Part shown: positions 1-64,000 of the stretch, one piece after another
Layout of the letters: each line of letters starts with the position of its first letter
Position numbering within the stretch: the stretch's first letter is position 1
Origin: Vulcanimicrobiota bacterium
GTDB taxonomy: Bacteria > Vulcanimicrobiota > Vulcanimicrobiia > Eremiobacterales > Eremiobacteraceae
Assembly (NCBI GenBank): GCA_963812135.1
Contig: CAWETU010000001.1
Location: 736,001 to 800,000, forward strand
Length of the DNA stretch: 64,000 nt
Reading direction: 5' to 3'
Translations under genes and position numbers: made by a program
The notes under the pieces: generated by a model
What the model was told of the DNA's origin: nothing
What the model saw: only the letters and a program-made list of their open reading frames with translations
Database searches by the model: none

Positions 1-2
1 AT

Positions 3-395
3 CTCGCAAACGCGAACGTGCAGCGCGTCGACGGCTCTCAGTTCCGCGGGCGGACCGCGGTCTTCGAACCATCGGCGTCGTTCGCCGACGCGATGGACGC
101 GGCGGGCAACTCGAGTTTCGACATCACCGTGGACGATGACGGCGTAGCGCCCGCCGGCGTCCGCTTCGCCGGACTGATGGAGCAAGCCGATCAGCCCGCG
201 TACCGCCTCGACCCGGGCAACCCGCTTGCGGCGACGAGCGGCCCGCACAAAGGTTACGTCGAAGAATCGGGTGTCGATCCCATCGCGCAAATGATCGGCC
301 TGGTCAGCGCCGGTCGCGCGTATGACGCGGACGTGTCGGCGCTGCAAGCCGCCAAGCAGATGGACACCGAAGCGATCGACATCGAGCAAATCTGA
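3..395 (+). CDS. flgC: Flagellar basal-body rod protein FlgC (5'-truncated by window edge)
   Basis: Reads LANANV...FRGRTAVF; C-terminal GYVEESGVDPIAQMIGLVSAGRAYDA...AKQM rod motif; directly upstream of fliE. Confidence 0.85.
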   Translation, partial: LANANVQRVDGSQFRGRTAVFEPSASFADAMDAAGNSSFDITVDDDGVAPAGVRFAGLMEQADQPAYRLDPGNPLAATSGPHKGYVEESGVDPIAQMIGLVSAGRAYDADVSALQAAKQMDTEAIDIEQI

Positions 396-685
396 TGACT
401 GCCCCCATCGAGCCGGTCGCTGCCCTTCGACCCGCGCTGCTGATCGAACGCGTTGACGCTCCTACGAATGAAGGCGGCGGCAGTCCCTTCGCGGCGCTCA
501 TCGAGGACGCGTCCGCTTCGTTGCGCCGCGCCGACGACGCCGCAGCGCTGGTGGCGTCGGGTCACGGCAACGTCGCGACGGCGGCGGTCGCCCGCGCGCA
601 TGCCGATGTCGCCCTCGAGGTCGCCGCCATCACGGCCTCGCGCGTCAGCGGCGCGATCGCGACGCTGTTGCAAACGCAGGTGTGA
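395..685 (+). CDS. fliE: Flagellar hook-basal body protein FliE (divergent)
   Basis: 96 aa; F..LIEDA and C-terminal ADVALEVA...ATLLQTQV pattern; lies between flgC and fliF. Confidence 0.75.
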   Translation: MTAPIEPVAALRPALLIERVDAPTNEGGGSPFAALIEDASASLRRADDAAALVASGHGNVATAAVARAHADVALEVAAITASRVSGAIATLLQTQV

Positions 686-688
686 TCC

Positions 689-2098
689 GTGCTGGCGCGC
701 TTGCCCGCGTCGCTGCCGCGCGTCATCGAGGATTGCGCCGTCTGGGCACATCGGCGGCGAAGACCGGTGACCGCAGCGGCGTGTGCGGTTGCGCTCACCG
801 TGGCGTTCTGCGCGATCGTCGCGCGCAACATCGCGCCCGTATCGCTGTTCGACGCGCCATTGCATCCGAAGCAGACGACTGAAGTCGCGCAAGCGCTGAC
901 GCTGTGGAACGAGCCGTTCACCGTGAACGCGCAGTCGACGCAGATCTACGTCGCCGCCCGGCGGCGGCGCGAGTTGCTGGTACTTCTTTCTTTGGCCGAC
1001 TTGCCGCACGGATACGTTCCGACCACCGCTGATGTCTTGCAAACCCAAGACAATCCGCTGACGCCGCCGGAAATCGTCGACGATCGGCGCCGCGCGGGAA
1101 TCGAGGGCGATCTCGTCGCCGGGCTGCGGCGCATCGATGGCGTCGCCGATGCTGCAGTCGTCATCGCGCCTGCAAGCGGCGACGCATTTGCGGACGCCGG
1201 CGACCGCTCGCCGCCGAGCGCGAGCGTGCAACTCATCTTGCAGCCGGGGGTCCAGCTGAGCGCGACCGCCGTCGCCGGCATCCGAAGGTTCGTCGCAGCC
1301 GGCTACCCTGGGCTGAGCGCGGACAAAGTTGCAGTGGTCGACGGTTCGGGCGCGCTCTTGGGAGCCACGCCGGATCGAGCCGCTGCGCGCGAGTCGCGCA
1401 TCCAAGCCAACGTGCAGTCAGCGCTCGACGGCGCCCTCGGCGCCGGAGCTGCCATCGTGCGCGTGAGTGTTCGCACCGCGGGCTCGGAACAATCGGTGCA
1501 AAGCACGAGCGTCGTGCCGCACGGTCTGCTTGACGCCGATACCGGCAGCGAATCGGGCGCCGAGAACGGTCGCAAGCTGAACAAACAGCGTACGACGCGT
1601 CACTACGCGTATGACACCATCGTCGAACACCGCAATATCGCCGCCGACGCCATCGGCCGGATCTCAGTCGCCGTGTTCCTCGATGCGTCGCGAGTCGACG
1701 CCTCGCACAGCGCTGCCATCAGCTCGCTTGTCCGCGCCAGTGCGGGCGCTGATCTCAATGCAGGCGACGACGTGGTCGTCGAGTCCGTTCCATTCGCCCT
1801 CAAACCGACGCCCGTCATCGCGGCAGCGCCCGCCCCCTTGGCGCAAGCGATGTTGCCAGTCGCGGCGATGATGCTCGTCGCGGTCGCCCTCGGCGTCACG
1901 CTTTGGCCGCAACGAGCCGGGCATCGCGACTCGGCTGTCGCGGGGCTGCGAAGCTCGCTTGACCGTGAATCGCCGCGCACCGCGGCATATGTGCTGTCGA
2001 CCCTGCCGCAGTCGACGCGCGAGCGCGTCCTCGCGTCATACGGTCCGTTGCGCCGCGCCTCGATCGAAGCGTGCCTGCAAGACCAACATGTCCGCTGA
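689..2098 (+). CDS. fliF: FliF/YscJ-family M-ring protein with C-terminal FliG-like tail
   Basis: N-terminal TM; IEGDLVAGLRRIDGVADAAVVI, PSASVQL, GLSADKVAVVDGSG, IGRISVAVFLD, GDDVVVESVPF; second TM near C-terminus. Confidence 0.8.
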   Translation: MLARLPASLPRVIEDCAVWAHRRRRPVTAAACAVALTVAFCAIVARNIAPVSLFDAPLHPKQTTEVAQALTLWNEPFTVNAQSTQIYVAARRRRELLVLLSLADLPHGYVPTTADVLQTQDNPLTPPEIVDDRRRAGIEGDLVAGLRRIDGVADAAVVIAPASGDAFADAGDRSPPSASVQLILQPGVQLSATAVAGIRRFVAAGYPGLSADKVAVVDGSGALLGATPDRAAARESRIQANVQSALDGALGAGAAIVRVSVRTAGSEQSVQSTSVVPHGLLDADTGSESGAENGRKLNKQRTTRHYAYDTIVEHRNIAADAIGRISVAVFLDASRVDASHSAAISSLVRASAGADLNAGDDVVVESVPFALKPTPVIAAAPAPLAQAMLPVAAMMLVAVALGVTLWPQRAGHRDSAVAGLRSSLDRESPRTAAYVLSTLPQSTRERVLASYGPLRRASIEACLQDQHVR

Positions 2099-2666
2099 AT
2101 TCGGCCCGCTGCGTGTGCGCCGCTATCGTGCGCCCGCACAGTCGTTGGAATCGGCGCAGAGCGCGGCGCCCGAATCGCCGCCGCAGGTGGGTTCGCCGGA
2201 TGGCGAGGATGCGGCGCCAGTGGTCGCAGCGGACTCGCCGGCGTCGTGCGCGCTCGCGACAAGCGCCGCACAGCCAGCCGCAAATGAAGTTCCGGATCAT
2301 AGCGACATTCCCGCGGCTTACGAACCTCCCTCATATGATGAAGAGCGCTTCGAAGCCGCCGTCCGCGAGGAGGCGATCCGTTTCGCATCCATCGCCGTTG
2401 CTCGCGCCCTGCGCGTCGCACTGGTCGACGATGCCACGCTCGCCAGGTACGTGGACGACGCGTTGCGCGCGTGTGGCCGTGGCGGACGAGCGACCGTCCG
2501 GCTACATCCGCGCGACGCGCCCGCCTATCGGCCCACCGGCGATCTCGAGGTCGTCAGCGACGATTCGTGTGAAGCGGGCCAAGTGGTGATCGAACTTCCC
2601 ACAGGTTCGCTCGGCGCGACCGCCGACGAACGTGCTGCGTTGCTGGTCAGAGCGGTCGCGTGCTGA
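2088..2666 (+). CDS. fliH: FliH/SctL-family export apparatus stator
   Basis: C-terminal TVRLHPRD...VVSDDSCEAGQVVIELPTG motif; immediately upstream of fliI; ATG at 2088 chosen. Confidence 0.75.
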   Translation: MSAEFGPLRVRRYRAPAQSLESAQSAAPESPPQVGSPDGEDAAPVVAADSPASCALATSAAQPAANEVPDHSDIPAAYEPPSYDEERFEAAVREEAIRFASIAVARALRVALVDDATLARYVDDALRACGRGGRATVRLHPRDAPAYRPTGDLEVVSDDSCEAGQVVIELPTGSLGATADERAALLVRAVAC

Positions 2667-3994
2667 CCGCGCGCCCTTTTCCAGTCACATATCCAGAGGC
2701 CGATGGCTTCGTCCGCCGCGGTACCGTGCAACGCGTCACGGCCGAGACGATCGACGTGCGGTGCCCTGCGCTGACGTCCGGAGACGCAGTGTTGATCGAA
2801 GGGTTCAGCGATGCGAGTCCGGTGATCGCAGAGGTCACGATGACGGGCGTCGACGGCGCTCGTTGTGCCACGCTCGAGCACGGCGCGCGGATTCGCGTCG
2901 GCGCAAACGTGTTGTGTGCTGGGGGACGAGTGGGAGCGTACGCCGGCGAGGTCTTGCTCGGTCGCGCGCTCGATGCGTGGGGGCGCGATCTCGACCACGC
3001 GCCCGTTAGGGGCCGCATCGTCGTGCCGCTCGAATCGCGACCGCTCGACGCGCGGACGCGGGGGCCGATCGAGAGCCCGCTGCGCACCGGCATCGCAGCC
3101 ATCGACGCCCTCACGACGATCGGCTATGGCCAGCGGGTCGCCTTGACTGCCGGCGCCGGCGTCGGCAAGACGGCGCTCTTGCGCCGCATCGTCGAGCATG
3201 CCGAGGCGGATGCGCGCGTCATCGCGCTCGTCGGCGAACGGGGCCGAGAGGCGGCCGAGACCGTGCGGCGGCTGCGCGCCCTTCCGGAGTGGCCGCGCAC
3301 CTCGCTGTATTGCGCCACATCCGAAACCAGCGCGATCGAACGGTTGACGGCGGCACGCAGCGCGACCGCCCAAGCAGAGTGGCTGTGCCGCAACGGACGA
3401 CACGTGCTGCTGGTGATCGACTCGCTCACACGCGTCGCGAACGCGTGGCGCGAGTTAGCGCTCGCTGCTGGCGAACCGATGGGTCCGCGGGGCTATCCGG
3501 CGTCGCTCGGCAGCACGCTTGCGCGACTCGTCGAGCGCGCCGGCGCCCGCCCCCAAGGATCGATCACCGCGGTGTACGCCGTCTTGGTCGAGGGCGACGA
3601 CCCGTTTGAGCCGGTCACCGACGCGCTGCGCGCGCTGCTCGACGGCCATATCGAGCTTTCGCGCACGCACGCGCAGGCCGGTCGATTTCCGGCGATCGAC
3701 GCGTTGCGTAGCCTGAGCCGCTCGATGCCCGATGTCGTAAGCCCGGCCCAGCGGGCCGACGCCGCGCTGGTCAGGCGCGCGCTTGCGACGCTGGAAAACG
3801 CTGAAGACCTGATCGCGATCGGCGCATATCGCGCGGGTTCGGACGCGTGGCTCGACGCGTGCGTCGCGTTGCGCCCGGCGATCGAATCGTTGATCTTCGA
3901 CGGACTTGGCCGTCCCGACGATCCGTTGGTCCGGCTCGCCGCGCTTGCAAACGAATTGCGACGCACCCCTGGACCAGTGCCGGCAGTCGCGTGA
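2660..3994 (+). CDS. fliI: FliI/YscN-family export ATPase
   Basis: Walker A AGAGVGKT, LVGERGRE, LLVIDSLTR, LLDGHIELSR, FPAIDALRSLSR. Confidence 0.93.
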   Translation: MLTARPFPVTYPEADGFVRRGTVQRVTAETIDVRCPALTSGDAVLIEGFSDASPVIAEVTMTGVDGARCATLEHGARIRVGANVLCAGGRVGAYAGEVLLGRALDAWGRDLDHAPVRGRIVVPLESRPLDARTRGPIESPLRTGIAAIDALTTIGYGQRVALTAGAGVGKTALLRRIVEHAEADARVIALVGERGREAAETVRRLRALPEWPRTSLYCATSETSAIERLTAARSATAQAEWLCRNGRHVLLVIDSLTRVANAWRELALAAGEPMGPRGYPASLGSTLARLVERAGARPQGSITAVYAVLVEGDDPFEPVTDALRALLDGHIELSRTHAQAGRFPAIDALRSLSRSMPDVVSPAQRADAALVRRALATLENAEDLIAIGAYRAGSDAWLDACVALRPAIESLIFDGLGRPDDPLVRLAALANELRRTPGPVPAVA

Positions 3995-4047
3995 TAGGCA
4001 ATCGCGTCGACTCGCGCATTCTTGAAACGGCATCGGAGGCTCTTCAC

Positions 4048-4776
4048 ATGAGTATTTCGCCAGCTGCACCCCAGGGATTACAATGGCCTGCGCCCGTCGC
4101 CAGACGCCCGTGGCCGCTCGAAGCGATCGACGGGCCAGACCAACCTTCATCTCCAACGCAGGATGGGTCGACGGACTCGGCGGCTCCGGCGAACCAACCC
4201 AATGACGCATCTGCGCCGCTCAGTCTCACGAAGCTCATCGCGCAGCTCTCACGGCAGCTCACGTCGATCGAGCAGACCTTCACGCGCGCGCTACAGGCAC
4301 TGACGAAGAGCGTCGAATCAACGGCTTCATCGGACATCGCATCCAGCGTGCCGGCCAACAATAGCGGCGCGGCTGCGCTGGGACCCAGCCCCTATGACGG
4401 TCTGATCCGCCGCGCGGCCAACCGCCACGATCTCGACCCCGCGCTGCTTGGCGCCGTCGTCCGCCAGGAGTCCGGCTTCGACCCGAACGCGCGCTCGAGC
4501 GCCGGCGCCATGGGATTGATGCAGCTGATGCCCGACACCGCGCGCTCGCTCGGCGTGAAGAATGCGTTTGATCCGGCGCAGAACGTCGAGGGCGGCGCGA
4601 AGCTGCTGCGCGGTTTGATCGACCGCTACTCCGGGCGGCTCGACTTGGCGCTCGCGGCGTACAACGCGGGATCCGGCGCGGTGGACAAGTACCATGGCGT
4701 TCCGCCATATGCGGAAACCCGCGAGTATGTGCATTCGATCCTGGCCGATTACCGGGTCCGGGCGCTCGGCGCCTAG
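4048..4776 (+). CDS. SLT-domain lytic transglycosylase
   Basis: RQESGF, GAMGLMQLMP, ALAAYNAG motifs; GGAGG upstream of ATG 4048. Confidence 0.9.
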   Translation: MSISPAAPQGLQWPAPVARRPWPLEAIDGPDQPSSPTQDGSTDSAAPANQPNDASAPLSLTKLIAQLSRQLTSIEQTFTRALQALTKSVESTASSDIASSVPANNSGAAALGPSPYDGLIRRAANRHDLDPALLGAVVRQESGFDPNARSSAGAMGLMQLMPDTARSLGVKNAFDPAQNVEGGAKLLRGLIDRYSGRLDLALAAYNAGSGAVDKYHGVPPYAETREYVHSILADYRVRALGA

Positions 4777-4801
4777 CCGGTCAGCAACCGCCGGTGGACG
4801 C

Positions 4802-4831
4802 TTGACACGGGTGTACGAAGCACAGTAAACT
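4802..4831 (+). promoter_or_regulatory. Sigma70-type promoter of the metal ABC operon
   Basis: TTGACA (4802-4807), 18-nt spacer, TAAACT (4826-4831). Confidence 0.6.
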
Positions 4832-4854
4832 TATCGAGAATGATTCTCGATAAG
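4830..4854. promoter_or_regulatory. Fur/Zur-family operator, perfect 12-1-12 palindrome
   Basis: CTTATCGAGAAT-G-ATTCTCGATAAG overlapping the -10 element and the ATG; a Fur-family gene lies in the same operon. Confidence 0.85.
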
Positions 4855-5787
4855 CATAAGACGCGACGCGCCCTCAGGTCCGCAGTGGCACTCACCATCG
4901 CTGTGTTGACCGGCTGCACCTCGCAACAACCGACTAGCGCACCGCAACCCACGACGACTCCGTCGTCCAGCCAACGCCTCCAAGTCGCCGCGACGATCTC
5001 GACGCTCGCAGCGCTCGTCAAGGCGGTCGGCGGCGACAAGGTCGACGTCGTGAGCATTGTGCCGATCGGCGTCTCGCCCGAAACGTATGACCCCTCGCCT
5101 CGCGACCTCATCGCCGTTGCAAACGCCCATATCATTTTCAAGAACGGCGCCGGACTCGAGATCTGGCTCGACAAGATGCTGCGCGCCGTCGCCAAGCCGA
5201 GCACCAAAGTCGTTGTGCTTTCGGACGGCCTGCCGGTCGCGGGCGCCAAAGGCCCGGGCGAACCAGGCAATCCGCATCTTTGGCTCGATCCGACATACGC
5301 GCAGGTGTACGTCCATAAGATCGCCGCGGCGCTGAGCGAGGTCGATCCCGCGAATGCGGCCTACTATAGCGCGCGCGAGAAAGCCGAGCAGAAGCAGTTG
5401 GCGCAGCTCGACGCGTGGATCAAGCAGCGCATCGCCACCATTCCGCCGGCGAACCGCACGATGCTGGCGTTCCACGACGCGTGGTACTATTTCGATCGCC
5501 GCTACGGCATCCGCGACGTCGGCGCCATCGAGCAGTCGCCCGGCCAATCGCCGTCCGCCGCGTATCTCGCGGCGCTGATCGCGCAAGCGCGCGCGAGCGG
5601 CACCCGCGCGGTGTTCGCTGAACCGCAGTTCTCCCCTAAACTTGCCCAACAGCTCGCCGCCAGCGCCGGCATTAAGACGGTGACGAACCTCTACGATGAC
5701 ACGCTCGGCACGACGCCGGAGCTACAGACATACGACGGGATGTTGCGTTACGATGTCGATACTATCGTCAAGGCATTGACATCATGA
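4840..5787 (+). CDS. znuA: Metal (Zn/Mn) ABC transporter substrate-binding lipoprotein, ZnuA family
   Basis: Lipobox VLTGC; NGAGLE, NPHLWLDP, FHDAWYYF motifs. Confidence 0.9.
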   Translation: MILDKHKTRRALRSAVALTIAVLTGCTSQQPTSAPQPTTTPSSSQRLQVAATISTLAALVKAVGGDKVDVVSIVPIGVSPETYDPSPRDLIAVANAHIIFKNGAGLEIWLDKMLRAVAKPSTKVVVLSDGLPVAGAKGPGEPGNPHLWLDPTYAQVYVHKIAAALSEVDPANAAYYSAREKAEQKQLAQLDAWIKQRIATIPPANRTMLAFHDAWYYFDRRYGIRDVGAIEQSPGQSPSAAYLAALIAQARASGTRAVFAEPQFSPKLAQQLAASAGIKTVTNLYDDTLGTTPELQTYDGMLRYDVDTIVKALTS

Positions 5788-6695
5788 GCGAGCATGAAAC
5801 CGTGCACAACCACACCCACGTCGATCCGGCGACGCCGACCGCGCCGGCCGATCATAGCCATGCGGTCACCGCCACCAAGCCGCATCTGCATCAGCATCGC
5901 GATCATCGGCCGCCGGAGCCGCGCGATATATCGGTCGGCGCGAACAGCGCGATCGACTTGGAAGGCGTGTGCGCGGGCTACTTCGGCCGCGACGTGCTCG
6001 ACGAGGTCAGCCTCGATGTCAAGCGCGGCGAGTTCGTCGGGATCATCGGCCCCAACGGCGCCGGCAAATCGACGCTGCTCAAGGTCATCGCAGGACTGCT
6101 CGAGCCGCAGTGCGGCATCGTGCTCGTCCTCGGCAAGCCGCCCGGCCACGGCCAACCTATAGGCTACGTGCCGCAGACCGAAGCGGTGAATTGGACATTC
6201 CCGGTCAGCGTTCTCGACGTCGTGCTCATGGGTGTGTACGGCAAGCTCGGCCTGTTCCACCGGCCCGGCGAAACTGAGCACCGCGCCGCGTTGAGAGCGC
6301 TTGAGGAAGTCGGCATGCGCGAGTTTGCGGACGAGCAGATCGGCGAGCTCTCCGGTGGACAGCAGCAACGCGTTTTTGTGGCGCGCTCGCTGGTGCAAAA
6401 CCCCGAGCTGCTGCTGTTGGACGAGCCGATCTCCGGCGTCGACGCGACGAGCCAGCACGCGATCTTCACCTTGCTCGAGGAGCGCCAGAAAAGAGGCCAG
6501 ACGATCGTGGCCACAACGCACGACCTGTCGTGCGTGGCCACGTGGTTCGACAAAGTGCTGTGCCTCAACCATCGCGTGATCGCCTATGGGCCGCCGGACC
6601 AGGTGCTCACCGATGCGACGCTGTCCGCGACCTTCGGTAGTCACGTGTTGGTCATCCCCGACGCGCAGGCCGCAGTCCGGTCGGCGCAGCTCTAA
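5784..6695 (+). CDS. znuC: Metal ABC transporter ATPase with His-rich N-terminal extension
   Basis: [24 protein letters not shown]; 10 His in the first 41 aa. Confidence 0.92.
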
Positions 6696-6698
6696 GGC

Positions 6699-7565
6699 GT
6701 GGATTGGCTGCTCGTCCCCTTGCAACAGGACTTCATGGTGCGCGCGCTCATCGCGTCGACGCTGATCGGCTTGGTCTGCAGCGTCGTCGGCGTCTACGTC
6801 GTGCTGCGCAACCTCGCGTTCATCGGCGACGGCATCGCGCACGCGTCATTCGCCGGTATTGTGATCGCGTATCTTCTCAAGTTCAATCTCTACGTCGGCG
6901 GACTCATCGTGGCGGTGCTCACGGCGCTTGGTATCGGCGCGATCAGCCGGCGTTCGGAGGTTTCGGTGGACACGGCGATCGGCGTCATGTTCACGTCGGT
7001 TTTCGCGTTGGGCGTGCTTCTCATGTCGAGGGCGCGCAACTACATCGTCGATCTGCAAGATTTCTTGTTCGGAAATGTGCTCGGCGTCGACCGGACGGAC
7101 ATCATCCTTGTCGCGAGTCTGACGTGCGGTGTCCTCATCATCATCTTCGCGCTGTACAAAGAGCTGCTGTTCGCGTCGTTTGATCCGCTCATGGCGCAGG
7201 CGAGCGGCCTGCCGGTGACCGCGCTGAGCAACTTGCTGCTCGTCATCCTCGGCGTGACCATCATCGTGTCGCTGCAGGCTGCCGGCATCGTGCTCGTCGC
7301 AGCGCTGTTGGTGACGCCGGCGGCGGCTGCGTTCCAGTTGACCAACCGTTTCGGCGCGATGATGGCGACGTCGGCGGCGATCGGCGTCGGCTCGGCGATC
7401 GTCGGTCTGTACGCGTCGTACTATCTCAACGCGGCGTCGGGCTCGACGATCGTGCTCACCGCGACGTTGTGCTTCTTCGCGGCGATGGCGTTCTCGCCCA
7501 AGCGCCGCTCGTTGCTCACCCAAGTGCTTGAGGCGCGCCGTCGTGCGCGATCGGCGACCCCATGA
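6699..7565 (+). CDS. znuB: Metal ABC transporter permease
   Basis: GDGIAHASFAG, FLFGNVL, LLVTPAAAA; multiple TM segments. Confidence 0.92.
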   Translation: MDWLLVPLQQDFMVRALIASTLIGLVCSVVGVYVVLRNLAFIGDGIAHASFAGIVIAYLLKFNLYVGGLIVAVLTALGIGAISRRSEVSVDTAIGVMFTSVFALGVLLMSRARNYIVDLQDFLFGNVLGVDRTDIILVASLTCGVLIIIFALYKELLFASFDPLMAQASGLPVTALSNLLLVILGVTIIVSLQAAGIVLVAALLVTPAAAAFQLTNRFGAMMATSAAIGVGSAIVGLYASYYLNAASGSTIVLTATLCFFAAMAFSPKRRSLLTQVLEARRRARSATP

Positions 7566-7999
7566 GCGCGAAACCGCGCGAGCGCGACGCCCTCGACGAG
7601 CGCTTGGCGCGCAGCGGCGGGCGTATGACCACGCAGCGCAAGACGATCGTCGCCGAATTCGAGCGGCTGCGCCGCTACGTGACCCCGCAAGAACTGCATC
7701 GCAGGCTCGCCGACAGCCGCCCGCGCATCGCGCTGGCCACTGTCTACCGGACGCTTGAAATGCTCGAGGGCATCGGCGCTGCGTCGCGCGCGCCGCGCGC
7801 GCATGGTGAAGCGGCATATCTGTTCTGCGCGCCGACGCACCATCACCACGCCGTCTGCACCCAATGCGGCAAGGTCGATGACGTGCCGTGCGGCTCGGTC
7901 GAACGCTTCGCGCGCACGCTTGCGAAAGGTCTGCGCTTCCAGCTGCGCCAGCACAGCCTCGAGTTCTACGGCGTGTGCGCCCGCTGCTCCGGCGCCTAG
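7562..7999 (+). CDS. Fur-family transcriptional regulator (probably Zur)
   Basis: RMTTQR, LATVYRTL, HHHHAVCTQCG, FYGVCARC. Confidence 0.92.
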   Translation: MSAKPRERDALDERLARSGGRMTTQRKTIVAEFERLRRYVTPQELHRRLADSRPRIALATVYRTLEMLEGIGAASRAPRAHGEAAYLFCAPTHHHHAVCTQCGKVDDVPCGSVERFARTLAKGLRFQLRQHSLEFYGVCARCSGA

Positions 8000-8069
8000 C
8001 GACTTTTCCGCAACGCCCCAGCGCCCGCACGCCAGGCCCGGCGCCGCGCCGACGCGAATGACGCGCGCC

Positions 8070-8741
8070 ATGCCCCAAAAGCCATCAGCGCCGCCCGTCG
8101 ATCGGACGGGCCGTATAGCGACGCTCGCGTTCGGCGTGTTCGTCATCATCGGCATCATCGCGCTCATCGCCTACACGATGACGCATCAGAACGCGCCCGC
8201 CGCGGTCAGTCCGGCGGCGACGCAGACCGCGACACCGGTGCCGCGGCCGAGCGAAACGCCGGGAACCCACTTCAAATCGCAAGGCCACCCCGGTCACGAC
8301 CAGAAGGACCCGAGCAAGATGGGCAGCTTCCGTTACAATTCGGATCCGCCCACGTCCGGGATGCATTTCGAAAAGTTTACCGACGCCCTCATCAACACGA
8401 AACCGCTGCCGAAGTACATACAAGTGCATGTGCTCGAGCACGGCAACGTGTTGCTGCAGTACAATTGCACCTGTCCGGACATAGCCGGCGCGTTGGCGCA
8501 GATCGCGTCGAGTTACAACAACCGCCAACTACCCGCGGGCAGCGCTGAGTTCACTCCTGATATCGTGCAAACGATCGAAGAGAATGGCTCTGGCGTGATC
8601 GTCGCGCCCTACCCGGGCATGAAATCCAAGATTGCGCTCACCGCGTGGACTCGGCTGCAGACCTTTGACGCGATCGATCAGGCGAGCATGGTGCGCTTCA
8701 TCAACGCCTACTTGACCAATCAGGAGAACGCCGCTCAGTGA
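8070..8741 (+). CDS. DUF3105-domain membrane-anchored protein
   Basis: N-terminal TM; YNSDPPTSGMH, VHVLEHGNV, ALTAWTR; start may be 8058. Confidence 0.8.
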   Translation: MPQKPSAPPVDRTGRIATLAFGVFVIIGIIALIAYTMTHQNAPAAVSPAATQTATPVPRPSETPGTHFKSQGHPGHDQKDPSKMGSFRYNSDPPTSGMHFEKFTDALINTKPLPKYIQVHVLEHGNVLLQYNCTCPDIAGALAQIASSYNNRQLPAGSAEFTPDIVQTIEENGSGVIVAPYPGMKSKIALTAWTRLQTFDAIDQASMVRFINAYLTNQENAAQ

Positions 8742-9373
8742 AACTGACGAACAGCATCGTGCCTGCCGCGGCGATCGCAGCGCTCGTCCTGGCCGGCTGC
8801 GCCAAGGGCGACAGCAACACGAGCGCCGCCGCATCGCCTTCCGCCGCCTCGCTCGCGGCAGCCCCGAGCTCCTCGCCGCAGACGATCGCGCTGACGTTTT
8901 TGGGCACACACTACCCCTCGCAAGGCCACCGGCATTTCGACCCGGGCGAGTCGACCAAGTTCGCCTACAACTCGGACCCGCCGACGTCCGGCCCCCACTT
9001 GGAGATGTTCAGCTCTTCGTTCAACAACGCGACGCCGCTGCCGGCGTTCGTCCAAGCCCACCTGCTCGAGCACGGCAATATCTTGCTGCAATACAACTGC
9101 AACTGCCCCGATATCGCCGGCGCGCTTTATCAGATCGCGTACAAGTACGACAGCCGGCTCATCCCGCCGGACCAGATGCAGGCGACGCCGGCCCAAGTGC
9201 AGGCCGCCGAAGAGGCCGGTGAGTCGGTCGTCGTGGCGCCGTATCCGGGGATGAAGCACAAGATCGCGCTGACGGCGTGGACCCGCCTCGGCACGCTCGA
9301 CTCGATCGATCAGGCCAAGATCGAATCGTTCATCAACGCGTACCTGCACAACCAAGCGAACACCGCGCAATAA
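8738..9373 (+). CDS. DUF3105-domain lipoprotein (paralog of the upstream gene)
   Basis: Lipobox LAGC; YNSDPPTSGPH, HLLEHGNI, ALTAWTR. Confidence 0.82.
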   Translation: MKLTNSIVPAAAIAALVLAGCAKGDSNTSAAASPSAASLAAAPSSSPQTIALTFLGTHYPSQGHRHFDPGESTKFAYNSDPPTSGPHLEMFSSSFNNATPLPAFVQAHLLEHGNILLQYNCNCPDIAGALYQIAYKYDSRLIPPDQMQATPAQVQAAEEAGESVVVAPYPGMKHKIALTAWTRLGTLDSIDQAKIESFINAYLHNQANTAQ

Positions 9374-9379
9374 CCACTG

Positions 9380-11656
9380 TCACGGAATCGGTGCCGTGAT
9401 CTGCGCGGTGAATTGGAAACCGCGCGCGTATTGCGTCGTGTTGAACCCGTTGTTGAGTTTGATCAGGTACTGGTTGTTCGTGATATTCGTGGCCTGCAGT
9501 TGATAGCCGAAGCGACCCGGCGCTGCGAGACGGCCGACCGACGCATTGAGCTCCCAGTGCGCGGGCAACCGGCCAGGTCCGTTTTCGAACTGGACCGGGA
9601 AGCCGCTGCCGTAAATCGTCTGGAGACTCGCGTACATCGACCGGTCGGGTGAGAAGCGCCACGTGTATCCGGTGTTGAGCGTGTTGGTTTGATCATGATC
9701 CTCTGGCGCATATCCGTTCGCGCCTTGCAGCTGATCCGGCGAGAACAAGAACGTGCCGCCCGAGATGCCGGATGCGACTGATTGCGACAATCCGTACGAG
9801 ACGAAGTACGTATTGCCGTTGTCCTGCGTGCCCGTCACGCTCAGCTCGATTCCCTGAGCCCGGCCGGCGGTAGAGTTGAAGATCGTGAAGATCGGCGTCG
9901 AGCCGATCTGCGTCGTGTCGAGCACGTTGGCGACCGCACGCGCCCAGTAGTTCACGTACCACTTCGACCGCGGGTCGATTTGATGGGAAAAGCCGAACTC
10001 GTAGATCGAGTCGGTCTCGGGCTTGAGATCGTATACCGGCAAGCCTGAACCCCCGCTGACCACTACCGCGGAACGTCGCGTGTCTTCGAGCGCGGGCGCG
10101 GCATAAAGCCGCCCGTAGTACGCGTGGACGACGTCTTTAGGGTTGAGCGTCTGATAGTCGAGCTCGATGCGCGGGCTCACCTGATTGCCATCGGTGAAAC
10201 CGGTCGAGCGGTCGTAGCGCAGGCCGACATTGGCGGTGAAGGCCGATGACAAGATGCGCTTATCCTCGGCATAGATGCCGAAGTTCGTGCCGTTCTGCGA
10301 TACGTTGTCGTCGAAGCGCTGCAACGTCATGCTCGAGTCGATGAATTGGATGTTGAAGAGGCTCGTGAAGTTCTCGGTATAGGCCGTGAAGCCCATCTTG
10401 ACGTTGTCGCGCGGGTCGGTGCGGAACCACGTCGTCGTCAGGCCGTAATACGTCCCAACGCGGTCTTGGAACGTCGACGTCGCCGCGGTGCCGGCGAGAT
10501 CGTTGGGCGGATCGGGGAAGTACCTTACTTGGCCGCGGTTGTACCACGGCGCGATCTCAAGATAGCCTTGGCCGTCGCCGCTGAGCCGGTTGAAGATGAG
10601 GTTCGCGTATTGGCCGTTCTCATACTGATTGTCGTCAGTTCCGGGCGGCACGAAGCTCGGGCTGGCCGGGTTCGTGTCGATCGGGATCTGGAACGTGGCG
10701 AACAGGTTCGAGAAATGCAGCGCCCATGAGTCGCGCTTGTCAGGGTCGTACGTCAGCCGCAAGAATTCGTTCGATTGGCTCGCGGCGTCGTGTACCGGGT
10801 TGATCGTCGGCGTGTCCAGCCCGCGATCGGAACGCGTGAGGCCGAGCGAGACATAGCCCTTGAACGCATCGCCGCCAAAGGATTCGCTCAGCTGCCCCTG
10901 GGCGGACGCATAGTTCCCGCCGGTCAACACGATGTCGCCGCCGTTTCCGGACGGGCGCCTGGTGATGATGTTCACGACGCCGCCCTGGCGGCTGCCGCCG
11001 AACTCGGCTGGGAACGAGCCCGTGTAGACCTCGAGCGAACCGATGTCGCGGGGATCGAGGACCTCGGCGAACGACGATGAGGTCGTCTGCGGAACGGGCA
11101 CGCCGTCGATCTGATAGGCCACGCCGTGAAAACCGCGCACGACAGGCTCATCGTACGAGAAGGGCACGACGCCTGGCACCGTCGCCGTGACGTTGGCGAG
11201 TTTGAAATTGCTCGGCAGCGTCCGCACGAACGACGGCGTGAGGACGGCGACGCTTACCGGATGTCCAGCCTTGGCGACGGTGACGACACTCCCGAGCGTT
11301 TTCTTCGTGAGATGGAAATCGAGCACCGTGGAGCTGCCGGTGCTTACGGTCACCACGCCGCTTTGCGTGCCCAGAGCAGGCGCGCTTGCCGTGACGGTGT
11401 ACGTGTCGAACACGACGCGAGCGAACACGTAGCGTCCGTCGCTGCGCGTGACGGTATGGTCGGTCGTGCCTTCGCCGCTCTTGATGATCACCGTCGCATT
11501 CGCGACAGGCTTATCGTTGTCGTCGAAGACCGTGCCTTGGATCGCTCCATACGTGCTGGCGGCAGCGGGAGTTCCCACACACAGCAGCGCCGGGATGATG
11601 AGAAGAGAGAGCGCGACAAGCGCGCGCGCACGCGAATAAACAGAAAGAATACGCAA
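9380..11656 (-). CDS. TonB-dependent receptor with N-terminal carboxypeptidase-regulatory-like domain
   Basis: Signal peptide; plug motifs YQIDGVPV and FPAEFGG..GGVVNIITR; GLRYD; NITNNQY. TTG 11656 follows GGAGG (ORF track starts at 11671). Confidence 0.88.
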   Translation of the reverse strand: MRILSVYSRARALVALSLLIIPALLCVGTPAAASTYGAIQGTVFDDNDKPVANATVIIKSGEGTTDHTVTRSDGRYVFARVVFDTYTVTASAPALGTQSGVVTVSTGSSTVLDFHLTKKTLGSVVTVAKAGHPVSVAVLTPSFVRTLPSNFKLANVTATVPGVVPFSYDEPVVRGFHGVAYQIDGVPVPQTTSSSFAEVLDPRDIGSLEVYTGSFPAEFGGSRQGGVVNIITRRPSGNGGDIVLTGGNYASAQGQLSESFGGDAFKGYVSLGLTRSDRGLDTPTINPVHDAASQSNEFLRLTYDPDKRDSWALHFSNLFATFQIPIDTNPASPSFVPPGTDDNQYENGQYANLIFNRLSGDGQGYLEIAPWYNRGQVRYFPDPPNDLAGTAATSTFQDRVGTYYGLTTTWFRTDPRDNVKMGFTAYTENFTSLFNIQFIDSSMTLQRFDDNVSQNGTNFGIYAEDKRILSSAFTANVGLRYDRSTGFTDGNQVSPRIELDYQTLNPKDVVHAYYGRLYAAPALEDTRRSAVVVSGGSGLPVYDLKPETDSIYEFGFSHQIDPRSKWYVNYWARAVANVLDTTQIGSTPIFTIFNSTAGRAQGIELSVTGTQDNGNTYFVSYGLSQSVASGISGGTFLFSPDQLQGANGYAPEDHDQTNTLNTGYTWRFSPDRSMYASLQTIYGSGFPVQFENGPGRLPAHWELNASVGRLAAPGRFGYQLQATNITNNQYLIKLNNGFNTTQYARGFQFTAQITAPIP

Positions 11657-11713
11657 GGAAATGGCCTCCACAAGGGTGTGGCGGCCAAAGGGCGGGATGC
11701 CGGTTTTGGCCGC

Positions 11714-12386
11714 CTATGCTACAAGGGCAGCGAACACCGGAGGAGGACGGCTGGCGATGTGGCGCGCCAGTAGGGGCGGAGCGGGCGACGCTGCGGCAAG
11801 CGCGAGCGTGCGCAACTGCGGCGCGCAGTGCGGGCGGACCGGTTGCGACAGCCGGTCGATCGCGACCAGCACGAAGCGCGCGATGGCGGCGACGCTTTCA
11901 CACGCCGCACGCGCGAAGGCGCGCAGCGCGAGCGCGAGCGTCGCGCCGATGATGATGTGGACGAACGGGGCGCTGAAGTGGCCGGGTCCGAAAATCGCGC
12001 CCGAGCCCAAAACCGCCGTACGAAGAAAGCGCTTGTTCAGACAGCTCTCCGACGACGAGCGACATGAGCTGTAAACCGACGACCGTCGCGATCAGACGGC
12101 TGGGCGAAATCTCCCGCACTGCATCGAGCGCCGGCAACAGCCACTCGGCATCCTGGAACTTGTCGCGGGCGCTTTCGATCACGCCACGCGCGATGAGATA
12201 ACCGGCGATGAGCAGCAGGCCTAGTGCAAGGTAGGCAAAGGGCGACTGCAGCGAGTGGGTGTAATGCGCGGGGACGCCGCCGAAGAGATGCGCGTTTTCG
12301 ATGTTCAACTGCGTAGCATGGCCGAGCAGGGAGGCGCTCAACGCAACCGCCCCGACGAGCAACCAGCACACGTCCCTTCGAGCCAT
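11714..12386 (-). CDS. Multi-pass membrane leader protein ending in RPPP, apparent +1 frameshift at ~12000-12002
   Basis: ORFs 11898..12386 and 11714..12010 join into ~223 aa if one G of ctcGGGcgcg is removed; His-containing loops; ends HIASRPPPVFAALVA; same architecture as 16589..17227. Confidence 0.65.
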
Positions 12387-12477
12387 CTTGATGAATACGG
12401 CCCGTTCAACCGCTGGACCTTTGCCGCAGCGCGGAAACGGGTTCAGGTGATTCTCAGATTGCCACGTCCAAGCGCGC

Positions 12478-13116
12478 CTACGCGCCCGCTTTATGCGCGG
12501 CCGCCAGCAACTGTGATTCCGGCATCTCGCCGCTGCCGGCGAACGTGATCGTCCCCTTGGCGTTCACGATGTAGATCGTCGGAAAGCCGTTGAGCCCCCA
12601 CGCTTGCGCGACCTTGAGATCGGCATCGAACGCCGACGGCCACGTGACGTTGAAGTACTTGTCGAACGAGTCGACGTCCGTCTGATTCTCCGGGATCGGA
12701 TTGCCCTGCGTCGAGCCCGCGGCGTACGGCGATCCCGTCACGGAAAGCATGCCGAAGCGCGACTCCGGCAGCTTGGCGCGCAGCGATCGCAAGACTCCGG
12801 TCATGCGCTGGCAATGCGGGCACCACGTCGCGAACAGTTCGAGCATGTACGGCTTGCCGGCAAACGTCGCGTTGGTGATCGGACCGAGCATCGTCTGCAC
12901 GGAGAAGGGCGGCGCCTGCTGGCCGGCTTTGTGCGGGGGCGGCACCGACGGGATCGCGTTGGGCGCGACGGCTGCGCTCGGCAGTTTGTGCATCTGGGTC
13001 CATGCGTAGACGACGATCGCCACCACGACGAGGACGCCGACGATCAGCGATACAATGGTGCCGGGCGCCGGTCCAGATCGCGCGCCGGAAGGTCGTGACG
13101 GTTGTCTCGCGCTCAA
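12478..13116 (-). CDS. TlpA/ResA-family thiol-disulfide oxidoreductase, membrane anchored
   Basis: N-terminal TM; FATWCPHC; GFPT cis-Pro motif. Confidence 0.88.
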   Translation of the reverse strand: MSARQPSRPSGARSGPAPGTIVSLIVGVLVVVAIVVYAWTQMHKLPSAAVAPNAIPSVPPPHKAGQQAPPFSVQTMLGPITNATFAGKPYMLELFATWCPHCQRMTGVLRSLRAKLPESRFGMLSVTGSPYAAGSTQGNPIPENQTDVDSFDKYFNVTWPSAFDADLKVAQAWGLNGFPTIYIVNAKGTITFAGSGEMPESQLLAAAHKAGA

Positions 13117-13536
13117 TTCTTACCTCTTGCCGCTCGCATCATCGTCGGCTTGGTGTTCCTCGCCGCCGGTGTTTTGAAAGTGGGTCACGCGCCGGATCTC
13201 GGTTCCACCATCGTCGCGTTCCGGCTCGACTTGCCGCCCGCGTTCGTCGGTTTCGCGGCCATCGCTTTGCCGCTGTTTGAAATCGTGCTAGGCGTCTACC
13301 TGCTGCTCGGCTGGCAGCTGCGCATCGTCTCGATCGCGGCTTTCATCGTCTTGTTGATCTTCATCGCCGCGCTTGCCTCGGTCGTGATGCGCGGCATCCC
13401 GACCCCGTGCGGCTGCTTCGGGCCGGCCGAAACGGATCCGGTCACATGGTGGACGATCGCGCGCGATGGCGCCGCCATCATCCCGGCGGCTTATCTGGTG
13501 TGGTGGTCATGGCGCCGTGCGCCCGCGACGCCGTGA
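13102..13536 (+). CDS. MauE/DoxX-family membrane protein
   Basis: RIIVGLVFLAAGVLK, LPLFEIVLG, PCGCFG, TIARD; four TM segments. Confidence 0.85.
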   Translation: MSRAQFLPLAARIIVGLVFLAAGVLKVGHAPDLGSTIVAFRLDLPPAFVGFAAIALPLFEIVLGVYLLLGWQLRIVSIAAFIVLLIFIAALASVVMRGIPTPCGCFGPAETDPVTWWTIARDGAAIIPAAYLVWWSWRRAPATP

Positions 13537-13566
13537 CCATCCCAATGAGAACGATTGAGCTTAGCG

Positions 13567-14025
13567 CTATTTGACCATGTTCATGACGTCTGGGCCGATG
13601 CCGTGCACTTCGACGACCGTCTCGCCTTTGCACATCGCATAGTGATGCAATCCGGCGGGCAGCTCGACGAATGCGCCAGCAGGTAGCGTCACCATCTTCG
13701 CTGGATCCATCTTGTCGCCGATGCCGGCCATGAACGTGCCGCTCAGCACGGTGACCTGCTCAGATTGCGGATGCGAGTGCGGCGGGAACTTGAAGCCATC
13801 CTCGCATTTGTAGCGCGCGGCGTACTGGCCACCCGATTTAGTCGGATCGCCGAAGAGCACTGCGTACGAAACACCGGTCATCCCCTTGACGGGCTGCCAG
13901 TTCACGGCGCCCGGTTGGACGATGATGGGCGCCATAGGATTGGGCATGGCGATGGAGCTCGACGCGAGTCCGACGGCCGCCACCGCGAACACGACCGCAA
14001 ACGCGAGAACCTTACCCTTGTGCAT
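13567..14025 (-). CDS. Exported cupin-domain protein
   Basis: Signal peptide; PPHSHPQSEQVTVLSG and LPAGLHH cupin motifs; Met-rich. Confidence 0.85.
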   Translation of the reverse strand: MHKGKVLAFAVVFAVAAVGLASSSIAMPNPMAPIIVQPGAVNWQPVKGMTGVSYAVLFGDPTKSGGQYAARYKCEDGFKFPPHSHPQSEQVTVLSGTFMAGIGDKMDPAKMVTLPAGAFVELPAGLHHYAMCKGETVVEVHGIGPDVMNMVK

Positions 14026-14113
14026 GAGACCTCCTCACAAGCGCGGGTTAGATGTTCGGGCGGCATCTTGCACGTCGCTCGCAAGGCTACCCATTCGCGC
14101 CGGGACATCAAGT

Positions 14114-16502
14114 TCACTGGCCCGTGCCTAGCTTGATGCCAACATAGAAACGCACGGCCCGGCGCGTAATGGTTGCCCTGCGCGTTGAAGTACGTGATCC
14201 AGTACTGATGGTTGAGAAGGTTGTTGACGCGCACCCACGCCTGCGCGTTGGGCCCGATCGAGAAGCCTTTCTCCGCCGAGAAGATCGTGTGCGGGGTGTA
14301 CTTGCAAAAGCCCGGGGTGTCCGGCGGACAGGCCGCCGACGAAAGTCCGCTGCCGTACTCCTCGTCCATCGAGAACCAACCGCCGCGCGTGTCGTTGAAC
14401 ACGACGCCCGACGTCGCGCCATAACGCTGCTCGTGGTCTGCCGGCGTCCAATCGGTCGGTGACCCGAAGCACGGCGCGAGCAATTGCGTCTCGCAACCCT
14501 TGTTGACCGAATACGTGTGGTTGAAGCTCACGTAGAACCGGCCGTTATGGACGAGATTCTGCTGATAGTACGCGGTCTGCGTCGCGATGCGCCCGAGCGT
14601 ATAGTTGATGTCCTGGTGCAGCAGCGTGACGCCGACCTGCGTGTCGTCGATGAGATCCGTCGCGTTTTTCTGCATGATGCGCAGTCCTAGATCGCCGGGC
14701 CCGAGCGGCAGATGCCCGCCGATCTCGTAATCCGAATCGCGCTGCGGCTTGAGATCGAATTGCGCGATCGTCGGCTGCAGCGGCAGATTGAGCAAGAATG
14801 CGGCTCCCGGCGAGACGTTCTCGAATGAGAACGGCGTGAAGAACCGACCGTAGTACACGTACGCGCTTGCCCGTGGCGAGAAATACCGCGTGAACTTCAC
14901 GCGCGGGCTGAACTGCGTGAATCCCTGGTCGAACTGCGTCGAGAAGACCTGGAACGCGGTCCATCGCACGCCGTAGTCCAGCTCGTAGGCCGAGCCCATC
15001 AGCCAGCTGTCTTGGATGTATGCGACCTCGATGTGGCCGACGTTGGGCGAGTTATCGATCACCGGAAACGAGGCGAGCGGCGTCGATGGTGCGAGCAACG
15101 GCGCCAAATAGTTGCCCGGTTGCAGTGTGATGTCGTAGTACTTGGGCACGTTGGACATGTCGTACGACGCCCCCCAACGGATCGCGTGGACGCGGCTGCT
15201 CAACGCGTAGTCGAAGTTCAACAGGTAGTCGTTCGACGTGCGGTGATCGGCTAACGTGTTGGCGCACGTCACGTTGCTATAGTTCGGGATGGTGAGCGCG
15301 TTAAAGCAATCCGTCGGCATCCCGCCGTTGGCGGCGTTGAGCGCGAAGCCGTAGATCCAATCGTTGAGCGGATCGCCGAAGTCGCGGATCTGCGAGCGCC
15401 GATAGCCGCCGCCGAACGACATCGCGCCGTGGTCGCCGATCGCCTGCCGGAACTGGAGCGCGGCGAACGTATCGTCTTGGGTCTCGTTATCGTCCGAGCT
15501 CGCCGGCTGTCCGTCGTCGGTGGCCACCGGGATCTGGAACGTGCGATACGAGTGCGACAGCGTGAGATTCACGAAATTGCTGCCGCCGTTCCCATAAGGC
15601 AGCGTGTAGCGCACGAACTGATTGGCGTCACTCGCCTGGTTGTGCAACGATACGGCTTGGGGAGGATCCAGACCGCGCCCCGTGCTGCCGTTTTGGACTG
15701 CAAGCACGACCGAGCCATTGCCCACGCGATCGTGATAACCGAGCGTGCCGTCGAACGTGGAGAACGAACCCCCGTCAGCCTCGAACGTCGCACCCGGTCG
15801 CTCAACGTGGATGCCGGTTCGCGTGCTGATGTTGAGCACGGTGGCGAAGCGCTCGCCGTATTGCGCGGGATACGCGCCTTGGATCACGTCGACGAAGGCC
15901 GCATCGCCCGGGTTGAACTCGGAGCCGACGACACGATTGAGCGCTTGCGGCAGCGCGAGACCGTCAACGATATAGTTGATGTCGCCGTGATCGCCGTTGA
16001 TGTGCACGACGCCGTTGGCGCCGCGCGCTGCGCCTGGAAGCTGGATGAGCATTTCCGGAAAGCTGCCGCTAGCCGGCGTGCGCTCGAGGACAGTCGAGTT
16101 GAGGACCAGATCTGTGCCCGATCCGCGGATCGGCGCGCTGCGCACAGCGGACGCGGTGACGCTGCCGATCGTCTTGACGCTGATCTGGAGCGTGACGTCG
16201 GCGCCGCTCGCGGGCAGATCTACGGCGAGCGTGCCGCTGCCGCCGCTCGACGTGGCGATCAACGTGTACGAGCCAGGCGAGAGCGAGCCGAAACGGAAAC
16301 GACCTTCGGACGTCGTGCGAGCGGTCTGGACCACGTTGTTGCCTGTGGCCGTGACCGTCGCGTTCGCGACCGGCTTGCCGCTGCTCAAAACGGTGCCCGT
16401 CAGATACGCATTTGCCGCCATGCTCGGCAGCGGCGCCACGAGCGCGAGCACGATGGCGACAAACGATAGCGCCCGCACTGCGCGGGAAATAACCATGAAC
16501 AT
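14114..16502 (-). CDS. TonB-dependent receptor, apparent +1 frameshift at ~14148-14150
   Basis: Signal peptide; YIVDGL, YPAQYGER, NNLLNHQY. Removing one T of gcgTTTctat gives the beta-strand C-terminus GRAFYVGIKLGTGQ* at 14114 and removes the overlap with the cupin gene. Confidence 0.88.
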
Positions 16503-16508
16503 TTGAAT

Positions 16509-16606
16509 TCCCTCTCGACAGATTAGATGTAACGGTCGAGTTTAATCGACCGAACGAGTGTAGCGGTCGAATTTATCGACCGGCACGCTCAAGCTATCGA
16601 GAGGGA
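16509..16606 (-). promoter_or_regulatory. Predicted SD-sequestering stem between RPPP leader and TonB receptor
   Basis: mRNA arm UCCCUCUCGAUAG (16606-16594) pairs 13/13 (one G-U) with CUGUCGAGAGGGA (16521-16509), which contains the SD. Confidence 0.7.
16529..16582. repeat. Two tandem GTAG-type REP-like palindromes
   Basis: GTAACGGTCGA-gtttaa-TCGACCG and GTAGCGGTCGA-attta-TCGACCG; third copy at 50568. Confidence 0.65.
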
Positions 16607-17227
16607 CGGAGGCGGGCGGTTGTAGAGCTGGCTGAACCAGATGAAATGCGGCAGGCCGAGCGGCGAGCGATCGCGCGATGCGACCAGCGCTGCGCCACGC
16701 GGCGTTGGCGTGACGAAGAAGGCGGCGATGGCGGCGGCGATCGAGGGAAGTCTGCGTCCGATCGCCCACGACGCGAGCCCCATGAAGATGACGGTCAGCG
16801 CCGCGCCGATAATGCCTGCGGCGATGTCGTGTCCGCAGAAGGGGCAACCTTCGCCGATCTGCGTCAGCAGCCCCAACGAAAGCTGCAGCCCCGCGGTGAG
16901 CGCGAAGAACGGACCGCGGCCGCGAAACGGCAGCGTCTCAAGACCGAGGTGCAGCTCACGTTTGAAATCTCTGCCGCCCGCGGATCTGCGCCACAGCGCG
17001 AGTGTCTGATGAAGGGCGACGCCGAACGCGAGCAGCCCCCCGATTCCCAGGTAGAGATGCTTTGGCGAGAGCGCGACGCTGTCTGCGTCGCTGCCCATCG
17101 CGAAAAACTCAGAAGCCAGGTGCGCGACGATGCTGCCGAGCACGACCAGTGCCAAATAGATCGGCACGAGTTGGTGTGGCGTGGAAGCCCGAGGTCGCAT
17201 ACTCAATATATCGTCAGCCGGCAACAT
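16589..17227 (-). CDS. Multi-pass membrane leader protein with CXXC-x-H and C-terminal RPPP (CruR/DUF2946-like logic)
   Basis: ~4 hydrophobic segments, EGCPFCGHD, ends LYNRPPPSLSIA; start may be ATG 17200. Confidence 0.7.
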   Translation of the reverse strand: MLPADDILSMRPRASTPHQLVPIYLALVVLGSIVAHLASEFFAMGSDADSVALSPKHLYLGIGGLLAFGVALHQTLALWRRSAGGRDFKRELHLGLETLPFRGRGPFFALTAGLQLSLGLLTQIGEGCPFCGHDIAAGIIGAALTVIFMGLASWAIGRRLPSIAAAIAAFFVTPTPRGAALVASRDRSPLGLPHFIWFSQLYNRPPPSLSIA

Positions 17228-17240
17228 TTCTTGTGCCTGG

Positions 17241-17265
17241 CTTATTGAGAATCAATCGCAATAAG
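17241..17265. promoter_or_regulatory. Second Fur/Zur-family operator
   Basis: CTTATTGAGAATCAATCGCAATAAG matches the 4830 box at 20/25 positions; directly upstream of the minus-strand leader/TBDR unit. Confidence 0.8.
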
Positions 17266-17295
17266 TCCTGCCGGCTTCTCGCTCCGAAGGTACGA

Positions 17296-18099
17296 CTACT
17301 TGGCGGGCCTCGGCGTTTCAGCTGCGGCGCCGAGCAGGCCCGGTTCCAGCCACATCCCGCCGTCTGCGACGAGGACCGCGCCGTTGACGTACGACGCGTC
17401 GTCGGAGAGCAAAAACGCCGCGGCAAGCGCCACTTCTTCGGGCGTCTCGAGGCGGCCGAGAGGCACCCGGCTTGCGATGCGGTTGCGGATCTCTTCCGTC
17501 GGAAAAAGTTTTTCGGCTGAACCCGGCGTGTTGACGACTCCAGGGCACAGCGCGTTCGTGCGGATGCCGTAACGACCCCACTCGACCGCCAGCGTTTGCG
17601 TCAGCGACACAACGCCTGCTTTTGCGGCGGCGGAATGGATCGTGCCCGGTCCGCCGGTCCACGCATAACTAGCGACGATGTTGAGGATGGAACCGCCGCG
17701 CCCCGCCGCGATCATCGCTTTGCCGGCCGCGCGCGCGCAATAAAACGTGCCGTTGAGCACGATGTTGATCACCGCATTCCAGCCATTGGGCGAGAGCTCT
17801 TCCGCGCGCACGATGAAGTTGCCGGCCGCGTTGTTGACAAGCGCGTCGATGCGGCCGTATTTGGCGACGACGCCGTCGACGAGCACTTGCACCTGATCCG
17901 GCACGCGCACGTCGGTCTGCGCCGACTCGGCGTCACCGCCTGCGGCGCGGATGCCGTCCACGGTTTCGGCGAGCGGTTCCGGGCGCCGGCCCGCGACGAC
18001 GATGCGTCCGCCAAGTCGCGCCAAGTGTTCTGCCATCGCGCGGCCCAAACCGGTCCCGCCGCCGGTGATGACAATCGTCTTGTCCTTGAAGTCAGGCAT
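17296..18099 (-). CDS. SDR oxidoreductase, 2,4-dienoyl-CoA reductase-like
   Basis: TGGGTGLG, NNAAGNF, HSAAAKAGV. Confidence 0.85.
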   Translation of the reverse strand: MPDFKDKTIVITGGGTGLGRAMAEHLARLGGRIVVAGRRPEPLAETVDGIRAAGGDAESAQTDVRVPDQVQVLVDGVVAKYGRIDALVNNAAGNFIVRAEELSPNGWNAVINIVLNGTFYCARAAGKAMIAAGRGGSILNIVASYAWTGGPGTIHSAAAKAGVVSLTQTLAVEWGRYGIRTNALCPGVVNTPGSAEKLFPTEEIRNRIASRVPLGRLETPEEVALAAAFLLSDDASYVNGAVLVADGGMWLEPGLLGAAAETPRPAK

Positions 18100-18157
18100 G
18101 GCGCGCCATTTGACGAAAGCGGGTGAAATCATGGCGCCTACCAAAAGTGGCGCGTGC

Positions 18158-18898
18158 ATGGACATCGCTGCGCCCAAGCGATACGTGAGCGGAGAGCGCG
18201 TCGCGCTCTTTTTACCATGTTATGGAGATCTGATCTATCCAGACGTCGGCCGGGCAATGGTCACGTTGTTCGCGCGTCTCGGCGTGCCGCTGGACTATCC
18301 GCTCGAGCAGACCTGTTGCGGACAACCGGCGTTCAACGCCGGACATTGGGATCAGGCTCGCACGGTCGCGCACCACTTCGCGCAGGTCTTCGGCGGCTAC
18401 GACTGGATCGTCGTGCCCTCCGGATCGTGTGCGGCGATGTGCAAGGTGTTCTACCCCTCGCTCGATCCTGCGCTGGCTGAGATCGGTGCACGCGTGTGGG
18501 AGCTGTCGACGTTCTTGGTGGATGCGCTTGGCACGATCGATGTCGGCGCGCGCTTTCCGTATTCGGTCGCGTATCACGATGGCTGCCATGCGCGCCGCGA
18601 ACTGAAAGTCGGCGACGCTCCGTTGCGGTTGCTGCGCGCGGTCAAAGATGCCCGCGTGCTCGACTTGCCGGCGCAAGACGAGTGCTGCGGATTCGGCGGT
18701 CTCTTCAGCGTCAAGTTCGACGAGCTGTCGGCCTCGATGGGCGAGCGCAAGTGCGCGAACGTCCGCGCCAGCGGCGCCGAGGTGCTCGTCTCGGCAGATT
18801 CGAGCTGCCTCATGCAGATCGGCGGCTTGCTGGCACGCGATCCAGCGACGCGCACCATGCGCACCATGCACCTGGCGCAAGTGTTGGCTTCGACGTGA
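18158..18898 (+). CDS. lutA: Lactate utilization protein A (CCG domains)
   Basis: QTCCGQPAFNAG, PSGSCAAM, YHDGCH, ECCGFGGLF, DSSCLMQI. Confidence 0.9.
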   Translation: MDIAAPKRYVSGERVALFLPCYGDLIYPDVGRAMVTLFARLGVPLDYPLEQTCCGQPAFNAGHWDQARTVAHHFAQVFGGYDWIVVPSGSCAAMCKVFYPSLDPALAEIGARVWELSTFLVDALGTIDVGARFPYSVAYHDGCHARRELKVGDAPLRLLRAVKDARVLDLPAQDECCGFGGLFSVKFDELSASMGERKCANVRASGAEVLVSADSSCLMQIGGLLARDPATRTMRTMHLAQVLAST

Positions 18899-20262
18899 TC
18901 CACTATAACAAGCGGGCGGTGCACGCCGACCTGACGCATCCGCATGGCCCGCCAGGACTTCCGCAGACGATGGAGCGCATCGTCGCCGACAAGCACGCCG
19001 CGCAAACGCAAGTGCCGTGGCAGGAGCTGCGCGCGCGGGTGCACGCGATCAAAGAGTATGCCATCGCGAATCTCGACTGGCTGCTCGTCGAATTCGAGAA
19101 GCAATTCACCGCCCGCGGCGGCACAGTGCTCTGGGCGCGCAGCGCGGACGAGGGCGCAGCGCTTTTCTTGGACATCTGCCGGCGCCACGACGTGCGGTCG
19201 GTCGTCAAGGGCAAGTCGATGCTGTCCGAAGAGCTCGAGCTCAACGAGCGGCTCGAGGCTGTCGGCATCGAAGCGGTCGAAACGGATCTCGGCGAATACA
19301 TCGTGCAGCTCGCGGGCCAAAAGCCTTCGCACATCATCGCGCCGGCGCTGCACCTCTCGCGTCAGGACATCGGCAAACTGTTCGCGACCAAGCTCGGCAT
19401 CCCGTACACGGACGATCCTGAGGCGCTGCTCGCGGCGGCGCGCACGCGCCTGCGGCGCAAGTACCTCGAAGCGGGGCTCGGCATGACCGGCGTCAACTTC
19501 GCGATCGCGGAAACCGGCACGGTCGTCACGGTTGAGAACGAAGGCAACCAAGCGCTCTCGGCGGCCGCGCCGCCGGTGTATGTCGCGTTGATGGGGATCG
19601 AGAAAGTCATCCCGCGGCTGATGGACCTGCCGCCGTTCCTCCACGTGCTCGCGCGCGCGGCGACCGGACAGAAACTGTCGGTCTACACGCACCATTTCCT
19701 CGGCCCGGAAGACGGCCGCACGTGGTATTGCATCATCATCGACGCGGGTCGAACCAAAGTGCTCGCCGATCCGGCGACGCGCGAATCGCTCTACTGCATC
19801 CGCTGCGGCGCGTGCATGAACGTGTGTCCGATCTACCGGCGCGTCGGCGGCTGGGCATATGGGTGGGTGTATCCGGGACCGATCGGTTCGGTCGAGACGC
19901 CGCAGATGATCGGCGTCGACAAAGCCGGTGAATTGCCGTTCGCCTCCACGCTGTGCGGCGCGTGCCAGGAAGAATGTCCGGTCAACATCGACCTGCCGCA
20001 TCAGTTGGTGCACATGCGCAACAAAGCGGTGGAGGCGAAAGCTGCGGGATCGCTGGCCGAGCGCGTCGCGTTCTCCGCTTGGGCGGATGCGATGTCGAGT
20101 TTGCCGGCGTACCGTCGCGCCACACGGCTCGCGCGTTCGGGAGTCGGCGCGCTCAGCAAGGTCGGCTGGCGGCCGGGGCCGCTGCGCGCCTGGGCGAAGC
20201 ATCGCGAGGTGCCGGTGCTGGCCCGCGAGACGTTCAAAGAATGGTGGGAGAAGCGGACATGA
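18895..20262 (+). CDS. lutB: Lactate utilization protein B (Fe-S)
   Basis: VKGKSM, ETDLGEYI, ENEGN, CIRCGACMNVCP, STLCGACQEECP; GTG overlaps lutA stop. Confidence 0.92.
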   Translation: MIHYNKRAVHADLTHPHGPPGLPQTMERIVADKHAAQTQVPWQELRARVHAIKEYAIANLDWLLVEFEKQFTARGGTVLWARSADEGAALFLDICRRHDVRSVVKGKSMLSEELELNERLEAVGIEAVETDLGEYIVQLAGQKPSHIIAPALHLSRQDIGKLFATKLGIPYTDDPEALLAAARTRLRRKYLEAGLGMTGVNFAIAETGTVVTVENEGNQALSAAAPPVYVALMGIEKVIPRLMDLPPFLHVLARAATGQKLSVYTHHFLGPEDGRTWYCIIIDAGRTKVLADPATRESLYCIRCGACMNVCPIYRRVGGWAYGWVYPGPIGSVETPQMIGVDKAGELPFASTLCGACQEECPVNIDLPHQLVHMRNKAVEAKAAGSLAERVAFSAWADAMSSLPAYRRATRLARSGVGALSKVGWRPGPLRAWAKHREVPVLARETFKEWWEKRT

Positions 20263-20660
20263 GCCGCTCGCCAGCGGCCCGCTTGGCGCTCGCGCTCCTT
20301 TTGATCGGCGCGCTTGCCGGCTGCTCCGCTCCCGCGAAGAGCCGCGAGATCGCTCTGCCATCCGGCGAAAAGCTGAAGGTGATCAACGAGAAGTTCGATT
20401 CGTTCACGAACGTGAGCGGTGAGCCCAAGCGCATCTATTCGATCGAATACATCACGCCGCTGCCCATGACCGATGTCCGCGCCTTGCAAGAAGAGGCGCA
20501 CGAGGTGTTGGTCTCGCGCGACGATCGCATCGGCAAAGCGGACTACACGACGGTCGTCATCACGCCCATGAAACGCACGACCGGCGGCAGCATGGAGGGC
20601 TATCCGATGTATTTCAAGCGCTCCGTGACCGGCGTGTGGATCCTCGAGCGAGAGCAATGA
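20259..20660 (+). CDS. Hypothetical lipoprotein between lutB and lutC
   Basis: Lipobox LAGC; ATGA overlaps at both ends. Confidence 0.7.
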   Translation: MSRSPAARLALALLLIGALAGCSAPAKSREIALPSGEKLKVINEKFDSFTNVSGEPKRIYSIEYITPLPMTDVRALQEEAHEVLVSRDDRIGKADYTTVVITPMKRTTGGSMEGYPMYFKRSVTGVWILEREQ

Positions 20661-21334
20661 AAGATTCCCCGGCGGCGCGCGTTGAGATCTTGCGCGCGAT
20701 CAAGACCGCCTTGCAAGGCGAGCCCGCGCACCAGTTGCCCGCGCCCACGCCCGTCTTCCCACCGCAGCCTTCGATGAACTATGGTGCCCTCACGGAATCA
20801 TTCCGTCGCGAGCTCGAGGCGCTCAAGGGCGAGGTCATCCTCGTGCAGACGCCTGCCTCGCTGCCGCGCGCGCTCGCGTTGTTGCTGGCGCAACGCGGGC
20901 TCAACGTCGCAGCGGTGGAGAACTCGACGCTCGTCAGCGCCGCACTCGTCCAAGTGCCCGGCGATAGGTTTTTTCAAGCGGCGGGCGCTTCGCGCGAACG
21001 CATCGAGGCGGCTGACTGCGGCATCATCCAAGCCGAGGCGCTGCTCGCGGATACCGGCTCGGTCGTGGCGATCTTCAAGACGCGCGGCGAACGGTTGCTG
21101 CCCTACCTGCCGCCGACGTGCATCGTCTTAGCGGCTGAGGAGCGTTTGCGGCCGCATATGGATGATGAGGCGGTACGCGCGCTGTACGCCGCGGCGCGCG
21201 ACGGCGCCAAAGGCGAAGGCGTGATCATCACCGGCCCAAGTCGGTCGGCGGACATCGAGAAGGTGCTCGTGCTCGGCGCACATGGTCCGCGAGCGCTCAT
21301 CGTTCTGATCGTGGGCGCAGCCGCCAACGCGTGA
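20657..21334 (+). CDS. lutC: Lactate utilization protein C (LUD domain)
   Basis: LADTGSV; IITGPSRSADIEKVLVLGAHGP. Confidence 0.9.
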   Translation: MKDSPAARVEILRAIKTALQGEPAHQLPAPTPVFPPQPSMNYGALTESFRRELEALKGEVILVQTPASLPRALALLLAQRGLNVAAVENSTLVSAALVQVPGDRFFQAAGASRERIEAADCGIIQAEALLADTGSVVAIFKTRGERLLPYLPPTCIVLAAEERLRPHMDDEAVRALYAAARDGAKGEGVIITGPSRSADIEKVLVLGAHGPRALIVLIVGAAANA

Positions 21335-21750
21335 TCGCGCTCAAGCAGTGGCTCGCGCCTGTGCGCATCGCAGCGTACTTGTTAATCGCCGAAGGAGTCA
21401 TCCTCGCGGTCAACGCCACCGAGACCATGTCTCACGTTCTACGCCAGTGGGGGTCCCAACCCGAACGCGTCGGGGTCGGCCCATTGCTCCTCTATCTCGT
21501 GCTCGGTCTGGCGTACATCTGCATCGGATCGGGGATTCTCTACGGCATGCAGATATGGAGAGCGATCGGCGCGATGATGATCGGATTATCTTTGGGTGGA
21601 GGATTAGCGATAATCGCGGCCACTTATTGGCCTCTTGGTCGGCTGGCGTGGGACTCTGAACTGCTTTTCACGCTCGCTGGGCTCGCGCTACTGGGATTCC
21701 AGTTGTGGGCAGTGACGAACGTCGAGGCCCGAGCCTACTGCTGTCGCTGA
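21331..21750 (+). CDS. Hypothetical 4-TM membrane protein
   Basis: Four hydrophobic segments; GTGA coupling to lutC. Confidence 0.6.
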   Translation: MIALKQWLAPVRIAAYLLIAEGVILAVNATETMSHVLRQWGSQPERVGVGPLLLYLVLGLAYICIGSGILYGMQIWRAIGAMMIGLSLGGGLAIIAATYWPLGRLAWDSELLFTLAGLALLGFQLWAVTNVEARAYCCR

Positions 21751-22905
21751 TCAGTATCGCGGCAGCGACGGGTCGATCTCCAAGCTCCACGCATCGATTC
21801 CGCCGGCGAGATTCTTCGCCTTCGCGAATCCGGCCTTGCGCAGCATCTGCGTCGCGCGCGCGCTGCGCGCGCCGCTGTGGCAATACACGACGATCTCGGC
21901 GTTCTTGTCGAGCTCTTTCATGCGATCGCCGAACTCGGGCATCTGATGCCAGCGCGTGTACGGCAGTTTGGCGACCGCGAGTTCGTCCGCTCGGCGCACG
22001 TCCACCAGTTCGAAGCGCTCGCCCGCATCGAGCTTCGCCTTGAGCTGCTGCACGGTCATCTCGAAGTCATCCATGTCGTTCCTCACGATCGGTGCATCGC
22101 CGCACAGGCGATCGTAGTCGACGAGCCCGGTGATGGTCGGATGCTCGCCGCAGATCGGGCAACGCGGATCCTTGCGCAGCTTCAATTCGCGAAAGCGCAT
22201 CTCGAGCGCGTCGAACAGCAACAGCCGGCCCAGCAGCGATTCGCCCGCGCCGACGATCAGCTTGATCGTCTCGGTCGCCTGGATCAGCCCGATGATGCCC
22301 GGCAATACGCCGAGAACACCGGCTTGCGCGCACGACGGTACTTCACCGGGCGGCGGCGGTTGCGGGAAGATGCAGCGATAGCACGGGCCGCGTCGCGCGT
22401 CGAACACCGACGCTTGCCCTTCAAAGCGGTAGACTGAACCGTAGACGGTCGGCTTGCCCAGCAACACGCAGGCGTCGTTCACGAGATAGCGGGTCGCGAA
22501 ATTGTCGCTACCGTCGACCACGACGTCATACGGAGTCAAGATGTCGAACGCATTCACGCTCGTGAGCTGGACGCCGTATCCCTCGACGCTCACGTTCGGA
22601 TTGATTTCGGCGATGGTGCGGGTCGCAGACTCGATCTTGGACCGGCCCGTCATGCCGGTCGAGTGCAGCACCTGGCGATGAAGATTGGAAAGTTCGACGG
22701 TGTCGTAATCGACGATTCCCAACGTGCCAAGGCCTGCCGCCGCGAGATACAAGCCCAGCGGCGATCCGAGTCCGCCTGCACCGACAAGCAACACTCGCGC
22801 ATCTTTGAGACGTGCTTGACCCGCCTGGCCGATCTCGGGCAGGATGAGATGACGCCCGTAGCGGGCTTGCTCTTCGCGGGTCAGTTCGGTGGTGTGCGTC
22901 GCCAT
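21751..22905 (-). CDS. moeB: MoeB/MoeZ adenylyltransferase with C-terminal rhodanese domain
   Basis: RYGRHLIL, VGAGGLGS, SNLHRQ, CYRC, CPIC, VYCHSGARS. Confidence 0.93.
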   Translation of the reverse strand: MATHTTELTREEQARYGRHLILPEIGQAGQARLKDARVLLVGAGGLGSPLGLYLAAAGLGTLGIVDYDTVELSNLHRQVLHSTGMTGRSKIESATRTIAEINPNVSVEGYGVQLTSVNAFDILTPYDVVVDGSDNFATRYLVNDACVLLGKPTVYGSVYRFEGQASVFDARRGPCYRCIFPQPPPPGEVPSCAQAGVLGVLPGIIGLIQATETIKLIVGAGESLLGRLLLFDALEMRFRELKLRKDPRCPICGEHPTITGLVDYDRLCGDAPIVRNDMDDFEMTVQQLKAKLDAGERFELVDVRRADELAVAKLPYTRWHQMPEFGDRMKELDKNAEIVVYCHSGARSARATQMLRKAGFAKAKNLAGGIDAWSLEIDPSLPRY

Positions 22906-22958
22906 CGGAGGATCAAGCTTCGCCGCGAGCCGAGCTTGGTCCGCCGTCGTGTGAAGGT

Positions 22959-23654
22959 CTAGGCTCGAGCGGCTGCGGGACTGCTTCTGCCGAGCACGTT
23001 CCAGAGAAGTGCCGCGATGATGCCGCCCAGGATCGGCGCGACGAAGAAGAGCCACAACTCAGTCGTGTACGGGCTTCCTGCATAGAGCGCCGGGCCGAGG
23101 CTGCGGGCCGGATTGATCGAGGCGTTGGTCACCGGGATCGCGACGAAGTTGCCGACCGCTAATGCGACGCCGATCGCGACCCCCGCGAAGCCCGCCGGAG
23201 CCGCCGCGGATGTCGAGCCGAGCACCGTGAAGACGAGCACGAACGTCGCGATGACCTCCACGATCAGCGCGCCGACGATCCCGGCGCCGATCGCCGATTC
23301 GTCGCCGTAGCCGTTGGCGACCGCCGCCGCCATGCTCGTGTCATACTTGCCGCTCGCGTAGAGCACCGTCACCAGCGTGCCCCAGCCGCACGTTCCGCCG
23401 AGCAGCTGCGCGACGATGTACCAGATCGAATCCGCCCACGCGAACCGTTTGGCGACGCACAACCCGATCGTCACCGCGGGATTGACATGGCAACCCGAGA
23501 TCGGGCCGATGGAGTAGACCAAAGCCATCAGGGTAAGGCCGAACGCCAGCGCAATGCCGGCGTGCCCGATGTTCTTGCCGTCGTAGAACGCAGTGCCGAT
23601 GCCGACGAACATGAGCACGAACGTGCCGACGAATTCAGCGATATAACGATTCAT
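22959..23654 (-). CDS. aqpZ: MIP-family channel, AqpZ-like
   Basis: AEFVGT, SGCHVNPAVT, SINPARS. Confidence 0.9.
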   Translation of the reverse strand: MNRYIAEFVGTFVLMFVGIGTAFYDGKNIGHAGIALAFGLTLMALVYSIGPISGCHVNPAVTIGLCVAKRFAWADSIWYIVAQLLGGTCGWGTLVTVLYASGKYDTSMAAAVANGYGDESAIGAGIVGALIVEVIATFVLVFTVLGSTSAAAPAGFAGVAIGVALAVGNFVAIPVTNASINPARSLGPALYAGSPYTTELWLFFVAPILGGIIAALLWNVLGRSSPAAARA

Positions 23655-23673
23655 GGCACCCCCAAAAGAAGAA

Positions 23674-23694
23674 GGCCGAGCGTTGTGCTCGGCC
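23674..23694 (-). terminator. Hairpin plus U-tract after the sulfurtransferase gene
   Basis: GGCCGAGC-5nt-GCTCGGCC followed on the minus strand by TTCTTCTTTT. Confidence 0.5.
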
Positions 23695-23724
23695 CGTTTG
23701 TCCGCGATGGCGCAGTTTCCTACG

Positions 23725-24573
23725 TCAAACGTTCTTCTCGATCGGGACGCCGATGAGGTTGCCGTACTCGGTCCATGATCCATCGTAGTTCACGACGTCG
23801 TCAAGCCCGAGCAGATATTTGAGCACGAACCACGTATGCGACGAGCGCTCGCCGATGCGGCAATATGCGATCGTCGGACGCGACGCATCGAGCCCTTTGG
23901 ATTCGTAGAGTTTGCGCAGCTCGTCGCGCGACTTGAACGTCCCGTCTTCGTTGACCGCCTGCGCCCACGGTACGTTGATCGCGCCCGGGATGTGGCCCGC
24001 GCGTTGCGCGGTCTCGGGCATGCCGGGCGGCGCGATGATCTCGCCGGTGAATTCGGGCACCGAGCGCACGTCGACGAGATTGCGCGAGCGGTCGCGCGCG
24101 GTTTGCAGAACGAGATCGCGCGAGGCGCGCAGATCGGCGTTGATTTTGCCGACCTTGTACGACGTCGCCGGGTACGAGGGCACGTCGCTGGTCAACGGCC
24201 GGTTCTCGGCGACCCATTTCTTGCGGCCGCCATCGACGAGCACGACCTTGTCGTGACCATAGTACTTGAGCAGCCACAACGCGAACGCGGCGAACCAGTT
24301 GTTGTTGTCGCCGTACAACACGACCGTCGTGTCGTTGGCAATGCCCGCCGCGGAGAGAAGCTTTTCAAACTCTTCCTTGGTTGGGATGTCGCGCCGCACG
24401 CGGTCGTTGAGCTGCGTCTGCCAGTTGAAACCGACCGCGCCGCGCAGATGGCCTTTGTCGTATTCGGCCGTATCGACGTCGACTTCGACGAAGCGCAGGC
24501 TCGTGTCGTTGAGGTGGGCTTGCGCCCAGTCGGTGCTGACCAGATTTTCGGTCGGTGCAAGAGTGCTTGCCAT
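23725..24573 (-). CDS. Tandem-domain thiosulfate sulfurtransferase (CysA/SseA type)
   Basis: LVSTDW, GHIPGA, YCRIGERSS, YDGSWTEYG. Confidence 0.93.
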   Translation of the reverse strand: MASTLAPTENLVSTDWAQAHLNDTSLRFVEVDVDTAEYDKGHLRGAVGFNWQTQLNDRVRRDIPTKEEFEKLLSAAGIANDTTVVLYGDNNNWFAAFALWLLKYYGHDKVVLVDGGRKKWVAENRPLTSDVPSYPATSYKVGKINADLRASRDLVLQTARDRSRNLVDVRSVPEFTGEIIAPPGMPETAQRAGHIPGAINVPWAQAVNEDGTFKSRDELRKLYESKGLDASRPTIAYCRIGERSSHTWFVLKYLLGLDDVVNYDGSWTEYGNLIGVPIEKNV

Positions 24574-24641
24574 GGGATCTTCCTCACTTTGGCGGTGTGC
24601 CGGCAGGGCGGTCGCGTCAGCGCCCCGTACTACCGGCGGCT

Positions 24642-24836
24642 ATGGATGAAACTCCAGAACGGATCCTAGACTTGCGGCACCTCGGCCGCGTCGACGATAA
24701 GGAAATGCCGATCGAATCGCCGGGAATGGAGATGGCTAAGCCAGGCAATCCCGATCTTCGTCGGCGCAAGTACACTGTTCCAGTCCCGGGCTCGGAAGAA
24801 ACCGTGCCCTTCGATCCGCCCCAAACCGAACGCTGA
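24642..24836 (+). CDS. Possible small hypothetical protein
   Basis: 64-codon ORF filling the intergenic gap; no recognisable motif. Confidence 0.35.
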   Translation: MDETPERILDLRHLGRVDDKEMPIESPGMEMAKPGNPDLRRRKYTVPVPGSEETVPFDPPQTER

Positions 24837-24899
24837 CCGTTTTCCGTCCGCTGTTCTTTGCAGGGCGCGCTGCGCGTCTATCTAATTGCATCTATTGCT

Positions 24900-26498
24900 A
24901 TGGTAAGCAATGGTGTCAATGATGACGCCCGGAAGGCAACCCTCGAGCCGGTAGCATTTTCAGGCCGCGACCGGCGACCGCTTTATCAGCAGCTCGCCGA
25001 GGGCATCGCGGCGCAGATCCGCGACGGCGCGCTCACAAAAGGCACGAAGCTGCCACCGCAGCGCGAGATCGCGAAGAGTCACGGTATCGCGCTGGTAACC
25101 GCCAGCCAAGCTTACGAAGTGCTCGCCGCTGAGGGACTAGTCGAATCGCGCACCGGTCGCGGCACCTTCGTCTCCTACGACCCGTCACTCATCGAGAGCC
25201 GACTCCCACCTCCCGCGCCTGCGATCGACGGCGCGCCGCTACCCGCGATGTCGGTCGGCCGATGGGATGCCGGCATCCACCGCTACGCGACGGAGACGCG
25301 CCGCGTCGCCGCCATGCAGTTGCTGCGCTCGGCTGTGCGGCCAGGCGCGATCGCGATCTCTGCCGGCCACACCGCACCAGAGACGTATCCGGTCGCCGAT
25401 TTCGCGCAATGCTACGCGCGCACGTTCCTCGACGATCCGCCGGAGATCCACCAGTATCGCGCCGATCGCGGCGACGAGAGCCTGCGCGCGTTCTTCGCCG
25501 ACCGGTTGCAAGCGCGCGGCGCCGACGTGGGTCCGGACGACATCCTGATCGTGAGCGGCGCGCAGCAAGCACTCAGTCTCGTCGCTGAGACGTTGCTCGA
25601 GTACGGGAGCGTGGCGGCCGCCGAAGCGCCGACGTATTTTTCGGCGCTTGAAGTGTTCGATCAGCGCCGCGTCTCGTGGGTGAACCTCGCGGCCGACGAC
25701 GACGGGCTGGTGCCTGCGTCGTTCGCCGACGTCTGCCGGCGCAACGGACCGCGCGTCGCGTACATCAACACGGCGGCGCAAAACCCCACGGGTTCCTATC
25801 TCGCGCGCGCCCGCCATCGCAAGATCCTCGACGTCGCGCGCCAAACGCAATTGACCATCGTCGAAGATCAGACGTGCTGGCCGCTCGCGTACGACGCCGA
25901 AGCGCCGCCGCCGCTGTTCTCGTCCGACGCAGATGGGCGCGTCGTCCTCATCGAAAGCATGTCGAAACTGCTGATGCCGAGCTTGCGCATCGGCTACATC
26001 GCCGCCAAAGGCGCTGCGCTGCAGGCGCTCTACGCTGCGAAACTGCGCGCCGACTCGTTCACGACGACGGTGGCGCAACGCGCGCTGCTGCGTTTTTTGG
26101 AATCAAAAGCGGCGGCTCGCCACCTGCGCGCGACGCGCTTCCTTTACAAGCGGCGGCGCGACGCGCTGCATGCGGCCTTGTTGCGCGTCTTGCCCGATGG
26201 CTCGCGCGCCGTACTGCCGCGCGGCGGACTGAACATCTGGGTGGAACTGCCCGCGCAATGGTCGGCGATGGAGCTGTTCGGCTACGCGGCCCAAGAGGGC
26301 GTCGTGTTCTTGCCGGGCCAGCCGTTTTATCCGACGGACCCCGCGATCAACACGCTGCGCCTCTCGTTCGGCAAGCTGCCCGAACAGCACGCGGGCGAGG
26401 CGATGGAACGCCTCGGACGAGCGATCCGTGCGTATTCATCGTCGCGCAAGCGCCGGCGCGACGAGCACATCGACTCGACGGCTGCCGCGGCGGTCTAG
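24900..26498 (+). CDS. MocR/GabR-family regulator (GntR wHTH plus PLP aminotransferase-like domain)
   Basis: PLYQQLA...KLPPQRE...GRGTFV; QNPTG; ESMSKLLMPSLRIGY. Confidence 0.92.
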   Translation: MVSNGVNDDARKATLEPVAFSGRDRRPLYQQLAEGIAAQIRDGALTKGTKLPPQREIAKSHGIALVTASQAYEVLAAEGLVESRTGRGTFVSYDPSLIESRLPPPAPAIDGAPLPAMSVGRWDAGIHRYATETRRVAAMQLLRSAVRPGAIAISAGHTAPETYPVADFAQCYARTFLDDPPEIHQYRADRGDESLRAFFADRLQARGADVGPDDILIVSGAQQALSLVAETLLEYGSVAAAEAPTYFSALEVFDQRRVSWVNLAADDDGLVPASFADVCRRNGPRVAYINTAAQNPTGSYLARARHRKILDVARQTQLTIVEDQTCWPLAYDAEAPPPLFSSDADGRVVLIESMSKLLMPSLRIGYIAAKGAALQALYAAKLRADSFTTTVAQRALLRFLESKAAARHLRATRFLYKRRRDALHAALLRVLPDGSRAVLPRGGLNIWVELPAQWSAMELFGYAAQEGVVFLPGQPFYPTDPAINTLRLSFGKLPEQHAGEAMERLGRAIRAYSSSRKRRRDEHIDSTAAAAV

Positions 26499-26619
26499 GG
26501 GCGGCGGTCCGCTTGCGCGAATGGGCGGCGTGACCATCATCGAGTGAATCTTCGGCGCTGAGCTTCGCTTCGCGCACACCCGAGCTGCGCTCGGGCACCA
26601 CGACGACCTGGAGAGAAGC

Positions 26620-28188
26620 ATGGCAACAGTCCTCGAACGCGTCTCGGAATTCAAGAACGAATCGATCCTTGATTTCAAGGATCCGGCGAACAAACAAAAG
26701 ATGGAAACGGCGCTCGCCGACGTGCGCAAGACGTTCGGCACGACGTACGACCTCATCATCAACGGACAGCGGGTCCGCGGCGAGGGCACGTTCCTTTCGC
26801 GCAATCCATCCAAACCGAGCGAGATCGTCGGCACGCTGCAAAAAGCGACCAAAGGGCAGGCGCGCGACGCGGTCGTCGCCGCCGAGCAAGCGTTTCTCGC
26901 GTGGTCGCGCGTGCCCGCGAGCGAGCGCGCCGACTTGCTCTTCAAGGCCGCCGCCGAAGTGCGTCGCCGGCGTTTCGAGTTCGACGCGCTGCTCGTGCTC
27001 GAAGTGGGCAAGAGCTGGGTCGAAGCGGACGGCGACGTCGCCGAGGGCATCGACTTCCTCGAGTACTACGCGCGCGAGATGCTGCGCTTGGCCGGACCAC
27101 ATCCGGTGACGCCGGTGCCAGGCGAGAAGAACGCCATGCATTACATCCCGCTCGGCGTCGGCGTGGTCATCCCGCCGTGGAACTTCGCGTTCGCGATCAT
27201 GGTAGGCATGACGTCGGCCGCGATCGTCGCGGGCAACACCGTCGTGCTCAAGCCGTCGAGCGACTCGCCGGTCATCGCCTACAAATTTGTCGAGCTCCTC
27301 GAGCATGCCGGCGTGCCGCCGGGCGTGGTGAACCTGCTCACCGGCTCGGGCAGCGAGATCGGTGACCTGCTCGTCGAGCACCCGCGCGTCCGCTTCATCT
27401 CGTTCACCGGCAGCAAGGACGTCGGGCTGCGCGTCAATCAGCTCGCCGCAACACCCCACCCCGGCCAGCTCTGGATCAAACGTGTCGTCGCGGAGATGGG
27501 TGGCAAAGACTCGATCGTGGTCGCCGCCGATGCCGACCTGGACGCTGCAGTCGAGGGCGTCGCGGTGTCAGCCTTCGGATTCCAGGGACAGAAGTGCTCG
27601 GCGTGCTCGCGCGCGATCGTCGAAGCGCCGATCTACGACGAGTTCGTCAAGCGGCTTGCGCAGCGCGTCAAGACGATGCGCGTCGGCGACCCAGCCGATC
27701 CGGCGAACTACATGGGTCCGGTCGTCAACGCGGGCTCCCGCGATAAGATCGAATCATATATAGAAGAAGGAAAAAAAGAAGGCACGCTCGTCACCGGCGG
27801 TGCGCGCGCCCCGGGCGAAGGGTACTTCTTGGAGCCGACGGTCATCGCCGACGTCAAGCCCGATGCCAAGATCGCCCAAGAGGAGATCTTCGGACCCGTG
27901 CTGGCGGTTATCAAAGCGCGAGACTATAGCGACGCGCTGCGGATCGCGAACAACACCGAGTTCGGGTTGACCGGCGCCGTCTTCTCGAAAGACCCCGGCA
28001 AGCTCGCGCGTGCGCAAGACGAGTTCCACGTCGGCAACCTCTATTTCAATCGCAAGTGCACTGGCGCGCTCGTGGGCGCGCATCCGTTCGGCGGATTCAA
28101 CATGTCGGGCACGGATTCAAAGGCCGGCGGCCCCGATTATCTGCTGCTGTTCCTGCAGGCCAAGAGCGTGAGCGAAAAAGTTGGCTAA
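26620..28188 (+). CDS. pruA: Delta-1-pyrroline-5-carboxylate dehydrogenase (RocA/PruA type)
   Basis: FKNE.., IPPWNF, AEMGGKD, GFQGQKCSACSR, NRKCTGA, SGTDSKAGGPDYL. Confidence 0.93.
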   Translation: MATVLERVSEFKNESILDFKDPANKQKMETALADVRKTFGTTYDLIINGQRVRGEGTFLSRNPSKPSEIVGTLQKATKGQARDAVVAAEQAFLAWSRVPASERADLLFKAAAEVRRRRFEFDALLVLEVGKSWVEADGDVAEGIDFLEYYAREMLRLAGPHPVTPVPGEKNAMHYIPLGVGVVIPPWNFAFAIMVGMTSAAIVAGNTVVLKPSSDSPVIAYKFVELLEHAGVPPGVVNLLTGSGSEIGDLLVEHPRVRFISFTGSKDVGLRVNQLAATPHPGQLWIKRVVAEMGGKDSIVVAADADLDAAVEGVAVSAFGFQGQKCSACSRAIVEAPIYDEFVKRLAQRVKTMRVGDPADPANYMGPVVNAGSRDKIESYIEEGKKEGTLVTGGARAPGEGYFLEPTVIADVKPDAKIAQEEIFGPVLAVIKARDYSDALRIANNTEFGLTGAVFSKDPGKLARAQDEFHVGNLYFNRKCTGALVGAHPFGGFNMSGTDSKAGGPDYLLLFLQAKSVSEKVG

Positions 28189-28684
28189 GCGTCTCGCGTG
28201 GACGGTCGCGTTCGCTGCGGTCCTCGCGGCCGCGTATCTTGCGTGCGCGTACGGCGGGCTTGCCCCGTGGCCCCGCCCGGTCGCCTCGTTAGGACAGCCG
28301 GGAACGCCGCGCAGCGGGTACGCGCTGGTGAGCGGCTACTACATCTCGCTGCCGTTCGTGTCGAACGGCAACGGTCTTCCGCCGTACGCGTTCGGCGAGA
28401 CGACGAATCCGGCGCGCACGCAAGCGCCGTCGGTGCGCGTCGTCCCTTCGCTGCCCGAGCTGCGCGCGTATCGCGTCGTCGCCGTGATCGACCTTGCGAC
28501 CGGCGACGGAAGCGAATGGAATCCGTACGTCATCCACACGGTCGGCTCGGTGACGTCCGTCGTCGTCGGCGCCTTTGCCGCCGGTCTCATGCTGCTCGCG
28601 CTGCTTTTCTGGTTGGCCGGCTACGCCGCCGGTGCGTTCGCGCCGCGCAAAATGAGAAGCGAGGCGCGACGGGCAGCGAGTTAG
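28181..28684 (+). CDS. Hypothetical membrane protein
   Basis: N- and C-terminal hydrophobic segments; overlaps the pruA stop. Confidence 0.55.
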   Translation: MAKRLAWTVAFAAVLAAAYLACAYGGLAPWPRPVASLGQPGTPRSGYALVSGYYISLPFVSNGNGLPPYAFGETTNPARTQAPSVRVVPSLPELRAYRVVAVIDLATGDGSEWNPYVIHTVGSVTSVVVGAFAAGLMLLALLFWLAGYAAGAFAPRKMRSEARRAAS

Positions 28685-28695
28685 GGGCGCAAGGC

Positions 28696-29856
28696 GTGTC
28701 GCAGGCGATCGGTCTGCGGTGTGACGCGCTCGTCGTCGGCGCGGGTCCGGCGGGGGCAAGCGTCGCGCTACGCCTCGCGCGCCGCGGCGCGAATGTCGTT
28801 GTGCTGGAGCGTACGCGCCTGCCGCGTACCAAGGTCTGCGGCGAATATCTGAGCCCGGCGACACTCGACTCGCTTTCGGATCTCGGGTTGCTCGATGCGG
28901 TCCGAACACAAGCGCACGAGCTTGCGACGTTGCGCATGGCCGGGTTTGGCTTCGGCCCCGTCACGATGCGCTTGCCCGGTTTCGGCGGCTTGGCGATCGC
29001 GCGCGCGCGATTCGATATGCTCTTGGCAGATGCAGCCGTGCAGGCGGGAGCGCGGTTGATCGCGGGGACATTCGTGAGCGCGCGCGAGACCGAGGACGGC
29101 GTTGATGTATCTTTTCGAGATGGCGCCGGAGTCGTGCGGCACATCCGCACGGCGGTGCTGGTGGGCGCGGACGGTTCGTGGTCGACGGTCGCGCAGCACT
29201 GCGGCATGGCGGATCGGCAGCGCCGCGGGGGCCGCTGGGCCGTCGGCGGACATCTGCGCACACCGTCCGACGGCGATGCGGTGGAGATGTTCGTAGGCCC
29301 TCACGGCTACTACGCACGCAATCCGCTCGGCGGCGGACTCACCAATGCGATGCTCGTGATGCCGCGCCCACTGCTCGATGATGAAGCAGAGACAGCTGCG
29401 CGCCGCCTCAGCGACGGCCGCTATGGTTTCCAAGCGGATGCGCTCGAGCGCCGCGTGGCCGTCGGGCCGTTGCGTTACCGCGCGCGCGTGGCGGCTCGCG
29501 GACGCGTCGTCCTGGCAGGCGACGCCGCCGAACTGTTCGATCCGTTCTTGGGTCAGGGCATCGCGTTTGCGCTTGGTCTTTCCGGCGCGGCGGCCGAGAC
29601 CGCATCTCGGCTCATCGCCGGCGAGCGTCCGAGCGAAGCCGTGCGCGAGTATCGCGCCGCCCGCGGTGCGGCGGCCCGCAGTGTCCGAGTCATGGCCCGA
29701 GCCGTCGACGCGCTTTTGCGCATCCGCTGGCTGCGCGGCAGAGCGGCTCGCAAACTCGCTCGCCGCCCGGAACTCGCCGATCAGCTGCTCGCCGCGATCG
29801 CAGGGAGCGCGCCCAACAGCCGGCGCTTGGCGCTCGCCTGGGACCTGATCGCATGA
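28696..29856 (+). CDS. FAD-dependent oxidoreductase (geranylgeranyl-reductase/monooxygenase family)
   Basis: VVGAGPAG, KVCGEYLS, VGADG, LAGDAA..FDPFLGQGI; start inferred. Confidence 0.85.
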   Translation: MSQAIGLRCDALVVGAGPAGASVALRLARRGANVVVLERTRLPRTKVCGEYLSPATLDSLSDLGLLDAVRTQAHELATLRMAGFGFGPVTMRLPGFGGLAIARARFDMLLADAAVQAGARLIAGTFVSARETEDGVDVSFRDGAGVVRHIRTAVLVGADGSWSTVAQHCGMADRQRRGGRWAVGGHLRTPSDGDAVEMFVGPHGYYARNPLGGGLTNAMLVMPRPLLDDEAETAARRLSDGRYGFQADALERRVAVGPLRYRARVAARGRVVLAGDAAELFDPFLGQGIAFALGLSGAAAETASRLIAGERPSEAVREYRAARGAAARSVRVMARAVDALLRIRWLRGRAARKLARRPELADQLLAAIAGSAPNSRRLALAWDLIA

Positions 29857-30302
29857 TGCACGCGCAGCGCAGCATCGACATCGCGGCGCCGCCGGAGCGC
29901 GTCTACGATCTCGCGCAAGACATCGCGCGCTGGCCCGCACTGCTGCCTCACTACCGCTACGTCACCGTGACGCGCGAGACGCCCGGCGCGCGGGTCGCGG
30001 TCATGGCGGCGCGGCGCGGCTGGATTCCTGTCCGTTGGACGACCGAGCAGCGGCTGGATCCGCGCACGCCGCGCATCGAATTCACGCACCTTTCAGGCTG
30101 GACTGCTGGAATGGAGGTTGCGTGGATCTTCGCCGCGATTCCGGGCGGCACGCGCGTGAGCATCGTCCACGACCTCGACTTCAAGCGCATCCCGCTCGTC
30201 GGCGCATGGGTCGGACGGCACATCATCGGCGACTTCTTCATCCAAACGATCGCGGGCAAGACGCTCGCACGCATGAAAGAGCTAGCAGAGGCAGCGACGT
30301 GA
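29853..30302 (+). CDS. SRPBCC/polyketide cyclase-aromatase family protein
   Basis: IAAPPERVYDLAQDIARWPALLPH; GMEVAWIF. Confidence 0.85.
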   Translation: MMHAQRSIDIAAPPERVYDLAQDIARWPALLPHYRYVTVTRETPGARVAVMAARRGWIPVRWTTEQRLDPRTPRIEFTHLSGWTAGMEVAWIFAAIPGGTRVSIVHDLDFKRIPLVGAWVGRHIIGDFFIQTIAGKTLARMKELAEAAT

Positions 30303-31531
30303 ACAACAGGGTCTTCATCACCGGCATCGGCGCGATCACTCCCATCGGCATCGGCCGAGAACGGCTCTGGCGCGGCGCCCTTGACGGCAAGCGCGGCGTG
30401 CGCAGCCTCGATCGCTTCGACTCGACGCCGTTTCGCTCGAAAGTCGCGGGTCAGGTCGAAGATTTCGATCCCGCAGCGTTTCTGGAGCGGCGCGCGTTGC
30501 ACCGATCCGAGCGCTTCGCGCAGTTCTCGCTCGCTGCGGCCCGGCTTGCGTTCGAAGACGCGTCGTACGTCCCCAGCGGCGACGACGGTGACTTCGGCGT
30601 CTGGGTTGGCAGCGCGCTCGGCGGCGCGGCATACGGCGAGACCCAAAACCGCAACTTCATCGATCGCGGCATCAAAGCGATCCATCCGATGCTCGCGCTG
30701 TCCGTGTTTCCGGCGGCCGCGTGCTGCAACATCGCGATCACGTTCGGGATTCACGGCCCGACGGTCTCGAACTCGAACTCGTGCGCGGCAGGCGCGGTGG
30801 CGATCGGCGACGCGTTTCGCGCCGTGCGCTCAGGCTATTGCCGGCGCGCGCTCGCCGGCGGCGTCGAGATCCCGCTCACGCCATTGATCTTCGGCGCCTT
30901 CGACGTCATCAAGTCGATGTCGCAACGCAACGCCGATCCTTTGAGCGCGAGCCGTCCGTTCGACGCGGATCGCGACGGCTTTGTGATGGCCGAAGCGGCG
31001 TGTCTCATGCTGCTCGAACGAGAAGAAGACGTGGTCGCGCGCGGCGCGGTCCCGTATGCGGAGATCGGCGGCTTCGGACTGACGAACGACGGCCAGCATA
31101 TGGCGGCGCCACGCGAAGACGGGCGCGAGGCCAAACGCGCGATGCAGCTCGCGATGGCCGACGCGTCAGTCGAGCCGGCGCAGATCGACCACATCAACGC
31201 GCACGGCTCGTCGACGCCGCTCAACGACCCGACCGAGAGCCGCGCCATTCGCGACGTCTTCGGATCGGCTGCCGACCGCATCATCGTCTCCGGCATCAAG
31301 GGGATGATGGGGCATGCGCTTGGCGCGACGGGTTCGGTGGAAGCTGCGTTGTGCGCGCTTGGCTTGCGCGAGAGCCTGGTCGTGCCGACGGTCAATCTGG
31401 AGACGCCCGCGGAAGGCTGCGACTTGCGCTATTCGCCGGCCGTGCCGACGCCGTTGCGCCAAAAGGCGGTGCTGTCGAACAGCTTCGGGTTCGGCGGCCT
31501 CAACGCGGCGCTCGTCTTCAAGGCCGCCTAG
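30299..31531 (+). CDS. Beta-ketoacyl-ACP synthase (FabF/KS-like)
   Basis: Cys-His-His triad: NSCAAG, INAHGSST, MMGHALGA; SNSFGFGG. Confidence 0.92.
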   Translation: MNNRVFITGIGAITPIGIGRERLWRGALDGKRGVRSLDRFDSTPFRSKVAGQVEDFDPAAFLERRALHRSERFAQFSLAAARLAFEDASYVPSGDDGDFGVWVGSALGGAAYGETQNRNFIDRGIKAIHPMLALSVFPAAACCNIAITFGIHGPTVSNSNSCAAGAVAIGDAFRAVRSGYCRRALAGGVEIPLTPLIFGAFDVIKSMSQRNADPLSASRPFDADRDGFVMAEAACLMLLEREEDVVARGAVPYAEIGGFGLTNDGQHMAAPREDGREAKRAMQLAMADASVEPAQIDHINAHGSSTPLNDPTESRAIRDVFGSAADRIIVSGIKGMMGHALGATGSVEAALCALGLRESLVVPTVNLETPAEGCDLRYSPAVPTPLRQKAVLSNSFGFGGLNAALVFKAA

Positions 31532-32838
31532 CCTGGAAGCTTGAGCGCCTTGCAGACGCCTTGCGCGCCCTGCACCTTGCAAAATGAATTCAAGTCGTTT
31601 GCAAACTTCCCAGCCCACGATTCAAACGAATGGCGGAGCGTTTGTGCGGACGACGGATTGCCAAGCGCCAAACCGCTCGTGTTACCGAGGAACGTGCCAA
31701 CCGCGACGTCGTTCTGATAGGTGATGTAAGGGCCGACGGAATTGGGCGCGGATGATGGATTGGGTTGGGGCGCGACGGCCTCGTGGGCGGTCGCGTTTGA
31801 CGCCAGTAATACTCCGCCGAGCGCGATCGGGAAGAACGAGATCGCGGTCGTCTTGTTGCTGCCTGAGATGTTGTCGGACCAGACGTTTGCGAGCGCCGGG
31901 CCTCCGCTCGAATTACAGGTGACGACTTGCGCCGCGTAGTTGGCTTCGCTTGAGCCGTAGATGGTGAAGATGGCGAACGTGCCGTCCACCGTGACCGTCG
32001 AACCGTTGAGCACGACCGCCCCGAGCGTGCCATGACCCGCCGGCGCGTTTTGTCCGACGCCGAATGGGTTGCCCGGGTCGTTGGGCACATACGGATCTTC
32101 AAGACACTGCGCCCGAAAATCTTCGAGCGTCCAATACGACTCGGGAACGACGGCGACGGGATGCCGCGAATTGCACTCCTGCATCGAAATGGCGCTGCGC
32201 GCGCAGACATCGCGCTCGAGCCGATTCGCGATGGTGAAGAGCAGGAACGAGGCGGGATTGTCGACGCTCGATCCCGTCGTAGTGCTGCCGGTCGCCGGCC
32301 CCGAGCCTCCCTTGCTGCCGCCGCCGCCACCACCACCAGCGCTGGGTGGTTTGGACGACGATGAACCGCCGGAAGAACCGCCCGAAGGGCCGGCGCTGGG
32401 GGCGCCGATCGACAAGAGCACGTAGAACGTCGGCTCCTGCGTCGCGATAAGCGGACGCTCCTGCGGCTGACGTCCGAGCACGCCTTCACAGAACTTCAAT
32501 TGTTCCCACAGCGTACGCGGGTCGGTCTGACTTTGGCTCGGAGAGCAAGCGCTCCGAGCCACCGTTTGTCCGGCGAGTGCGGCGCATGCGTTCAGCCGGC
32601 CGATGAGCAGCTGCGCTAAGTACGACTTGACGCCCAGGGGAATAGAATCAGCGGCTCGATAGTTCGGCGAGTCAAAATTGTACACCGCGATGACGTCGTA
32701 GAGATCGCCGGTCGAGCAGATCGAGGAAGACAGCGAGGGCGCCGCGCTTTGCGCCACGGCGCCGTTCGGCACGGCCATGTTCAGCGCAATGGCGATGAGA
32801 CTGCCTGCGGCGACAAAAGCGAAAGGCTTGCGGGTCAT
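31528..32838 (-). CDS. Hypothetical exported Cys-rich protein with Gly/Ser linker
   Basis: Signal peptide; 10 Cys; GPSGGSSGGSSSSKPPSAGGGGGGG linker. Confidence 0.7.
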   Translation of the reverse strand: MTRKPFAFVAAGSLIAIALNMAVPNGAVAQSAAPSLSSSICSTGDLYDVIAVYNFDSPNYRAADSIPLGVKSYLAQLLIGRLNACAALAGQTVARSACSPSQSQTDPRTLWEQLKFCEGVLGRQPQERPLIATQEPTFYVLLSIGAPSAGPSGGSSGGSSSSKPPSAGGGGGGGSKGGSGPATGSTTTGSSVDNPASFLLFTIANRLERDVCARSAISMQECNSRHPVAVVPESYWTLEDFRAQCLEDPYVPNDPGNPFGVGQNAPAGHGTLGAVVLNGSTVTVDGTFAIFTIYGSSEANYAAQVVTCNSSGGPALANVWSDNISGSNKTTAISFFPIALGGVLLASNATAHEAVAPQPNPSSAPNSVGPYITYQNDVAVGTFLGNTSGLALGNPSSAQTLRHSFESWAGKFANDLNSFCKVQGAQGVCKALKLPG

Positions 32839-32857
32839 GAGACGTTGCCTCCCGAGG

Positions 32858-34081
32858 TTAGTCTCTCGATCGTTGCGCCGGCAAGAACCCTGCAAAGTCG
32901 TCCGGCGAAACGTAAAGATCTGCCGCGGTCTTACCGACGAGCTGCAATTCGTCGAGGTGCGTAGCCTCAAACGGAGCAACCGCGCGCTCGTGGATGGCCT
33001 TCAACCCGAGGCGATCTAAACCTTGCCGCGACACATCGACGTTGTAGCGGACATACGTGAAGAGCTTGTCGGCGAGCGGCGCCCGGTTGTCCACGAGAGT
33101 TCCGATCTCGGAATCGAGCGCCTCGCCGTGGCGCGTCCTGCCAAAAACGCGGCACAGCATGTCCTGCTCGACCGCGGCAGCGGAGATCAGCGCGGAGGGC
33201 AAGGACTGCAGGTTGTAGAGCAGATTCATCTCATTTGCCCGCAGGCTCCGGTTGGCGCTCTCGCTCAGCCCGGTTCCCACGGAGACGAGCAACAAGTCCC
33301 GTTCGCCCGGCGGCCAGTGGACCTCATACGGCGGCAGTGTCGCCATGAGAAAGAGCAAGAAGGAAGGGTTGTTATAGACCGTCACGCCGCCGTCGATGAA
33401 AATGAATTGCTGGTCGCCCACATCGATGACCTCGGGCGGGAAGAATACCGGAGCAGCCGTGCTGGCGCGCACGAGTTGCCAGAGCGGTAGGTTCAGGTTG
33501 CAATCAGGCGATTCGAGACTGTTGAACTTCGCTCGCGGGTTGTTCGAGAGCGGCCACGGTGAATCGGTGGAGGCGTTGCGCATGACGATCAGCAGCAGGG
33601 TCCGCAGCTTGTCCGTTCCCAGTGTCGCCTCGCGCCCCGCGTCTTGGCCGATCACCGATTTTATCCGTGCCGCGAGAGCGTTGTGCGTGAACATCGACGA
33701 TGACGTCAAGATGCCCACCGTGCTCAAGAGTTTGGTGGCGGCCGAATCGGGACCGAACCGCCGCGCGGCGCGCAAAAACATGTTCGCAGGATCGAACATG
33801 TCATGGGCGGCGGTTCGAATGATTTCGCGGATCTGCGCTGCCGAGTATCCGAGGGAGACGAGCGTGGCGATGATCGCACCGGCGCTCGTGCCGGCGACGT
33901 AGTCGAAAAAATCCGCCAGGACGAGGCTGTCGCGGCCCGTCGCTTGCCGCAACAGCGTCTCCAAACGCAACAAGAACTCGACGGCGATCAATCCGCGAAT
34001 TCCACCGCCGTCTACCGAGAGAAGCCTCTTCGGACCAGGCGCGGTCAAACGCGCTTCCACCTGCGATGGCACGAACGCCAC
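32858..34081 (-). CDS. Patatin-like phospholipase
   Basis: DGGGIRG oxyanion loop, GTSAG nucleophile, RASTAAP, DGG. Confidence 0.92.
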   Translation of the reverse strand: MAFVPSQVEARLTAPGPKRLLSVDGGGIRGLIAVEFLLRLETLLRQATGRDSLVLADFFDYVAGTSAGAIIATLVSLGYSAAQIREIIRTAAHDMFDPANMFLRAARRFGPDSAATKLLSTVGILTSSSMFTHNALAARIKSVIGQDAGREATLGTDKLRTLLLIVMRNASTDSPWPLSNNPRAKFNSLESPDCNLNLPLWQLVRASTAAPVFFPPEVIDVGDQQFIFIDGGVTVYNNPSFLLFLMATLPPYEVHWPPGERDLLLVSVGTGLSESANRSLRANEMNLLYNLQSLPSALISAAAVEQDMLCRVFGRTRHGEALDSEIGTLVDNRAPLADKLFTYVRYNVDVSRQGLDRLGLKAIHERAVAPFEATHLDELQLVGKTAADLYVSPDDFAGFLPAQRSRD

Positions 34082-34152
34082 GTTCGGTCATGCGGCGCTT
34101 CCCTCTTTCCAACCGGCGGGGTTCGGCGCGTTCGCTCCAGAACGCGGCCACT

Positions 34153-35838
34153 TTGACAGTGCTGCAATCGGAAGCCAAAACCACGAGGGCAGGATTCCAT
34201 GATCTGCCCTTGGTCGTCGGCGTGTCCGGGCATCGCGATCCACCGGCAGACGCCGAACCGCAGTTGCGCGAGCGCTTCGGCGAAGTTCTCGGCGGACTGG
34301 CGCATCGTTACCCGCAGATGCCCTTGCTCGTCCTTTCGGGTCTGGCTGCCGGCGCAGACATCATCGCGGCAGAAGAAGCGCTCGATCGCGGCGTCGCGGT
34401 GCTAGGCTGCCTGCCGATGCCCCAAGCGGAGTACGAAAAGGACTTCTCGCCGGAAGAGCTGCAGCGTTTTCGGCGCGTGCTGCCGCGCTGCTGGGACGTC
34501 ATCGTCGTCGGCACATCGGCCAACCGCGAGCAGAACTACGTCGATGTCGCGACGTTCATCGCCTACTATTGCCATGTGTTGGTCGCCTTTTGGGATGGCT
34601 TACCGGCGCGCGGACCCGGCGGAACCGCGGAGGTCGTCGAGCTGCGCAAAGGCGTCTTGCCGAGCGCGTTGGGCGAGACGCTGGTCGCATATCTGCCCGA
34701 CACCGGCCCGGTCTTTCAGATCGTCACGCCGCGCCGGGGACAGCCGCCGCCGCACGACAGCTTTGCCTTGCACGAGTTCTATCCGCAACGCGAGGCCCTA
34801 ACCGCACGCGATAAAGAACCCGGGACCTCGACCGGCCGGCGCGAGTTCGAAAGTGCACTGGCGCGGCTCGAGCGCTTCAATCGCGACTTAGGTACGCACG
34901 CGCCCGATGCAAAAGCGTTCACGCTGGCCGATTTTCGCGATCGCACGGACGCGGCCGCGAACAAGCTGCAAGTCGACACGTTGCGATCGGTCCAGAGCGT
35001 CTTCATAGCTACGGCGCTCGCCGCCGCCGCGCAATTGATCTTCCCGACTGACGGCTCATTCAATATTCCAAGCTGGCTCGGCATCGGCATACGCATAGGC
35101 TTTCTCATCATCGCCGTGCTCGTGCTGGCGATCGCGAAGCGCAGCGATTACGAAAATCGCTATCAAGACTACCGAGCCATCGCCGAGGCGCTTCGCGTGC
35201 AGTGCGCGTGGTGTTGCGCCGGCCTGGGCAACCGATTGGTCGAAGCGTCGTATTTGCAGATGCAGCAAAGCGAGCTGGAATGGATCCGGCTGGCGCTGCG
35301 AACGATGTACCTGATCACCGGGGCCGGCACTCCGTCGCCTGACGACTCCCCGACACATCCCGAGTGTCTACGCTGGATCGACAGCCAGATAGAGTATTAC
35401 GAGAGATCGGGGCGGCGCGAGGAACGGCAGATGCGATACGCGAGATGGGCGATGATCGCGCTACCCGTCGCAGGTGGCGTCGTCTCGGCCAGCGCGGGAG
35501 TCCTGGCCTTCATGGTCTCACACAAGGTGCTACTCGTACCGCCCGCGCAACTTGCCGACACGCTACGCGTCCTGACGTATTTGGGCACGATGCCGTTTGC
35601 GCTCGGCGGCATGCTCGCGCTGTGGATCCGCTTCTACGTCGAGCAGCGCGGATTCGCCGAGAACACGCGGCGCTACCACCACATGTACGCGGTCTTCAGC
35701 GCAGCCAAGCGGCGCCTTGTGGAACGGGCCCGCGATCCGCGCAAAGTGCTGGAAGAACTCGGCCATGAGTCGCTTTCCGAACACGCGGAGTGGCTGATCT
35801 TGCATCGCGAGCGGCCGCTGGAGTTCGTCCACACCTAA
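34153..35838 (+). CDS. SLOG-like domain fused to two SLATT-like 2TM modules
   Basis: VGVSGHRD, SGLAAGAD, VAFWDG...GGTAEVV; two TM pairs followed by YQDYRAIAEALR and LSEHAEW; start uncertain (34066-34159). Confidence 0.7.
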   Translation: MTVLQSEAKTTRAGFHDLPLVVGVSGHRDPPADAEPQLRERFGEVLGGLAHRYPQMPLLVLSGLAAGADIIAAEEALDRGVAVLGCLPMPQAEYEKDFSPEELQRFRRVLPRCWDVIVVGTSANREQNYVDVATFIAYYCHVLVAFWDGLPARGPGGTAEVVELRKGVLPSALGETLVAYLPDTGPVFQIVTPRRGQPPPHDSFALHEFYPQREALTARDKEPGTSTGRREFESALARLERFNRDLGTHAPDAKAFTLADFRDRTDAAANKLQVDTLRSVQSVFIATALAAAAQLIFPTDGSFNIPSWLGIGIRIGFLIIAVLVLAIAKRSDYENRYQDYRAIAEALRVQCAWCCAGLGNRLVEASYLQMQQSELEWIRLALRTMYLITGAGTPSPDDSPTHPECLRWIDSQIEYYERSGRREERQMRYARWAMIALPVAGGVVSASAGVLAFMVSHKVLLVPPAQLADTLRVLTYLGTMPFALGGMLALWIRFYVEQRGFAENTRRYHHMYAVFSAAKRRLVERARDPRKVLEELGHESLSEHAEWLILHRERPLEFVHT

Positions 35839-35950
35839 GCTCGCACCGCTTCGGTGGTTCGGCGACGGCCTTAGTCCCAGGACTCGCCCACGGGGTCATG
35901 GAAAAGGCCGCACTGAGGGCCCCTGCGTTTAGTTTATGACGTTTTAGTTT

Positions 35951-37471
35951 ATGCCTTTCCAGATCTTCGTTTCCTATGCGCGCAATGATGATTTGCCGCC
36001 GTTAGACGGCGAAGGCAAAGGCTTTGTCACGACCCTTCTCAAGCACCTCGAGTTCCATTTCACCTGCTTCGGCGAACCGACCCCGGTCGTGTGGCGCGAC
36101 AAGCGCGCGATCGCGCGCAGCGAACAGTTCGACCCTATCATCGAAAAGGGCATTCAGGAGTCGCAGCTGCTCCTCGTGGTGCTGTCCAACAACTGGATTC
36201 ACCGCGAGTTCTGCCGGCGCGAGCTCGATATGTTCGCGCAACGCTGGCACAAGGAAGGTGACGACGGCGTCAAGCGGCGGATCGTCGTCGTCGGCAAAAA
36301 TTACATCGAGCCTGCCGCGCGACCGCCGCTCTTGCAGGGGCAGGAAGGGTATTTATTCTACGCCCCGGACGACGAGAACCCGAGCCGCTATCGCGAGTTC
36401 TTCGTGCGCGGGAAGGCGCGTGAAGAATTCCACGAACACACGCAGGAACTCGCCGAGGACATCTGGCGACGCGCCTGCGAGCACGAACAAGTAGCTCCGC
36501 CCGCGTCCGGTCTCGCCGGCGCCGGCTGGGTGCCGGTGCAATCGAGCGGCAGAAAGATCTACCTGGCCAAGCCCGCCGCCGACATGCGCGCGGCATACAC
36601 CCGCCTCGTGGACGAATTGCGCCAGCGCGGATATGTGGTCGAGCCGTCGCCTGAAGCCGACATCCCCGCGGACAGCAGCGCGGCAGACTTCCTTCGCAGT
36701 TCGCTTGAAGGCACGGAGCTCTCGATCCATTTGCTGGGCGACAAGGCTGGTTGGGCGCCCGAAGACTGCGAGCCGATCGTGCCGCTGCAGTTGAAGCTGG
36801 CTGCCCAGGCGCAATCGCGCCGCATCATCTGGGCGCCGAAGATCCTCGTCGACGAACACGAGCACGCGCATGCTTCGAAGGCACGCGACCCGTTCGCCGT
36901 CCTCGACAAATTCGATCGCAAGCTCGACAACGACACGATCGACGGCAGTGAGACCAGCGCGTTCGCGCAGTTCGTCGTCCAGCATCTCGACAAGAACGCG
37001 CCGCCCGTGCCAGAAATCGAGTCGATCGACGCAAATGCCCGCGTGTATCTCTACCATCGGCCCGAAGATACGCAATACGCCGTCAAGATCGCAACGGTGC
37101 TCGCCGAACGCGGCATACAGCCGGTCTTCCCCGCGTTCGAAGGCGATCCGGCTGAGCTGGCCGCGCTCCACCGGCGGGAACTTGCCGAATGCGACGCGGT
37201 CGTGCTGTGTTGGGCCAACGCCGCCGAAGTGTGGGTCAAGAGCCAGGCGCGCGAACTCAAAAATTGGCGCGAGCTCGGCCGCGACCATGGTTTTGCGTGC
37301 CGGGGTTTGGTCGCCGGACCGCCTCCGGGTCAGCGCAAGGATCTCCTCGTGCAGTTGCCGCCGCGCAACGAAATCGACGTCGTGGTCGATCTGACCCAGT
37401 CGGAAGACTTGACGCCGGGGGCGCTCGACCCGCTCATCCGCGCCACCCAATCGCCGCAGGACGCCGCCTAG
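35951..37471 (+). CDS. TIR-domain protein with two further TIR-like domains
   Basis: IFVSYARND...LVVLSNNW...FCRRELDMF (catalytic Glu); middle KIYLA...ELRQRGY...SIHLLG; C-terminal VYLYHRPED...ECDAVVLCW. Confidence 0.8.
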   Translation: MPFQIFVSYARNDDLPPLDGEGKGFVTTLLKHLEFHFTCFGEPTPVVWRDKRAIARSEQFDPIIEKGIQESQLLLVVLSNNWIHREFCRRELDMFAQRWHKEGDDGVKRRIVVVGKNYIEPAARPPLLQGQEGYLFYAPDDENPSRYREFFVRGKAREEFHEHTQELAEDIWRRACEHEQVAPPASGLAGAGWVPVQSSGRKIYLAKPAADMRAAYTRLVDELRQRGYVVEPSPEADIPADSSAADFLRSSLEGTELSIHLLGDKAGWAPEDCEPIVPLQLKLAAQAQSRRIIWAPKILVDEHEHAHASKARDPFAVLDKFDRKLDNDTIDGSETSAFAQFVVQHLDKNAPPVPEIESIDANARVYLYHRPEDTQYAVKIATVLAERGIQPVFPAFEGDPAELAALHRRELAECDAVVLCWANAAEVWVKSQARELKNWRELGRDHGFACRGLVAGPPPGQRKDLLVQLPPRNEIDVVVDLTQSEDLTPGALDPLIRATQSPQDAA

Positions 37472-37474
37472 CAA

Positions 37475-40400
37475 ATGCGACCGTTTCCCGGACTACGGCC
37501 GTTTGATTTCGAAGACCGCGAGTTCTTTTTCGGCCGTGAGGACCAGATCTTTTCGCTGTACCGGCTGCTCGAGCACAGCCGGTTCATCGCAGTGGTCGGC
37601 AGCTCCGGCAGCGGGAAATCGTCGCTCGTGCGCGCCGGGCTGCTGCCGGTCATAGAAGAGGAAAGTCAAGGCGATGGCGGGCGCAAGTGGCGTTTCGCCA
37701 CCTTGCATCCAGGCGACGCGCCGGTCGCGGCCCTCGCTTCGGCGATCACGTCGCTGGCCCAAGGCGCCGATGAGCACGCAGAGATCAGGCACGAGCGCAC
37801 GCTCTTCGCGTTGCGCCGGTCGAGCTTCGGGCTGAGCAAGGCGGTCGACGACATCGGCGATCTGTCGGGCAAATCCGTATTGCTCGTCGTCGATCAATTC
37901 GAAGAACTGTTCCGTTACGCGACGAGCGCGACGCGCGACAGCCGCGGTAGCGCGCTCTGGCGCGACGAGGCAGCCAACTTCGTTCAATTGTTGCTCGAAG
38001 CGACGCGCAGCCGGTCGAGCTCGATCCACGTCCTCATCACCATGCGCTCGGACTTCATCGGTGATTGCGCGCAGTTCCACGGACTGCCCGAAGCGGTCAG
38101 CGCCGCGCAATTCCTCGTGCCGTCGCTCACGCGCGACCAACGGGAAGACGTCATCCGCAAACCAGTGGAGAAAGCCGGCGCAACGATCGATTCGACATTG
38201 GTCGAGATGCTGCTCAACGATGCCGGCAGCGAGACGGATCAATTACCAGTCCTGCAGCACCTCTTGTCGCGGTTATGGGATCGAGCGCAACCGGATGCCG
38301 CCGGCAACCGGCATCTCGGCCTGGACGAATATCGCGCCATCGGCAGCATCACCGGCGCGCTGTCGCAGCACGCCGATGAGGTCATGGCATCGTTGCCCGG
38401 ACTCGAGCTTGCGGTCGAGCAGACTTTTCGTGCGCTGAGCGAGGTCGATTCGGAAGGCCGCGCCACACGCCGCGCGCTGCCATATTCTCGTCTGCTTGCG
38501 GAAACGGGTGTACCTGAGGCCGACCTCGTGCGCGTGCTGGACCGCTTTCGCGCCGAAGACTGTTCGTTTATCTTGCCGCCGCCTGCCGCCGTGCCGGTGC
38601 TGCGCGGTGCCGCGCGCGTCGACGTCGTGCATGAGGCACTCTTACGCCGCTGGGAGCGGATCAGCGCCGACAAGCCGCACGTGCTCGACGGGCGGATGCA
38701 AACCGGGTGGCTAAACGCCGAGGCCGCCGACGGCAGATTCTACCGCGCGCTGCTGGCGTTATTGGAGACCGGCTCTGCCGCGACGGCGATGACGCTGCCG
38801 CTTGATCAAGTCGAAGCGCGTTGGGACTGGTGGATGTCGCGCCCGCGCACGGCGGCATGGGCCGAGCGCTATGGCGGCCGCCTTCCCAGCGTCGAGAAAC
38901 TTTTCCAGGATAGCCTTGCAGCGCTTGCGACCGAGCAAAAACGGGAAGAGGAAGCCGAACGCCGCGAACGCGAGCAAGAACGGCGCGAGATCGAAACGCA
39001 AGAAGCCGCAAAACGCGAGCGCCTCGAGCACCAAGCCGAGGTCGACCGCATGCGCGTGGAGTCGGCACAACGCCTCACGCAGCGCAGCCGCATCGCTGCC
39101 GCGGCGATGCTGGTCGTCGCGGTCCTCGCGATCGCATCGGCAGTCTTTGCCTTTCAAGAGAAAAGAGCAGCTGACGCGGGCGCACGGGCCGCGGACGCGC
39201 GGGCGGCGGCTGAAGCAGCACTGGCCACGGCACGGAAGCGAATGGCGGATTTGGGAACCGTGGCCCAAGTCGCGGCGAAGCACGCCCAGCATGAGGCGAA
39301 CGTCGCGCAGCATGAGGCGAACGTCGCCACCACCGCGCTCACCGCCGCGGAACAGCAGCGTCAGAACGCGATCGTTCAGCGAAATAATGCAAATAACCAG
39401 CGTACGATCGCGCAGGATCAGACCGCGCGAGCGCTTGCGGCGAGATCCCAAGTCTTCATGCAACGCGGTCGACAAGCATTGCTTGACGGCGACGACAACA
39501 GCGCGGCGCTCTTGCTTGCCGCCGCGTACCAAGGCGATTCATCGGATCCCGTCGTGCAATCGCTTCTGCGCCAAGCACTGGCCAAGCTGCAGATCCGGCC
39601 GACGTCCATCGACGCGCACAACAATGGATTCATCACCGCACTCGCGGTCGATCCGCATAGCCAGCGCGTTGCGACGGCGAGCACCGATGGATCGGTGAAG
39701 CTTTGGAGCGTCTCCGGCCGCCCGATCCAATCATTCCACGATCAAAACGACGTCATCACCGGGCTCGCCTTCGATCCATCCGGGAAGTACCTCGTCAGCG
39801 TCGGCCGTGACGGCACGGCGAAGCTGCACGATCTCGCCGGCCTGACCACCGGTTCGGATCCTCCCGCGATCGCATTGCTCGATGCGAAAGACAAACTCGA
39901 AGGGCACGTCGGGCGGATCAATTCAGTCGTTTTCAGTCACAACGGTGCGCGCATCTTGACATCGGGCAGCGACGGCATGGTCAAACTGTGGAATGCGGCC
40001 GACGGTAAGATGATCGCCGAATGGAGCGGTGCGTCGCCCGGCGTCGCGATCAACGACGCGATATTTAGCCGCGACGACCAGATCATCGCCGCGTGCGCCG
40101 CCGACGGGTCGGTCACGGTTTGGGACCTGACCGGCAAACAGATCAACTCGAAGACCGTCACCTCGAAGAGCCCGCTCGTGCATCTGGCGATCTCACCCAA
40201 CGGCCGGACGGTGGTCGCTGGTGCGCTCGACGGAGCGATCATCGCATTCGACTTTAACGCGCTCGCGTCGCACGAATCCAGCTATAGTCCGCCTGAGTGG
40301 CATTACCAGCATCAGGCGATCAACGCGCTTTCGTTCGACGCGACCGGCAAACGGGTGTTGAGCGGGAGCGCGGACGGCACAGTCGTTCTGCTCGACGCGG

Positions 40401-41818
40401 CGAGCGGCAGGCCGCAAGTGACGATCGCCCCCCGACCTGGTGCGCCCGCGGTCTTGACCGCCTCGTTCGATCCCGCCAGCAACGGGTTCGAGGCGACGTA
40501 CGCCGACGGCTCGCTCAATCTGTGGACGCAAGAAGGCGATCCGTTGGTGATGCTGCACGGACCCGTTGCAGTGGAAGCGCGATTCGTTCCCGACGGCAGC
40601 GCGCTTGTGACCGGAAGCGATCACGGCATCGTCGATCTGTGGCCCTTGCCGGTCACATTGAGCAAGCTTGCGGCTTCGCATCGCGCAGGCGTCGAATCGA
40701 TCGAGTTCGATCATGCCGGACACATGCTGACCGCCAGTCAAGACGGCACAGCCGCGCTGTGGCAAGCCGGGGAACAACCGCAACTCGAACGCGTTTTGCC
40801 GCACTCGCCGGGTTCGGCGTGGGTCGTCGCGGCGCGCTTCAGCAGGGACGGCAGCCGCATCGTCACGATCGGCGGCGCCACGGCGAAGATCTGGGACCTC
40901 CAGTCGGCGACCCCGCTGGCGACGATCCACACGACGGCGCAGAACAAACGTTTCATTCAAGCCGAATTCGTCGGGGGCAGCCACAACGTCATACTCGCGC
41001 AAACCGACATGGATCCGGCGACGCACGTGTACGAGACCAACGGCTGGAGGGTGTGGTCGAGCAACGGCCCGCGAGAGATCGCAAAGCAGCCCGGTTACCA
41101 ATCCGACATCCGGGAGCTGGTCCTGACGGATGACGGGAAGTACACGCTTTCAGTCAGTCAAGACGGCTACGCGTTCGTCTACGACACGAACGGACATTCG
41201 GATAACTATCAGACGTGGAAGGACGCCGCCGAGGCGATCGCCCTCGGAGACCGTTTCGTGCTTGGCGAGGCCAACGGAAACCTGCACATCATATATCCGA
41301 CTGACGCAGAGAGCCGCGGCGAGTGGTCGAGCAATGACGCGCGCGTTCTGACGCTCGCCCTATCGGCGGACCACAAGTGGCTCGTCTCTGGAGGCGCGGG
41401 CGGATCTCCGGGCGCGATCTGGGATCTCACGCAGCAACGGCATTCGCACGTTTCGCTCGGCGGCGGCGCCGGATCGATCGAATCGGCATCGTTCTCTCCC
41501 GGCGATGCGCGTTTTCTCACGGCGATTTTCTCCGACGGAACGGTGCGGTTGTGGGATCGCGAGTCGGGAAATGTCCTGGCGTCGGCGTCCGTGCCGGGCG
41601 CGCACGCAACCGCGGCGGCGTTCACACCGGACGGGTCGGCGATCATCATCGGCTCCGAGGACGGAGGCATGTATGTCTGGCGCATTCGCGGTGGCCTACC
41701 GAGCCCGAGCGACGCGGCTGCGCTTGCGCTGCGCGAGACGAACCATTCGGATATCTCCGATCCGCTGATGACCCAGGCCGTATTCACCTTGCAGCAGGCA
41801 GCGCCGCGTGCGAACTGA
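37475..41818 (+). CDS. nSTAND1 NTPase - coiled coil - TM - coiled coil - WD40 repeat protein
   Basis: PFPGLRPF..FFGRE, GSSGSGKSS, LVVDQFEELF, ITMRSDF, LPVLQ, VVHEALLRRW; one TM; many WD40-like repeats. Confidence 0.9.
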   Translation: MRPFPGLRPFDFEDREFFFGREDQIFSLYRLLEHSRFIAVVGSSGSGKSSLVRAGLLPVIEEESQGDGGRKWRFATLHPGDAPVAALASAITSLAQGADEHAEIRHERTLFALRRSSFGLSKAVDDIGDLSGKSVLLVVDQFEELFRYATSATRDSRGSALWRDEAANFVQLLLEATRSRSSSIHVLITMRSDFIGDCAQFHGLPEAVSAAQFLVPSLTRDQREDVIRKPVEKAGATIDSTLVEMLLNDAGSETDQLPVLQHLLSRLWDRAQPDAAGNRHLGLDEYRAIGSITGALSQHADEVMASLPGLELAVEQTFRALSEVDSEGRATRRALPYSRLLAETGVPEADLVRVLDRFRAEDCSFILPPPAAVPVLRGAARVDVVHEALLRRWERISADKPHVLDGRMQTGWLNAEAADGRFYRALLALLETGSAATAMTLPLDQVEARWDWWMSRPRTAAWAERYGGRLPSVEKLFQDSLAALATEQKREEEAERREREQERREIETQEAAKRERLEHQAEVDRMRVESAQRLTQRSRIAAAAMLVVAVLAIASAVFAFQEKRAADAGARAADARAAAEAALATARKRMADLGTVAQVAAKHAQHEANVAQHEANVATTALTAAEQQRQNAIVQRNNANNQRTIAQDQTARALAARSQVFMQRGRQALLDGDDNSAALLLAAAYQGDSSDPVVQSLLRQALAKLQIRPTSIDAHNNGFITALAVDPHSQRVATASTDGSVKLWSVSGRPIQSFHDQNDVITGLAFDPSGKYLVSVGRDGTAKLHDLAGLTTGSDPPAIALLDAKDKLEGHVGRINSVVFSHNGARILTSGSDGMVKLWNAADGKMIAEWSGASPGVAINDAIFSRDDQIIAACAADGSVTVWDLTGKQINSKTVTSKSPLVHLAISPNGRTVVAGALDGAIIAFDFNALASHESSYSPPEWHYQHQAINALSFDATGKRVLSGSADGTVVLLDAASGRPQVTIAPRPGAPAVLTASFDPASNGFEATYADGSLNLWTQEGDPLVMLHGPVAVEARFVPDGSALVTGSDHGIVDLWPLPVTLSKLAASHRAGVESIEFDHAGHMLTASQDGTAALWQAGEQPQLERVLPHSPGSAWVVAARFSRDGSRIVTIGGATAKIWDLQSATPLATIHTTAQNKRFIQAEFVGGSHNVILAQTDMDPATHVYETNGWRVWSSNGPREIAKQPGYQSDIRELVLTDDGKYTLSVSQDGYAFVYDTNGHSDNYQTWKDAAEAIALGDRFVLGEANGNLHIIYPTDAESRGEWSSNDARVLTLALSADHKWLVSGGAGGSPGAIWDLTQQRHSHVSLGGGAGSIESASFSPGDARFLTAIFSDGTVRLWDRESGNVLASASVPGAHATAAAFTPDGSAIIIGSEDGGMYVWRIRGGLPSPSDAAALALRETNHSDISDPLMTQAVFTLQQAAPRAN
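39287..39328 (+). repeat. 21-bp tandem duplication (QHEANVA x2) in the coiled-coil stalk
   Basis: CAGCATGAGGCGAACGTCGC(G/C) twice. Confidence 0.9.
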
Positions 41819-43520
41819 GCGCTTCGGGCGAACCTTTGCCCTGCTTGCCGGCGTCGCGCTCGTATCGTGTTTGATCTGCGCACCGGTGCGAGCGTCGAGC
41901 GTACCCTTTGTGTTCACCAATGGCAATCTGCTCATTGATTTCAGCGATCTTACCACGCGCGGCGGACTCCGCATGGGGGCCTATCGCACCTATAACTCGT
42001 GGAACACCAACCTCATGGGCAGATACGGCGACGGTTGGGAAACGTCATCCGAGAGCTATCTCGTCGTTCAGGCGGACGGCTCGATCGTCGTGCACGAATT
42101 CGGCGGCGGCGCCAACAATTCGTTTACGCCGACGTCACTCGGCCGCCGCAATGCGACGGATATACTCGACGAGATCATGCGCGCCGCGCAGACGACGGGA
42201 CACTTCGGCAGCGATGCGGACCGCGCCGCGTACGAACACTGGCTCCAGAGCGACGGCAACGAAGAGGACCAGTGGCAGCATTATGTCGACCTCGGCTTGA
42301 TAAAACGGCCCGATCCCCCGGTCGGTCAGACGTTCTTCAGCAGTCAGTTCTACACCGAATACTTGACGCGGGTACCCGAAGGGTACCAACGGGAACGCCG
42401 ATTTCCAGGCAGCGTGTATTTCCAGGCCTTCAACGAGATGGGCAAGATGACCCGATGGTGGGATGCCAACGGCGATTTCATCGCGATCGACTTGACAAAG
42501 GACGGCAACTACGCGCAAGCGTCCGACAATTGGGGCGATCGATTTACGTTTTCGACGACCACCGCCGGACTCGTCACCGGCATCAGCGACTCGCAACACA
42601 TCGTGCGCTATCACTACCAAGCGGCCGCTAAGCCCTACACCGGCTCCGACCTCATGTCCGTGGACATCGACGGCAAGGTGACGCGTTATGGTTACGACGC
42701 GAAAAACCGGCTGATCGCGATTTGGTATGCCGACAACACCGCCATGCACATCACATATGATGATCTCGGGCGAGCGGCGAGCGTCAACGATGCGGACGGT
42801 ACCGTGACAAGCTATCGTTACACCATGTGCGCCACGCCGGCGTCAACCCAATGCACGTTTGAAAAAGACACGCACGCTCCCAACGGTCAGACCCACAGCG
42901 ACGTGACCGCGTTCTCGTATGACGCGGGTGGGCACAAAGAGAAAGACGTCGAGACATACGACGGCGCAGTCATCAAGACGACGGCGTATGACGGTAAGGG
43001 TCTCATCGCGTCGGTGACGACGCCGCAGGGAACGACCGAATTTGGGCGCGATTACCTTAATCGCGTGAACTTCGCACGCGTGCCGAGCGGAACGACGTAC
43101 GCGTGGCAGTACGATCCGGCGAGTCGCAGCGTCTCAATCCTCACGCGCACGACGAAAGACGGCGTCGTGGTGGAGCATTTTCAATACGATCCAAAATTCA
43201 ATCTCGTCCGGGCGTACGACAGTGCCGGCCATGACTTCTCAATCGACCACGATGCACACGGGCGTGTCGCGTCGGTCAGCGGCGGCGAGATCAGTTTGAA
43301 CTTCACCTTCTCGGATGCGCGCGCAACCAGTCCGGACAGCGTCGCGCTCGACGGGGTAGGCTCGGTGAGTCTTTCCTATGACGCCAACGGCGCCGTCGCC
43401 AAGGCGCAAAGCGCGGGCGGCGTTGAGGTCGTCGCGAAAGTCAGGGCCGTGCTGAAATCTGTTGACGACCTTATCGGGGATGCTTCTTTCCATGTGGTCA
43501 CGCTGCCCGCCGGCACATAG
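41808..43520 (+). CDS. Secreted YD/RHS-repeat protein with DUF6531-like N-terminus
   Basis: Signal peptide; RTYNS...GRYGDGW; YGYDAKNRL, YDDLGR, YDAGG repeats; no RHS core or toxin tip visible. Confidence 0.8.
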   Translation: MRTERFGRTFALLAGVALVSCLICAPVRASSVPFVFTNGNLLIDFSDLTTRGGLRMGAYRTYNSWNTNLMGRYGDGWETSSESYLVVQADGSIVVHEFGGGANNSFTPTSLGRRNATDILDEIMRAAQTTGHFGSDADRAAYEHWLQSDGNEEDQWQHYVDLGLIKRPDPPVGQTFFSSQFYTEYLTRVPEGYQRERRFPGSVYFQAFNEMGKMTRWWDANGDFIAIDLTKDGNYAQASDNWGDRFTFSTTTAGLVTGISDSQHIVRYHYQAAAKPYTGSDLMSVDIDGKVTRYGYDAKNRLIAIWYADNTAMHITYDDLGRAASVNDADGTVTSYRYTMCATPASTQCTFEKDTHAPNGQTHSDVTAFSYDAGGHKEKDVETYDGAVIKTTAYDGKGLIASVTTPQGTTEFGRDYLNRVNFARVPSGTTYAWQYDPASRSVSILTRTTKDGVVVEHFQYDPKFNLVRAYDSAGHDFSIDHDAHGRVASVSGGEISLNFTFSDARATSPDSVALDGVGSVSLSYDANGAVAKAQSAGGVEVVAKVRAVLKSVDDLIGDASFHVVTLPAGT

Positions 43521-43534
43521 AACCCCTCACAGCT

Positions 43535-44713
43535 TCACGCCGGTTTCGGGCTGGTCTGACCAAATCGATCGGACCAGTCGATGCGCGCCGTCAGCTGCAT
43601 GGTGAGGAACAGTGTGATGATCGCGCCGATGGTGATGGCAAGTCCGCTCGTCCCCTCATTGAACAGCGCGAGCGAGAAGAGGATCAGGTAGAATACCTGG
43701 GCGAGGCCTGCCTCTACCGCCGCAAAGCGCAATCCGACGACGAGCCGCAGGTACGTGATCGTAAGGAACATCGAAACAACCGAGCAGATCGCGAACGCCG
43801 TGCCGATGGGCAAGCGATCGACCGTGTACGCGAAAAGCAGATGGAACGAGAAGAACGCCGCGGCTAAGAAGAAATAGTTCATCGGGTGGAGCTCGATCCG
43901 GCGTATCGTCGTGATGACGAAGATAACGAAGAAGTAGAACAACAGCGAGAGCGGCGCCCAGAACGTGATACGCTGCGCGAGCGGCCCCGGTTGCAGATGC
44001 TCGGGCAATCGCATGCCGATGCCGTAGCCGGCCACGAGATCGCGGTAGCTCCACACAAGATCCCAGCCGCTTGCCGTCTTGCGCTCAGTGGTCGGCGTCA
44101 ATGTGCCCTCGGGAAAGTCGATCGCGTCGAAATCGGTACGCATGGTCAGAACGAAGTCGCGCACCACGTTCACGCCAGGCCCGAACTTGTACGACCACCG
44201 GCCGACGCCGTGCGACCTGTAGGATACGACGACGTCAGCTGCACGACCGGGTGCCACGGGGATGTCGAGATCGATGACCCCGATCGCAGCGGGATCGGTG
44301 ACGGGTGCGCCGTTGACGAGCACTTTGACGTCATCGTACACGGCGTTGTCGGCAGGCAAACGCAGCTGAAACCCCACGCGCTGACCGTTGCCGTTGTTCA
44401 CCACCCGATACGCGCCCGAAAAATCGACGCGATAGGTGTTGAACCAGATCAACCCCTTCCGGCGTTGGTCGAGCGCAAGCGCGACACCGATGGTACTGGC
44501 GTCGGGTGGTTTGTTGAGGATCAGCTTGCCCTGCGTGACCGAGAAGATCGGGGCGCTTTGCGTCTGCTCGGGCAACCATAACGTCCCTATCGCTCGCCGC
44601 TGCGTTTCGCCGGCTTGCTCAGATCGATACAGCAGCGTGGCGCCGAGAACCATCCATGCCGCGGTCGCCCCGATCCAGATGAGGATCAACGCTGCGATGC
44701 GCAACGCCATCAT
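43535..44713 (-). CDS. Inner membrane CreD-family protein
   Basis: N-terminal TM, RRKGLIWF..Y, large periplasmic domain, LHPMNY followed by a C-terminal TM bundle. Confidence 0.7.
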   Translation of the reverse strand: MMALRIAALILIWIGATAAWMVLGATLLYRSEQAGETQRRAIGTLWLPEQTQSAPIFSVTQGKLILNKPPDASTIGVALALDQRRKGLIWFNTYRVDFSGAYRVVNNGNGQRVGFQLRLPADNAVYDDVKVLVNGAPVTDPAAIGVIDLDIPVAPGRAADVVVSYRSHGVGRWSYKFGPGVNVVRDFVLTMRTDFDAIDFPEGTLTPTTERKTASGWDLVWSYRDLVAGYGIGMRLPEHLQPGPLAQRITFWAPLSLLFYFFVIFVITTIRRIELHPMNYFFLAAAFFSFHLLFAYTVDRLPIGTAFAICSVVSMFLTITYLRLVVGLRFAAVEAGLAQVFYLILFSLALFNEGTSGLAITIGAIITLFLTMQLTARIDWSDRFGQTSPKPA

Positions 44714-44714
44714 G

Positions 44715-44770
44715 TTTACTTTGCCTCACAAAGTCAATGTCTTGCTTTACTTTGTACCACAAAGTCAATG
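44715..44770. promoter_or_regulatory. Tandem palindromic operators upstream of the creD-like gene
   Basis: Two 25-bp direct repeats TTTACTTTG-N5-CAAAGTCAATG with a 31-bp period. Confidence 0.75.
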
Positions 44771-44821
44771 GCAGCGCAAGAGCGAAGTTGACGCTCCGAG
44801 GCTTTCCGACGACGATTTCGG

Positions 44822-46093
44822 CTAGCGGACTAAGCGGAACTTCGCATAGACGTACGGATAATTGGGCCGGAACCAGTTGCGCAGGCTCCGCCGGATGAGC
44901 TCGCGCGCGGTCACCGCCGAGGCGCCCTTCATCACGAAGTGCTCGCCGTCGAAGAAGTCGGCCGAGTAGCCCGGATACGACTGCATGCGCTCGAAGCCGG
45001 GCAGCGGTCCGAACACGGTCGACGTCCACTCCCAGCCGTTGCCGACAAGATCCTCGACGCCCCACGCGCTCGCGCCCGCCGGGTGAGAACCTGCGTCGAC
45101 CGGATCGAAGCGATCGAAACCGAAGTTGCCGTGCTCCGATGACGGCGCCGCATCGCCCCAGGGTTGGCTGCGTTCGGATCCATCGGGAGTCCCATACGCC
45201 GCGCGATGGAACTCAGGCTCGGTCATCAGCCGCGCGCCGCGCCACGCCGCGTACTTGCTCGCCTGCTCTTGCGAGACATAGACGGGCCACGCGGGCGGAA
45301 GCGGCAGTTCTTCGAACATCGCGACCTGCATCCAGCGCCCATCGCGTTTGACCCAGAACGCCGGCGCTTCGCCGCCGCCTTGCTCGACGAACTCGAGCCA
45401 GTCCGCATTGGTGACGCTGTGCTTGTCGATCTCAAATGCCGGCACGTCGACTTCGAGCGTACGAAACTCGTTATCCCAACCGAACTCGACGTTTTCGGGC
45501 GACGCGCCCAGCGTCGCACGGCCTGCGGGCACGCGTATGCGAGCCTTTTCCGGCGGCGCTCCTCCGGCGACGGGTCTGACGCTGCCCGCGGGTGCGCGCT
45601 TTTCCGCCAACGGCACGCGATGCAACATGTACAGCAGCGTCTCGTGATGCATCGGTTCGTGTTCCAAGATGGTGTAGATCGCTTCTTTGACGCGCGGCGT
45701 GACCGAACGCGGGTCGGCGTCCGCCTTGCGCAAGATCTCACGCACCGCGGCATCCCACTTGGCTGCCATCGCCTGCACCTCAGCACGCGACGGCCACTGC
45801 TGCGGCGCGCTTTTTTGTGCAGCGTCGGCACTGCTAGGATCGATGCCGCGATAGAACAGCCGCTCCAAGCCCTCGTCGATGGCCGCGACGCCGACCGCAT
45901 CTTTGGCGAGCGTGATGAAACTGAACGCGGGGATGTGCCCCTCGTAGAACCGGACCGGGTGGCGCAGTGGGATCGGTCGCGAGTCGTACGCCTCGGGCGT
46001 GACCATGTCGAACAGCGACGCCGAGCGGCGCCGGTTCTCATCATACCACTGTGTGAAACTCGACCGGCCGGTGGTCGCGAGCGTGACGGCCAT
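44822..46093 (-). CDS. EgtB/Egt1/OvoA-family non-heme iron sulfoxide synthase (DinB plus FGE-sulfatase domains)
   Basis: RHPVRFYEGH, EHEPMHHETLLY, FGWDNE, GNGWEWT, YPGYSADFFDGEH. Confidence 0.85.
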   Translation of the reverse strand: MAVTLATTGRSSFTQWYDENRRRSASLFDMVTPEAYDSRPIPLRHPVRFYEGHIPAFSFITLAKDAVGVAAIDEGLERLFYRGIDPSSADAAQKSAPQQWPSRAEVQAMAAKWDAAVREILRKADADPRSVTPRVKEAIYTILEHEPMHHETLLYMLHRVPLAEKRAPAGSVRPVAGGAPPEKARIRVPAGRATLGASPENVEFGWDNEFRTLEVDVPAFEIDKHSVTNADWLEFVEQGGGEAPAFWVKRDGRWMQVAMFEELPLPPAWPVYVSQEQASKYAAWRGARLMTEPEFHRAAYGTPDGSERSQPWGDAAPSSEHGNFGFDRFDPVDAGSHPAGASAWGVEDLVGNGWEWTSTVFGPLPGFERMQSYPGYSADFFDGEHFVMKGASAVTARELIRRSLRNWFRPNYPYVYAKFRLVR

Positions 46094-46193
46094 GGGAACT
46101 CTCCAATCTTGACCCGCTTGATACAAGAAACGGCTTGCGGGCACGGGTACGTTTACCCTCCACTTCGCGGGCCTACGCGCGGTCCGTACTATA

Positions 46194-46895
46194 CTACTGG
46201 ATAGAGGCGACCAAGAACGGTTTCGTCGTCGGCGCCTGCGAGCCGCCGTCAGGTTCAACCGTCACCGCGACCGTCAGTCCTTTTTCTGCGCCCACCGGCA
46301 GCACGACGCTCGCGTCGCCGTTCGCGTCCGGTTTGAACGTCGGCGCCGGCGTGGGTTTTGCGCCCGCTCTGATGTACCACGCTTGATAGACCTTGCCCGA
46401 CGGCGCCGGTTGGAAACCGTGCGCTTCGAGTCGCAGTGTGCCTCCCGCAGCGACGACGCGTCCGCTGATCCCGCATGGCTCGACCGAAGTGCATGCGACG
46501 GCCCAGCTGCGCGCGCCGAACTTGCCCGATTCGATCGCCCACGTCGTCGCGAAGACGATCAGCACCACCGCCGCCGCGGCGGCGAGCCAACCGGGTTGTC
46601 TCCAAAACGCCGGCCGCATGGGGATGACGCGAGGCGCTGGTTGCGATGTGGACGACGTTTGGGGCGCGGGCTTCGTCTTCGCGATCGCCAGCACGCGCTC
46701 GCGCAGACCGGGTGGCGGCGGCTCGGCAACGCTGGCGGCCAATGCGAATGCGGCGAGGCGGCCGCGCATGAGCGCTTCTCGGCAACCTGGATCTTTGAGA
46801 TATGCTTCGACCGCGGCTCGCTCTTCCGGCTCGAGCCCGCCCAGCGCATAAAGTTCGGCGAGCTCGCGCATGGCCTGGTCGCGCTCGTCCATCAT
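46194..46895 (-). CDS. Anti-sigma factor, RskA family
   Basis: ELYALGGL, PPPGLRERVL, TM, YQAW, AVTVEPDGGS..PT. Confidence 0.88.
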   Translation of the reverse strand: MMDERDQAMRELAELYALGGLEPEERAAVEAYLKDPGCREALMRGRLAAFALAASVAEPPPPGLRERVLAIAKTKPAPQTSSTSQPAPRVIPMRPAFWRQPGWLAAAAAVVLIVFATTWAIESGKFGARSWAVACTSVEPCGISGRVVAAGGTLRLEAHGFQPAPSGKVYQAWYIRAGAKPTPAPTFKPDANGDASVVLPVGAEKGLTVAVTVEPDGGSQAPTTKPFLVASIQ

Positions 46896-47428
46896 GTCGT
46901 TTGTACCTCGCCGAGCGCGTCCATCAGACGTCGCAGGCCCGCGCGGATGCGGCTCTTGATCGTGCCGAGCGGCGCGCCGAGCTTCTCCGCGACCTCGCGA
47001 TAGGAGAGCCCGTCGAAAAACGCACGCTCGATCGCCTCGCGCTGATCGGGCGGCAACGTGCGCAGCGCGTCGCCGACCGCGGCCGCCCGCACGCGTTCGA
47101 ACACTTCATCATCGATATCGGTCAGCGCCGGCAAGTCGGTGGGCATCTCAGGTTCACGCGTGCGCACCGCCGCGCTCCGCAAGACGTCGATCGACGCATT
47201 GCGCGCCACGGTCGCCACCCACGCGGCGAAATTGCCGCCTTGGAACGACGCCGGCCGCGACCAGATCTGTAAGAACACGGATTGGGCGACGTCTTCAGCT
47301 TGCGTCGCATTGCCCAGCATCCGCCGCGCGACGCCGAAGACGAGCGCCGCGTGACGATCGTACAGCTGCGCGAAGGCGTCTGCATCGCCGCGGCGCACAC
47401 GCTCGATCAGCGCAGCATCGTCACCCAT
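46892..47428 (-). CDS. ECF sigma-70 factor, SigK-like
   Basis: AFAQLYDR, AEDVAQ, GLSYREVA, LGTIKSRIR. Confidence 0.92.
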   Translation of the reverse strand: MGDDAALIERVRRGDADAFAQLYDRHAALVFGVARRMLGNATQAEDVAQSVFLQIWSRPASFQGGNFAAWVATVARNASIDVLRSAAVRTREPEMPTDLPALTDIDDEVFERVRAAAVGDALRTLPPDQREAIERAFFDGLSYREVAEKLGAPLGTIKSRIRAGLRRLMDALGEVQTT

Positions 47429-47590
47429 GTAGCCGCGCGGTTCGCGCGCGAAAGACGCATCGCCTGGTGTGCCCGACGCTGCTGGCCACCAGATTCCAAG
47501 CAGCATCCTACGATGCGCGACTCCGATCGTGCACATAACTATAAGAAGAACGGCTCCCGCGCTCCCGCGGATTGATGCCGGGCGAATCGC

Positions 47591-47616
47591 TCATCCGAGG
47601 TTCATCGTGGTTCGTT
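47591..47616 (+). promoter_or_regulatory. Candidate SigK-type ECF promoter for the DUF4331 pair
   Basis: TCATCC-N16-CGTT resembles SigK-group CATCC/CG elements; divergent from the ECF gene. Confidence 0.4.
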
Positions 47617-47652
47617 AGGCGAGTGCACCCTTCTCGTCTAGGAGGCTATTTG

Positions 47653-48447
47653 ATGAACCGCAAGATGTTGCCCATAGCGGGCGGAGTCGCGTTTGCCGCA
47701 TTGGCGGGCGCGCTCTTCTTGTACACCGCGCATCCGGTGCGCGGCTCCGATCACCAAGACTCGCCCACCATGATCGCGCGACCGGGCGCGGACATCACCG
47801 ACGTGTTCGTGTTCCCGCCACCGACCGGCGGCGCAGAACAGAACAACAACGTCGTGCTGGTGATGAACGTGAACCCGCTGATCCCGATGGGGCAATCCGG
47901 CAGCTTCGCATTCGACCCCGCGGTCTTGTATCAATTCAAGATCGCGCTCGGCAGCGACACGGCCGAAGACCTCGTCATCCAGTTCAAGGCCAACGCATCT
48001 GGAACCGCGCAGACGCTGACGATGTACGGACCGGCGAAGCCGAACGTCGCCGGCACAACGTCCATGCTCGTCGCGTCCACGGGATCATTCGGCTTCAACA
48101 CGCCGGCGACGCTCACGCTCAACGGCAAACAGATCCAGGTCTTCGCCGGACCGCGCGAGGACCCGTTCTTCTTCGACCTCGCGCGCTTCTTCATGATCAT
48201 CCCGGATCGCAACTACCAGAACCAGCCGAATCCGCCGCCGGCGACCGCGTCGTCGTTCCGCGGCTTCCCGAACGCGGGCAACACGACGACCTGCGACCAC
48301 ACCGCCTCGCAAGATTTCTTGTCGAGCAATGGTTTCAACGTCCTGTCATTGGTCGTCGAGCTGCCGCGCACGCTGCTCGCGCCCACGTCCGGCGTTCCCG
48401 GCGTCATCAAGGTGTGGGCGACCAGCAGCACCACGTCAGGCTCATAG
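47653..48447 (+). CDS. DUF4331-family exported protein (N-terminal part)
   Basis: SDHQDSP, ADITDVFVF, FAGPREDPFFFDL, NVLSLVVELP; GGAGG RBS. Confidence 0.85.
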   Translation: MNRKMLPIAGGVAFAALAGALFLYTAHPVRGSDHQDSPTMIARPGADITDVFVFPPPTGGAEQNNNVVLVMNVNPLIPMGQSGSFAFDPAVLYQFKIALGSDTAEDLVIQFKANASGTAQTLTMYGPAKPNVAGTTSMLVASTGSFGFNTPATLTLNGKQIQVFAGPREDPFFFDLARFFMIIPDRNYQNQPNPPPATASSFRGFPNAGNTTTCDHTASQDFLSSNGFNVLSLVVELPRTLLAPTSGVPGVIKVWATSSTTSGS

Positions 48448-48461
48448 GAGGTTTGAAACAC

Positions 48462-49049
48462 ATGCGCATCATCACTCTGTTCGGGCTCGGTGCCGTCGTG
48501 ATCGCCTCCGTGGCGGCCGCAGCGTGTTCGAGCAGCTCGACAAGCACCAATCCCACCACGCAATCATATACGCAGATCGAACGCCTCGCCCGTCCGGCCG
48601 TCAAAGAAGCGTTTGAGGCGTACCAACGCCACGATCAGACGAACAGAAGCTCGCCGTTCGCCGATCCGATCTTGCCGGGCGACATCACGGCGTTCATGAC
48701 GGGACCGAGCAGCGTCGCGAATCGGTCGGCCGGGACCGCCACCGCGCTGGTCGGCGTGCTCATTCCCGACGTCATGATCTCCGATCTGTCGCAGTCGGGC
48801 GTCGGCGCCGCATATCTCGGCGTTGAGACCGGCGGCGCCACCGGCAGCAAGTTCGGCGGCCGCGGATTGCATGACGACGTCATCGCCACCGACTTGAGCG
48901 CGATCTTCGGAAACACGCTCTCGGCGCTCGGCCTCGTGGCCGACGATGGCGCGGAATCGCCGTGCCTTGCGAACGACAACGTGCCGTATGGCAGCAGCGG
49001 CGGCAAACACGACACTACGACATTCCCCTACGTCGGGGCTCCACGTTAG
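48462..49049 (+). CDS. DUF4331-family lipoprotein (C-terminal-like part)
   Basis: Lipobox AAAC; TQIERLARPAV, GRGLHDDVI, FPYVGAP; own AGGAGG RBS. Confidence 0.8.
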   Translation: MRIITLFGLGAVVIASVAAAACSSSSTSTNPTTQSYTQIERLARPAVKEAFEAYQRHDQTNRSSPFADPILPGDITAFMTGPSSVANRSAGTATALVGVLIPDVMISDLSQSGVGAAYLGVETGGATGSKFGGRGLHDDVIATDLSAIFGNTLSALGLVADDGAESPCLANDNVPYGSSGGKHDTTTFPYVGAPR

Positions 49050-49072
49050 AGCATACCAACGTACGAGCAACC

Positions 49073-49108
49073 GGGCGGGCGTCAGGCGACGCCCGCCCTT
49101 CTCTTTTT
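49073..49108 (+). terminator. Intrinsic terminator
   Basis: GGGCGGGCGTC-aggc-GACGCCCGCCC then TTCTCTTTTT. Confidence 0.85.
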
Positions 49109-49275
49109 GCCCGAACAGCCGCTCGAAGTAGAAATTTCGTCCGGCGGGACGACAGAATCGGCAAATCTCGTCATATCCGTCCCTGCCGGCCCTAGACGTT
49201 TGGCCCTCGGGTATCGAATACGTACTATCGCCCTCGGGGCGACCTACCAGAGCCAACGTCAGGAAAACCCACAAC

Positions 49276-50571
49276 ATGCCCCCGCGCAAGAAAACCAGCG
49301 CCCCGGTCAGCCATCGACTGCGCAATGGTCTCCGCGTCGTCACCACGCACACGCCCGATTCGGGCACGCTGAGCGTCTCGCTCGCGCTGCGCGCGGGATC
49401 GCTCTACGACCCGCCGCATGCGAACGGCCTCGCCCATTTCTTGGAGCACTTGATCTTCAAAGCCACCGCGGACTACTCGCGCCAGGAGCTGGCCGCGGCG
49501 ATGCAGCGGTGCGGCAATCGCTTCGATCCGTCGACCAACAAAGAACTGATCTCGATCTCGGGCAGCGTGCCGGTCGCGAAGACCGAGCTGGCGCTCGACC
49601 TCATCAGCAGCGTCGCCCGCCGGCCGCTGCTCGATCCAAAAGATTTCGAGACCGAGCGCAACGTCGTGCTCGAGGAGCTGCGCGATTGGGAGGATGACCC
49701 GAGCAAGCGGATCGAGGTCCTCAGCGACGCCGCGCTGTGGGGCTCGCACCCGCTTGGCCGTGACATCGGCGGCACGCGCGCGACGGTGCGCGAGATCTCG
49801 CGCGCACAGGTACGGAATTTCCACCGGCGTTTCTTCCACCCGCGCAACGCGGTGCTCAGCCTCGCCGGGCCGTTGAGCCAGCCCGCGCTGGTCGATGCCG
49901 CCACGCGACACTTCGGATCGTGGCGAGCGGCGCCGACGGCAATCGTGGCGGTCCCGCCGCGGCATGCGTCCTATCAGCCATCGATGAGCCGCGGCCGGCG
50001 CGCGAAGACGCTGCGCCGCGCGAACTCGCAGCAAGTGTGGTTCTCGATCTCGACGACGACGCCGTCATACCCCGACGGCTACGACGCGGTGCTGCGCACG
50101 CAGCTCGCCCAGACGATGATCGGCGAAGGCGACGGCAGCCGGCTGTGGGATGGCCTGCGCGAAAAGCTCGGCTTGGCGTACGAGGTGTACACCACACAGG
50201 ATTTCTATGGCAGCGTTGGTGTGATGAGCGCGATGGCCGCGGTCGGACGCGGCCGCGCCGCGGTCGCTATGCGCGAGATGCGACGCATCTTGGAAGAGAC
50301 GCGCCACGGTTTCTCGACCGATGAGTTCGACCGCGGACGCGAAGCGTTCGCCTCGCAGATCCAGCTGTACTCCGAATGGAACGGCGAGCTCGCGCGCCGG
50401 TATGCCGAGCTGTCGCTCTTCGACCAGCCGCTGATCACGCCGCAGCAAGAGCTCGACATGCTCGCGACGCTGCGCGCGTCGGATTTCAACGACTTCATCA
50501 AGGAGAAGATCCGTTGGGATTCAGGTACGCTGTGCGCGATTGGAGCAGGCTCCGCTCTGGAGGCGATGTAG
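49276..50571 (+). CDS. M16 (pitrilysin) family zinc peptidase
   Basis: LRNGLRV, GLAHFLEHLIFK, ERNVVLEE, SRLWDGLREKLGLAY. Confidence 0.9.
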   Translation: MPPRKKTSAPVSHRLRNGLRVVTTHTPDSGTLSVSLALRAGSLYDPPHANGLAHFLEHLIFKATADYSRQELAAAMQRCGNRFDPSTNKELISISGSVPVAKTELALDLISSVARRPLLDPKDFETERNVVLEELRDWEDDPSKRIEVLSDAALWGSHPLGRDIGGTRATVREISRAQVRNFHRRFFHPRNAVLSLAGPLSQPALVDAATRHFGSWRAAPTAIVAVPPRHASYQPSMSRGRRAKTLRRANSQQVWFSISTTTPSYPDGYDAVLRTQLAQTMIGEGDGSRLWDGLREKLGLAYEVYTTQDFYGSVGVMSAMAAVGRGRAAVAMREMRRILEETRHGFSTDEFDRGREAFASQIQLYSEWNGELARRYAELSLFDQPLITPQQELDMLATLRASDFNDFIKEKIRWDSGTLCAIGAGSALEAM

Positions 50572-50609
50572 CGGTCGAATTTATTCGATCGTTCGAGTTT
50601 ACTCGACCG
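50568..50609. repeat. GTAG-type REP-like palindrome(s) between convergent genes
   Basis: GTAGCGGTCGAATTTATTCGATCG plus partial TCGAGTTTACTCGACCG; matches 16529-16582. Confidence 0.6.
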
Positions 50610-51213
50610 AGCGGGCGGCCTCGACGATCAACTTCGCAGCCGCTTCGATCCCGAATCGAGCGGTGTTGACGACGAGGTCGTAGTGGCGCGGATCGCGCCA
50701 ATCGACGACGTTGTAGAATTCCTTGAAATACTCGCCCCGGTGCTGATCCGACTTGCGCAGCTCTTTGAGCGCCTCGTCCGCCGATAAGCCCAGTCGCCGC
50801 TCTATCCGCGCGACGCGATCCGCCTGCGGCGCAGTGACGAAGACGCGCACCACGTCGGTCCGGTCTTTGAGCAGTATCGGCGCGCCGCGGCCGATCACCA
50901 CGAGCGACTCGCTCGCCGCGCGCTCTTTGATGATGGTCTCGGTGAGCTCAACGAGACGCTCTTCAGACCAGTCAGGCAGGCCTTGGGACGAGAGCGACTC
51001 GGGATACGCTGCGGTGATGCCGCGCAGCACGCGATCGGTGAAGCTTTCGGGCTGCTCGTCGCGCTCGGCGACGTACGACGCCGGCGCGCCGATGCGTTGC
51101 GCGACGAGATTGACGATCTCGTTGTCGAGCAGCGGGATGCGCAGCGCGGCCGCGACTGCATCGCCGACGCTGCGGCCGCCGGCGCCCAGCTCGCGCGCGA
51201 TGGCGACGATCAC
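50599..51213 (-). CDS. Cytidylate kinase-like family protein
   Basis: VAIARELGAGGR, VVIGRGA, YDLVVNT; GTG overlaps upstream stop. Confidence 0.85.
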   Translation of the reverse strand: MIVAIARELGAGGRSVGDAVAAALRIPLLDNEIVNLVAQRIGAPASYVAERDEQPESFTDRVLRGITAAYPESLSSQGLPDWSEERLVELTETIIKERAASESLVVIGRGAPILLKDRTDVVRVFVTAPQADRVARIERRLGLSADEALKELRKSDQHRGEYFKEFYNVVDWRDPRHYDLVVNTARFGIEAAAKLIVEAARSVE

Positions 51214-51488
51214 GGCGCGTGCGCGAGCAGTTTGCCGCCTTCGCGTTTCATGGCGTCGATCGCGACGCGCCGCTCGATCTTCGCGCGCGACACATCGAGC
51301 GAGACGATCCAACGCAGATCGTCGCGCTGATTGTCGCCGGGCCGCGGCGCGCGCGGTTGTCCGCCGGGCGGCACGGCGAATACGCCGATCGCATCCGGCT
51401 CGATGCCCTGATTGCGAAACCAGTCGATCGCGGCGGTGGCGTACCGCATCTGTGGGAACTCGGCGACGACGACCTGCGATTGTGCCAT
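51210..51488 (-). CDS. Small hypothetical protein
   Basis: 92 codons; GGAG RBS; coupled to the downstream gene. Confidence 0.6.
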   Translation of the reverse strand: MAQSQVVVAEFPQMRYATAAIDWFRNQGIEPDAIGVFAVPPGGQPRAPRPGDNQRDDLRWIVSLDVSRAKIERRVAIDAMKREGGKLLAHAP

Positions 51489-51573
51489 ATGTCGGCGCTC
51501 CCATTTCGCACGGGCGGGACCCCGCCCTCCGCTCCGATAATGTAGTCCCGCCCTCTTGAGGGCGGGAGAGGAT

Positions 51574-53025
51574 ATGGCAGGCAAGACGCCCATCACGGTC
51601 GCGTACGGCGACGGAATCGGTCCGGAGATCATGAACGCGACGCTCGACGTGCTCAAAGCGGCGGGCGCGCAAATCGAGCTCGACGTCATCGAGATCGGCG
51701 AGAAGGTCTATCTCGCAGGCAATCCTGCCGGCATCGCTCCCGAGGCGTGGGAATCGCTGCGCCGCACCAAAGTCTTCCTCAAAGCGCCCATCACGACGCC
51801 GCAAGGCGGCGGCTACAAGAGCCTCAACGTCACGACGCGCACCGCGCTCGGCCTGTACGCCAACGTGCGCCCGTGCGTCTCGTACGCCCCGTACGTGAAG
51901 ACCAAGCATCCGGTGATGGATGTCGTGATCGTGCGTGAGAACGAAGAAGACGTCTACGGCGGCATCGAGTACCAACAGACGCACCAGATGACGCAGGCGC
52001 TCAAGCTCATCTCGCGGCCGGGCAGCGAGCGCATCGTGCGCTACGCATTCGAGTACGCACGCCGCAACGATCGCAAGAAAGTCACCTGTTTCACCAAAGA
52101 CAACATCCTCAAACTGACCGACGGGCTGTTCCACAAGATCTTCGAAGCGGTCGCCAAAGAGTATCCGGAGATCGAGCACGAGCATTGGATCGTCGACATC
52201 GGCGCGGCCAAACTCGCCGACACGCCTGAAGCGTTCGACGTGCTCGTCCTGCCGAATCTGTACGGCGACATCCTCTCCGACGTCGCCGCGCAGATCACGG
52301 GTTCTGTTGGCCTCGCCGGCTCGGCGAACATCGGCGAGGTCTGCTCGATGTTCGAGGCGATTCACGGCTCGGCGCCGCGGCGCGCGGGGCAAAACGTCGC
52401 CAACCCCTCGGGCCTGATGCTCGCGGCGGTGATGATGTTGGTGCACATCCGCCAGACCGATGTGGCGACAAAAATGCACAACGCGTGGCTGCGCACGATC
52501 GAAGACGGCATCCACACGTATGACATCTATCGCGAAGGCACCAGCAAGCAGAAAGTCGGCACGCGTGAGTTCGCGCAGGCGGTGGTCGAGCGGCTCGGGC
52601 AAAAGCCGCAACACCTCAAGGTTGTCTCATACAAAGACGTTCCAACGGAGAAGTCTCCGGCGTTCGCCGCGATGGCGACGGACAAACGGAAAAAGGCGCA
52701 GGTCGGCGTCGACGTCTATCTCGATTGGTCCAAGGGCACGCCGGATGATCTTGCCGCGACGCTCGCGCCGGCCGCCGGACAAGAGCTCGAACTCAAAGCG
52801 ATACTCAACCGCGGCACGCGTGTGTGGCCTAAAGGCTTCCCCGAGACATTGTGCACCGACCAGTGGCGCTGCCGTTTCGTCGCGCGATCGGGCGGCGAGG
52901 TCTCGCACCGTCAGATCATCGAGCTGCTGGGACGAATCGCGGGTGCTGGATTCGATTTCATCCAGACCGAGGCGCTCTGCACGTTCGACGGCGAGGCCGC
53001 ATTCTCGGGAATCCCGGGCGAGTAG
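51574..53025 (+). CDS. icd: NADP-dependent isocitrate dehydrogenase with C-terminal extension
   Basis: GDGIGPEI, KAPITTPQGGGYKSLNV, NLYGDILSD, FEAIHGSAP. Confidence 0.95.
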   Translation: MAGKTPITVAYGDGIGPEIMNATLDVLKAAGAQIELDVIEIGEKVYLAGNPAGIAPEAWESLRRTKVFLKAPITTPQGGGYKSLNVTTRTALGLYANVRPCVSYAPYVKTKHPVMDVVIVRENEEDVYGGIEYQQTHQMTQALKLISRPGSERIVRYAFEYARRNDRKKVTCFTKDNILKLTDGLFHKIFEAVAKEYPEIEHEHWIVDIGAAKLADTPEAFDVLVLPNLYGDILSDVAAQITGSVGLAGSANIGEVCSMFEAIHGSAPRRAGQNVANPSGLMLAAVMMLVHIRQTDVATKMHNAWLRTIEDGIHTYDIYREGTSKQKVGTREFAQAVVERLGQKPQHLKVVSYKDVPTEKSPAFAAMATDKRKKAQVGVDVYLDWSKGTPDDLAATLAPAAGQELELKAILNRGTRVWPKGFPETLCTDQWRCRFVARSGGEVSHRQIIELLGRIAGAGFDFIQTEALCTFDGEAAFSGIPGE

Positions 53026-53026
53026 C

Positions 53027-53773
53027 CTACTTCAAACGATAGCCGATTCCGACGTACGGCCCGTCGCGCACGAAATTGAACGTGCCCGTGCGCCGCACGT
53101 TCGTCGTCTGATAGTATCCCAACACGAGACTCAAGTCGGTTTTGGGAAATGCCAGCGACCCGCCGACATCGAGTTCGTTGGCGGAGAACTCCGAGTGGGC
53201 GGAGCCGCTGTTCGGGTTGTTCGGATCCGCGAGCGGATAGGTGCCTGACTGATTCGGGAAATAGAAGAACGAAGCGTACGGGCTGATCAGTTTTTGCGGA
53301 TTCGGCTGCAACTCGGCCCCGATGCCCAGTGCGGTGAGGCGCGGGAAGTTGTAGTTGTTAAACGAGTTGGAATACGCGAATCCGAAATAGACCGGCAGAT
53401 GCAGAGGTTGGTACTCGAGACGGAACTCTGACTCCGCGTCGGTCGCGGTGAACGCCGGCACGATGACCGTGCCTGCGGGATAATTGAGCGCCGTGCCAGG
53501 GCCACCCGACGGCGTCGTCGCGTTCACCAAGCTTCTCGAAAGATCGCTGTGATAGCTGTATTGTGCGGTAAAGCGGCCGTAGTCGATACGCACCTTCGCG
53601 GCGTACGAACCGGCCAGGTTATCGCCATCGTCGGTCGTGACGCCGTTGTACGTATCGCCGTACAGGGGCGTGTATTGGAGATACGAGGACGGCGATAACG
53701 CGTTCGCCGCTTGCGCCGGCAGCGCGCAGAGCGTCATCAATAGCACGAAAAGCAGAGCGGCGTTCAAACGCAT
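53027..53773 (-). CDS. Putative outer-membrane beta-barrel protein
   Basis: Signal peptide; Tyr/Phe-rich amphipathic strands; C-terminal GPYVGIGYRLK. Confidence 0.65.
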   Translation of the reverse strand: MRLNAALLFVLLMTLCALPAQAANALSPSSYLQYTPLYGDTYNGVTTDDGDNLAGSYAAKVRIDYGRFTAQYSYHSDLSRSLVNATTPSGGPGTALNYPAGTVIVPAFTATDAESEFRLEYQPLHLPVYFGFAYSNSFNNYNFPRLTALGIGAELQPNPQKLISPYASFFYFPNQSGTYPLADPNNPNSGSAHSEFSANELDVGGSLAFPKTDLSLVLGYYQTTNVRRTGTFNFVRDGPYVGIGYRLK

Positions 53774-53867
53774 GACTTGACCGACGTTTGGTTCGCCGCT
53801 CACATGAATCCTTGGGACAAACGGCGCGGGATAGGCGCGCATGCGACTCATGACGAAACCCGGCATT

Positions 53868-56638
53868 ATGGCGAGCATCGATACGTTCAAGAGCAATGCG
53901 GCGCTCGACGTCGATGGCAAGCGCTCGACCTATTACCGGCTCGGCGCGCTGAGCGACGCCGGCGTCGGACACGTCGACAAGCTGCCGTTCTCCCTCAAAG
54001 TGCTGCTCGAGAACATGCTGCGCTTCGAAGATGGACGCTCGGTGACCAAAGAGCACATCGAAGCGCTCGCCTCGTGGGATCCGAAACGCCCGTCCGACCG
54101 CGAGATCGCCTTCCGGCCGGCGCGCGTGCTGCTCCAAGACTTCACCGGCGTGCCCTGCGTCGTCGATCTTGCCGCCATGCGCGACGCGATGGCCGATCTC
54201 AAAGGTGACCCGAACAAGATCAACCCGCTGCAAGACGTCGAGCTCGTGATCGACCACTCGGTCCAAGTCGACGCATACGGATCGCTCAACGCGTTCCAGA
54301 TCAACGCGGACATGGAGTTCGCGCGCAATCGCGAGCGCTACCAGCTGCTCAAGTGGGCGCAAGAGGCGTTGCGCCGGTTCAAAGCATTGCCGCCGGATAC
54401 CGGCATCGTGCACCAGGTCAATCTCGAGTATCTCGCGCGCGTCGTGTTCAAAGAGGAGCAGAACGGCGAGTCGGTCGCGTATCCGGACACGCTCGTCGGC
54501 ACCGACTCGCACACCACGATGGTCAACGGGCTGGGCGTCTTGGGCTGGGGCGTCGGCGGCATCGAAGCCGAGGCAGCGATGCTCGGGCAGCCCGTCTCGA
54601 TGTTGATCCCAGAGGTGATCGGCTTCCGGCTCAGCGGCAGACTGCCCGAAGGCGCGACCGCGACCGACCTCGTGCTCACCGTGACGGAGATGCTGCGCAA
54701 GAAAGGCGTCGTCGGAAAATTCGTCGAGTTCTTCGGCGCAGGGCTGAGCAATCTCAGTCTGGCGGATCGCGCGACGATCGGCAACATGTCGCCAGAGTAC
54801 GGTTCTACCTGTGCGATCTTCCCAGTCGACGAGGAGACGCTCAAGTATCTGCGTCTCACCGGCCGCAGCGAGGCACACATCGCGCTCGTACGCGCGTACG
54901 CCCAAGCGCAAGGCATGTTCCGCACCGACGCAAACCAGCGACGCGCTGTACACCGACGTGCTCTCGCTCGACCTCGGCGACGTCGAGCCTAGCCTTGCCG
55001 GCCCTCGACGGCCGCAAGACCGCGTGCCGTTGCGCTCCGCCAAAGAGGCCTTCGACAAAGCGATGGCTGGATTCGCCGAAGGCCGGCTCCGCTCCGAAGA
55101 CGCCTGCGGTCGCCGCCGAACGGTGGGCGGAGGAAGGCGGCAGCGTGCTCACCGCGCAGCAGGCGCGCCGCCGCGCACATTACACGGGCCCCAACGGCGA
55201 AGAGGCCGAGCTGTGCGACGGATCGGTCGTCATCGCCGCGATCACGAGTTGCACGAACACGTCGAACCCGAATGTGATGGTTGGCGCCGGTCTGCTCGCG
55301 AAGAAAGCTGTTGAGCGCGGGCTCGCGTCGCAGCCCTGGGTGAAGACCAGCCTCGCGCCCGGCTCGAAAGTCGTCACCGACTATCTGCAAAAAGCCGGCC
55401 TGACGCCGTATCTCGAGCAGCTCGGTTTCTATCTCGTCGGCTACGGCTGCACCACATGCATCGGCAACAGCGGACCGCTCGCCGAGCCTATCAGCAACAC
55501 GATCACCGACCACGATCTGGTCGTGTGCGCGGTGCTGTCGGGCAACCGCAATTTCGAAGGCCGCATCCACCCGCTCGTGCGCGCGAACTACCTCGCGTCG
55601 CCGCCATTGGTCGTCGCGTACGCGCTCGCGGGCACGATGGAGATCGATCTTCTCAACGAGCCGCTCGGCCGCGACGCCGGCGGCACGCCCGTCTACCTGC
55701 GCGACATATGGCCGTCGTCGGCCGAGATCAATGCGACCGTGGCGGCGTGCGTGGCCGACGCGATGTTCAAACGCCAGTACGCCGACGCGTTCGGCGGCGA
55801 CGAGCGCTGGAAATCGCTCCACGTCCCCGAGGGCGAGCGTTTCGCGTGGGATCCAAACTCGACGTACGTGCGCAAGCCGCCGTTCTTCGACGGCGTCAAC
55901 GCACAGCCGCCGCCGTTGCGCGATATCAAAGGCGCTCGCGTGCTCGCCCTGCTCGGCGATAGCGTGACGACGGATCACATCTCGCCTGCCGGCAACATCG
56001 CGAAGAACAGCCCCGCGGGCAAGTATCTCATCGCGCATGGCGTCGAGCCGCTGGATTTCAATTCGTATGGCGCGCGCCGAGGCAATCACGAGGTGATGGT
56101 GCGCGGCACGTTCGCCAACGTCCGGCTGCGCAATCTCCTTGCGCCCGGCACTGAGGGTGGCGTCACGCGGCACTTGCCCGACGGCAAAGAGATGACGATT
56201 TACGACGCTGCCATGCAATACGAGCGCGAAGGCACACCGCTCATCGTCATCGCCGGCAAAGAGTACGGTTCGGGTTCGTCGCGCGACTGGGCCGCGAAAG
56301 GGCCACGCTTGCTCGGCGTGCGCGCGGCGATCGCTGAGAGCTTCGAGCGCATCCACCGGAGCAACCTGATCGGCATGGGCGTGCTGCCGTTGCAGTTCGA
56401 AGCCGGCCAATCGGCCGCGTCGCTCGGGCTCACCGGCGAGGAGCTCTACACGATCGAGGGCATCTCAGACGGGATGAGCGTCGGCAAGCAGTTCAGCGTG
56501 CGAGCCACCGCGCCCGACGGAACCCACACGACGTTCAAGGTAAAGGTCAGGATCGACACGCCGGACGAGGTCGAGTACTACCGGAACGATGGCATCCTTC
56601 CATATGTCTTGCGGCAATTGCACGCCGCCAAGGGCTAG
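53868..56638 (+). CDS. acnA: Aconitate hydratase A, two apparent +1 frameshifts (~54933 and ~55076)
   Basis: [17 protein letters not shown] / [12 protein letters not shown] / [36 protein letters not shown] spread over three successive frames. Confidence 0.93.
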
Positions 56639-56667
56639 CCGTCCGGGACAACGAACCCCGCCAACGC

Positions 56668-57084
56668 ATGTTCGTCAGGTGGTCCCTCGCGCTCGCCATC
56701 ATTTTAGTCACCCTCGCAGCCGCGGCGCCAGCGACCCGAGCATCAGCCTGCGTGGTCACGCAGGGCGACCGCATCGTGCTTGCCGGGCAAAGTCTCGACC
56801 CGGACGTGTTCGTTTGGGATTCGGCCCAACGTCTCACTTCGTACCTCGAGGGCGATTACACGACGGAGCTTGTCCTGCGCCACACAATGCTCGCCTCTCC
56901 CGGGACAAAAGCGATCGCCGTCGGTTGCAAGGAGGGGGCGGCCAAACCGCAATATGCAAAGTCAAATCTCGACCTCGTCGGCGTGAAGCTTGTCGAGGGG
57001 CCGAATCGGGGACGCTACGGCTGGGTCGTGGCGGACGATGTCCACCGGCCCGACGGCAAACCGGTCACCCCGCCTACACCGTAA
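56668..57084 (+). CDS. Hypothetical exported protein
   Basis: Signal peptide; 138 aa; two Cys. Confidence 0.65.
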   Translation: MFVRWSLALAIILVTLAAAAPATRASACVVTQGDRIVLAGQSLDPDVFVWDSAQRLTSYLEGDYTTELVLRHTMLASPGTKAIAVGCKEGAAKPQYAKSNLDLVGVKLVEGPNRGRYGWVVADDVHRPDGKPVTPPTP

Positions 57085-57099
57085 TACAATAGATACGAC

Positions 57100-58083
57100 A
57101 TGCTGACATACGCCATCCGCCGCACCTTACAAGCCATCCCGCTCTTGCTGCTGATAAGCATGGTGTTATTTGCTATTTTGCACGCGATGCCGGGTGGCGG
57201 GCTCGCCGCGTACGCCGGCAATCCGCACCTCACCGCGGCCGACATCGCGCGTCTGCAGCACAATCTCGGCCTGGACCGGCCGGTGTACATCCAGTACCTG
57301 AGCTGGTTGGGGAAGGTGTTGCACGGCGATTGGGGATGGTCGAATCTCAATTCGACCACGGTCGTCGAGGCGTTCGCGGAGCGCCTGCCGGCGACGCTCA
57401 CGCTGATGGTGACGTCCTTCATTATCTCGCTCTTCATCGGCTTGACGCTCGGCATCCTCGCCGCGATCCGGCCGTATTCGACGCTCGACTACTTCGTGAC
57501 GACCTTCGCGTTCTTCGGACAGTCGATGCCATCGTTCTTCTTCGCGCTGATCCTGCAGCTGCTGTTCTGCGTGCACGGCATCCACCTCCAAGCGTTCGGC
57601 TACGCGCTCAACATCCAGCTGCCATCGGCCGGCATGACATCGACGGATGGCGGCGACATCCTCGATCGCATCTCGCACCTCATCCTGCCCGTGACCGTGC
57701 TGACGCTGTTGCAGGTCGCGACGTGGTCGCGGTTCACGCGCGCCTCGATGCAAGAGGTGCTGCACACCGACTACATGCGCACCGCGGCCGCCAAGGGTCT
57801 CCCGTTTATGACGATTTTGCTCAAGCACGGCCTGAAGAACGGATTGATGCCGGTGGTCACCATCATCGCGCTCACCATTCCGTTCCTGATCGGCGGCGCG
57901 ATCGTGACCGAGCAGATCTTCGCGTGGCCGGGCATGGGGCGCTTGTTCATCACCGCGCTCGGGCAACAAGACTTCGGCCTGCTGATGGGTTACTTGGTCA
58001 TCATCTCGATCTTGGTGGTCCTCTTCAACTTGCTCGCGGATCTGGCGTATGGCTGGCTCGACCCGCGCGTGAAGTACGACTAG
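57100..58083 (+). CDS. Peptide/nickel ABC transporter permease (DppB/OppB)
   Basis: GLDRPVYIQY, DYMRTAAAKGL, EQIFAWPGMG, WLDPRV. Confidence 0.93.
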   Translation: MLTYAIRRTLQAIPLLLLISMVLFAILHAMPGGGLAAYAGNPHLTAADIARLQHNLGLDRPVYIQYLSWLGKVLHGDWGWSNLNSTTVVEAFAERLPATLTLMVTSFIISLFIGLTLGILAAIRPYSTLDYFVTTFAFFGQSMPSFFFALILQLLFCVHGIHLQAFGYALNIQLPSAGMTSTDGGDILDRISHLILPVTVLTLLQVATWSRFTRASMQEVLHTDYMRTAAAKGLPFMTILLKHGLKNGLMPVVTIIALTIPFLIGGAIVTEQIFAWPGMGRLFITALGQQDFGLLMGYLVIISILVVLFNLLADLAYGWLDPRVKYD

Positions 58084-58093
58084 GAGTCTGACA

Positions 58094-59011
58094 GTGGCCG
58101 TCGCGACCCAGACTCTGCCGCCGCTGATCCTCGAAGACGATTTCGTCTCACGGCGCAATCTCGTCTGGAAGAAATTCTCGCGACATCGCCCCGCGCTGAT
58201 CGGCGCGTGCGTGCTGCTGATCTTCGTGCTCGCCGCGATCCTCGCGAAATGGCTCGCGCCGTTCGACCCCGCCGCGATCGATCCGGTATGGCAGGGCACG
58301 CCGCTCGCACCGGGCGTGCACAACCATCTGCTCGGCTCGGACGAGCTCGGTCGGGACCTGCTGTCGCGGCTCATGTACGGCGGCCAGATCTCGCTCTCGC
58401 TGGCGGCCACCGCCATGCTCATCGAAGTCGTGCTCGGCACGATTCTCGGAGCGATCGCCGGCTATTTCGGCGGCTGGGTCGACTACGCCATCATGCGCGT
58501 CACCGATGTCTTCTTGTCCATCCCGCTGCTGCCGCTATTGCTGGTGCTCACCGGCATCGTCGCGGCGACGTCGGTCAAGGCGAACCTCGGATTCGTGTGG
58601 GTCGCCGTCATCATCGGCGTGCTGTCGTGGATGACCGTCGCGCGTCTCGTGCGCGGCGCGTTCTTGAGCCTGCGCGAAAAGGAATTCGCCGAGGCCGCGC
58701 GCGCGATCGGCAGCAAGAACATCTCGATCATGTTCAAGCATCTGCTGCCCAACACGGTCGCGCCGATCATCGTGCAGGCGACGCTCGACGTCGCCGGCAT
58801 CATCATCCTCGAGTCGACGCTGTCGTTCTTGGGCTTCGGCGTCCAGCCGCCGACCGCGTCGTGGGGTAACATGCTCTCGAGCGCGCCGGAGAACATGCAG
58901 ATCGCGTGGTGGGCCGGCGTGTTCCCCGGTCTGTGCATCTTCTTGACGGTCTTGTCGATCAATTACATGGGCGACGGCTTGCGCGACGCGCTCGATCCAA
59001 ACGTCGAATAG
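58094..59011 (+). CDS. Peptide/nickel ABC transporter permease (DppC/OppC)
   Basis: HLLGSDELGRD, EFAEAARAIG, HLLPN, GDGLRDALDP. Confidence 0.93.
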   Translation: MAVATQTLPPLILEDDFVSRRNLVWKKFSRHRPALIGACVLLIFVLAAILAKWLAPFDPAAIDPVWQGTPLAPGVHNHLLGSDELGRDLLSRLMYGGQISLSLAATAMLIEVVLGTILGAIAGYFGGWVDYAIMRVTDVFLSIPLLPLLLVLTGIVAATSVKANLGFVWVAVIIGVLSWMTVARLVRGAFLSLREKEFAEAARAIGSKNISIMFKHLLPNTVAPIIVQATLDVAGIIILESTLSFLGFGVQPPTASWGNMLSSAPENMQIAWWAGVFPGLCIFLTVLSINYMGDGLRDALDPNVE

Positions 59012-59023
59012 CACGCTTCGGCC

Positions 59024-59052
59024 TTGACGGCGCGGGCCGCGTAGCGTATAAA
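59024..59052 (+). promoter_or_regulatory. Sigma70 promoter of tRNA-Leu
   Basis: TTGACG-17 nt-TATAAA, 12 nt before the tRNA. Confidence 0.75.
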
Positions 59053-59064
59053 TGTCTGGTGCCC

Positions 59065-59151
59065 GCCCAGGTGGCGGAATTGGTAGACGCGCTAGTTTGA
59101 GGGGCTAGTCGGGTAAAACCGGTGCAGGTTCGAGTCCTGTCCTGGGCACCA
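59065..59151 (+). tRNA. tRNA-Leu (anticodon GAG)
   Basis: GCCCAGG/CCTGGGC acceptor stem, D-arm GGCGGAATTGGTAGACGC, anticodon loop TTGAGGG, long variable arm, GGTTCGAGTCC, encoded CCA. Confidence 0.96.
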
Positions 59152-59165
59152 TTGGAGGATGACGC

Positions 59166-60116
59166 GTGAAGTGGGCGATCGGCGTGGATCTCGGCGGCAC
59201 GCACGTGGCCGCAGCGCCGGTCGACGAACGCGGCCGCATCCGTAATATCTATACTCGCGAGCTCGAATCGCACGACATCAAGTACGTCGTCGGCGAGGTC
59301 GCCAAAGTCGTCGACAAAGCCGTGGCTCTGCTCGGCAAACGCGACAAGTTCACGATCGGCGTCGGCTCGCCAGGTAACATCGAAGAGCGTACGGGCATCG
59401 TGCGCTGGTCGCCGAACTTCGGTTGGCAAGACGTGCCGCTGCGCGACAAGCTCGAGAAGAAGCTCGGCCATCCTGTCCGTCTGCTCAACGACGCGCGCTG
59501 CGCCACCATCGGCGAATATCTCTACGGCGTCGGCAAAGGCGCGCGCGACTTCGTGCTGATCACGCTCGGCACCGGCATCGGCGGCGGCATCGTCGCCAAC
59601 GGCAAACTGTTGCTGGGGCACGCGATGGGCGCGGGCGAGATGGGCCATCACGTCATCCGGGCCGACAGCGGGTTCACATGCACGTGCGGAAAGATCGGCT
59701 GCTTCGAAGCGCAAGCTTCGGGCACCGCGCTGTTGCGCCACGCGCTTGCGCTTGCGCCGTCGTTTCCGCGCAGCACGCTGCTCACCGGCACGCCGCAAGC
59801 GGACTGGGGATCGAAGATGATCTCGCGTGCCGCGGCGGCGGGCGATCTGCATGCCGTGGCGACTTGGAACGCATGGCTGCGCGATCTCGCGTGCGGCGTC
59901 GCGAACATCATCGCATTTCTCAATCCCGAAATCATCGCGCTTGGCGGCGGCGTCGGCCGCACGGACGACACGCTGTTAGCGCAGCCACTCACCAAACTCG
60001 TGGACGAACAGACTGTCACGGTGCCCAAACATCAGACGACGATCGTGCGCGCCAAACTCGGCAACGAAGCCGGCATCGTGGGCGCCGGCTCCATGGCGTT
60101 GCACGGAGTTCCCTAA
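59166..60116 (+). CDS. ROK-family sugar kinase (glucokinase-like)
   Basis: GVDLGGT, NDARCA, LGTGIGGG, GEMGH, CTCGKIGCFE. Confidence 0.92.
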   Translation: MKWAIGVDLGGTHVAAAPVDERGRIRNIYTRELESHDIKYVVGEVAKVVDKAVALLGKRDKFTIGVGSPGNIEERTGIVRWSPNFGWQDVPLRDKLEKKLGHPVRLLNDARCATIGEYLYGVGKGARDFVLITLGTGIGGGIVANGKLLLGHAMGAGEMGHHVIRADSGFTCTCGKIGCFEAQASGTALLRHALALAPSFPRSTLLTGTPQADWGSKMISRAAAAGDLHAVATWNAWLRDLACGVANIIAFLNPEIIALGGGVGRTDDTLLAQPLTKLVDEQTVTVPKHQTTIVRAKLGNEAGIVGAGSMALHGVP

Positions 60117-60123
60117 GAGGTTC

Positions 60124-61311
60124 TTAGGAGACCGCGACCTTCGCGGGTGCGGGCAGCATGCTCGCCAACAGGCGCGCGATGTCTTCGGCCGCGTGGGGAC
60201 GAGCGCTTTCGAGCGCGCGCTGTCGGTAATCGCCTAACACTTTTGGATCGCGGAAGAATCGGCGCAACGTCGCGCTGACTTCAGGCGCCTCGAGCGCCAC
60301 TACGCCGGCGCCGCGCGACTCCACGTATGCCAAGTTGCCCGCTTCTTGGCCCGAGATGTAATCGCAGACGATGATCGGCAGGCCGCACGCCGCGGCCTCG
60401 GCGATCGTGCCGGGCCCCGCTTTGGAGAGCAGCACATCAGCGGCGCGCATGTAGTCCGCGATGTTGTCGACGAAGCCGAGGATTTTCGCATCCTCGCGGA
60501 AGCGCGGCGCCATCGCGATCAAGCGCTCGCGCAGGCCTTCGTTTCTGCCAGCGATGGCGACGACTTGCAGATTGAGCGCGCGCACCGTGCCGGCGATGCG
60601 CCGCAAGATGCTGCGCAGCCGCCCGCCGCCCTCGCCGCCGGACATCACGAGCAACGTGTGCCGCGCGGGATCGAGCCCGAGGGCGCGCTTGGCCTCGAGC
60701 CGGTCGCGCGGCGGCGAAAAACCGTCGCGGATAGGCAGGCCGAGATTGTGCACGCGCTCGGCCGGGATGCCGCGGCTCGTGCACACGCGCACGGCTTCAG
60801 CCGACGCGACGACGTATTGATCCGCGGATGCGTCGGCGGTCCACGCGTGGTGGATGGTCACGAGGTCGGTGATGACGGTGACCAGCGGCGCGCGGCTGCC
60901 GATCGCATTGATCGTCTCGCGCGCGAGTTCGTTGAGCAGCGGATGAACCGAGACGACCAGCGACGGATCCACGCGCTCAATGAGCTGGCGGAAGTTGCCG
61001 CGGATGAACGGCTTGCCGAGCTCGGTCATGATCCGCGCGCGCGTGCGTCCGTTTGAGAGATGGAACAGCGCCGGATAGGGACTCGGCTGGACGTTCAAGA
61101 GCGCACCGTAGCTCTTGATGCCTTCACGCAGCGGGAAGACGCCGCAAGCGGCAAACGCGTCGATCATCTCGGTGCGCACGCCGCCCGCCTCGAGCCGTTG
61201 GAGCGCGCTGTCGATCGCTTCGGCGGCAGTGCGATGCCCGCCGCCCGTGTCGGAGAACAAGAACAGCACGGAGGGTTGTTTGGACGAAGATCCGTCCTGC
61301 GCGGGAGGCAC
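60124..61311 (-). CDS. MGDG synthase/UgtP-family glycosyltransferase
   Basis: SDTGGGH, VSVHP, TVITD, SKAGPGTIAEA, GQEAGN; start inferred. Confidence 0.88.
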   Translation of the reverse strand: MPPAQDGSSSKQPSVLFLFSDTGGGHRTAAEAIDSALQRLEAGGVRTEMIDAFAACGVFPLREGIKSYGALLNVQPSPYPALFHLSNGRTRARIMTELGKPFIRGNFRQLIERVDPSLVVSVHPLLNELARETINAIGSRAPLVTVITDLVTIHHAWTADASADQYVVASAEAVRVCTSRGIPAERVHNLGLPIRDGFSPPRDRLEAKRALGLDPARHTLLVMSGGEGGGRLRSILRRIAGTVRALNLQVVAIAGRNEGLRERLIAMAPRFREDAKILGFVDNIADYMRAADVLLSKAGPGTIAEAAACGLPIIVCDYISGQEAGNLAYVESRGAGVVALEAPEVSATLRRFFRDPKVLGDYRQRALESARPHAAEDIARLLASMLPAPAKVAVS

Positions 61312-61404
61312 GATCAGTGCTTTCGCGTTGCGGCCTGTGCCGCCCCTGGGCGAGGTGGGCGCGGCCGCTCGCCAGAACTGAAGGGACGGCGTAAAGGAGA
61401 CACT

Positions 61405-62559
61405 ATCAAGAACAGCAGCATCACCGTCAACCCCGGCCTCGAAGGCGTCGTCGTGGGCGCCACCGGCATCAGCAAAGTCGCGGGCGAGGAGGGCCGCCTC
61501 ACCTATCGCGGGTTTGACATCGCCGACCTTGCCGCGCACGCGACATTCGAAGAGGTCGCGTTTCTTTTGTGGGACGGCCGCCTGCCGAACCGCAAAGAGC
61601 TCGACGAAACGCGAGCCCAGATGGCGTCCAAGCGGGCCTTGCCCGGTCCCGTGCTGGACATGTTGCACGGCGTGCCGCGCGACGCGTGGCCGATGGACGT
61701 CTTGCGCACCGCGGTCTCCTCGTTATCGCTCCACGTGCCGCACAAACCAGACGGCACGCACGTGTCCGACGTCTCGACCGCGATGCATCTCACCGCGTCC
61801 ACCGCGACCGCCGTCGCAGCGTGGGACCGGTTGCGGCGCGGTCTGGAACCGGTCGCACCGCGCTCCGATCTCGCGCATGCAGCCAACTTCCTTTATATGA
61901 AGAACGGCGAGGTGCCGTCCGAGACGGCCGCTCGCGCGCTCGACGTCTATTTCGTGCTGCTCGCCGACCACGGGTTCAACGCGTCAACGTTCGCGGCGCG
62001 CGTCGCCGCGAGCACGTGGGCCGACATGTATGCCGCGTCGACCGCGGCAATCGCGACGCTCCAGGGCGATCTGCACGGCGGCGCGCCCGGCAAAGTCATG
62101 AAGATGATCCTCGACATCGGCGACCCTGCCAAGGCCGAGGCGTACGTGCGCGCGTTGCTCGAAAAGGGCGACCGCGTCATGGGGATCGGCCATCGCGAAT
62201 ACAAGGTGCGCGATCCGCGTGCCGAGCCGCTCGAGCGGATGGCGCGCGAACTGGGCGCCAACGTGGGCACGCCGCAATGGTACGCCGTCGCGCGTAAGCT
62301 CGAAGACGTCGCGGTCCAACAGCTTCACGAGAAAAAGCCCGGCCGCCGCCTGTATGCGAACGTCGAGTTCTACTCCGCGCCGACGCTCTATGCGCTCGGC
62401 ATCGATCCCGACGAATTCACGTGCATGTTCGCGTGCTCGCGCATGGCCGGCTGGACCGCTCACATCATGGAGCAGATGAAGGATAACCGGCTGATTCGGC
62501 CGCAGGTTGAATACACCGGATTGGTCGGCTTACCGTGGGTTTCGATCGATCGCCGCTAA
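61405..62559 (+). CDS. Citrate/methylcitrate synthase, apparent non-canonical ATC start
   Basis: PGLEGV, DHGFNASTF, LHGGA, MGIGHREYKVRDPR, NVEFYS, NRLIRP. Confidence 0.92.
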   Translation: MKNSSITVNPGLEGVVVGATGISKVAGEEGRLTYRGFDIADLAAHATFEEVAFLLWDGRLPNRKELDETRAQMASKRALPGPVLDMLHGVPRDAWPMDVLRTAVSSLSLHVPHKPDGTHVSDVSTAMHLTASTATAVAAWDRLRRGLEPVAPRSDLAHAANFLYMKNGEVPSETAARALDVYFVLLADHGFNASTFAARVAASTWADMYAASTAAIATLQGDLHGGAPGKVMKMILDIGDPAKAEAYVRALLEKGDRVMGIGHREYKVRDPRAEPLERMARELGANVGTPQWYAVARKLEDVAVQQLHEKKPGRRLYANVEFYSAPTLYALGIDPDEFTCMFACSRMAGWTAHIMEQMKDNRLIRPQVEYTGLVGLPWVSIDRR

Positions 62560-62566
62560 GAGAGGC

Positions 62567-63256
62567 ATGTTGTCAATGAAGACCCGTCTACTCGTTGCGG
62601 CCGCGTTTATCGCGGTCGGGTGCATCGCGCTTTCCGTCGTCGGCTGCTCCAAAGGGCAGCAGCAAACGTCGGGCCCAATAGCCTCGGCGCCTGCGCTCGC
62701 CAACACAACGGGCTTGCCGTTGCCGGACACCGCCGTCGTCATCGACGCGCGCCAATTCCACCAGACCATCGATCCGTCGCAAGAGAAGGGCACGGCGATG
62801 TCCTCGCTAGGCAAGGGAAACTATGACGGGAACGAGGTCGTCGCATCGAGCACGGCCAGCACCGACGATCTCAACAAGTGGCTCGCGACGGTGAACCCGC
62901 CCGCCGGCTACACGCGCGCGAACATTCCGGCGAATGTGTCGACGACGGCGCAGCGCTACGGCATCACATACGTCGTCTTCACCAGCGGCAACTCAAAAGG
63001 CTCGACCGTCATCGTGATGGACCCCAAGACGGTCTACGCCAAGCTCGGGCCGGTGCTCAAAGTGCTCGACAGCTACAGCTCGCTGCCGCCCCAGATGCGC
63101 GCGGGCATGGACAGTCAAGTCAAAGCGCGCACCGGACAATCGATCAGCGAGATGATGGACAAGAGCGCGCCGCTTGGCGCGGCGATCGCCGCCATCAACG
63201 AGTTCCGCAACTCCGACAAGCGCGCGATCATCTTGGTGACGGCTCAGAAGATCTAG
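62567..63256 (+). CDS. Hypothetical lipoprotein
   Basis: Signal peptide with VVGC lipobox; start 62567 or 62576. Confidence 0.7.
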   Translation: MLSMKTRLLVAAAFIAVGCIALSVVGCSKGQQQTSGPIASAPALANTTGLPLPDTAVVIDARQFHQTIDPSQEKGTAMSSLGKGNYDGNEVVASSTASTDDLNKWLATVNPPAGYTRANIPANVSTTAQRYGITYVVFTSGNSKGSTVIVMDPKTVYAKLGPVLKVLDSYSSLPPQMRAGMDSQVKARTGQSISEMMDKSAPLGAAIAAINEFRNSDKRAIILVTAQKI

Positions 63257-63277
63257 CGCTCCCAAGTAGACTCCTAC

Positions 63278-63312
63278 AGGCCCCGAGCGTTGTGCTCGGG
63301 GCCTCTTCGTTT
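63278..63312 (+). terminator. Intrinsic terminator-like hairpin
   Basis: AGGCCCCGAGC-gttgt-GCTCGGGGCCT then CTTCGTTT. Confidence 0.65.
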
Positions 63313-63335
63313 GTGCGCAGGAGCGCAGTATCATA

Positions 63336-63371
63336 TTAAGGGAAACTTAAGAAGGGTTAACGAGTATTAAG
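63336..63371. promoter_or_regulatory. Four helically phased TTAA repeats
   Basis: TTAA at 63336, 63347, 63357, 63367 in an AT-rich patch ending just before ATG 63375. Confidence 0.55.
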
Positions 63372-63374
63372 GCT

Positions 63375-63845
63375 ATGCGCGTGCCTGTTCTCCTCGGTCG
63401 CTTCATCGCATTGACGGCGCTCATCGCCGCTGCGGCTGTTGCGCCCTGCTCAGCCGCCGATCAGCGGCAAGCCACACCGCCGCCGTTGTTTCTCGCCGGC
63501 TTCGCACTTCCGAACGTCGTGTATTACGGCAACTGTGGAATCGTCCGGCCGACTGTGCTCACGTTTCGCAGCGATTTCACGTCCGACTACAGCCTGCGTG
63601 TCACCGCACGTTACGATTACGTGAGTGAGAATCCGCGGCTGCCCGAATCGACGACGTTGAGCGTGCAGTTGGCGCAGCTCACCACCGTCACGTACGGCGC
63701 AAGCGTCGACGTCGAATCGGAAGCCTTCGCATACCTGCGCGGCGGAAGCGGCACGTTGCGTTATCGAGTCACCGCGATCGACGCGCTGGCGACGCCGAGC
63801 GAAGGCATCACGGGAAGCGTCCGAGTCGAGTACTGCGGCGCCTAA
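63375..63845 (+). CDS. Hypothetical exported beta-rich protein
   Basis: Signal peptide; 156 aa. Confidence 0.65.
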   Translation: MRVPVLLGRFIALTALIAAAAVAPCSAADQRQATPPPLFLAGFALPNVVYYGNCGIVRPTVLTFRSDFTSDYSLRVTARYDYVSENPRLPESTTLSVQLAQLTTVTYGASVDVESEAFAYLRGGSGTLRYRVTAIDALATPSEGITGSVRVEYCGA

Positions 63846-64000
63846 CCACGAACGTCACAGTGTAAAACTCGGGTGCGTTCAGCTACAAAACACCACTCCT
63901 AAACGGCCCATCGGGGGTTACCAGCGCCGTCAGGAACCAATCGTGTAAACGCAGAACCCTCAGGTGATGCAGGTACAAAGCCCGCCTAGGTTTCGGGACC

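Follow-up and report, generated by a model that had tools for sequence, protein, structure and literature searches.

RESULTS

The lead2 locus and its receptor gene

The window analyzed here is the whole 64,000-nucleotide stretch of contig CAWETU010000001.1 (assembly GCA_963812135.1). On its minus strand lies lead2, a 223-codon gene (12386-11714) whose frame is interrupted by one extra G at 12002-12000. Its product ends in SRPPPVFAALVA, and 57 nt separate this C-terminus from the TTG start (11656) of a TonB-dependent receptor gene, TBDR2, a start supported by orthologs that have ATG or TTG at the aligned position. Translated from ATG 12386, frame A reads MARRDVCW...SSYGGFGLG, and frame B contains ...AIFGPGHFSAPFVHI...HIASRPPPVFAALVA and is terminated by TAG 11716-11714. 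A preceding sequence-only reading had described these elements from the letters of the window, and all of them were found again when the coordinates were re-derived, including the pairing elements CCTCCTCC (11746-11739) and GGTGT (11738-11734). The features are as follows.

12003..12386, minus strand: N-terminal part of lead2 in frame A, from ATG 12386, with TM1-TM3 and the start of the TM3-TM4 loop (family profile residues 2-131, E 2.2e-51)
12000..12002, minus strand: G-run with the frame-breaking extra G, located by DNA alignment with 4 same-genus orthologs
11714..11999, minus strand: C-terminal part of lead2 in frame B, with the GPGH loop, TM4, cytoplasmic tail and stop (profile positions 124-224, E 4.4e-34)
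11738..11779, minus strand: putative arrest segment PPLLARHIASRPPP, conserved (invariant residues in 22 sequences; RPPP placed on RAPP in the distant-homolog alignment)
11749-11738, minus strand: RPPP codons CGT CCT CCT CCG, read from the sequence
11734..11746, minus strand: predicted anti-SD element, CCUCCUCC of the Pro codons and then GGUGU (pairing with GGAGG, p about 0.95)
11680..11714, minus strand: intergenic 10-bp hairpin GGCGGCCAAA-N15-UUUGGCCGCC (arms 11714-11705 and 11689-11680), present in the minimum free energy (MFE) structure, with a stem invariant in the genus
11665..11679, minus strand: ACACC (11679-11675) and the Shine-Dalgarno (SD) sequence GGAGG (11669-11665) of the receptor gene (SD pairing probability 0.996)
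9380..11656, minus strand: TonB-dependent receptor gene TBDR2, start TTG 11656 (Pfam CarboxypepD_reg 5e-16, Plug 9.2e-10, TonB_dep_Rec_b-barrel 2.4e-15)
16589..17227, minus strand: lead1, a CXXC-type paralog with the C-terminus NRPPPSLSIA, preceding the other receptor (16502 to about 14114)

The first G of the hairpin is the last base of the lead2 stop codon. A scan for sigma-70 promoters and intrinsic terminators found none in the spacer between lead2 and the receptor gene, and an Rfam search over 11300-17600 (E <= 1) returned one sub-threshold sRNA match only and no riboswitch.

A conserved four-helix membrane protein

The lead2 product is a conserved, unannotated membrane protein with four helices and not a short leader. 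It had been read as a leader ending in RPPP; the RPPP end holds, and the label undersells a conserved protein of 223 amino acids. The AF2 model (pLDDT 79.9) consists of four long helices and a C-terminal tail, with long hydrophobic helices predicted at residues 2-31, 47-74, 95-120 and 139-163. A Foldseek search of this model against the PDB gave no match at E <= 0.001. In a wide VIA-align comparison of the AF2 model, the best Z was 7.4 (Lit transacylase and the TM domains of ABC transporters), a value within helical-bundle noise.

Judged by record titles, the family is mostly limited to Eremiobacterota. Look-alike clusters in the ESM Atlas are commonest in Dormibacterota and Actinomycetota and serve as leads only. 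In the related-locus search (10 closer rows), a Thermoleophilaceae locus (L100, 1/28) was rejected as an off-frame chance match. The position of lead2 directly before its own TonB receptor, pointed out earlier for the window, recurs in most relatives, where the receptor is of the CarboxypepD_reg type, and 11 of 16 class-level homologs also have such a receptor downstream. Between the loop Gly and the motif Arg, the spacing is nearly fixed: its median is 80 residues (IQR 79-80) for 65 proteins of the RPPP type and 77 (77-78) for 47 of the RAPP type. From TM4 to the motif, the tail keeps its length but not its sequence, and at least 90% of sequences end in Ala. Conservation extends over the entire protein, which may thus act in its own right, for example as a transporter or receptor partner, a point against a stall switch.

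Profile comparison (92% probability, E 6.5e-7) bears out the proposal that lead2 and lead1 are sequence-divergent members of one type of RPPP-ending gene. This homology is seen only by profiles; pairwise BLASTP between lead1 and the lead2 pieces found nothing beyond RPPP. The presence of His instead of CXXC, which had been noticed in the window, is a family trait, as CxxC occurs in 15/20 lead1 and 0/17 lead2 orthologs. The EGCPFCGH segment of lead1 aligns with the EQ...GH loop of lead2, and the GHA, YTH and GPGH of lead2 correspond to family residues H23, H44 and H136, all invariant or near-invariant. That the two proteins sense different metals, or any metal at all, is a conjecture drawn from the conserved His/Glu or Cys residues and from the SCO1/SenC gene that adjoins the lead1 receptor in relatives.

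The Arg-polyproline motif

RPPP within the last 16 residues occurs in 40 of 26,050 stop-to-stop frames of this genome and is not rare per se, so the weight rests on its conservation. Among relatives, [NS]RPPP stands 1-11 residues from the C-terminus in 19 of 20 lead2 ortholog rows and in all 20 lead1 rows; in the window, 7 residues lie between RPPP and the stop. R213-P216 is invariant in 22 sequences with 28-83% identity to the first sequence. In the same number of sequences, the segment N-terminal of the motif reads LLA-x-x-IA-[NS], with L206 and A211 invariant and A207 near-invariant (at least 90%); a RAPP-type subgroup carries H-x-R-x-IGG in its place. A survey of 151 family representatives found RPPP in 66, RAPP, RGPP or RSPP at the same place in 75, and none of these in 10, mostly fragments; R[PAGS]PP is thus present in 141/151. 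The profiles of the RPPP type and the RAPP/RGPP type match with 99.7% probability (E 6.6e-27), and RPPP is aligned on RAPP. CCT accounts for 20 of 51 Pro codons in lead2 motifs versus 9.2% genome-wide, an enrichment that could instead reflect selection for slow decoding (PMC8129111).

RAPP and RGPP are demonstrated arrest motifs, in four-TM proteins and CruR among others (PMC12992588; PMC9426467). RPPP is the strongest XPPP staller in E. coli, with polyproline stalls that were demonstrated without EF-P (PMC4176338), and EF-P is encoded in this genome (efp, 255.5 bits, over the cut-off), which speaks against arrest at RPPP. In the 2025 study, the EF-P-refractory cores are RAPP and RGPP, and "RPPP" is absent from its main text (PMC12992588). 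The lead2 product has the traits of the RAPP class: a core near the C-terminus, a family-specific preceding segment, TM segments (by AF2 prediction) and a co-directional gene whose SD is hidden in silico. It also has those of an EF-P-dependent polyproline pause, namely three consecutive Pro, a strong upstream context and an EF-P-encoding organism. From the identity of the motif, we infer that ribosomes may arrest at RPPP.

Predicted sequestration of the receptor SD

The 121-nt region around the spacer folds with an MFE of -45.8 kcal/mol (z = -3.5; 1 of 200 shuffles equally stable). The SD is predicted to be paired with a probability of 0.996; for 337 control genes from the same genome, the median is 0.645 and only 1.8% reach 0.996. 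The sequence-only reading had proposed such pairing and named an unpaired SD as the outcome that would speak against it. Both the GGUGU/ACACC pairing and the inner 10-bp hairpin that it described are in the 121-nt MFE structure; where it gave a single register for the SD, folding yields several. GGAGG pairs with GCC-G-UCC in the 121-nt MFE structure, with CCUCC at 11746-11742 in the 161-nt ensemble (p about 0.95), and with CCUCC at 11743-11739, the register of that reading, in the six-sequence genus consensus.

It is important to consider that the complementarity of CCUCC and GGAGG is generic to any Pro run that contains CCU. Against specificity, 10 of 14 foreign, non-cognate SD regions pair with the window tail as well as its own does (5 of 7 in a one-per-genus comparison). 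Over other windows of its own ORF, too, the tail has only a modest advantage (8 of 92 equal it), and the same test in other same-genus orthologs gave 76/192, 92/192, 0/190, 28/195 and 26/194. When the footprint of a stalled ribosome was masked, the predicted SD pairing dropped from 0.99 to no lower than 0.83, as a second C-rich stretch (11781-11778) can take over.

Comparison across relatives

Within the genus, CCUCC:GGAGG is kept in 6/6 sequences, with one mismatch, and the hairpin stem is nucleotide-invariant in 6/6 while its flanks vary; the pairing is conserved at this level without covariation (covariation term +0.25). On a wider scale, 32 of 35 orthologs have every base of the SD core paired, the partners being motif or tail codons. 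Relative to the predicted P-site codon, the partner positions range from -6 to +17 nt (at or below +16 in 34/35), a stretch that a ribosome stalled at the motif is expected to cover. The anti-SD stays by the motif and not by the stop codon, even where tails are 27 nt long.

Relatives are not independent, and binomial and all-record permutation figures consequently overstate the signal; the permutation test of cognate against non-cognate duplexes used one sequence per genus. The duplexes of the lead2 tail with the SD came to -18.9 kcal/mol for cognate versus -15.0 kcal/mol for non-cognate combinations, and 8 of 40,320 permutations were as good; for lead1, 2 of 5,040 were. With unpublished genomes left out, the figures were 8/5,040 for lead2 and 4/5,040 for lead1. 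Across genera, the predicted pairing co-varies with each gene's own SD, which, together with the ortholog counts, upholds the claim that the motif and tail codons of lead2 are complementary to the SD of its own receptor.

The frame break in lead2

At the break, the window reads CTCGGGCGCG, and 4/4 aligned same-genus orthologs read CTC-GGCGCG. The +1 correction that had been called for at about 12001 is right in its place and wrong in its direction, as the G-run holds one extra G and a base must be skipped and not added. The motif is intact and in frame in 5/5 same-genus orthologs found, contrary to the alternative raised at the outset that orthologs might lack it. The best-matching public data set shared 0.51 of the sequence words; contigs from four public runs leave 11981-12017 uncovered, and their sole nearby difference is a G>A at 11750, a synonymous Ser codon change. 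A codon-usage change-point heuristic tried as a genome-wide frameshift detector gave 484 candidates, dominated by false positives, and was discarded.

DISCUSSION

A proposed stall-controlled switch ahead of a TonB receptor

Taken as a whole, the results suggest that lead2 is probably a translational switch governed by ribosome stalling, akin to CruR, SecM and ApdA and equipped with a putative membrane-embedded His/Glu sensor. Its product would be an inner-membrane protein of ~223 amino acids, with four TM helices and a cytoplasmic tail of ~60 residues, and its last codons would form a RAPP-like arrest module (...LLARHIA-S-R-P-P-P and the 7 residues after it). In mRNA free of ribosomes, ACACC...GGAGG would be paired with GGUGU and the Pro codons (CCUCCUCC), and the conserved hairpin would clamp both strands, closing the ribosome-binding site of the receptor gene. 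A ribosome stalled with Pro codons 2 and 3 in its P and A sites, respectively, would hold the anti-SD inside its footprint; with the anti-SD covered, the SD would be free and the receptor translated, so that stall duration would set receptor output. After insertion of TM1-TM4, a periplasm-facing cluster of H23, E30, H44, E114, E117 and H136 may bind a metal or another ligand, and folding upon binding could pull on the nascent chain and release the arrest, so that receptor synthesis would cease at high ligand levels. A mechanical link of this sort agrees with the fixed spacing of 80 residues from the TM3-TM4 loop to the motif. As assembled here, the gene has an extra G upstream that would move ribosomes out of frame ahead of RPPP.

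Other readings of the same elements have to be weighed. A ribosome parked at RPPP might keep a C-rich rut site, located at the lead2 3' end, out of reach of Rho and allow read-through into the receptor gene, with SD pairing secondary. CruR (DUF2946, RAPP) controls a TonB transporter in this way (PMC9426467), and the spacer has no intrinsic terminator in our scan; the C-rich last ~100 nt of lead2 and spacer (C 47-49% versus G 26-28% around 11830-11700) and the rho gene of this genome are compatible with it, which is as far as they go. We regard this output as unlikely, since the spacer has just 57 nt, largely taken up by the conserved hairpin, whereas that of CruR measures 162 bp and unstructured RNA is needed; moreover, a positionally fixed, co-varying anti-SD would be superfluous for Rho. 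The two mechanisms are not exclusive. An SD occluded by the last part of the preceding ORF is a textbook device of translational coupling, and lead2 could act in this simple manner, the receptor being made only upon lead2 translation and RPPP being a protein motif such as a docking or turnover signal. The conservation of the whole four-TM protein agrees with this, and the C-terminal Ala could hint at a C-terminal signal. However, the only forms that the motif takes are RPPP, RAPP, RGPP and RSPP, which are known arrest cores, the anti-SD keeps to the motif rather than to the stop codon even with 27-nt tails, and the tail from TM4 to the motif is conserved in length only, which makes plain coupling quite improbable. 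Least credible of all is a chance meeting of a GC-rich frame ending in RPPP with a G-rich SD. Such frames exist (40/26,050), and high-GC RNA folds readily, as the control median of 0.645 illustrates, but the comparative data contradict chance: protein, motif, spacing, synteny and pairing are conserved over some 35 orthologs and 300 family representatives.

A functional switch in this organism requires that the extra G be an error of assembly. That the G is real, and this copy a dead relic in an otherwise unaffected family, is a serious possibility, if one we would not call probable. Ribosomes would then exit the frame at 12002-12000 and stop at 11900-11898, leaving RPPP unread and the receptor SD closed. 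The neighboring receptor has a second +1 homopolymer insertion (TT to TTT at 14150-14148, compared with the ortholog in genome G006), which breaks it 14 codons ahead of its stop, and the window is without the SCO1/SenC gene that G006 and, judging from ORF layout, also G005 carry after this receptor. Furthermore, the combined 7.6 kb of rpoB and rpoC is free of frame breaks, so indel errors are not widespread. On the other side, both breaks are expansions of a homopolymer by a single base, the typical consensus error of long reads; both lead2 reading frames are otherwise intact and conserved, and 5/5 same-genus orthologs found are intact.

Relation to known arrest systems

The closest parallel to the proposed switch is CruR (Bordetella pertussis Bp2923, DUF2946/PF11162), located upstream of the TonB-dependent transporter gene BfrG. 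Both are upstream ORFs with a localization signal and an R-x-P-P motif a few residues from the C-terminus, immediately followed by a TonB-dependent receptor gene, and both keep a fixed distance between a putative metal-binding motif and the arrest motif. Arrest of the CruR type was shown in vitro at the third and fourth motif codons (PMC9426467; PMC12992588). PF11162 matched neither a lead2 ortholog nor lead1 at E up to 10, nor the window pieces at 0.01, and a genome-wide search gave nothing over the cut-off and nothing at the lead1 and lead2 loci. CruR has about 145 amino acids, a signal peptide, the motif RAPP and an invariant CXXC ~45 residues before it, whereas lead2 has 223 amino acids, four TM helices, RPPP and His/Glu without CXXC; in lead1, the CXXC stands 76 residues from the motif (75-78 before the Arg across orthologs) and not 45. 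The 162-bp spacer with Rho-dependent termination in CruR also differs from the structured 57-nt spacer with predicted SD sequestration in lead2, and CruR occurs mostly in Proteobacteria, lead2 in Eremiobacterota.

The Streptomyces lividans proteins SLIV_18480, SLIV_27375 and SLIV_33595/33605 (Fujiwara et al. 2025) likewise combine four predicted TM segments with a C-terminal RAPP-like motif, conserved His or Cys proposed for metal, and a co-directional metal or redox-homeostasis gene downstream. Arrest has been demonstrated for these four-TM RAPP/RGPP proteins (PMC12992588). They differ from lead2, with which they were compared by description only, in their RAPP or RGPP motif and in their downstream genes (YcnI-like, thioredoxin or sigma-factor genes, not a TonB receptor). 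According to the same study, uORFs before TonB receptors carry signal peptides almost without exception (PMC12992588). With SecM, ApdA, ApdP, MifM and the RQH family, lead2 shares the position of the putative arrest near the C-terminus of a membrane-targeted upstream ORF and a RAPP-like core with a family-specific conserved segment just upstream; in SecM/ApdA-type systems, the SD of the following gene is buried in a stem-loop, which the stalled ribosome unfolds (PMC10987492). Unlike lead2, a conserved polytopic protein with an outer-membrane receptor as its target, these peptides are short and in other respects unconserved; they act as monitors of Sec or YidC and control the sec/yidC genes. 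EF-P-dependent polyproline pauses (CadC PPP; RPPP reporters) share the Arg-Pro-Pro-Pro context, the strongest XPPP pause (PMC4176338), and codon choice, CCU included, tunes their strength (PMC4176338; PMC8129111). Unlike the proposed lead2 stall, CadC-type pauses set the copy number of the protein itself and unmask no downstream SD.

Implications

Beyond this locus, we tentatively raise the possibility, which we hold with some reserve, of an Eremiobacterota-centered family of polytopic inner-membrane sensors in which a His/Glu or Cys site in TM1-TM4 reads a periplasmic ligand such as a metal, co-translationally releases an RPPP, RAPP or RGPP arrest through the length-conserved tail, and gates translation of the cognate TonB receptor. 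The window would then hold a Cys-type and a His-type sensor for two different ligands, and RPPP would be a natural RAPP-like core, possibly EF-P-resistant. RAPP and RGPP members of the lead2 family may already figure in the by-phylum uORF lists of PMC12992588.

The family is a natural series of homologs in which RPPP, RAPP, RGPP and RSPP interchange at one aligned position, which argues that the Arg-polyproline motif belongs in the same arrest class, and the series offers a direct test of EF-P sensitivity. To our knowledge, stall-based control of metal-uptake receptors has been studied in a single case, CruR, and surveyed in 2025 for RAPP and RGPP only. In the proposed switch, the sensor would be a conserved four-helix membrane protein and not a short exported peptide, and its output would pass through a co-varying anti-SD within the footprint of the stalled ribosome. 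With its fixed distance from sensing loop to stall, the family lends itself to testing whether ligand binding in the membrane releases the arrest by force. For Eremiobacterota, an uncultured soil phylum, the lead2 family would provide a first functional handle on unannotated genes and on the regulation of TonB receptors.

Organization of the lead2 locus

The His-type RPPP-ending gene, lead2, lies in front of a TonB-dependent receptor gene (TBDR2), and an RPPP gene with its own anti-Shine-Dalgarno (anti-SD) nucleotides before a TonB receptor, as proposed in the sequence-only reading, was borne out as a whole, with every listed motif found in its place. The features of the region are as follows.

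Features of the lead2 locus in the window
13116-12478, minus strand: TlpA-like redoxin gene, followed by the ORF from ATG 12386
From ATG 12386, minus strand: lead2 frame A, MARRDVCW...SSYGGFGLG, then nonsense to the stop at 11900-11898
To stop TAG 11716-11714, minus strand: lead2 frame B, carrying ...AIFGPGHFSAPFVHI...LLARHIASRPPPVFAALVA
11749-11738, minus strand: RPPP codons CGT CCT CCT CCG
11714-11705 and 11689-11680, minus strand: arms of the 10-bp hairpin (coordinates added here)
11669-11665, minus strand: receptor SD, GGAGG
From TTG 11656, minus strand: TonB-dependent receptor gene with Pfam hits, 57 bases beyond lead2
Within 12478-14025: signal-peptide cupin (ChrR-like Cupin_7; side observation)
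Within 12478-14025, plus strand: MauE/DoxX membrane protein
Within 12478-14025: membrane-anchored TlpA-like redoxin (13116-12478, as above)

The receptor matches CarboxypepD_reg (5e-16), Plug (9.2e-10) and the barrel (2.4e-15) in Pfam, and the position aligned with its TTG start is ATG in two same-genus orthologs. The first G of the hairpin's 5' arm is the final base of the lead2 stop codon. The last three genes listed occupy 12478-14025, between both receptor operons; a thiol-redox gene set of this kind is a frequent companion of copper handling.

The window reads CTCGGGCGCG against CTC-GGCGCG in four aligned same-genus orthologs, which places one extra G at 12002-12000. Open frames span 223 to 228 codons in five same-genus orthologs (found in 5/6 genomes, the sixth being 72% complete), and all 30 close database relatives are 199 to 260 residues long. 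Since the orthologs simply keep one frame, programmed frameshifting is unlikely here, and assembly error and real decay are nearly evenly matched as sources of the extra base. None of the public contigs examined for it spans 11981-12017. The neighboring receptor gene (16502 to ~14114, minus strand) has a +1 homopolymer insertion of its own in a T-run, TTT at 14150-14148 (GCGTTTCTATG), 14 codons upstream of its natural stop. This insertion was judged against the ortholog in the related genome G006, ending ...GRTFVMGVRIGAGQ, which the corrected end in the window, ...GRAFYVGIKLGTGQ, resembles; because of it, the listed 866-aa receptor ORF extends into the neighboring cupin gene. The rpoB and rpoC frames of this genome are unbroken. 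A single base, the reality of which is uncertain, thus interrupts lead2 in the assembly analyzed.

At ~13924-14163, about 650 nt are missing from the window relative to two loci in relatives (L101:3717-4588 and L102:3837-4493). In the relatives' genomes G006 and G005, a 218-aa gene overlapping the receptor stop lies between this receptor and the cupin gene; it encodes SCO1/SenC in G006 (Pfam, 7.6e-31), and its G005 counterpart was assigned by ORF layout. These differences suggest a copper link for the operon of this receptor, which belongs to the CXXC-type paralog lead1, and possible locus decay in this genome.

A predicted four-helix protein family and its distribution

lead2 is not a short leader. 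The AF2 model of an intact ortholog (pLDDT 79.9, pTM 0.70) has four long hydrophobic helices (2-31, 47-74, 95-120 and 139-163), then a tail of ~60 residues at lower confidence. No Pfam family matched lead2, structural-neighbor searches with the model gave none that was convincing, and named database records read hypothetical protein, Candidatus Eremiobacteraeota. In the 22-sequence lead2-type alignment, H23, A40, H44, Q106, G133, L206, A211 and R213-P216 are invariant, and conservation reaches at least 90% at W8, E30, Y42, Q47, P85, E114, E117, Q118, S121, H136, R159, A207 and the C-terminal Ala; two of its rows come from unpublished genomes and also underlie the AF2, cluster-representative, phylum-sample, RPPP/RAPP profile and spacing results. 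With the basic N-terminus inside, the positive-inside rule would put every conserved His, Glu and Gln at the end of a helix, TM1 to TM4, that faces the periplasm. The C-terminal Ala (window codon 11717-11719, the last alignment column) of at least 90% of lead2-type proteins is also the final residue of many lead1 and RAPP-type tails; possible reasons are the context of the stop codon, a degradation signal at the C-terminus, or chance, given that the proteome is rich in Ala.

Among 41 relatives' genomes, lead2 was found in 22 and its CXXC-type paralog, lead1, in 21, nearly all from the window's own family. When 1.84 billion cluster representatives were searched with the profile, 309 matched at E ≤ 0.001. 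Within a phylum sample, 22/151 genomes had a match (families f1, 7/8; f2, 13/71; f3, 1/2), with 0 matches found among the genomes searched from eighteen other families. Scanning species-representative genomes with the RAPP-type profile gave 28 loci: 20 titled Eremiobacteraeota, Vulcanimicrobiota, Elarobacter or Velthaea (the latter two we take to be genera of the Eremiobacterota phylum), 3 'uncultured bacterium' and 5 with other names, one of which was rejected as an off-frame chance match. In the ESM Atlas, the nearest feature-space clusters, own cluster aside, are unannotated proteins of ~208 to 241 aa, commonest in Candidatus Dormibacterota (498 members) and Actinomycetota (54 members), and these could be four-TM arrest proteins of this type from other phyla. 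One relative, G011, has two lead2-type genes separated by 3 kb, with lead1 on the same contig (C11:404566-411365) and a further RPPP-type copy elsewhere (C13:20422-21066), which indicates repeated duplication of the module.

RPPP as a RAPP-like motif

[NS]RPPP stands 1 to 11 residues before the C-terminal end in 19/20 lead2 rows (the exception is a weak hit of 92 codons) and in 20/20 lead1 rows. Across 151 representatives, 66 have RPPP, 75 have the aligned alternatives RAPP (60), RGPP (12) or RSPP (3), and 10, mostly fragments, have no such motif. RPPP-type and RAPP/RGPP-type profiles match with 99.7% probability (E 6.6e-27), R-P-P-P falling on R-A-P-P. RAPP and RGPP, when close to the C-terminus of a small secreted or membrane protein, are arrest cores shown by experiment, including those of Streptomyces lividans four-TM proteins and CruR before a TonB transporter (PMC12992588; PMC9426467); RPPP was among the RAPP-like motifs searched in Escherichia coli and Bacillus subtilis (PMC10987492), stalls most strongly of the XPPP motifs when EF-P is absent (PMC4176338) and served as a 'strong pauser' in a wild-type reporter (PMC8129111). 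EF-P is encoded in this genome. The 2025 survey took out RAPP and RGPP only, and neither 'RPPP' nor 'Eremiobacter' occurs in its main text (PMC12992588). A full-text literature search on arrest uORFs and TonB receptors turned up no published account of a family like this one.

Two related genes with putatively different ligands

BLASTP of lead1 (17227-16589) against lead2 found no similarity. The lead2-type alignment compared with that of 17 lead1 orthologs (built without the unpublished genomes G010, G013 and G016) matched it over 151 columns with 92% probability (E 6.5e-7), with NRPPP on [NS]RPPP and lead1 EGCPFCGH on lead2 EQ...(12 extra residues)...GH. CxxC occurs in 15/20 lead1 orthologs, always 75 to 78 residues before the motif Arg, and in 0/17 lead2 orthologs. 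In other genera of the family, the homologs are adjacent and divergent, each facing its own receptor (L011, L012, L014-L020); in the window's genus, ~5 kb separates the two and both run in one direction. The CXXC and the SCO1/SenC gene overlapping the receptor stop in G006 and, by ORF layout, G005 point to copper as the lead1 ligand. Indicators for lead2 are His/Glu residues only, and it is plausible that the two genes would be sensors for two metals.

Pairing between the motif region and the downstream SD

A 121-nt stretch of the window folds at -45.8 kcal/mol (z -3.5; 1/200 shuffles equally stable) with the 10-bp hairpin, GGUGU/ACACC and a paired SD. With the context widened to 161 nt, the partner of the SD bases is CCUCC 11746-11742 (p ~0.95); SD pairing probability is 0.996 against a median of 0.645 in 337 genes that have a GGAG[GA] SD in this genome, 1.8% of which reach 0.996. 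The consensus structure of six same-genus sequences uses the register originally proposed, CCUCC 11743-11739, with GGAGG in 6/6 and one C.A mismatch. The stem is invariant and its flanks variable, with no covariation within the genus at six-sequence depth. The SD pairing of the window's own copy is generic. Its tail pairs as well or better with foreign SD regions in 10/14 and 5/7 cases of two comparisons, and 8/92 other segments of its ORF pair equally well with its SD region (76/192, 92/192, 0/190, 28/195 and 26/194 in same-genus orthologs).

Across genera, pairing of the SD core with the segment between Arg codon and stop is complete in 32/35 records, downstream starts being assigned automatically except for four corrected by hand (L036, L038, L039 and L008), and L041 and L042 (uncertain starts) and L010 (no downstream ORF in range) being left out. 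Counted in nt from the first base of codon three of the motif, the nucleotides that pair fall at -6 to +17 (34/35 at ≤ +16), and at +9 to +12 in 11/18 lead1 records, 27-nt tails included. These positions lie within what a ribosome stalled at the motif should cover, as its footprint extends ~13 to 16 nt 3' of the P site. The anti-SD varies in step with the SD (CUCCAAGUC with GACUUGGAG, UUCCAGUCA with UGACUGGAG, GCCUCCGU with ACGGAGGC). With one record per genus from relatives that are not independent, cognate duplexes are stronger than non-cognate ones, at -18.9 versus -15.0 kcal/mol for lead2 (8/40,320 exact permutations as good) and -20.5 versus -13.1 kcal/mol for lead1 (2/5,040). G010, G013 and G016 contribute rows to the ortholog tables (motif, CxxC, Pro codons, tail/SD pairing and controls); with unpublished genomes left out, 8/5,040 (lead2) and 4/5,040 (lead1) permutations were as good. 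Class-level RAPP/RGPP homologs share the design: tail CUCCUUCAGA versus CUGAAGGAG, CCUCCUG versus CAGGAGG, and UGCUCCUG versus CAGGAGCA. CCT makes up 9.2% of Pro codons genome-wide, 20/51 in lead2 motifs and 14/60 in lead1 motifs, an enrichment that may reflect slow decoding (PMC8129111).

Class-level family members also precede LytR_cpsA_psr (L066, L070), DUF1007 (L052) and cytochrome-c domain (L071) genes, and some precede genes without an assigned family, so receptors are not the only genes to which the module is linked. The tails of these four named members carry RAPP, RGPP or RPPP, except that in L066 the motif Arg is replaced (GCAPP); even there the tail CUGUCGA remains a match to UCGACAGGA ahead of the following gene. 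At L017:1836-2789 and L022:1836-2816, the gene after lead2 encodes, instead of a receptor, a secreted protein of ~320 aa that has no Pfam family and the mature N-terminus AAHVVCGDRVFP.

Proposed mechanism and its standing

In silico and comparative analyses indicate that a predicted RAPP-class motif, conserved across the family, ends a membrane protein, and show in silico that the anti-SD lies within the would-be stalled footprint, the SD is sequestered and a TonB receptor follows. A ribosome stalling at R-P-P|P would open the SD; the four-helix domain would already be inserted when the motif is reached, and ligand binding by this domain would pull on the chain and release the stall. The spacing between the Gly of the TM3-TM4 loop and the Arg of the motif hardly varies, although the tail sequence is free (median 80, IQR 79-80, in 65 RPPP-type proteins; 77, 77-78, in 47 RAPP-type proteins), which parallels the conserved CXXC-RAPP spacing of CruR. 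When the stalled footprint is masked, the predicted SD pairing falls only to 0.83, because CUCC 11781-11778 can substitute. By analogy with CruR, a Rho component might also act on receptor output, as the 3' end of lead2 is C-rich and rho is present in this genome.

Compared with CruR and the 2025 RAPP/RGPP survey, the core of the proposed SD-opening arrest is RPPP, the putative sensor is a conserved polytopic protein without a Pfam family, the output is predicted to be translational, through the SD, and the family is largely confined to Eremiobacterota. At the family level, comparative evidence supports this putative regulatory role well.

Follow-up and report, generated by a model that had tools for sequence, protein, structure and literature searches.

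Organization of the locus

The window, i.e. the whole 64,000-nt stretch of DNA analysed here, carries two minus-strand modules, each composed of a leader gene followed by a gene for a TonB-dependent receptor, and a plus-strand operon for a ZnuA/MntC-type ABC importer (Table 1). The first module contains a putative Fur-family-type operator, a leader gene coding for a predicted four-helix membrane protein, a stem (P1) that pairs the end of the leader gene with the receptor Shine-Dalgarno (SD) sequence, and the receptor gene itself.

Table 1. Features of the two leader-receptor modules and of the ABC importer operon (window coordinates).
Feature	Coordinates	Strand	Basis or remark
ZnuA-type operon: second strong box (4830-4854), then ZnuA-type binding protein, ABC ATPase, permease and Fur-family gene	4830-7999	plus	
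Second TonB-dependent receptor, CarboxypepD_reg	9380-11671	minus	Pfam
Leader2, paralogous leader ending IASRPPPVFAALVA, RPPP codons 11738-11749	11714-12386	minus	Split over two frames (12386-11898 and 12010-11714)
TonB-dependent receptor with N-terminal CarboxypepD_reg domain	14114-16502	minus	Pfam
P1 3' arm CUGUCGAGAGGGA, holding the receptor SD GAGAGGGA	16509-16521	minus	Sequence and RNAfold
Two hairpins inside P1, GGTCGA-N5/6-TCGACC cores	16529-16590	minus	First starts within the leader stop codon
Leader gene, predicted 4-TM membrane protein ending NRPPPSLSIA	16589-17227	minus	Longest ORF 212 aa, ORF list
P1 5' arm (anti-SD) UCCCUCUCGAUAG, last leader codons	16594-16606	minus	RNAfold and per-locus folds
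Arg-Pro-Pro-Pro codons CGC CCG CCT CCG, putative arrest site	16607-16618	minus	Invariant in alignments A1 and A5
GEGCPFCGHD loop joining TM3 and TM4, candidate periplasmic metal site with H36, E40, M44 and H57	16826-16855	minus	
Putative Fur-family-type operator, palindrome CTTATTGCGATTGATTCTCAATAAG	17241-17265	minus	Upstream of leader

The receptor of the first module matches CarboxypepD_reg in Pfam at 4.5e-13 and Plug at 0.0019, the latter under the cut-off, and has no barrel match; its orthologues match TonB_dep_Rec_b-barrel and/or Plug above the cut-off. Its reading frame continues to 13902, as one extra T at 14148-14150 shifts the frame in the sequence as assembled; receptor copies from the same genus are intact, and a contig of run X1 is without one base at 14148. 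In 11 of 12 tested loci the gene after the leader codes for a CarboxypepD_reg TonB receptor, in keeping with the association proposed in the preliminary description of this DNA. A cupin gene that follows the receptor was considered as part of the module and rejected, being present in only 2 of 41 loci.

The leader protein and its family

Translation of the leader probably starts at the ATG at 17200 (MRPRAS..., 203 aa) and not at 17227, since this ATG is where relatives begin and is preceded, at 12-20 nt, by a conserved CGATA motif. A leader with about four transmembrane segments, a CPFCGH motif and a terminal RPPP had been described from the sequence, and these features are present. The RPPP codons (16618-16607) are followed by SLSIA and a TGA at 16591-16589, and AlphaFold2 (pLDDT 76) predicts four long helices (residues 21-51, 55-81, 106-125 and 132-171), an additional short helix (85-97) and a disordered tail (172-212). 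The GEGCPFCGHD sequence corresponds to residues 125-134 as read from the ORF, and the loop charge distribution places it on the putative periplasmic side.

Among 30 close relatives of the leader, C128 with the P and F that follow it, C131, H133 and D134 are nearly invariant. The charged or polar helix residues H36, E40, E126 and D134 are conserved, mean column identity over the four helices is 52%, and the tail (172-212) is the least conserved part of the protein, the motif excepted. Across the superfamily E40 and E126 alone remain invariant or nearly so. The anticipated conservation of CXXC holds within the close clade, but many distant members lack CXXC and keep RPPP, so that Cys-based metal sensing is not the common principle of the family.

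Leader homologues number 106, all of ~200 aa, and the family was found in one class of Eremiobacterota only; profile searches for wider taxonomic reach (A5, A6) returned the same family only, and the organism names given were all Eremiobacter-type. The leader has no match in Pfam (at E≤0.1) or NCBIfam. A comparison with DUF2946 (PF11162) had been suggested, and the family is distinct from it: 0 of 40 superfamily members match at E≤10, and the best hit of a six-frame DUF2946 search of the genome (12.6 bits, under the 23.7 cut-off) is located elsewhere. The leader also differs from a small protein with one Sec signal peptide in its length of ~203 aa and its four predicted long helices. The novelty of the proposed system was overrated, as the literature already has TonB receptors preceded by RAPP/RGPP leaders, RAPP leaders with four TM segments, and SD-masking stems that PPP stalling opens (CutF).

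Searches with the AlphaFold2 model were uninformative on the fold, as Foldseek against the PDB gave nothing at E≤0.001 and VIA-align wide gave generic helical bundles with a best Z of 6.6. In the ESM Atlas a mostly Actinomycetota cluster ranked third, at 0.94, and may be a lead to a wider taxonomic reach.

A C-terminal RPPP motif

No feature of the family is better conserved than the RPPP/RAPP motif close to the C-terminus, in agreement with the expectation that RPPP would be kept in homologues. Among the full-length relatives (family proteins of at least 170 aa, n = 168) R[P/A]PP lies no more than 16 residues from the C-terminus in 162 (160 RPPP and 2 RAPP), and 25 of 25 further proteins end in the same way. 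In the same 168 proteins the residue immediately before the motif is N in 132 and S in 17, and the one before that is F in 64 and Y in 62. All four motif codons vary synonymously, with six codons used for Arg and four for each Pro, which indicates that RPPP is selected at the protein level. The distance from the glutamate of GEG to the motif Arg is 78 residues in 112 proteins, despite a variable linker sequence, and the motif always lies 0-13 residues from the stop and always adjoins the anti-SD.

RxPP motifs with G, A, S or P at x are reported to be arrest-inducing (PMC12992588), and EF-P is encoded in the genome. In the published tests, arrest was only partly kept on A-to-P substitution in ApdA/ApdP, and of the RAPP-like segments taken from proteins of E. 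coli and B. subtilis the majority gave no arrest. The two natural family members with alanine carry NRAPP. Like RAPP-like peptides, the leader has a localization signal, in its case the TM segments, and a downstream gene on the same strand.

The receptor SD is predicted to pair with the end of the leader gene

The 13 nt directly after the RPPP codons (16606-16594) pair with 16521-16509, with one G-U; this second arm holds the SD GAGAGGGA, located 6 nt upstream of the receptor ATG (16502-16500). This pairing, with two small hairpins between its arms, had been drawn from the sequence and is recovered exactly by RNAfold: the minimum free energy (MFE) structure of 16490-16630(-) is the 13-bp helix closing two hairpins (-54.4 kcal/mol), with z = -5.98 and 0 of 200 shuffled sequences folding as well. 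The hairpin cores (GGTCGA-N5/6-TCGACC) recur in loci L002, L012 and L018. No terminator-like site was found in the spacer between leader and receptor, and matches to Rfam over 16000-17600 are at chance level alone (E≥1).

The anti-SD pairing is conserved as well. In 31 of 32 non-identical close loci all four SD-core nucleotides are paired in the MFE structure, and their partners begin at -1 to +3 from the end of the last Pro codon. Distant loci are less uniform in this pairing, 12 of 20 having the whole SD core paired. Pairing of the SD with mRNA that a stalled ribosome would cover is thus found as in SecM/CutF-type systems. In the close loci P1 has a median of 12 bp and 28 distinct 5' arms, and its duplex energy averages -20.6 kcal/mol for arms of the same locus vs -14.2 kcal/mol for arms combined across loci. 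In an alignment of 12 sequences, 98.2% of cells are paired vs 27-49% in slid controls, four of eight P1 pairs have compensatory changes on both sides, and the covariation score is 0.311 vs 0.184 for shuffled alignments (0 of 500 shuffles reach 0.311). Two anti-SD registers occur in the family, one after the Pro codons and the other, in some clades, within the R-P-P codons; together with the more than 28 different anti-SD arms, these make for an unusually clean natural covariation record. Two loci (L012 and L027) were excluded from those counted because their start calls are wrong; by eye both have the same stem. RNAalifold on MAFFT alignments recovered only P2 (alignment A3) or 8 bp of P1 (A4), as the inner parts misalign, and was superseded by per-locus folds and a hand-given structure on alignment A8.

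A ribosome modelled at RPPP lowers the energy needed to open the receptor RBS. At 16509-16521 this energy is 17.8 kcal/mol in the free mRNA and 6.8 kcal/mol with the ribosome; the medians for the 32 loci are 14.1 kcal/mol (free), 14.3 kcal/mol (ribosome 30 nt upstream) and 7.6 kcal/mol (ribosome at RPPP). The drop is at least 5 kcal/mol in 23 of the 32 close loci and at least 3 kcal/mol in 11 of 20 distant loci. In an equilibrium model with the ribosome at RPPP, however, the mean SD unpaired probability rises only from 0.06 to 0.22 (medians) and exceeds 0.5 in only 5 of 32 loci, as the freed SD re-pairs weakly elsewhere.

A Fur-type box precedes both the leader and a ZnuA/MntC-type operon

The Fur-type box noted upstream of the leader is a palindrome, which we liken to the 7-1-7 Fur box consensus, and it is conserved: its core TGAGAATNATTCTCA is matched at 11 or more of 14 positions in 25 of 32 non-identical loci. 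Only two sites in the 2.79-Mb genome score above 14 bits, one being the box at 17241-17265. This putative inverted-repeat operator is shared with a second putative target, the ZnuA-type operon, which the other strong copy precedes. A third, weak box (C1:1367821) lies within an ORF and was taken as chance. The Fur-family regulator encoded at 7562-7999 is the single such gene of the genome and the last in the ABC operon; the binding protein of that operon scores best against MntC or AztC, in both cases under the cut-off. The metal associated with the box is most likely Zn or Mn, as the second strong box precedes a ZnuA/MntC-type operon that ends in the sole Fur-family gene. On comparative grounds the RPPP motif, the pairing and the box are beyond chance, since all three are conserved in relatives.

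A second, paralogous module

Leader2 is intact, with 223 aa, in four same-genus genomes, and is matched in 18 of the family's 26 genomes. The A1 profile gave no genome match for ORF 11898-12386 at E≤10, and its kinship came from a later comparison as a frameshifted paralogue, with hhalign aligning leader2 and leader1 at a probability of 94% (E 1.2e-7). Leader2 retains [S/N]RPPP followed by 8-9 aa, along with the SD pairing and a receptor downstream. Its R-P-P codons are the partner of GGAGG (11665-11669), the SD of the second receptor (fold z = -3.5), and this pairing recurs in relatives. Judged by its sequence, the leader2-receptor module (9380-12386) is a divergent paralogue of the first.

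Comparison with known systems

Metal-responsive arrest peptides are a recent idea and are experimentally known from two copper systems, both with a small exported DUF2946 protein. CutF, the DUF2946 protein of the Rhodobacter capsulatus cutFOG operon, is described as a nascent membrane-targeted metal sensor with periplasm-facing Cys ligands and, only a few residues short of its stop, a C-terminal PPP, at which a stalled ribosome opens the stem-loop shielding the next RBS, that of cutO (10.1101/2025.02.05.636593). As described, it differs in being a small Sec-signal-peptide protein with the motif GPPPRL, which has no Arg before PPP, and in sensing Cu, which induces stalling, with a detoxifying oxidase as target; the leader has four TM segments, no Pfam match, an [F/Y]NRPPP motif, an uptake receptor as target and a regulon context that points to Zn or Mn.

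CruR (Bp2923) of Bordetella pertussis is likewise encoded at the head of an operon that includes a TonB-dependent transporter, which it controls through RAPP, and has CXXC and a C-terminal R-x-P-P at conserved spacing, with metal proposed to relieve arrest (PMC9426467); in vitro its arrest was reported to occur with Pro codons occupying the P and A sites (PMC12992588). As in the DUF2946 family, the close clade of the leader has a Cys/His motif whose distance to a Pro-rich motif at the C-terminus is fixed. CruR differs in being a copper-responsive DUF2946 protein of ~140 aa with a signal peptide and the motif RAPP, and is described as acting via Rho-dependent termination across a 162-nt spacer (PMC9426467).

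Leaders of the RAPP/RGPP type (ApdA, ApdP, the SecM class and the EMBO J 2025 uORF survey) likewise carry R-x-P-P close to the C-terminus of a small protein, secretory or membrane-bound, that is encoded upstream of a gene on the same strand; the survey reports TonB receptors and metal genes as enriched among the downstream genes, and includes 4-TM examples with conserved His/Met/Cys in Streptomyces (PMC12992588). It covers RAPP and RGPP only, the string 'RPPP' occurring 0 times in its main text (PMC12992588), and nearly all of its TonB-receptor leaders are predicted to have signal peptides and not four TM helices; its 4-TM examples are compared here by description only. SecM-secA shares a stall near the C-terminus that melts an SD-hiding stem and is released by mechanical pull on the nascent chain (10.1101/2025.02.05.636593), but monitors secretion and not metal, has the motif RAGP and targets the SecA motor.

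The locus would combine the same logic of stall motif, anti-SD and receptor with a polytopic membrane protein that is unrelated, in a soil phylum that is almost uncultured, with RPPP and not RAPP/RGPP, and in a Zn/Mn-type regulon. It would extend the arrest-peptide principle past copper and past DUF2946, and motif searches limited to RAPP/RGPP miss whole families.

Proposed mechanism and alternatives

The first module is interpreted as a two-tier control module for an outer-membrane metal receptor, with transcriptional and translational arms, at a probability of about 0.7. Ribosome arrest, the metal and the sign of the response are what we infer, and not what was observed. In the first tier the sole Fur-family repressor, encoded behind the ZnuA/MntC-type importer, probably binds the palindrome upstream of the leader and would shut the leader operon off at cytoplasmic sufficiency of a metal, most likely Zn or Mn. 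In the second, the leader would be a 4-TM inner-membrane protein with a periplasm-facing His/Glu/Cys cluster a fixed 78 residues before the invariant [F/Y]-N-R-P-P-P. As long as the mRNA is free, the receptor SD would be paired with the codons that follow PPP (with those of R-P-P in some clades), closing a junction of one or two inner hairpins and blocking initiation. A ribosome stalled while its P and A sites hold the last Pro codons would cover or unwind the anti-SD arm, and the receptor RBS would be open while the stall lasts. On folding or inserting in a metal-dependent manner, the TM3-TM4 hairpin would pull the nascent chain and release the stall, such that at metal sufficiency the stem would re-close and receptor synthesis would cease.

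Plain translational coupling, without sensing and with RPPP prolonging the open state at most as a constitutive pause, is an unlikely account of the module. Coupling without arrest would also work, since the stem is opened for a short time by any ribosome that translates through it: the P1 5' arm falls within the last 5-13 leader codons and is hence unwound by any ribosome reaching the stop, the spacer is without a terminator and CXXC is dispensable in many members. However, coupling leaves unexplained the invariant R-P-P-P with its preceding conserved [F/Y]-N, the fixed 78-residue distance to a conserved Glu and the conserved polar residues at the periplasmic helix ends, and the spacers of 32-99 nt are long for simple coupling.

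It is quite improbable that the 4-TM protein is chiefly a functional membrane protein (e.g. an inner-membrane partner or permease for the receptor substrate), with RPPP an interaction or turnover motif and the stem balancing stoichiometry. The predicted disorder and low conservation of the tail outside the motif, and the unvarying position of RPPP close to the stop and next to the anti-SD, speak against this, although the identity over the four helices and the conservation of H36, E40, E126 and D134 would suit a working protein, and the operon encodes no inner-membrane transporter. The structure searches matched the fold of no transporter, a result uninformative on this point. Attenuation in which a stalled ribosome protects the transcript from Rho-dependent termination, with the stem secondary, as CruR acts upstream of a TonB receptor (PMC9426467), is highly improbable, given that the spacers are short and almost wholly base-paired, with little unstructured C-rich RNA, and that the SD itself is the conserved, covarying pairing partner.

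Within the two-tier interpretation, the leader may tentatively be viewed as a co-translational transmembrane sensor of Zn (or Mn), in which periplasmic binding by His/Glu(/Cys) would pack the TM3-TM4 hairpin and the 78-residue ruler would pull the chain off an EF-P-resistant RPPP stall. If true, Zn/Mn uptake would here have its first translational attenuator, on top of Zur/Mur-type repression, and paralogues would have been re-used for other envelope genes (an RND pump, a second receptor and possibly an LCP enzyme). The strict spacing of 78 residues lends itself to testing whether a membrane hairpin, on folding, releases the stall by force. In the paralogue L061 an AcrB-type gene lies downstream instead of a receptor.

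Leader protein family

The leader module is real and most probably works as the preliminary description proposed, with unmasking of the receptor Shine-Dalgarno (SD) sequence controlled by a ribosome arrest at RPPP; we give this reading, in which the arrest itself is putative, a probability of about 0.7. The ORF and its RPPP codons are confirmed (see table), and the leader is a genuine protein, conserved among relatives that make up an undescribed family. Of 106 proteins recovered by a word-indexed search, almost all are 190–215 aa long and none bears an organism name other than Candidatus Eremiobacteraceae or Eremiobacteraeota; an exhaustive phmmer search of cluster representatives gives 81 clusters. 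In a sample of 301 genomes of the phylum the family is present in 47 (four of them flagged as unpublished), with 18 of 21 positive in the window's own family, 28 of 207 in another and none of the 72 from 19 further families. The family profile detects one copy in the window's genome. As suspected earlier, the family is distinct from DUF2946: no Pfam or NCBIfam model matches the window's leader, DUF2946 matches none of 40 diverse members even at E≤10, and the window's genome has no DUF2946 match above the cut-off.

Coordinates of the leaders, receptor 2 and neighbouring genes in the window
Feature	Coordinates	Strand	Remarks
Metal operon	4830-7999	+	ZnuA-type binding protein, ABC ATPase, ABC-3 permease, Fur-family regulator
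Second box	4830-4854	+	best copy of the box; overlaps first ATG (4840) of ZnuA-family binding protein
Two adjacent DUF3105 genes	7755-9373	+	between the two metal loci
TonB receptor 2	9380-11671	-	CarboxypepD_reg type; 3′ of leader2, after a 10-bp hairpin and GGAGG
Leader2	12386-11898, continuing in another frame 12010-11714	-	ends HIASRPPPVFAALVA-stop; also given as IASRPPPVFAALVA
TlpA/redoxin-like gene	12478-13116	-	WCPHC; between the metal loci
MauE/DoxX gene	13102-13536	+	between the metal loci
Signal-peptide cupin	13567-14025	-	after receptor 1
Leader ORF	16589-17227	-	212 aa; 5′ of large ORF starting at 16502
Leader C-terminal end	RPPP codons 16618-16607	-	LYN-RPPP-SLSIA-stop

The four or so transmembrane (TM) segments first read from the sequence correspond to four long helices (residues 21–51, 55–81, 106–125 and 132–171) in an AlphaFold2 model (mean pLDDT 76, 30 input sequences), which also contains a short helix (85–97) and a disordered tail (172–212); neither Foldseek nor VIA-align finds meaningful PDB relatives. 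The N-terminus, the Arg/Lys-rich 80–105 loop and a GRRLP stretch past helix 4 are basic by sequence, and the 43–57 loop and GEGCPFCGHD are acidic. Loop charge orients membrane proteins (the positive-inside rule), and this distribution implies a predicted N-in/C-in topology with His, Glu and Cys residues at the periplasmic helix ends.

RPPP is, on the alignments, the most conserved feature of the family. R204, P205, P206 and P207 are invariant among 30 close relatives, in which the ~30 residues N-terminal to the motif vary more than any other stretch of the protein. In 40 members with identities down to 23%, invariance is limited to the E40 and R-x-P-P columns, and the middle Pro reaches 90% or more. 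Motif conservation is borne out in 168 proteins of at least 170 aa pooled from the word-indexed and phmmer searches, 162 of which have R[PA]PP (160 RPPP, 2 RAPP) no more than 16 residues from the C-terminus. In this set the motif is followed by 0 to 13 residues and its Arg is preceded by N (132) or S (17), with F (64) or Y (62) one position earlier; all 25 additional proteins from later searches have the same ending. All six Arg codons and all four codons for each Pro are used within the motif, and selection therefore acts on the peptide. The GEG Glu and the motif Arg are spaced 78 residues apart in 112 proteins, and 72–82 residues apart in nearly all others. Conservation of CXXC holds only in part: it is kept in a clade-specific manner but is missing from many distant members.

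The motif (G/T)(A/C)CGATA(T/A/C) is conserved 12–20 nt 5′ of the conserved ATG-CG(N) leader start, both in the window (17200–17225, minus strand) and in its relatives. If it is a -10 element, the leader mRNA would have nearly no 5′ UTR.

Pairing with the receptor SD

The 13 nt directly after the RPPP codons (16606–16594) are complementary, with one G-U, to 16521–16509, a segment that contains the receptor SD (GAGAGGGA, 6 nt 5′ of the ATG). RNAfold of 16490–16630 returns exactly the helix of the preliminary description, closed around two hairpins (MFE -54.4 kcal/mol; z = -5.98), and none of 200 dinucleotide shuffles folds as well. No Rfam family is found at the leader/receptor junction and no terminator-like site in the spacer; two such sites lie elsewhere, inside the upstream dehydrogenase gene, a number within shuffle expectation.

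The stem, P1, was compared in 32 non-identical loci retained from 42 fetched loci and the window. Left out were a weak Flavobacteriales match that falls outside the family (L011), three loci that yielded no RPPP-tailed leader ORF (L036, L041, L042), two with mis-called starts (L012 and L027, which have the same stem when inspected by eye) and five exact duplicates. The MFE structure pairs all four SD-core bases with nucleotides starting -1 to +3 past the last Pro codon in 31 of the 32; in the sole exception (L040) the SD pairs with the Pro codons themselves. P1 has a median length of 12 bp (range 2–17) and 28 distinct 5′ arms, with a median fold z of -3.6, and the arms average -20.6 kcal/mol with their own partners versus -14.2 kcal/mol with those of other loci. 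In a 12-sequence alignment with the structure supplied by hand, 98.2% of cells pair, versus 27–49% with the partner slid by 1–3 columns; four of eight P1 pairs have both-sided changes (A-U to G-C three times, G-C to U-A three times), and the covariation score is 0.311 versus 0.184 when shuffled, with none of 500 shuffles reaching 0.311. The anti-SD pairing is thus conserved, with covariation, and the conserved Leu-Gln/Leu-Ser past PPP is largely a protein shadow of CUCC.

The pairing is less strictly conserved in the more distant genome family, where 12 of 20 loci have a fully paired SD core. The tails of these 20 consist of [N/S/Y/K]RPPP plus 3–7 residues, and the SD partner is the post-PPP codons in some, the stop codon in others and CGUCCUCC itself in the FRYRPPP clade; three of the misses have no recognisable SD at the called start.

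The two spacer hairpins in the window (16529–16590, minus strand) have a common core, GGTCGA-N5/6-TCGACC, which recurs in the SLSIA clade (L002, L012, L018). Other clades have a GC-rich hairpin and a GCAUCA...UGAUGC hairpin whose loop contains the leader stop codon. A role as structural spacer or as binding site might explain such within-clade conservation.

Modelled effect of a stalled ribosome

The stalled ribosome was represented by a mask from -12 to +15, a ribosome footprint, around a P site on the third RPPP codon. Over the 32 loci the median free-energy cost of opening the RBS (-15 to +6) is 14.1 kcal/mol in the free RNA, 7.6 kcal/mol with the ribosome at RPPP and 14.3 kcal/mol with a ribosome 30 nt upstream; the drop is at least 5 kcal/mol in 23 loci and at least 3 kcal/mol in 28, and in the window the energy changes from 17.8 to 6.8 kcal/mol. 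At equilibrium, the probability of an unpaired SD increases from 0.06 to only 0.22, because the freed SD meets short alternative partners, and in the model this small rise counts against a simple on/off picture. The same P-site register was toeprinted for the RAPP motif of CruR (PMC12992588).

Relationship to known arrest leaders

The kind of system is already known in principle. CruR (DUF2946, CXXC, RAPP) is described as controlling a TonB transporter via Rho-dependent termination, with copper proposed to relieve its arrest (PMC9426467), and CutF (DUF2946, CxxxC, GPPPRL) as stalling in response to copper and opening a stem over the cutO RBS (10.1101/2025.02.05.636593). The EMBO J 2025 survey reports that RAPP/RGPP leaders, nearly all of them with signal peptides, are enriched 5′ of TonB receptors, that Streptomyces has 4-TM RAPP leaders with conserved His/Met/Cys, that arrest is partly retained after an Ala-to-Pro substitution and that random screens recovered RxPP (x = G, A, S, P); its main text does not mention RPPP (PMC12992588). 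Searches of the literature on RPPP and arrest, and on Eremiobacterota and TonB or zinc, turn up no description of the family. Unlike CruR and CutF, it constitutes a non-DUF2946, polytopic family of candidate sensors, and this is new, as are the putative RPPP form of the arrest motif, a shared Fur-family operator in what is probably a Zn/Mn context, and the duplication that gave a paralogous leader-receptor module.

Receptor, operator and metal context

The expected downstream receptor is present in 11 of 12 loci, where Pfam identifies the gene after the leader as a CarboxypepD_reg-type TonB-dependent receptor of ~790 aa. The other is the second leader copy of one genome (L061; G166:C51:106464-110833, minus strand), which ends FKRPPPRLLNA and lies 111 nt before an AcrB/RND-type gene; leaders of this kind may also have come to serve an efflux system. 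With only 2 of 41 loci carrying it, the cupin gene 3′ of the window's receptor is ruled out as part of the unit.

The Fur-type box noted upstream of the leader is a recurrent feature: 25 of 32 loci have the palindrome cTTATTGAGAATnATTCTCAATAAg, which resembles a 7-1-7 Fur box, 5′ of the leader. Scanning the 2.79-Mb genome with a weight matrix derived from these leader-upstream sites yields just two strong matches, the leader's own and the second box at the start of the metal operon. The operon's Fur-family gene is the only one in the genome, and its ABC ATPase carries a His-rich N-terminal extension. NCBIfam models score the ZnuA-type binding protein highest as MntC (216 bits) and then as AztC (189 bits), in each case under the cut-off, which makes Zn or Mn the probable metal.

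A second module and other candidate leaders

Leader2 is a paralogous 4-TM leader, split in the assembly by a frameshift near 11900–12010. It is intact (223 aa) in four same-genus genomes, and among 26 genomes of the family 18 give a match, two of these being flagged as unpublished. Profile comparison with the first leader gives a probability of 94% (E 1.2e-7), and the positions conserved in both are the TM1 His and Glu, the cytoplasmic-loop LP, the TM3 LQ...GE, GH and RPPP. In the predicted RNA fold GCCGUCCUC (the Arg and first two Pro codons) pairs with the SD (z = -3.5), and in relatives the Pro codons, CCUCC(U/A)CC, pair with GGUGGAGG. An independent paralogue that retains motif, pairing and receptor strongly supports the design. 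In three genomes leader2 and the first leader are arranged divergently on either side of the box.

The first receptor is also frameshifted: the T-run at 14148–14150 has an extra T, which shifts the frame 12 codons before the natural stop such that the ORF reaches 13902. The receptor is intact in same-genus genomes, and a contig of run X1 is one base shorter at 14148. The occurrence of this shift together with that in leader2 suggests homopolymer assembly errors, not pseudogenes.

A third ORF of 214 aa, outside the window (G000:C1:1989119-1989763, plus strand; L082:420-1064), has ~4 hydrophobic segments, a leader2-like SMESLEQ motif and the ending ERAPPSFAR-stop, 43 nt 5′ of a LytR_cpsA_psr gene. 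The homology is not significant (hhalign E 0.032) and the RNA has no more structure than usual (z +0.48); the ORF is no more than a lead to a canonical RAPP leader in the same genome. The third-nearest ESM Atlas cluster (score 0.94; 218 aa; no Pfam), whose 140 members are mostly from Actinomycetota, is a possible relative of the 4-TM RAPP leaders published from Streptomyces.

What the first reader, a model, noticed from the sequence alone, without database searches (positions are those of the whole stretch)
31528..43520. Candidate NLR-like signalling/immune locus: patatin <> SLOG-SLATT, triple-TIR, nSTAND1-TM-WD40, secreted YD protein
Seen: co-oriented SLOG+2x2TM, TIR(x3), STAND-WD40 and YD-repeat genes (TIR-STAND gap 3 nt; STAND-YD overlap 11 nt), divergent from a patatin and a Cys-rich exported protein. 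Known: TIR NADases make signals read by a SLOG domain in type I Thoeris; SLATT 2TM domains and patatins are effectors of nucleotide-signalling defence; STAND NTPases are pattern receptors (Avs/NLR). Inference: a receptor -> TIR signal -> SLOG-gated membrane effector or phospholipase circuit that does not match the named Thoeris, CBASS or Avs layouts I know.
Basis: partly seen in the sequence, partly recalled or inferred. Interest (0 to 1): 0.85.

Follow-up and report, generated by a model that had tools for sequence, protein, structure and literature searches.

The report
TIR–STAND–SLOG-pore immune island
A 12-kb accessory gene island in a soil bacterium encodes what looks like an innate-immune circuit: a membrane-spanning NLR-like switch, a TIR signalling enzyme, a nucleotide-gated membrane pore and a lipase. 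Its logic is known from Thoeris defence, but this wiring has not been described.

Summary
The six genes are real, intact and at the stated coordinates. Compared with same-genus genomes they form one 12-kb insertion. Patatin, TIR, nSTAND1-WD40 and RHS/YD are confirmed by Pfam. The SLOG domain is confirmed by a confident AlphaFold model whose best match is YpsA. Two 2TM SLATT modules follow it. "Triple TIR" is only partly right: domain 1 is a true TIR with an invariant Glu, domain 2 is DrHyd/ThsB/DUF4062-like, and domain 3 is a generic flavodoxin-like fold.

Gene linkage is strong:
- Of 38 SLOG-SLATT loci with at least 5 kb on both sides, 26 have a TIR gene within 5 kb, of at least five architectures.
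- Of the same 38, 17 have the patatin next door.
- 45 of 49 phylum genomes with this TIR protein also carry SLOG-SLATT.
- The order SLOG-SLATT, TIR, nSTAND1-TM-propeller recurs on a Caballeronia plasmid.

The STAND protein has a conserved TM helix, so its WD40 propellers should lie outside the cytoplasm. The YD and Cys-rich proteins carry export signals.

Best reading: a Thoeris-like TIR-to-SLOG-gated pore system with an NLR-like transmembrane sensor. It is a new variant of a known kind. No biochemistry was possible. The scan met a similar system earlier on other DNA (e1-3922196).

The parts
31528..32838 (-). Exported Cys-rich protein. The ORF runs to 32979; the likely start is the Met 47 codons in. 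It has a signal peptide, a Gly/Ser linker and 10 conserved Cys. No known family.
   Evidence: no Pfam hit; hydrophobic N-terminus; Cys conservation; local HMM hits in 20 of 63 loci, mostly beside the patatin; Atlas: no usable hit.
32858..34081 (-). Patatin-like phospholipase, CapV-like. DGGGIRG, GTSAG and DGG motifs are intact.
   Evidence: PF01734 5.8e-24; PADLOC phospholipase effector PDLC00758 9.4e-33; CBASS_lipase 3.5e-26, 92 bits, under the cut-off of 200; motif residues invariant in 23 sequences.
34082..34197 (.). Divergent intergenic or 5' region between patatin and SLOG-SLATT. Its extent depends on the true SLOG-SLATT start.
   Evidence: homologues start near residue 45 of the ORF. No sigma-70-like site was found here.
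34198..34770 (+). SLOG domain of the SLOG-SLATT protein (ORF 34066-35838). It is YpsA/DprA-like, with conserved GHRD, GLAAGAD and GxGGT motifs.
   Evidence: AF2 pLDDT 90.4; YpsA E 2.6e-4, TM 0.64 on the target; invariant motifs.
34942..35655 (+). Two 2TM SLATT/DUF4231 modules (aa 293-385 and 438-530) with the invariant YENRYQDYR motif between them. This is the predicted pore-forming part.
   Evidence: DUF4231 27.7 bits, over the cut-off; SLATT_3 and SLATT_1, under their cut-offs; TM segments.
35951..36481 (+). TIR3 protein, domain 1: a bona fide TIR domain with invariant Glu91 (36221-36223).
   Evidence: S79, C88, E91 invariant in 109 sequences; profile hits to solved TIRs; RPP1 TIR Z 13.8, rmsd 2.4, 138 aligned.
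36545..37006 (+). TIR3 domain 2: a DrHyd/ThsB/DUF4062-like Rossmannoid domain.
   Evidence: MilB Z 11.6, RCL Z 11.2, ThsB 6lhy Z 11.2; homologue in L049: DUF4062 4.6e-7; no Pfam hit for the window's own copy.
37031..37450 (+). TIR3 domain 3: a flavodoxin-like domain, only weakly TIR-like.
   Evidence: TIR_2 2.5e-4, 22 bits, under the cut-off; receiver, B12-binding and deoxyribosyltransferase folds, Z about 10.5, i.e. generic; hhalign finds no significant likeness to D1 or D2.
37481..38665 (+). nSTAND1 NTPase domain of the 1447-aa protein (37475-41818). Walker A is GSSGSGKS; Walker B is LLVVDQFEE.
   Evidence: PF20703 4.9e-87.
39086..39166 (+). Single transmembrane helix (aa 538-564). A charged coiled coil precedes it and an Ala/Gln-rich coil follows.
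   Evidence: Kyte-Doolittle 2.72; conserved in 12 of 13 intact homologues; also present in the Caballeronia homologue.
39608..41647 (+). WD40 beta-propeller region, predicted to lie outside the cytoplasm.
   Evidence: WD40 1.9e-60 and many propeller models, aa about 712-1391. The topology is inferred from the single TM helix and the charge bias seen in the sequence printed.
41808..43520 (+). Exported short YD/RHS-repeat protein with DUF6531. It has no toxin tip and no DPxGL motif.
   Evidence: (RHS_core matches only positions 502-714 of 1261); (follows the WD40-type STAND gene in 7 other loci).

Best explanation
This is a Thoeris-like TIR-signalling conflict (probably anti-phage) island built from two linked modules.

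Sensor and signal module. The nSTAND1 NTPase is anchored in the inner membrane by one TM helix. Its WD40 propellers face the periplasm, where the exported YD-repeat protein may act as co-receptor or bait. On a trigger the NTPase oligomerises and brings copies of the separate three-domain TIR3 protein together. TIR3 is translationally coupled to the STAND gene. Its domains 2 and 3 probably dock on the NTPase. Its domain-1 TIR cleaves NAD+ into an ADP-ribose-derived messenger.

Effector module. The messenger binds the YpsA-like SLOG domain of the SLOG-2xSLATT protein. That protein then opens or assembles a four-helix-per-subunit membrane pore. The adjacent CapV-like patatin degrades membrane lipid as a second effector. 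The outcome is growth arrest or death of the cell.

Shown here: the domain identities, the intact catalytic and NTP-binding motifs, the TM helix and export signals, the island status, and the recurrent gene linkage.

Inferred: every activation step, the nature of the messenger, the trigger, and the roles of the YD and Cys-rich proteins.
For: Island status: the six genes are one insertion between KAS and CreD relative to same-genus genomes G227 and G134.

Block conservation: the whole block recurs in the same order in L009, L010, L011, L013 and L014.

TIR next to SLOG-SLATT:
- 26 of 38 loci with at least 5 kb on both flanks have a TIR ORF within 5 kb.
- There are 35 TIR ORFs in 499 kb near the gene, 3 in 379 kb farther out in the same loci, and no other hit in the own 2.79-Mb genome.
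- The TIR partners are of at least 5 architectures: TIR3 plus nSTAND1-TM; fused TIR-NB-ARC-TPR; CHASE2-TIR or other N-terminal-domain TIR; a 368-aa TIR; and a tandem TIR.
- The TPR-S sensor domain also recurs nearby.

Genome level: 45 of 49 TIR3-positive genomes carry SLOG-SLATT, against 73 of 352 TIR3-negative ones. Of the 26 pairs on one contig, 24 lie within 25 kb.

Cross-phylum: the same core order occurs on Caballeronia plasmid pSBC2-4.

Folds and motifs: SLOG; TIR with invariant Glu; Walker A and B; patatin catalytic residues; TM helix conserved.

Distribution: patchy, typical of an accessory gene. 118 of 401 genomes in the phylum have it, and 2 of 6 other genomes in the own genus.

Divergence pattern: the predicted extracytoplasmic parts diverge fastest among the five orthologous blocks. 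RHS is 40-53% identical and WD40 50-62%, against TIR3 at 80-82%.

Literature precedent (passages read): SLOG reads 3'cADPR in type I Thoeris, and a SLATT effector responds to cADPR in type VII. YpsA-clade SLOGs are tied to cADPR sensing, and SLATT is predicted to be an ADPr-derivative-regulated pore.
Against: - No enzymatic, ligand-binding or phage-challenge data exist for any member.
- 6 of the 38 well-flanked loci have the patatin but no detected TIR within 5 kb. One of them, L032, has a TIR3 gene cut off by the locus end. SLOG-SLATT can therefore sit without a nearby TIR.
- 73 genomes have SLOG-SLATT but no TIR3-family gene, although other TIR types were not counted genome-wide.
- TIR domains attached to STAND proteins are usually read as NAD+-depleting effectors, not signal makers. 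Yirmiya et al. discarded them for that reason.
- The SLOG fold also occurs in enzymes such as LOG and in DNA binders such as DprA, so a sensor role is not proven.
- No fused TIR3-STAND protein was found (weak evidence).
- The periplasmic topology rests on a hydropathy scan only.
- Related genomes are not independent, so the association statistics overstate.
Confidence: 0.6

Rival explanations
1. Two independent systems sit side by side. One is an Avs-like STAND sensor whose TIR partner kills by depleting NAD+, with no messenger. The other is a self-contained SLOG-SLATT plus patatin module that senses something else, for example falling NAD+, free ADPR or a phage nucleotide, much as TRPM2 is gated by ADPR.
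For: - The SLOG-SLATT plus patatin pair occurs without a detected TIR within 5 kb in 6 of 38 well-flanked loci.
- 73 genomes have SLOG-SLATT but no TIR3.
- STAND-linked TIRs are treated as NADase effectors in the literature.
- TRPM channels appear among the structural matches of the SLOG-plus-membrane model, at low probability.
Against: - Adjacency of SLOG-SLATT to TIR genes of at least five unrelated architectures, in several phyla, is hard to explain without a functional link.
- 45 of 49 TIR3 genomes carry SLOG-SLATT.
- The six genes move as one insertion.
Confidence: 0.2
2. The circuit is the same, but the trigger is not phage. It is a periplasmic surveillance or programmed-death system that responds to envelope damage, interbacterial toxins or kin and non-kin cues. 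The exported YD and Cys-rich proteins serve as extracellular recognition parts.
For: - The TM helix places the WD40 propellers outside the cytoplasm.
- The YD and Cys-rich proteins have export signals.
- CHASE2-TIR and FecR-domain partners in other loci also point to extracytoplasmic sensing.
- nSTAND1 systems were described as conflict and apoptosis-like systems of multicellular-habit bacteria (passages).
- No homologue was found in 50,697 phage records.
Against: - Every experimentally studied TIR-signalling system cited in the passages I read is anti-phage.
- The patchy accessory distribution and plasmid carriage fit defence islands.
- Nothing here identifies the ligand.
Confidence: 0.15
3. 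The genes are neighbours by chance and share no function.
For: None beyond the lack of experimental data.
Against: - Each family has a single copy in 2.79 Mb, all within 12 kb.
- The block is conserved in 5 other loci with different flanks.
- The core order recurs across phyla.
- The insertion has exact boundaries.
Confidence: 0.02

Closest known systems
Type I Thoeris (ThsB TIR + ThsA SIR2-SLOG)
   Same: A TIR protein is encoded beside an effector whose SLOG domain is the presumed receptor for a TIR-made ADPR derivative. The TIR partners vary while the effector stays constant.
   Different: The effector output is a 2x2TM SLATT membrane module, not a SIR2 NADase. The SLOG is nearest to YpsA, ShosA and DprA by fold. 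The TIR protein has three domains and is paired with a membrane-spanning STAND NTPase.
Type VII Thoeris (TIR + SLATT effector ThsH, canonical cADPR; Yirmiya et al. 2025 preprint, passages read)
   Same: A TIR gene sits next to a SLATT-type membrane effector that is thought to oligomerise into a membrane-breaching assembly on ligand binding.
   Different: ThsH is described as a SLATT protein whose ligand pockets form between SLATT protomers. Here a separate N-terminal SLOG domain and two SLATT modules are fused, and a STAND sensor and a patatin are added. Whether ThsH relatives include SLOG fusions could not be checked, because the supplementary tables are closed.
Type III Thoeris (several TIR genes + SLOG effector with NucS nuclease; described in passages; primary paper not held)
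   Same: A SLOG-domain effector of the SMF/DprA-like kind, encoded with TIR proteins.
   Different: There is no nuclease domain. The C-terminal part is four TM helices. There is one TIR gene rather than several.
nSTAND1 effector-NTPase-sensor conflict systems (Kaur, Iyer, Burroughs, Aravind 2021, eLife; passages read) and bacterial NLR-like Avs/bNACHT proteins
   Same: An nSTAND1 NTPase (PF20703, 293 bits) with C-terminal repeat sensors and a TIR effector; the NLR logic of sensor, switch and effector.
   Different: The TIR is a separate translationally coupled protein. A conserved TM helix separates the NTPase from the repeats. A dedicated SLOG-SLATT reader implies that the TIR signals rather than only depleting NAD+.
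CBASS with CapV patatin or 2TM effectors
   Same: A patatin related to the cGAMP-activated phospholipase and a nucleotide-sensor-2TM effector architecture.
   Different: No CD-NTase/SMODS cyclase is in the island. TIR is the only candidate signal generator.
Eukaryotic parallels: plant TNL receptors and the ADPR-gated TRPM2 channel
   Same: It works like TIR plus NB-ARC-type switch plus repeats making NAD-derived signals, and like a SLOG-like domain attached to a membrane channel. TRPM chains appear among the Foldseek hits.
   Different: There is no sequence-level relationship beyond domain superfamilies. The TRPM matches have low probability (0.16-0.54) and high rmsd. This is an analogy, not membership.

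Membership tests
Thoeris (generic: TIR signal generator + signal-activated effector) | TIR-domain protein with the catalytic Glu | tested here: met
   TIR_2 1.5e-15; E91 invariant in 109 sequences; RPP1 TIR Z 13.8; profile hits to solved TIRs.
Thoeris (generic: TIR signal generator + signal-activated effector) | Effector with a nucleotide-sensor domain encoded next to the TIR gene, recurrently | tested here: met
   SLOG fold; TIR within 5 kb in 26 of 38 well-flanked loci; 45 of 49 genomes.
Thoeris (generic: TIR signal generator + signal-activated effector) | TIR makes an ADPR-derived messenger on infection, the effector is activated by it, and phage protection follows | not testable with these tools
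   Needs NADase/LC-MS assays and plaque assays.
Type I Thoeris | SIR2 domain fused to the SLOG domain | tested here: not met
   No SIR2 hit in any of the six proteins. The C-terminal part of the SLOG protein is helical and membrane-spanning.
Type III Thoeris | SLOG effector with a NucS-type nuclease domain, plus several TIR genes (as described passages) | tested here: not met
   No nuclease family hit; one TIR gene. The definition is taken from secondary passages, because the primary paper is not held.
Type VII Thoeris | SLATT-domain effector (ThsH) next to the TIR | tested here: inconclusive
   DUF4231 is over its cut-off; SLATT_1 and SLATT_3 are under theirs. No ThsH sequence or model was available to compare. 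The PADLOC 2023 library has no such model.
CBASS | CD-NTase (SMODS) cyclase in the operon | tested here: not met
   No such family among the six island proteins or the immediate flanks.
CBASS CapV phospholipase (NCBIfam NF041079 equivalog) | Score over the curated cut-off; patatin catalytic Ser-Asp dyad | tested here: inconclusive
   The dyad and oxyanion motifs are present and invariant. The score is 92 bits against a cut-off of 200. It is a relative, not an equivalog.
nSTAND1 NTPase family (PF20703) | Match over the gathering score; Walker A and B motifs | tested here: met
   293.5 bits against a cut-off of 27.1; GSSGSGKS and LLVVDQFEE.
Avs/AVAST-type NLR-like defence proteins | Single soluble polypeptide: N-terminal effector, STAND NTPase, C-terminal sensor | tested here: not met
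   The TIR is a separate ORF with a 3-nt gap. A TM helix lies between the NTPase and the WD40 region. There are no Avs hits in PADLOC.
Rhs/YD polymorphic toxins | Full RHS core shell, DPxGL cleavage motif and a C-terminal toxin domain | tested here: not met
   Only 570 aa. RHS_core matches positions 502-714 of 1261, at 40.7 bits against a cut-off of 2000. There is no DPxG[LWF] motif and no toxin family hit.
SLOG superfamily | Rossmannoid SLOG fold with a Gly-rich loop after strand 1 and a GGxGT-like motif | tested here: met
   Foldseek: YpsA E 2.6e-4 (TM 0.64 on the target), then DprA, LOG and MCP. GHRD, GLAAGAD and GxGGT are conserved. The assignment of these motifs to the pocket is recalled, not computed.

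The most novel reading that the evidence does not exclude
The island encodes an outside-in bacterial innate-immune receptor. A STAND/NLR-type NTPase spans the inner membrane and reads a periplasmic cue through WD40 propellers, helped by an exported YD-repeat partner. It then switches on a cytoplasmic TIR enzyme. The NAD-derived product of that enzyme opens a SLOG-gated membrane pore and unleashes a lipase. One prokaryotic circuit would thus combine Toll-like-receptor topology, plant-TNL-style TIR signalling and a TRPM2-like ADPR-gated channel. If so, STAND-linked bacterial TIRs, currently set aside as mere NAD+ depleters, would be signal generators.
Probability: 0.3. Interest if true: 0.8.

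Novelty: new variant of a known kind. Interest (0 to 1): 0.62.

Why it matters
If the reading holds, it adds a Thoeris-type system in which the SLOG sensor is wired directly to a SLATT pore, with a patatin as a second effector.

It would also show that NLR-like TIR-STAND proteins in bacteria can act upstream of a dedicated signal reader, as plant TNLs do, rather than only depleting NAD+.

The conserved TM helix between the NTPase and the repeats would make this a rare case of a STAND switch that senses outside the cytoplasm. How bacterial TIR systems perceive infection is still an open question.

The family is common in Eremiobacterota, found in 118 of 401 genomes searched. It also occurs on a plasmid of a cultured Caballeronia strain, which gives an experimentally tractable entry point.

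Tried and rejected
- Complex prediction of SLOG-SLATT with the patatin: no verdict (score 0.00, under the mark). It is not evidence either way.
- Search for longer, fused forms of TIR3: none among 8000 candidates. The tool itself calls this weak evidence.
- hhalign between the three TIR3 domains: no significant likeness, so an internal triplication of one TIR is not supported.
- Profile of SLOG-SLATT against PDB sequences: no hit at E <= 1.
- ESM Atlas for the Cys-rich protein: no usable hit.
- tblastn of SLOG-SLATT against 50,697 phage records: no match.
- Flanking direct or inverted repeats that could mark an integration site: only short, low-identity chance-like pairs. There is no integrase or tRNA at the island ends; the only tRNA is at 59065-59148.
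- Promoter and terminator scan of 31000-45000: counts at or below the shuffled expectation, so it gives no information on operon structure.
- Long open frames around SLOG-SLATT in six further genomes were examined as possible fusions. The N-terminal extensions overlap separate upstream or divergent TIR genes in other frames, so they are frame artefacts. One locus, L072, has an unexplained 471-aa C-terminal extension with no Pfam hit.
- RNA evidence: contigs from two soil metatranscriptome studies hold 90-99%-identical pieces of all six genes, one of them bridging the STAND-YD junction. Contigs from RNA libraries do not prove transcription, and parts without cover mean nothing.
- Papers not held: Burroughs et al. 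2015 NAR and van den Berg et al. 2024 (not found). The bioRxiv supplements of Yirmiya et al. 2025 are closed.
- Considered and rejected: type I Thoeris, type III Thoeris, CBASS, Avs and Rhs-toxin membership (see Membership tests).

Full report
OBSERVATION

The window is G000:C1:736001-800000 of a 2.79-Mb, 64% G+C genome. The source names of its homologues place it in Eremiobacterota/Vulcanimicrobiota.

- 31528-32979(-), Cys-rich protein
- 32858-34081(-), patatin
- 34066-35838(+), SLOG-SLATT
- 35951-37471(+), TIR3
- 37475-41818(+), nSTAND1-WD40
- 41808-43520(+), YD/RHS protein

The TIR-STAND gap is 3 nt and the STAND-YD overlap is 11 nt. All six show the GC3-rich codon pattern of real genes in this genome.

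Pfam confirms Patatin (5.8e-24), DUF4231 (3.8e-6, over its cut-off), TIR_2 (1.5e-15), nSTAND1 (4.9e-87), WD40 (1.9e-60), RHS_repeat (2e-20) and DUF6531. PADLOC and NCBIfam relate the patatin to the CBASS phospholipase effector, but below equivalog level. NCBIfam also gives two separate SLATT hits at aa 293-377 and 438-478, both under their cut-offs. These coincide with two pairs of hydrophobic helices.

DOMAINS IN DETAIL

SLOG-SLATT. Using an alignment of 105 homologues, AlphaFold2 gives a confident model (pLDDT 90.4, pTM 0.88). Its N-terminal alpha/beta domain matches the SLOG superfamily: YpsA 2nx2 (E 2.6e-4, TM 0.64 on the target), then ShosA, DprA, the Moco carrier protein and LOG. TRPM channel chains appear at low probability. 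The family conserves GHRD, GLAAGAD and GxGGT motifs in the SLOG part, and an invariant YENRYQDYR motif after the second TM helix. No solved structure is related at sequence level.

TIR3. This protein is not three TIRs.
- Domain 1 (aa 1-177) is a true TIR. S79, C88 and E91 are invariant in 109 sequences. Its profile hits solved TIRs. The RPP1 TIR aligns at Z 13.8, rmsd 2.4, 138 residues.
- Domain 2 (aa 199-352) resembles MilB (Z 11.6), RCL/DNPH1 (Z 11.2) and ThsB (Z 11.2). A homologue scores as DUF4062. The window's own copy has no Pfam hit.
- Domain 3 (aa 361-500) is a generic flavodoxin-like fold with only a sub-threshold TIR_2 hit.
- Profile-profile comparison finds no significant likeness among the three domains.

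STAND protein. It has Walker A GSSGSGKS and Walker B LLVVDQFEE. It also has one strong TM helix at aa 538-564. That helix is present in 12 of 13 intact nSTAND1 homologues next to SLOG-SLATT genes and in the Caballeronia homologue. The Arg-rich side is N-terminal, as the sequence printed shows. The roughly 880 C-terminal residues (coiled coil plus WD40 propellers) are therefore predicted to be extracytoplasmic.

Exported proteins. The YD protein has a signal peptide with a lipobox-like LVSC, no DPxGL motif and no toxin domain. The Cys-rich protein has a signal peptide and ten conserved cysteines.

Patatin. It keeps DGGGIRG, GTSAG and DGG, and these residues are invariant in 23 sequences.

IS THE GROUPING MORE THAN CHANCE?

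Each of the six families has exactly one hit in the 2.79-Mb genome, and all six hits are here.

Relative to same-genus genomes, the block is an insertion. In G227 and G134 the ketoacyl-synthase gene is followed directly by the CreD-like gene. The six genes (about 31532-43560) therefore make up the extra DNA. G071 and G087 lack CreD as well. No flanking repeats, integrase or tRNA mark the ends.

A scan of one genome per species found 62 loci encoding SLOG-SLATT relatives. The full six-gene block, in the same order and with different flanks, is in L009, L010, L011, L013 and L014.

With local HMMs, the 38 loci that have at least 5 kb on both sides (window included) break down as follows:
- 26 have a TIR ORF within 5 kb.
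- 17 have the patatin within 3 kb.
- 11 have both.
- 6 have neither: L028, L058, L061, L063, L069 and L070. Of these, L058 carries a DUF4062-nSTAND1-Sel1 protein and L063 a TPR-S protein.

All 63 loci together give patatin 26, TIR 30, both 14 and neither 21. Of the 21 with neither, 15 have short flanks.

TIR ORFs number 35 in 499 kb near SLOG-SLATT and 3 in 379 kb farther out in the same loci.

The TIR partners are diverse:
- TIR3 with nSTAND1-TM-(WD40, TPR or unassigned)
- fused TIR-NB-ARC-TPR proteins (L024, L036, L038, L039, L041, L049, L072, L075)
- CHASE2-TIR with a FecR-TPR partner (L030), and other proteins with a C-terminal TIR (L027, L057, L073, L076)
- a 368-aa TIR (L018-L022)
- a tandem TIR (L052)

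In most loci that have it, the patatin sits immediately downstream and co-oriented. Only in the window's nearest relatives is it inverted together with the Cys-rich gene. In L015 and L017 a trypsin-like peptidase occupies that slot instead.

GENOME-LEVEL TEST

Among 401 genomes of the phylum, 118 carry SLOG-SLATT and 49 carry TIR3. The 2x2 table is: both 45, TIR3 only 4, SLOG-SLATT only 73, neither 279.

Of the 45 genomes with both, 26 have the two genes on one contig. Of those 26, 24 are within 25 kb and 12 within 2.5 kb.

These genomes are related, so the Fisher p-value printed overstates the case. The counts include the unpublished genomes G177, G247 and G329. Leaving them out changes each count by at most three.

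The distribution is patchy: 2 of 6 other genomes in the own genus, 39 of 80 in genus g13, and none of the 72 genomes outside the two families f1 and f2. This suits an accessory, horizontally moving system.

CROSS-PHYLUM CONFIRMATION

On the mobilizable plasmid pSBC2-4 of Caballeronia sp. SBC2 (Betaproteobacteria), three genes follow each other in the same order and orientation as here:
- a DUF4231/SLOG-SLATT protein (577 aa)
- a TIR3-like protein (539 aa, 29% identical over 94% of the query)
- an nSTAND1-TM-WD40-like protein (1190 aa)

They sit beside an IS3 transposase. Upstream lie an MFS transporter, a signal-peptide protein and a TPR-S-TM-cyclase protein. There is no patatin or YD gene. 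The conserved core is therefore SLOG-SLATT + TIR3 + nSTAND1-TM-propeller, with patatin/Cys-rich and YD as accessories.

MECHANISM (INFERRED)

The constant SLOG-SLATT effector beside ever-changing TIR proteins is the signature of Thoeris, in which the TIR makes an ADPR-derived messenger that the effector reads. Passages I read give the precedents:
- 3'cADPR binds the SLOG domain of ThsA in type I (Yirmiya et al. 2025 preprint, passages and sections 5 and 32).
- A SLATT effector answers canonical cADPR in type VII (same source).
- YpsA-clade SLOG domains are tied to cADPR sensing, and SLATT is predicted to be an ADPr-derivative-regulated pore (Iyer et al. 2022, passages).

I therefore propose the following chain:
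1. A cue is sensed by the extracytoplasmic WD40 region, perhaps together with the YD protein.
2. nSTAND1 oligomerises in an NTP-dependent way.
3. TIR3 clusters, and its domain 1 converts NAD+ into a messenger.
4. The messenger binds the SLOG domain, and the SLATT pore forms.
5. The patatin acts as a second membrane-attacking effector.

Consistent with sensor surfaces under pressure, the predicted external parts are the most divergent among the five orthologous blocks. RHS is 40-53% identical and WD40 50-62%, against 71-76% for the NTPase half and 80-82% for TIR3.

Pieces of all six genes at 90-99% identity occur in contigs of two soil metatranscriptome studies. That does not prove transcription.

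COMPARISON WITH WHAT IS KNOWN

The island is not any of the following:
- Type I Thoeris: there is no SIR2.
- Type III Thoeris: that type has a SLOG effector with a NucS nuclease, as described in passages. The primary paper is not held.
- CBASS: there is no cyclase.
- Avs: the TIR is separate and the protein spans the membrane.
- An Rhs toxin.

It shares the SLATT effector idea with type VII, but adds a dedicated SLOG domain, a second SLATT module, a STAND sensor and a lipase.

nSTAND1 TIR/NTPase/repeat systems were described computationally by Kaur et al. 2021 (passages). TIR-SLATT neighbourhoods were noted by the same group (passages). From recall only, the name SLATT ('SMODS and SLOG-associating 2TM') implies that SLOG-SLATT fusions were noted in Burroughs et al. 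2015, which I could not read.

Yirmiya et al. removed Avs-type TIRs from their survey as presumed NAD+ depleters, and they list 29 putative effector types in a figure and table I could not see. One of these may be this effector.

Full-text searches turned up no description of this combined layout in the listings and passages I saw:
- SLATT+SLOG+TIR: 14 papers
- nSTAND1: 6 papers
- DUF4231: 11 papers
- further combinations

An earlier agent of this scan reported a membrane-anchored TIR/nSTAND1/WD40 receptor with a secreted partner, divergent from a SLOG-patatin operon, in another genome (e1-3922196). My independent TM and export-signal analysis agrees with it.

VERDICT

It is untested biochemically. 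I rate it a new variant of a known kind: Thoeris-like TIR signalling with NLR-like sensing. The most interesting open point is the apparent outside-in, membrane-spanning STAND sensor, together with the implication that STAND-linked bacterial TIRs signal to a dedicated reader.

Noticed in passing
window 53841-56638 (+): The aconitase gene is split over two overlapping ORFs in different frames. ORF 53841-54992 covers Pfam Aconitase positions 12-272. ORF 54353-56638 covers positions 317-463 plus Aconitase_C. This points to a frameshift near 54.99-55.13 kb, either real or an assembly indel.
   Followed up: no
window 47572-49049 (+): A DUF4331 protein is likewise split into two ORFs. ORF 47572-48447 covers the profile start and ORF 48414-49049 covers profile positions 232-421. 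This is a second likely frameshift or assembly indel.
   Followed up: no
L071 (Caballeronia sp. SBC2 plasmid pSBC2-4) 4638-6404 (-), 6401-7792 (-), 7847-9289 (-): Upstream of the plasmid's SLOG-SLATT/TIR3/nSTAND1 trio lie a TPR-S-TM-guanylate-cyclase-like protein, a signal-peptide protein and an MFS transporter. An MFS gene also sits divergently next to SLOG-SLATT in L027, L037 and L039. TPR-S is a predicted reader of TIR products, so the cyclase protein may be a further effector.
   Followed up: partly
L015 11728-12864 (+); L017 11862-13067 (+): A trypsin-like peptidase (Trypsin_2) occupies the slot just downstream of SLOG-SLATT that the patatin fills elsewhere. This suggests an exchangeable second effector.
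   Followed up: no
L050 6732-8117 (-); L025 9443-13692 (-); L016 1576-2775 (-); L033 7517-8641 (+): Some related loci look decayed. The nSTAND1 gene is in three or more pieces in L050. NTPase and WD40 are on separate ORFs in L025. The patatin ranges in L016 and L033 contain internal stops.
   Followed up: no
L072 3234-4646 (-): In genome G216 the SLOG-SLATT frame continues for about 470 further residues with no Pfam hit. This is a possible C-terminal fusion of unknown nature.
   Followed up: partly
window 689-3994 (+): FliF/YscJ-family ring protein and a FliI/EscN-type ATPase: a flagellar or type III export cluster at the start of the window.
   Followed up: no
window 44822-47536 (-): A DinB_2 + FGE-sulfatase protein (EgtB-like by recall), followed by an RskA-type anti-sigma factor and an ECF sigma factor, lies just right of the island. 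FGE-sulfatase domains also occur fused to NACHT and reverse-transcriptase proteins next to a distant SLOG-SLATT relative in L063.
   Followed up: no
window 59065-59148 (+): This tRNA is the only Rfam match at gathering threshold in the window.
   Followed up: no
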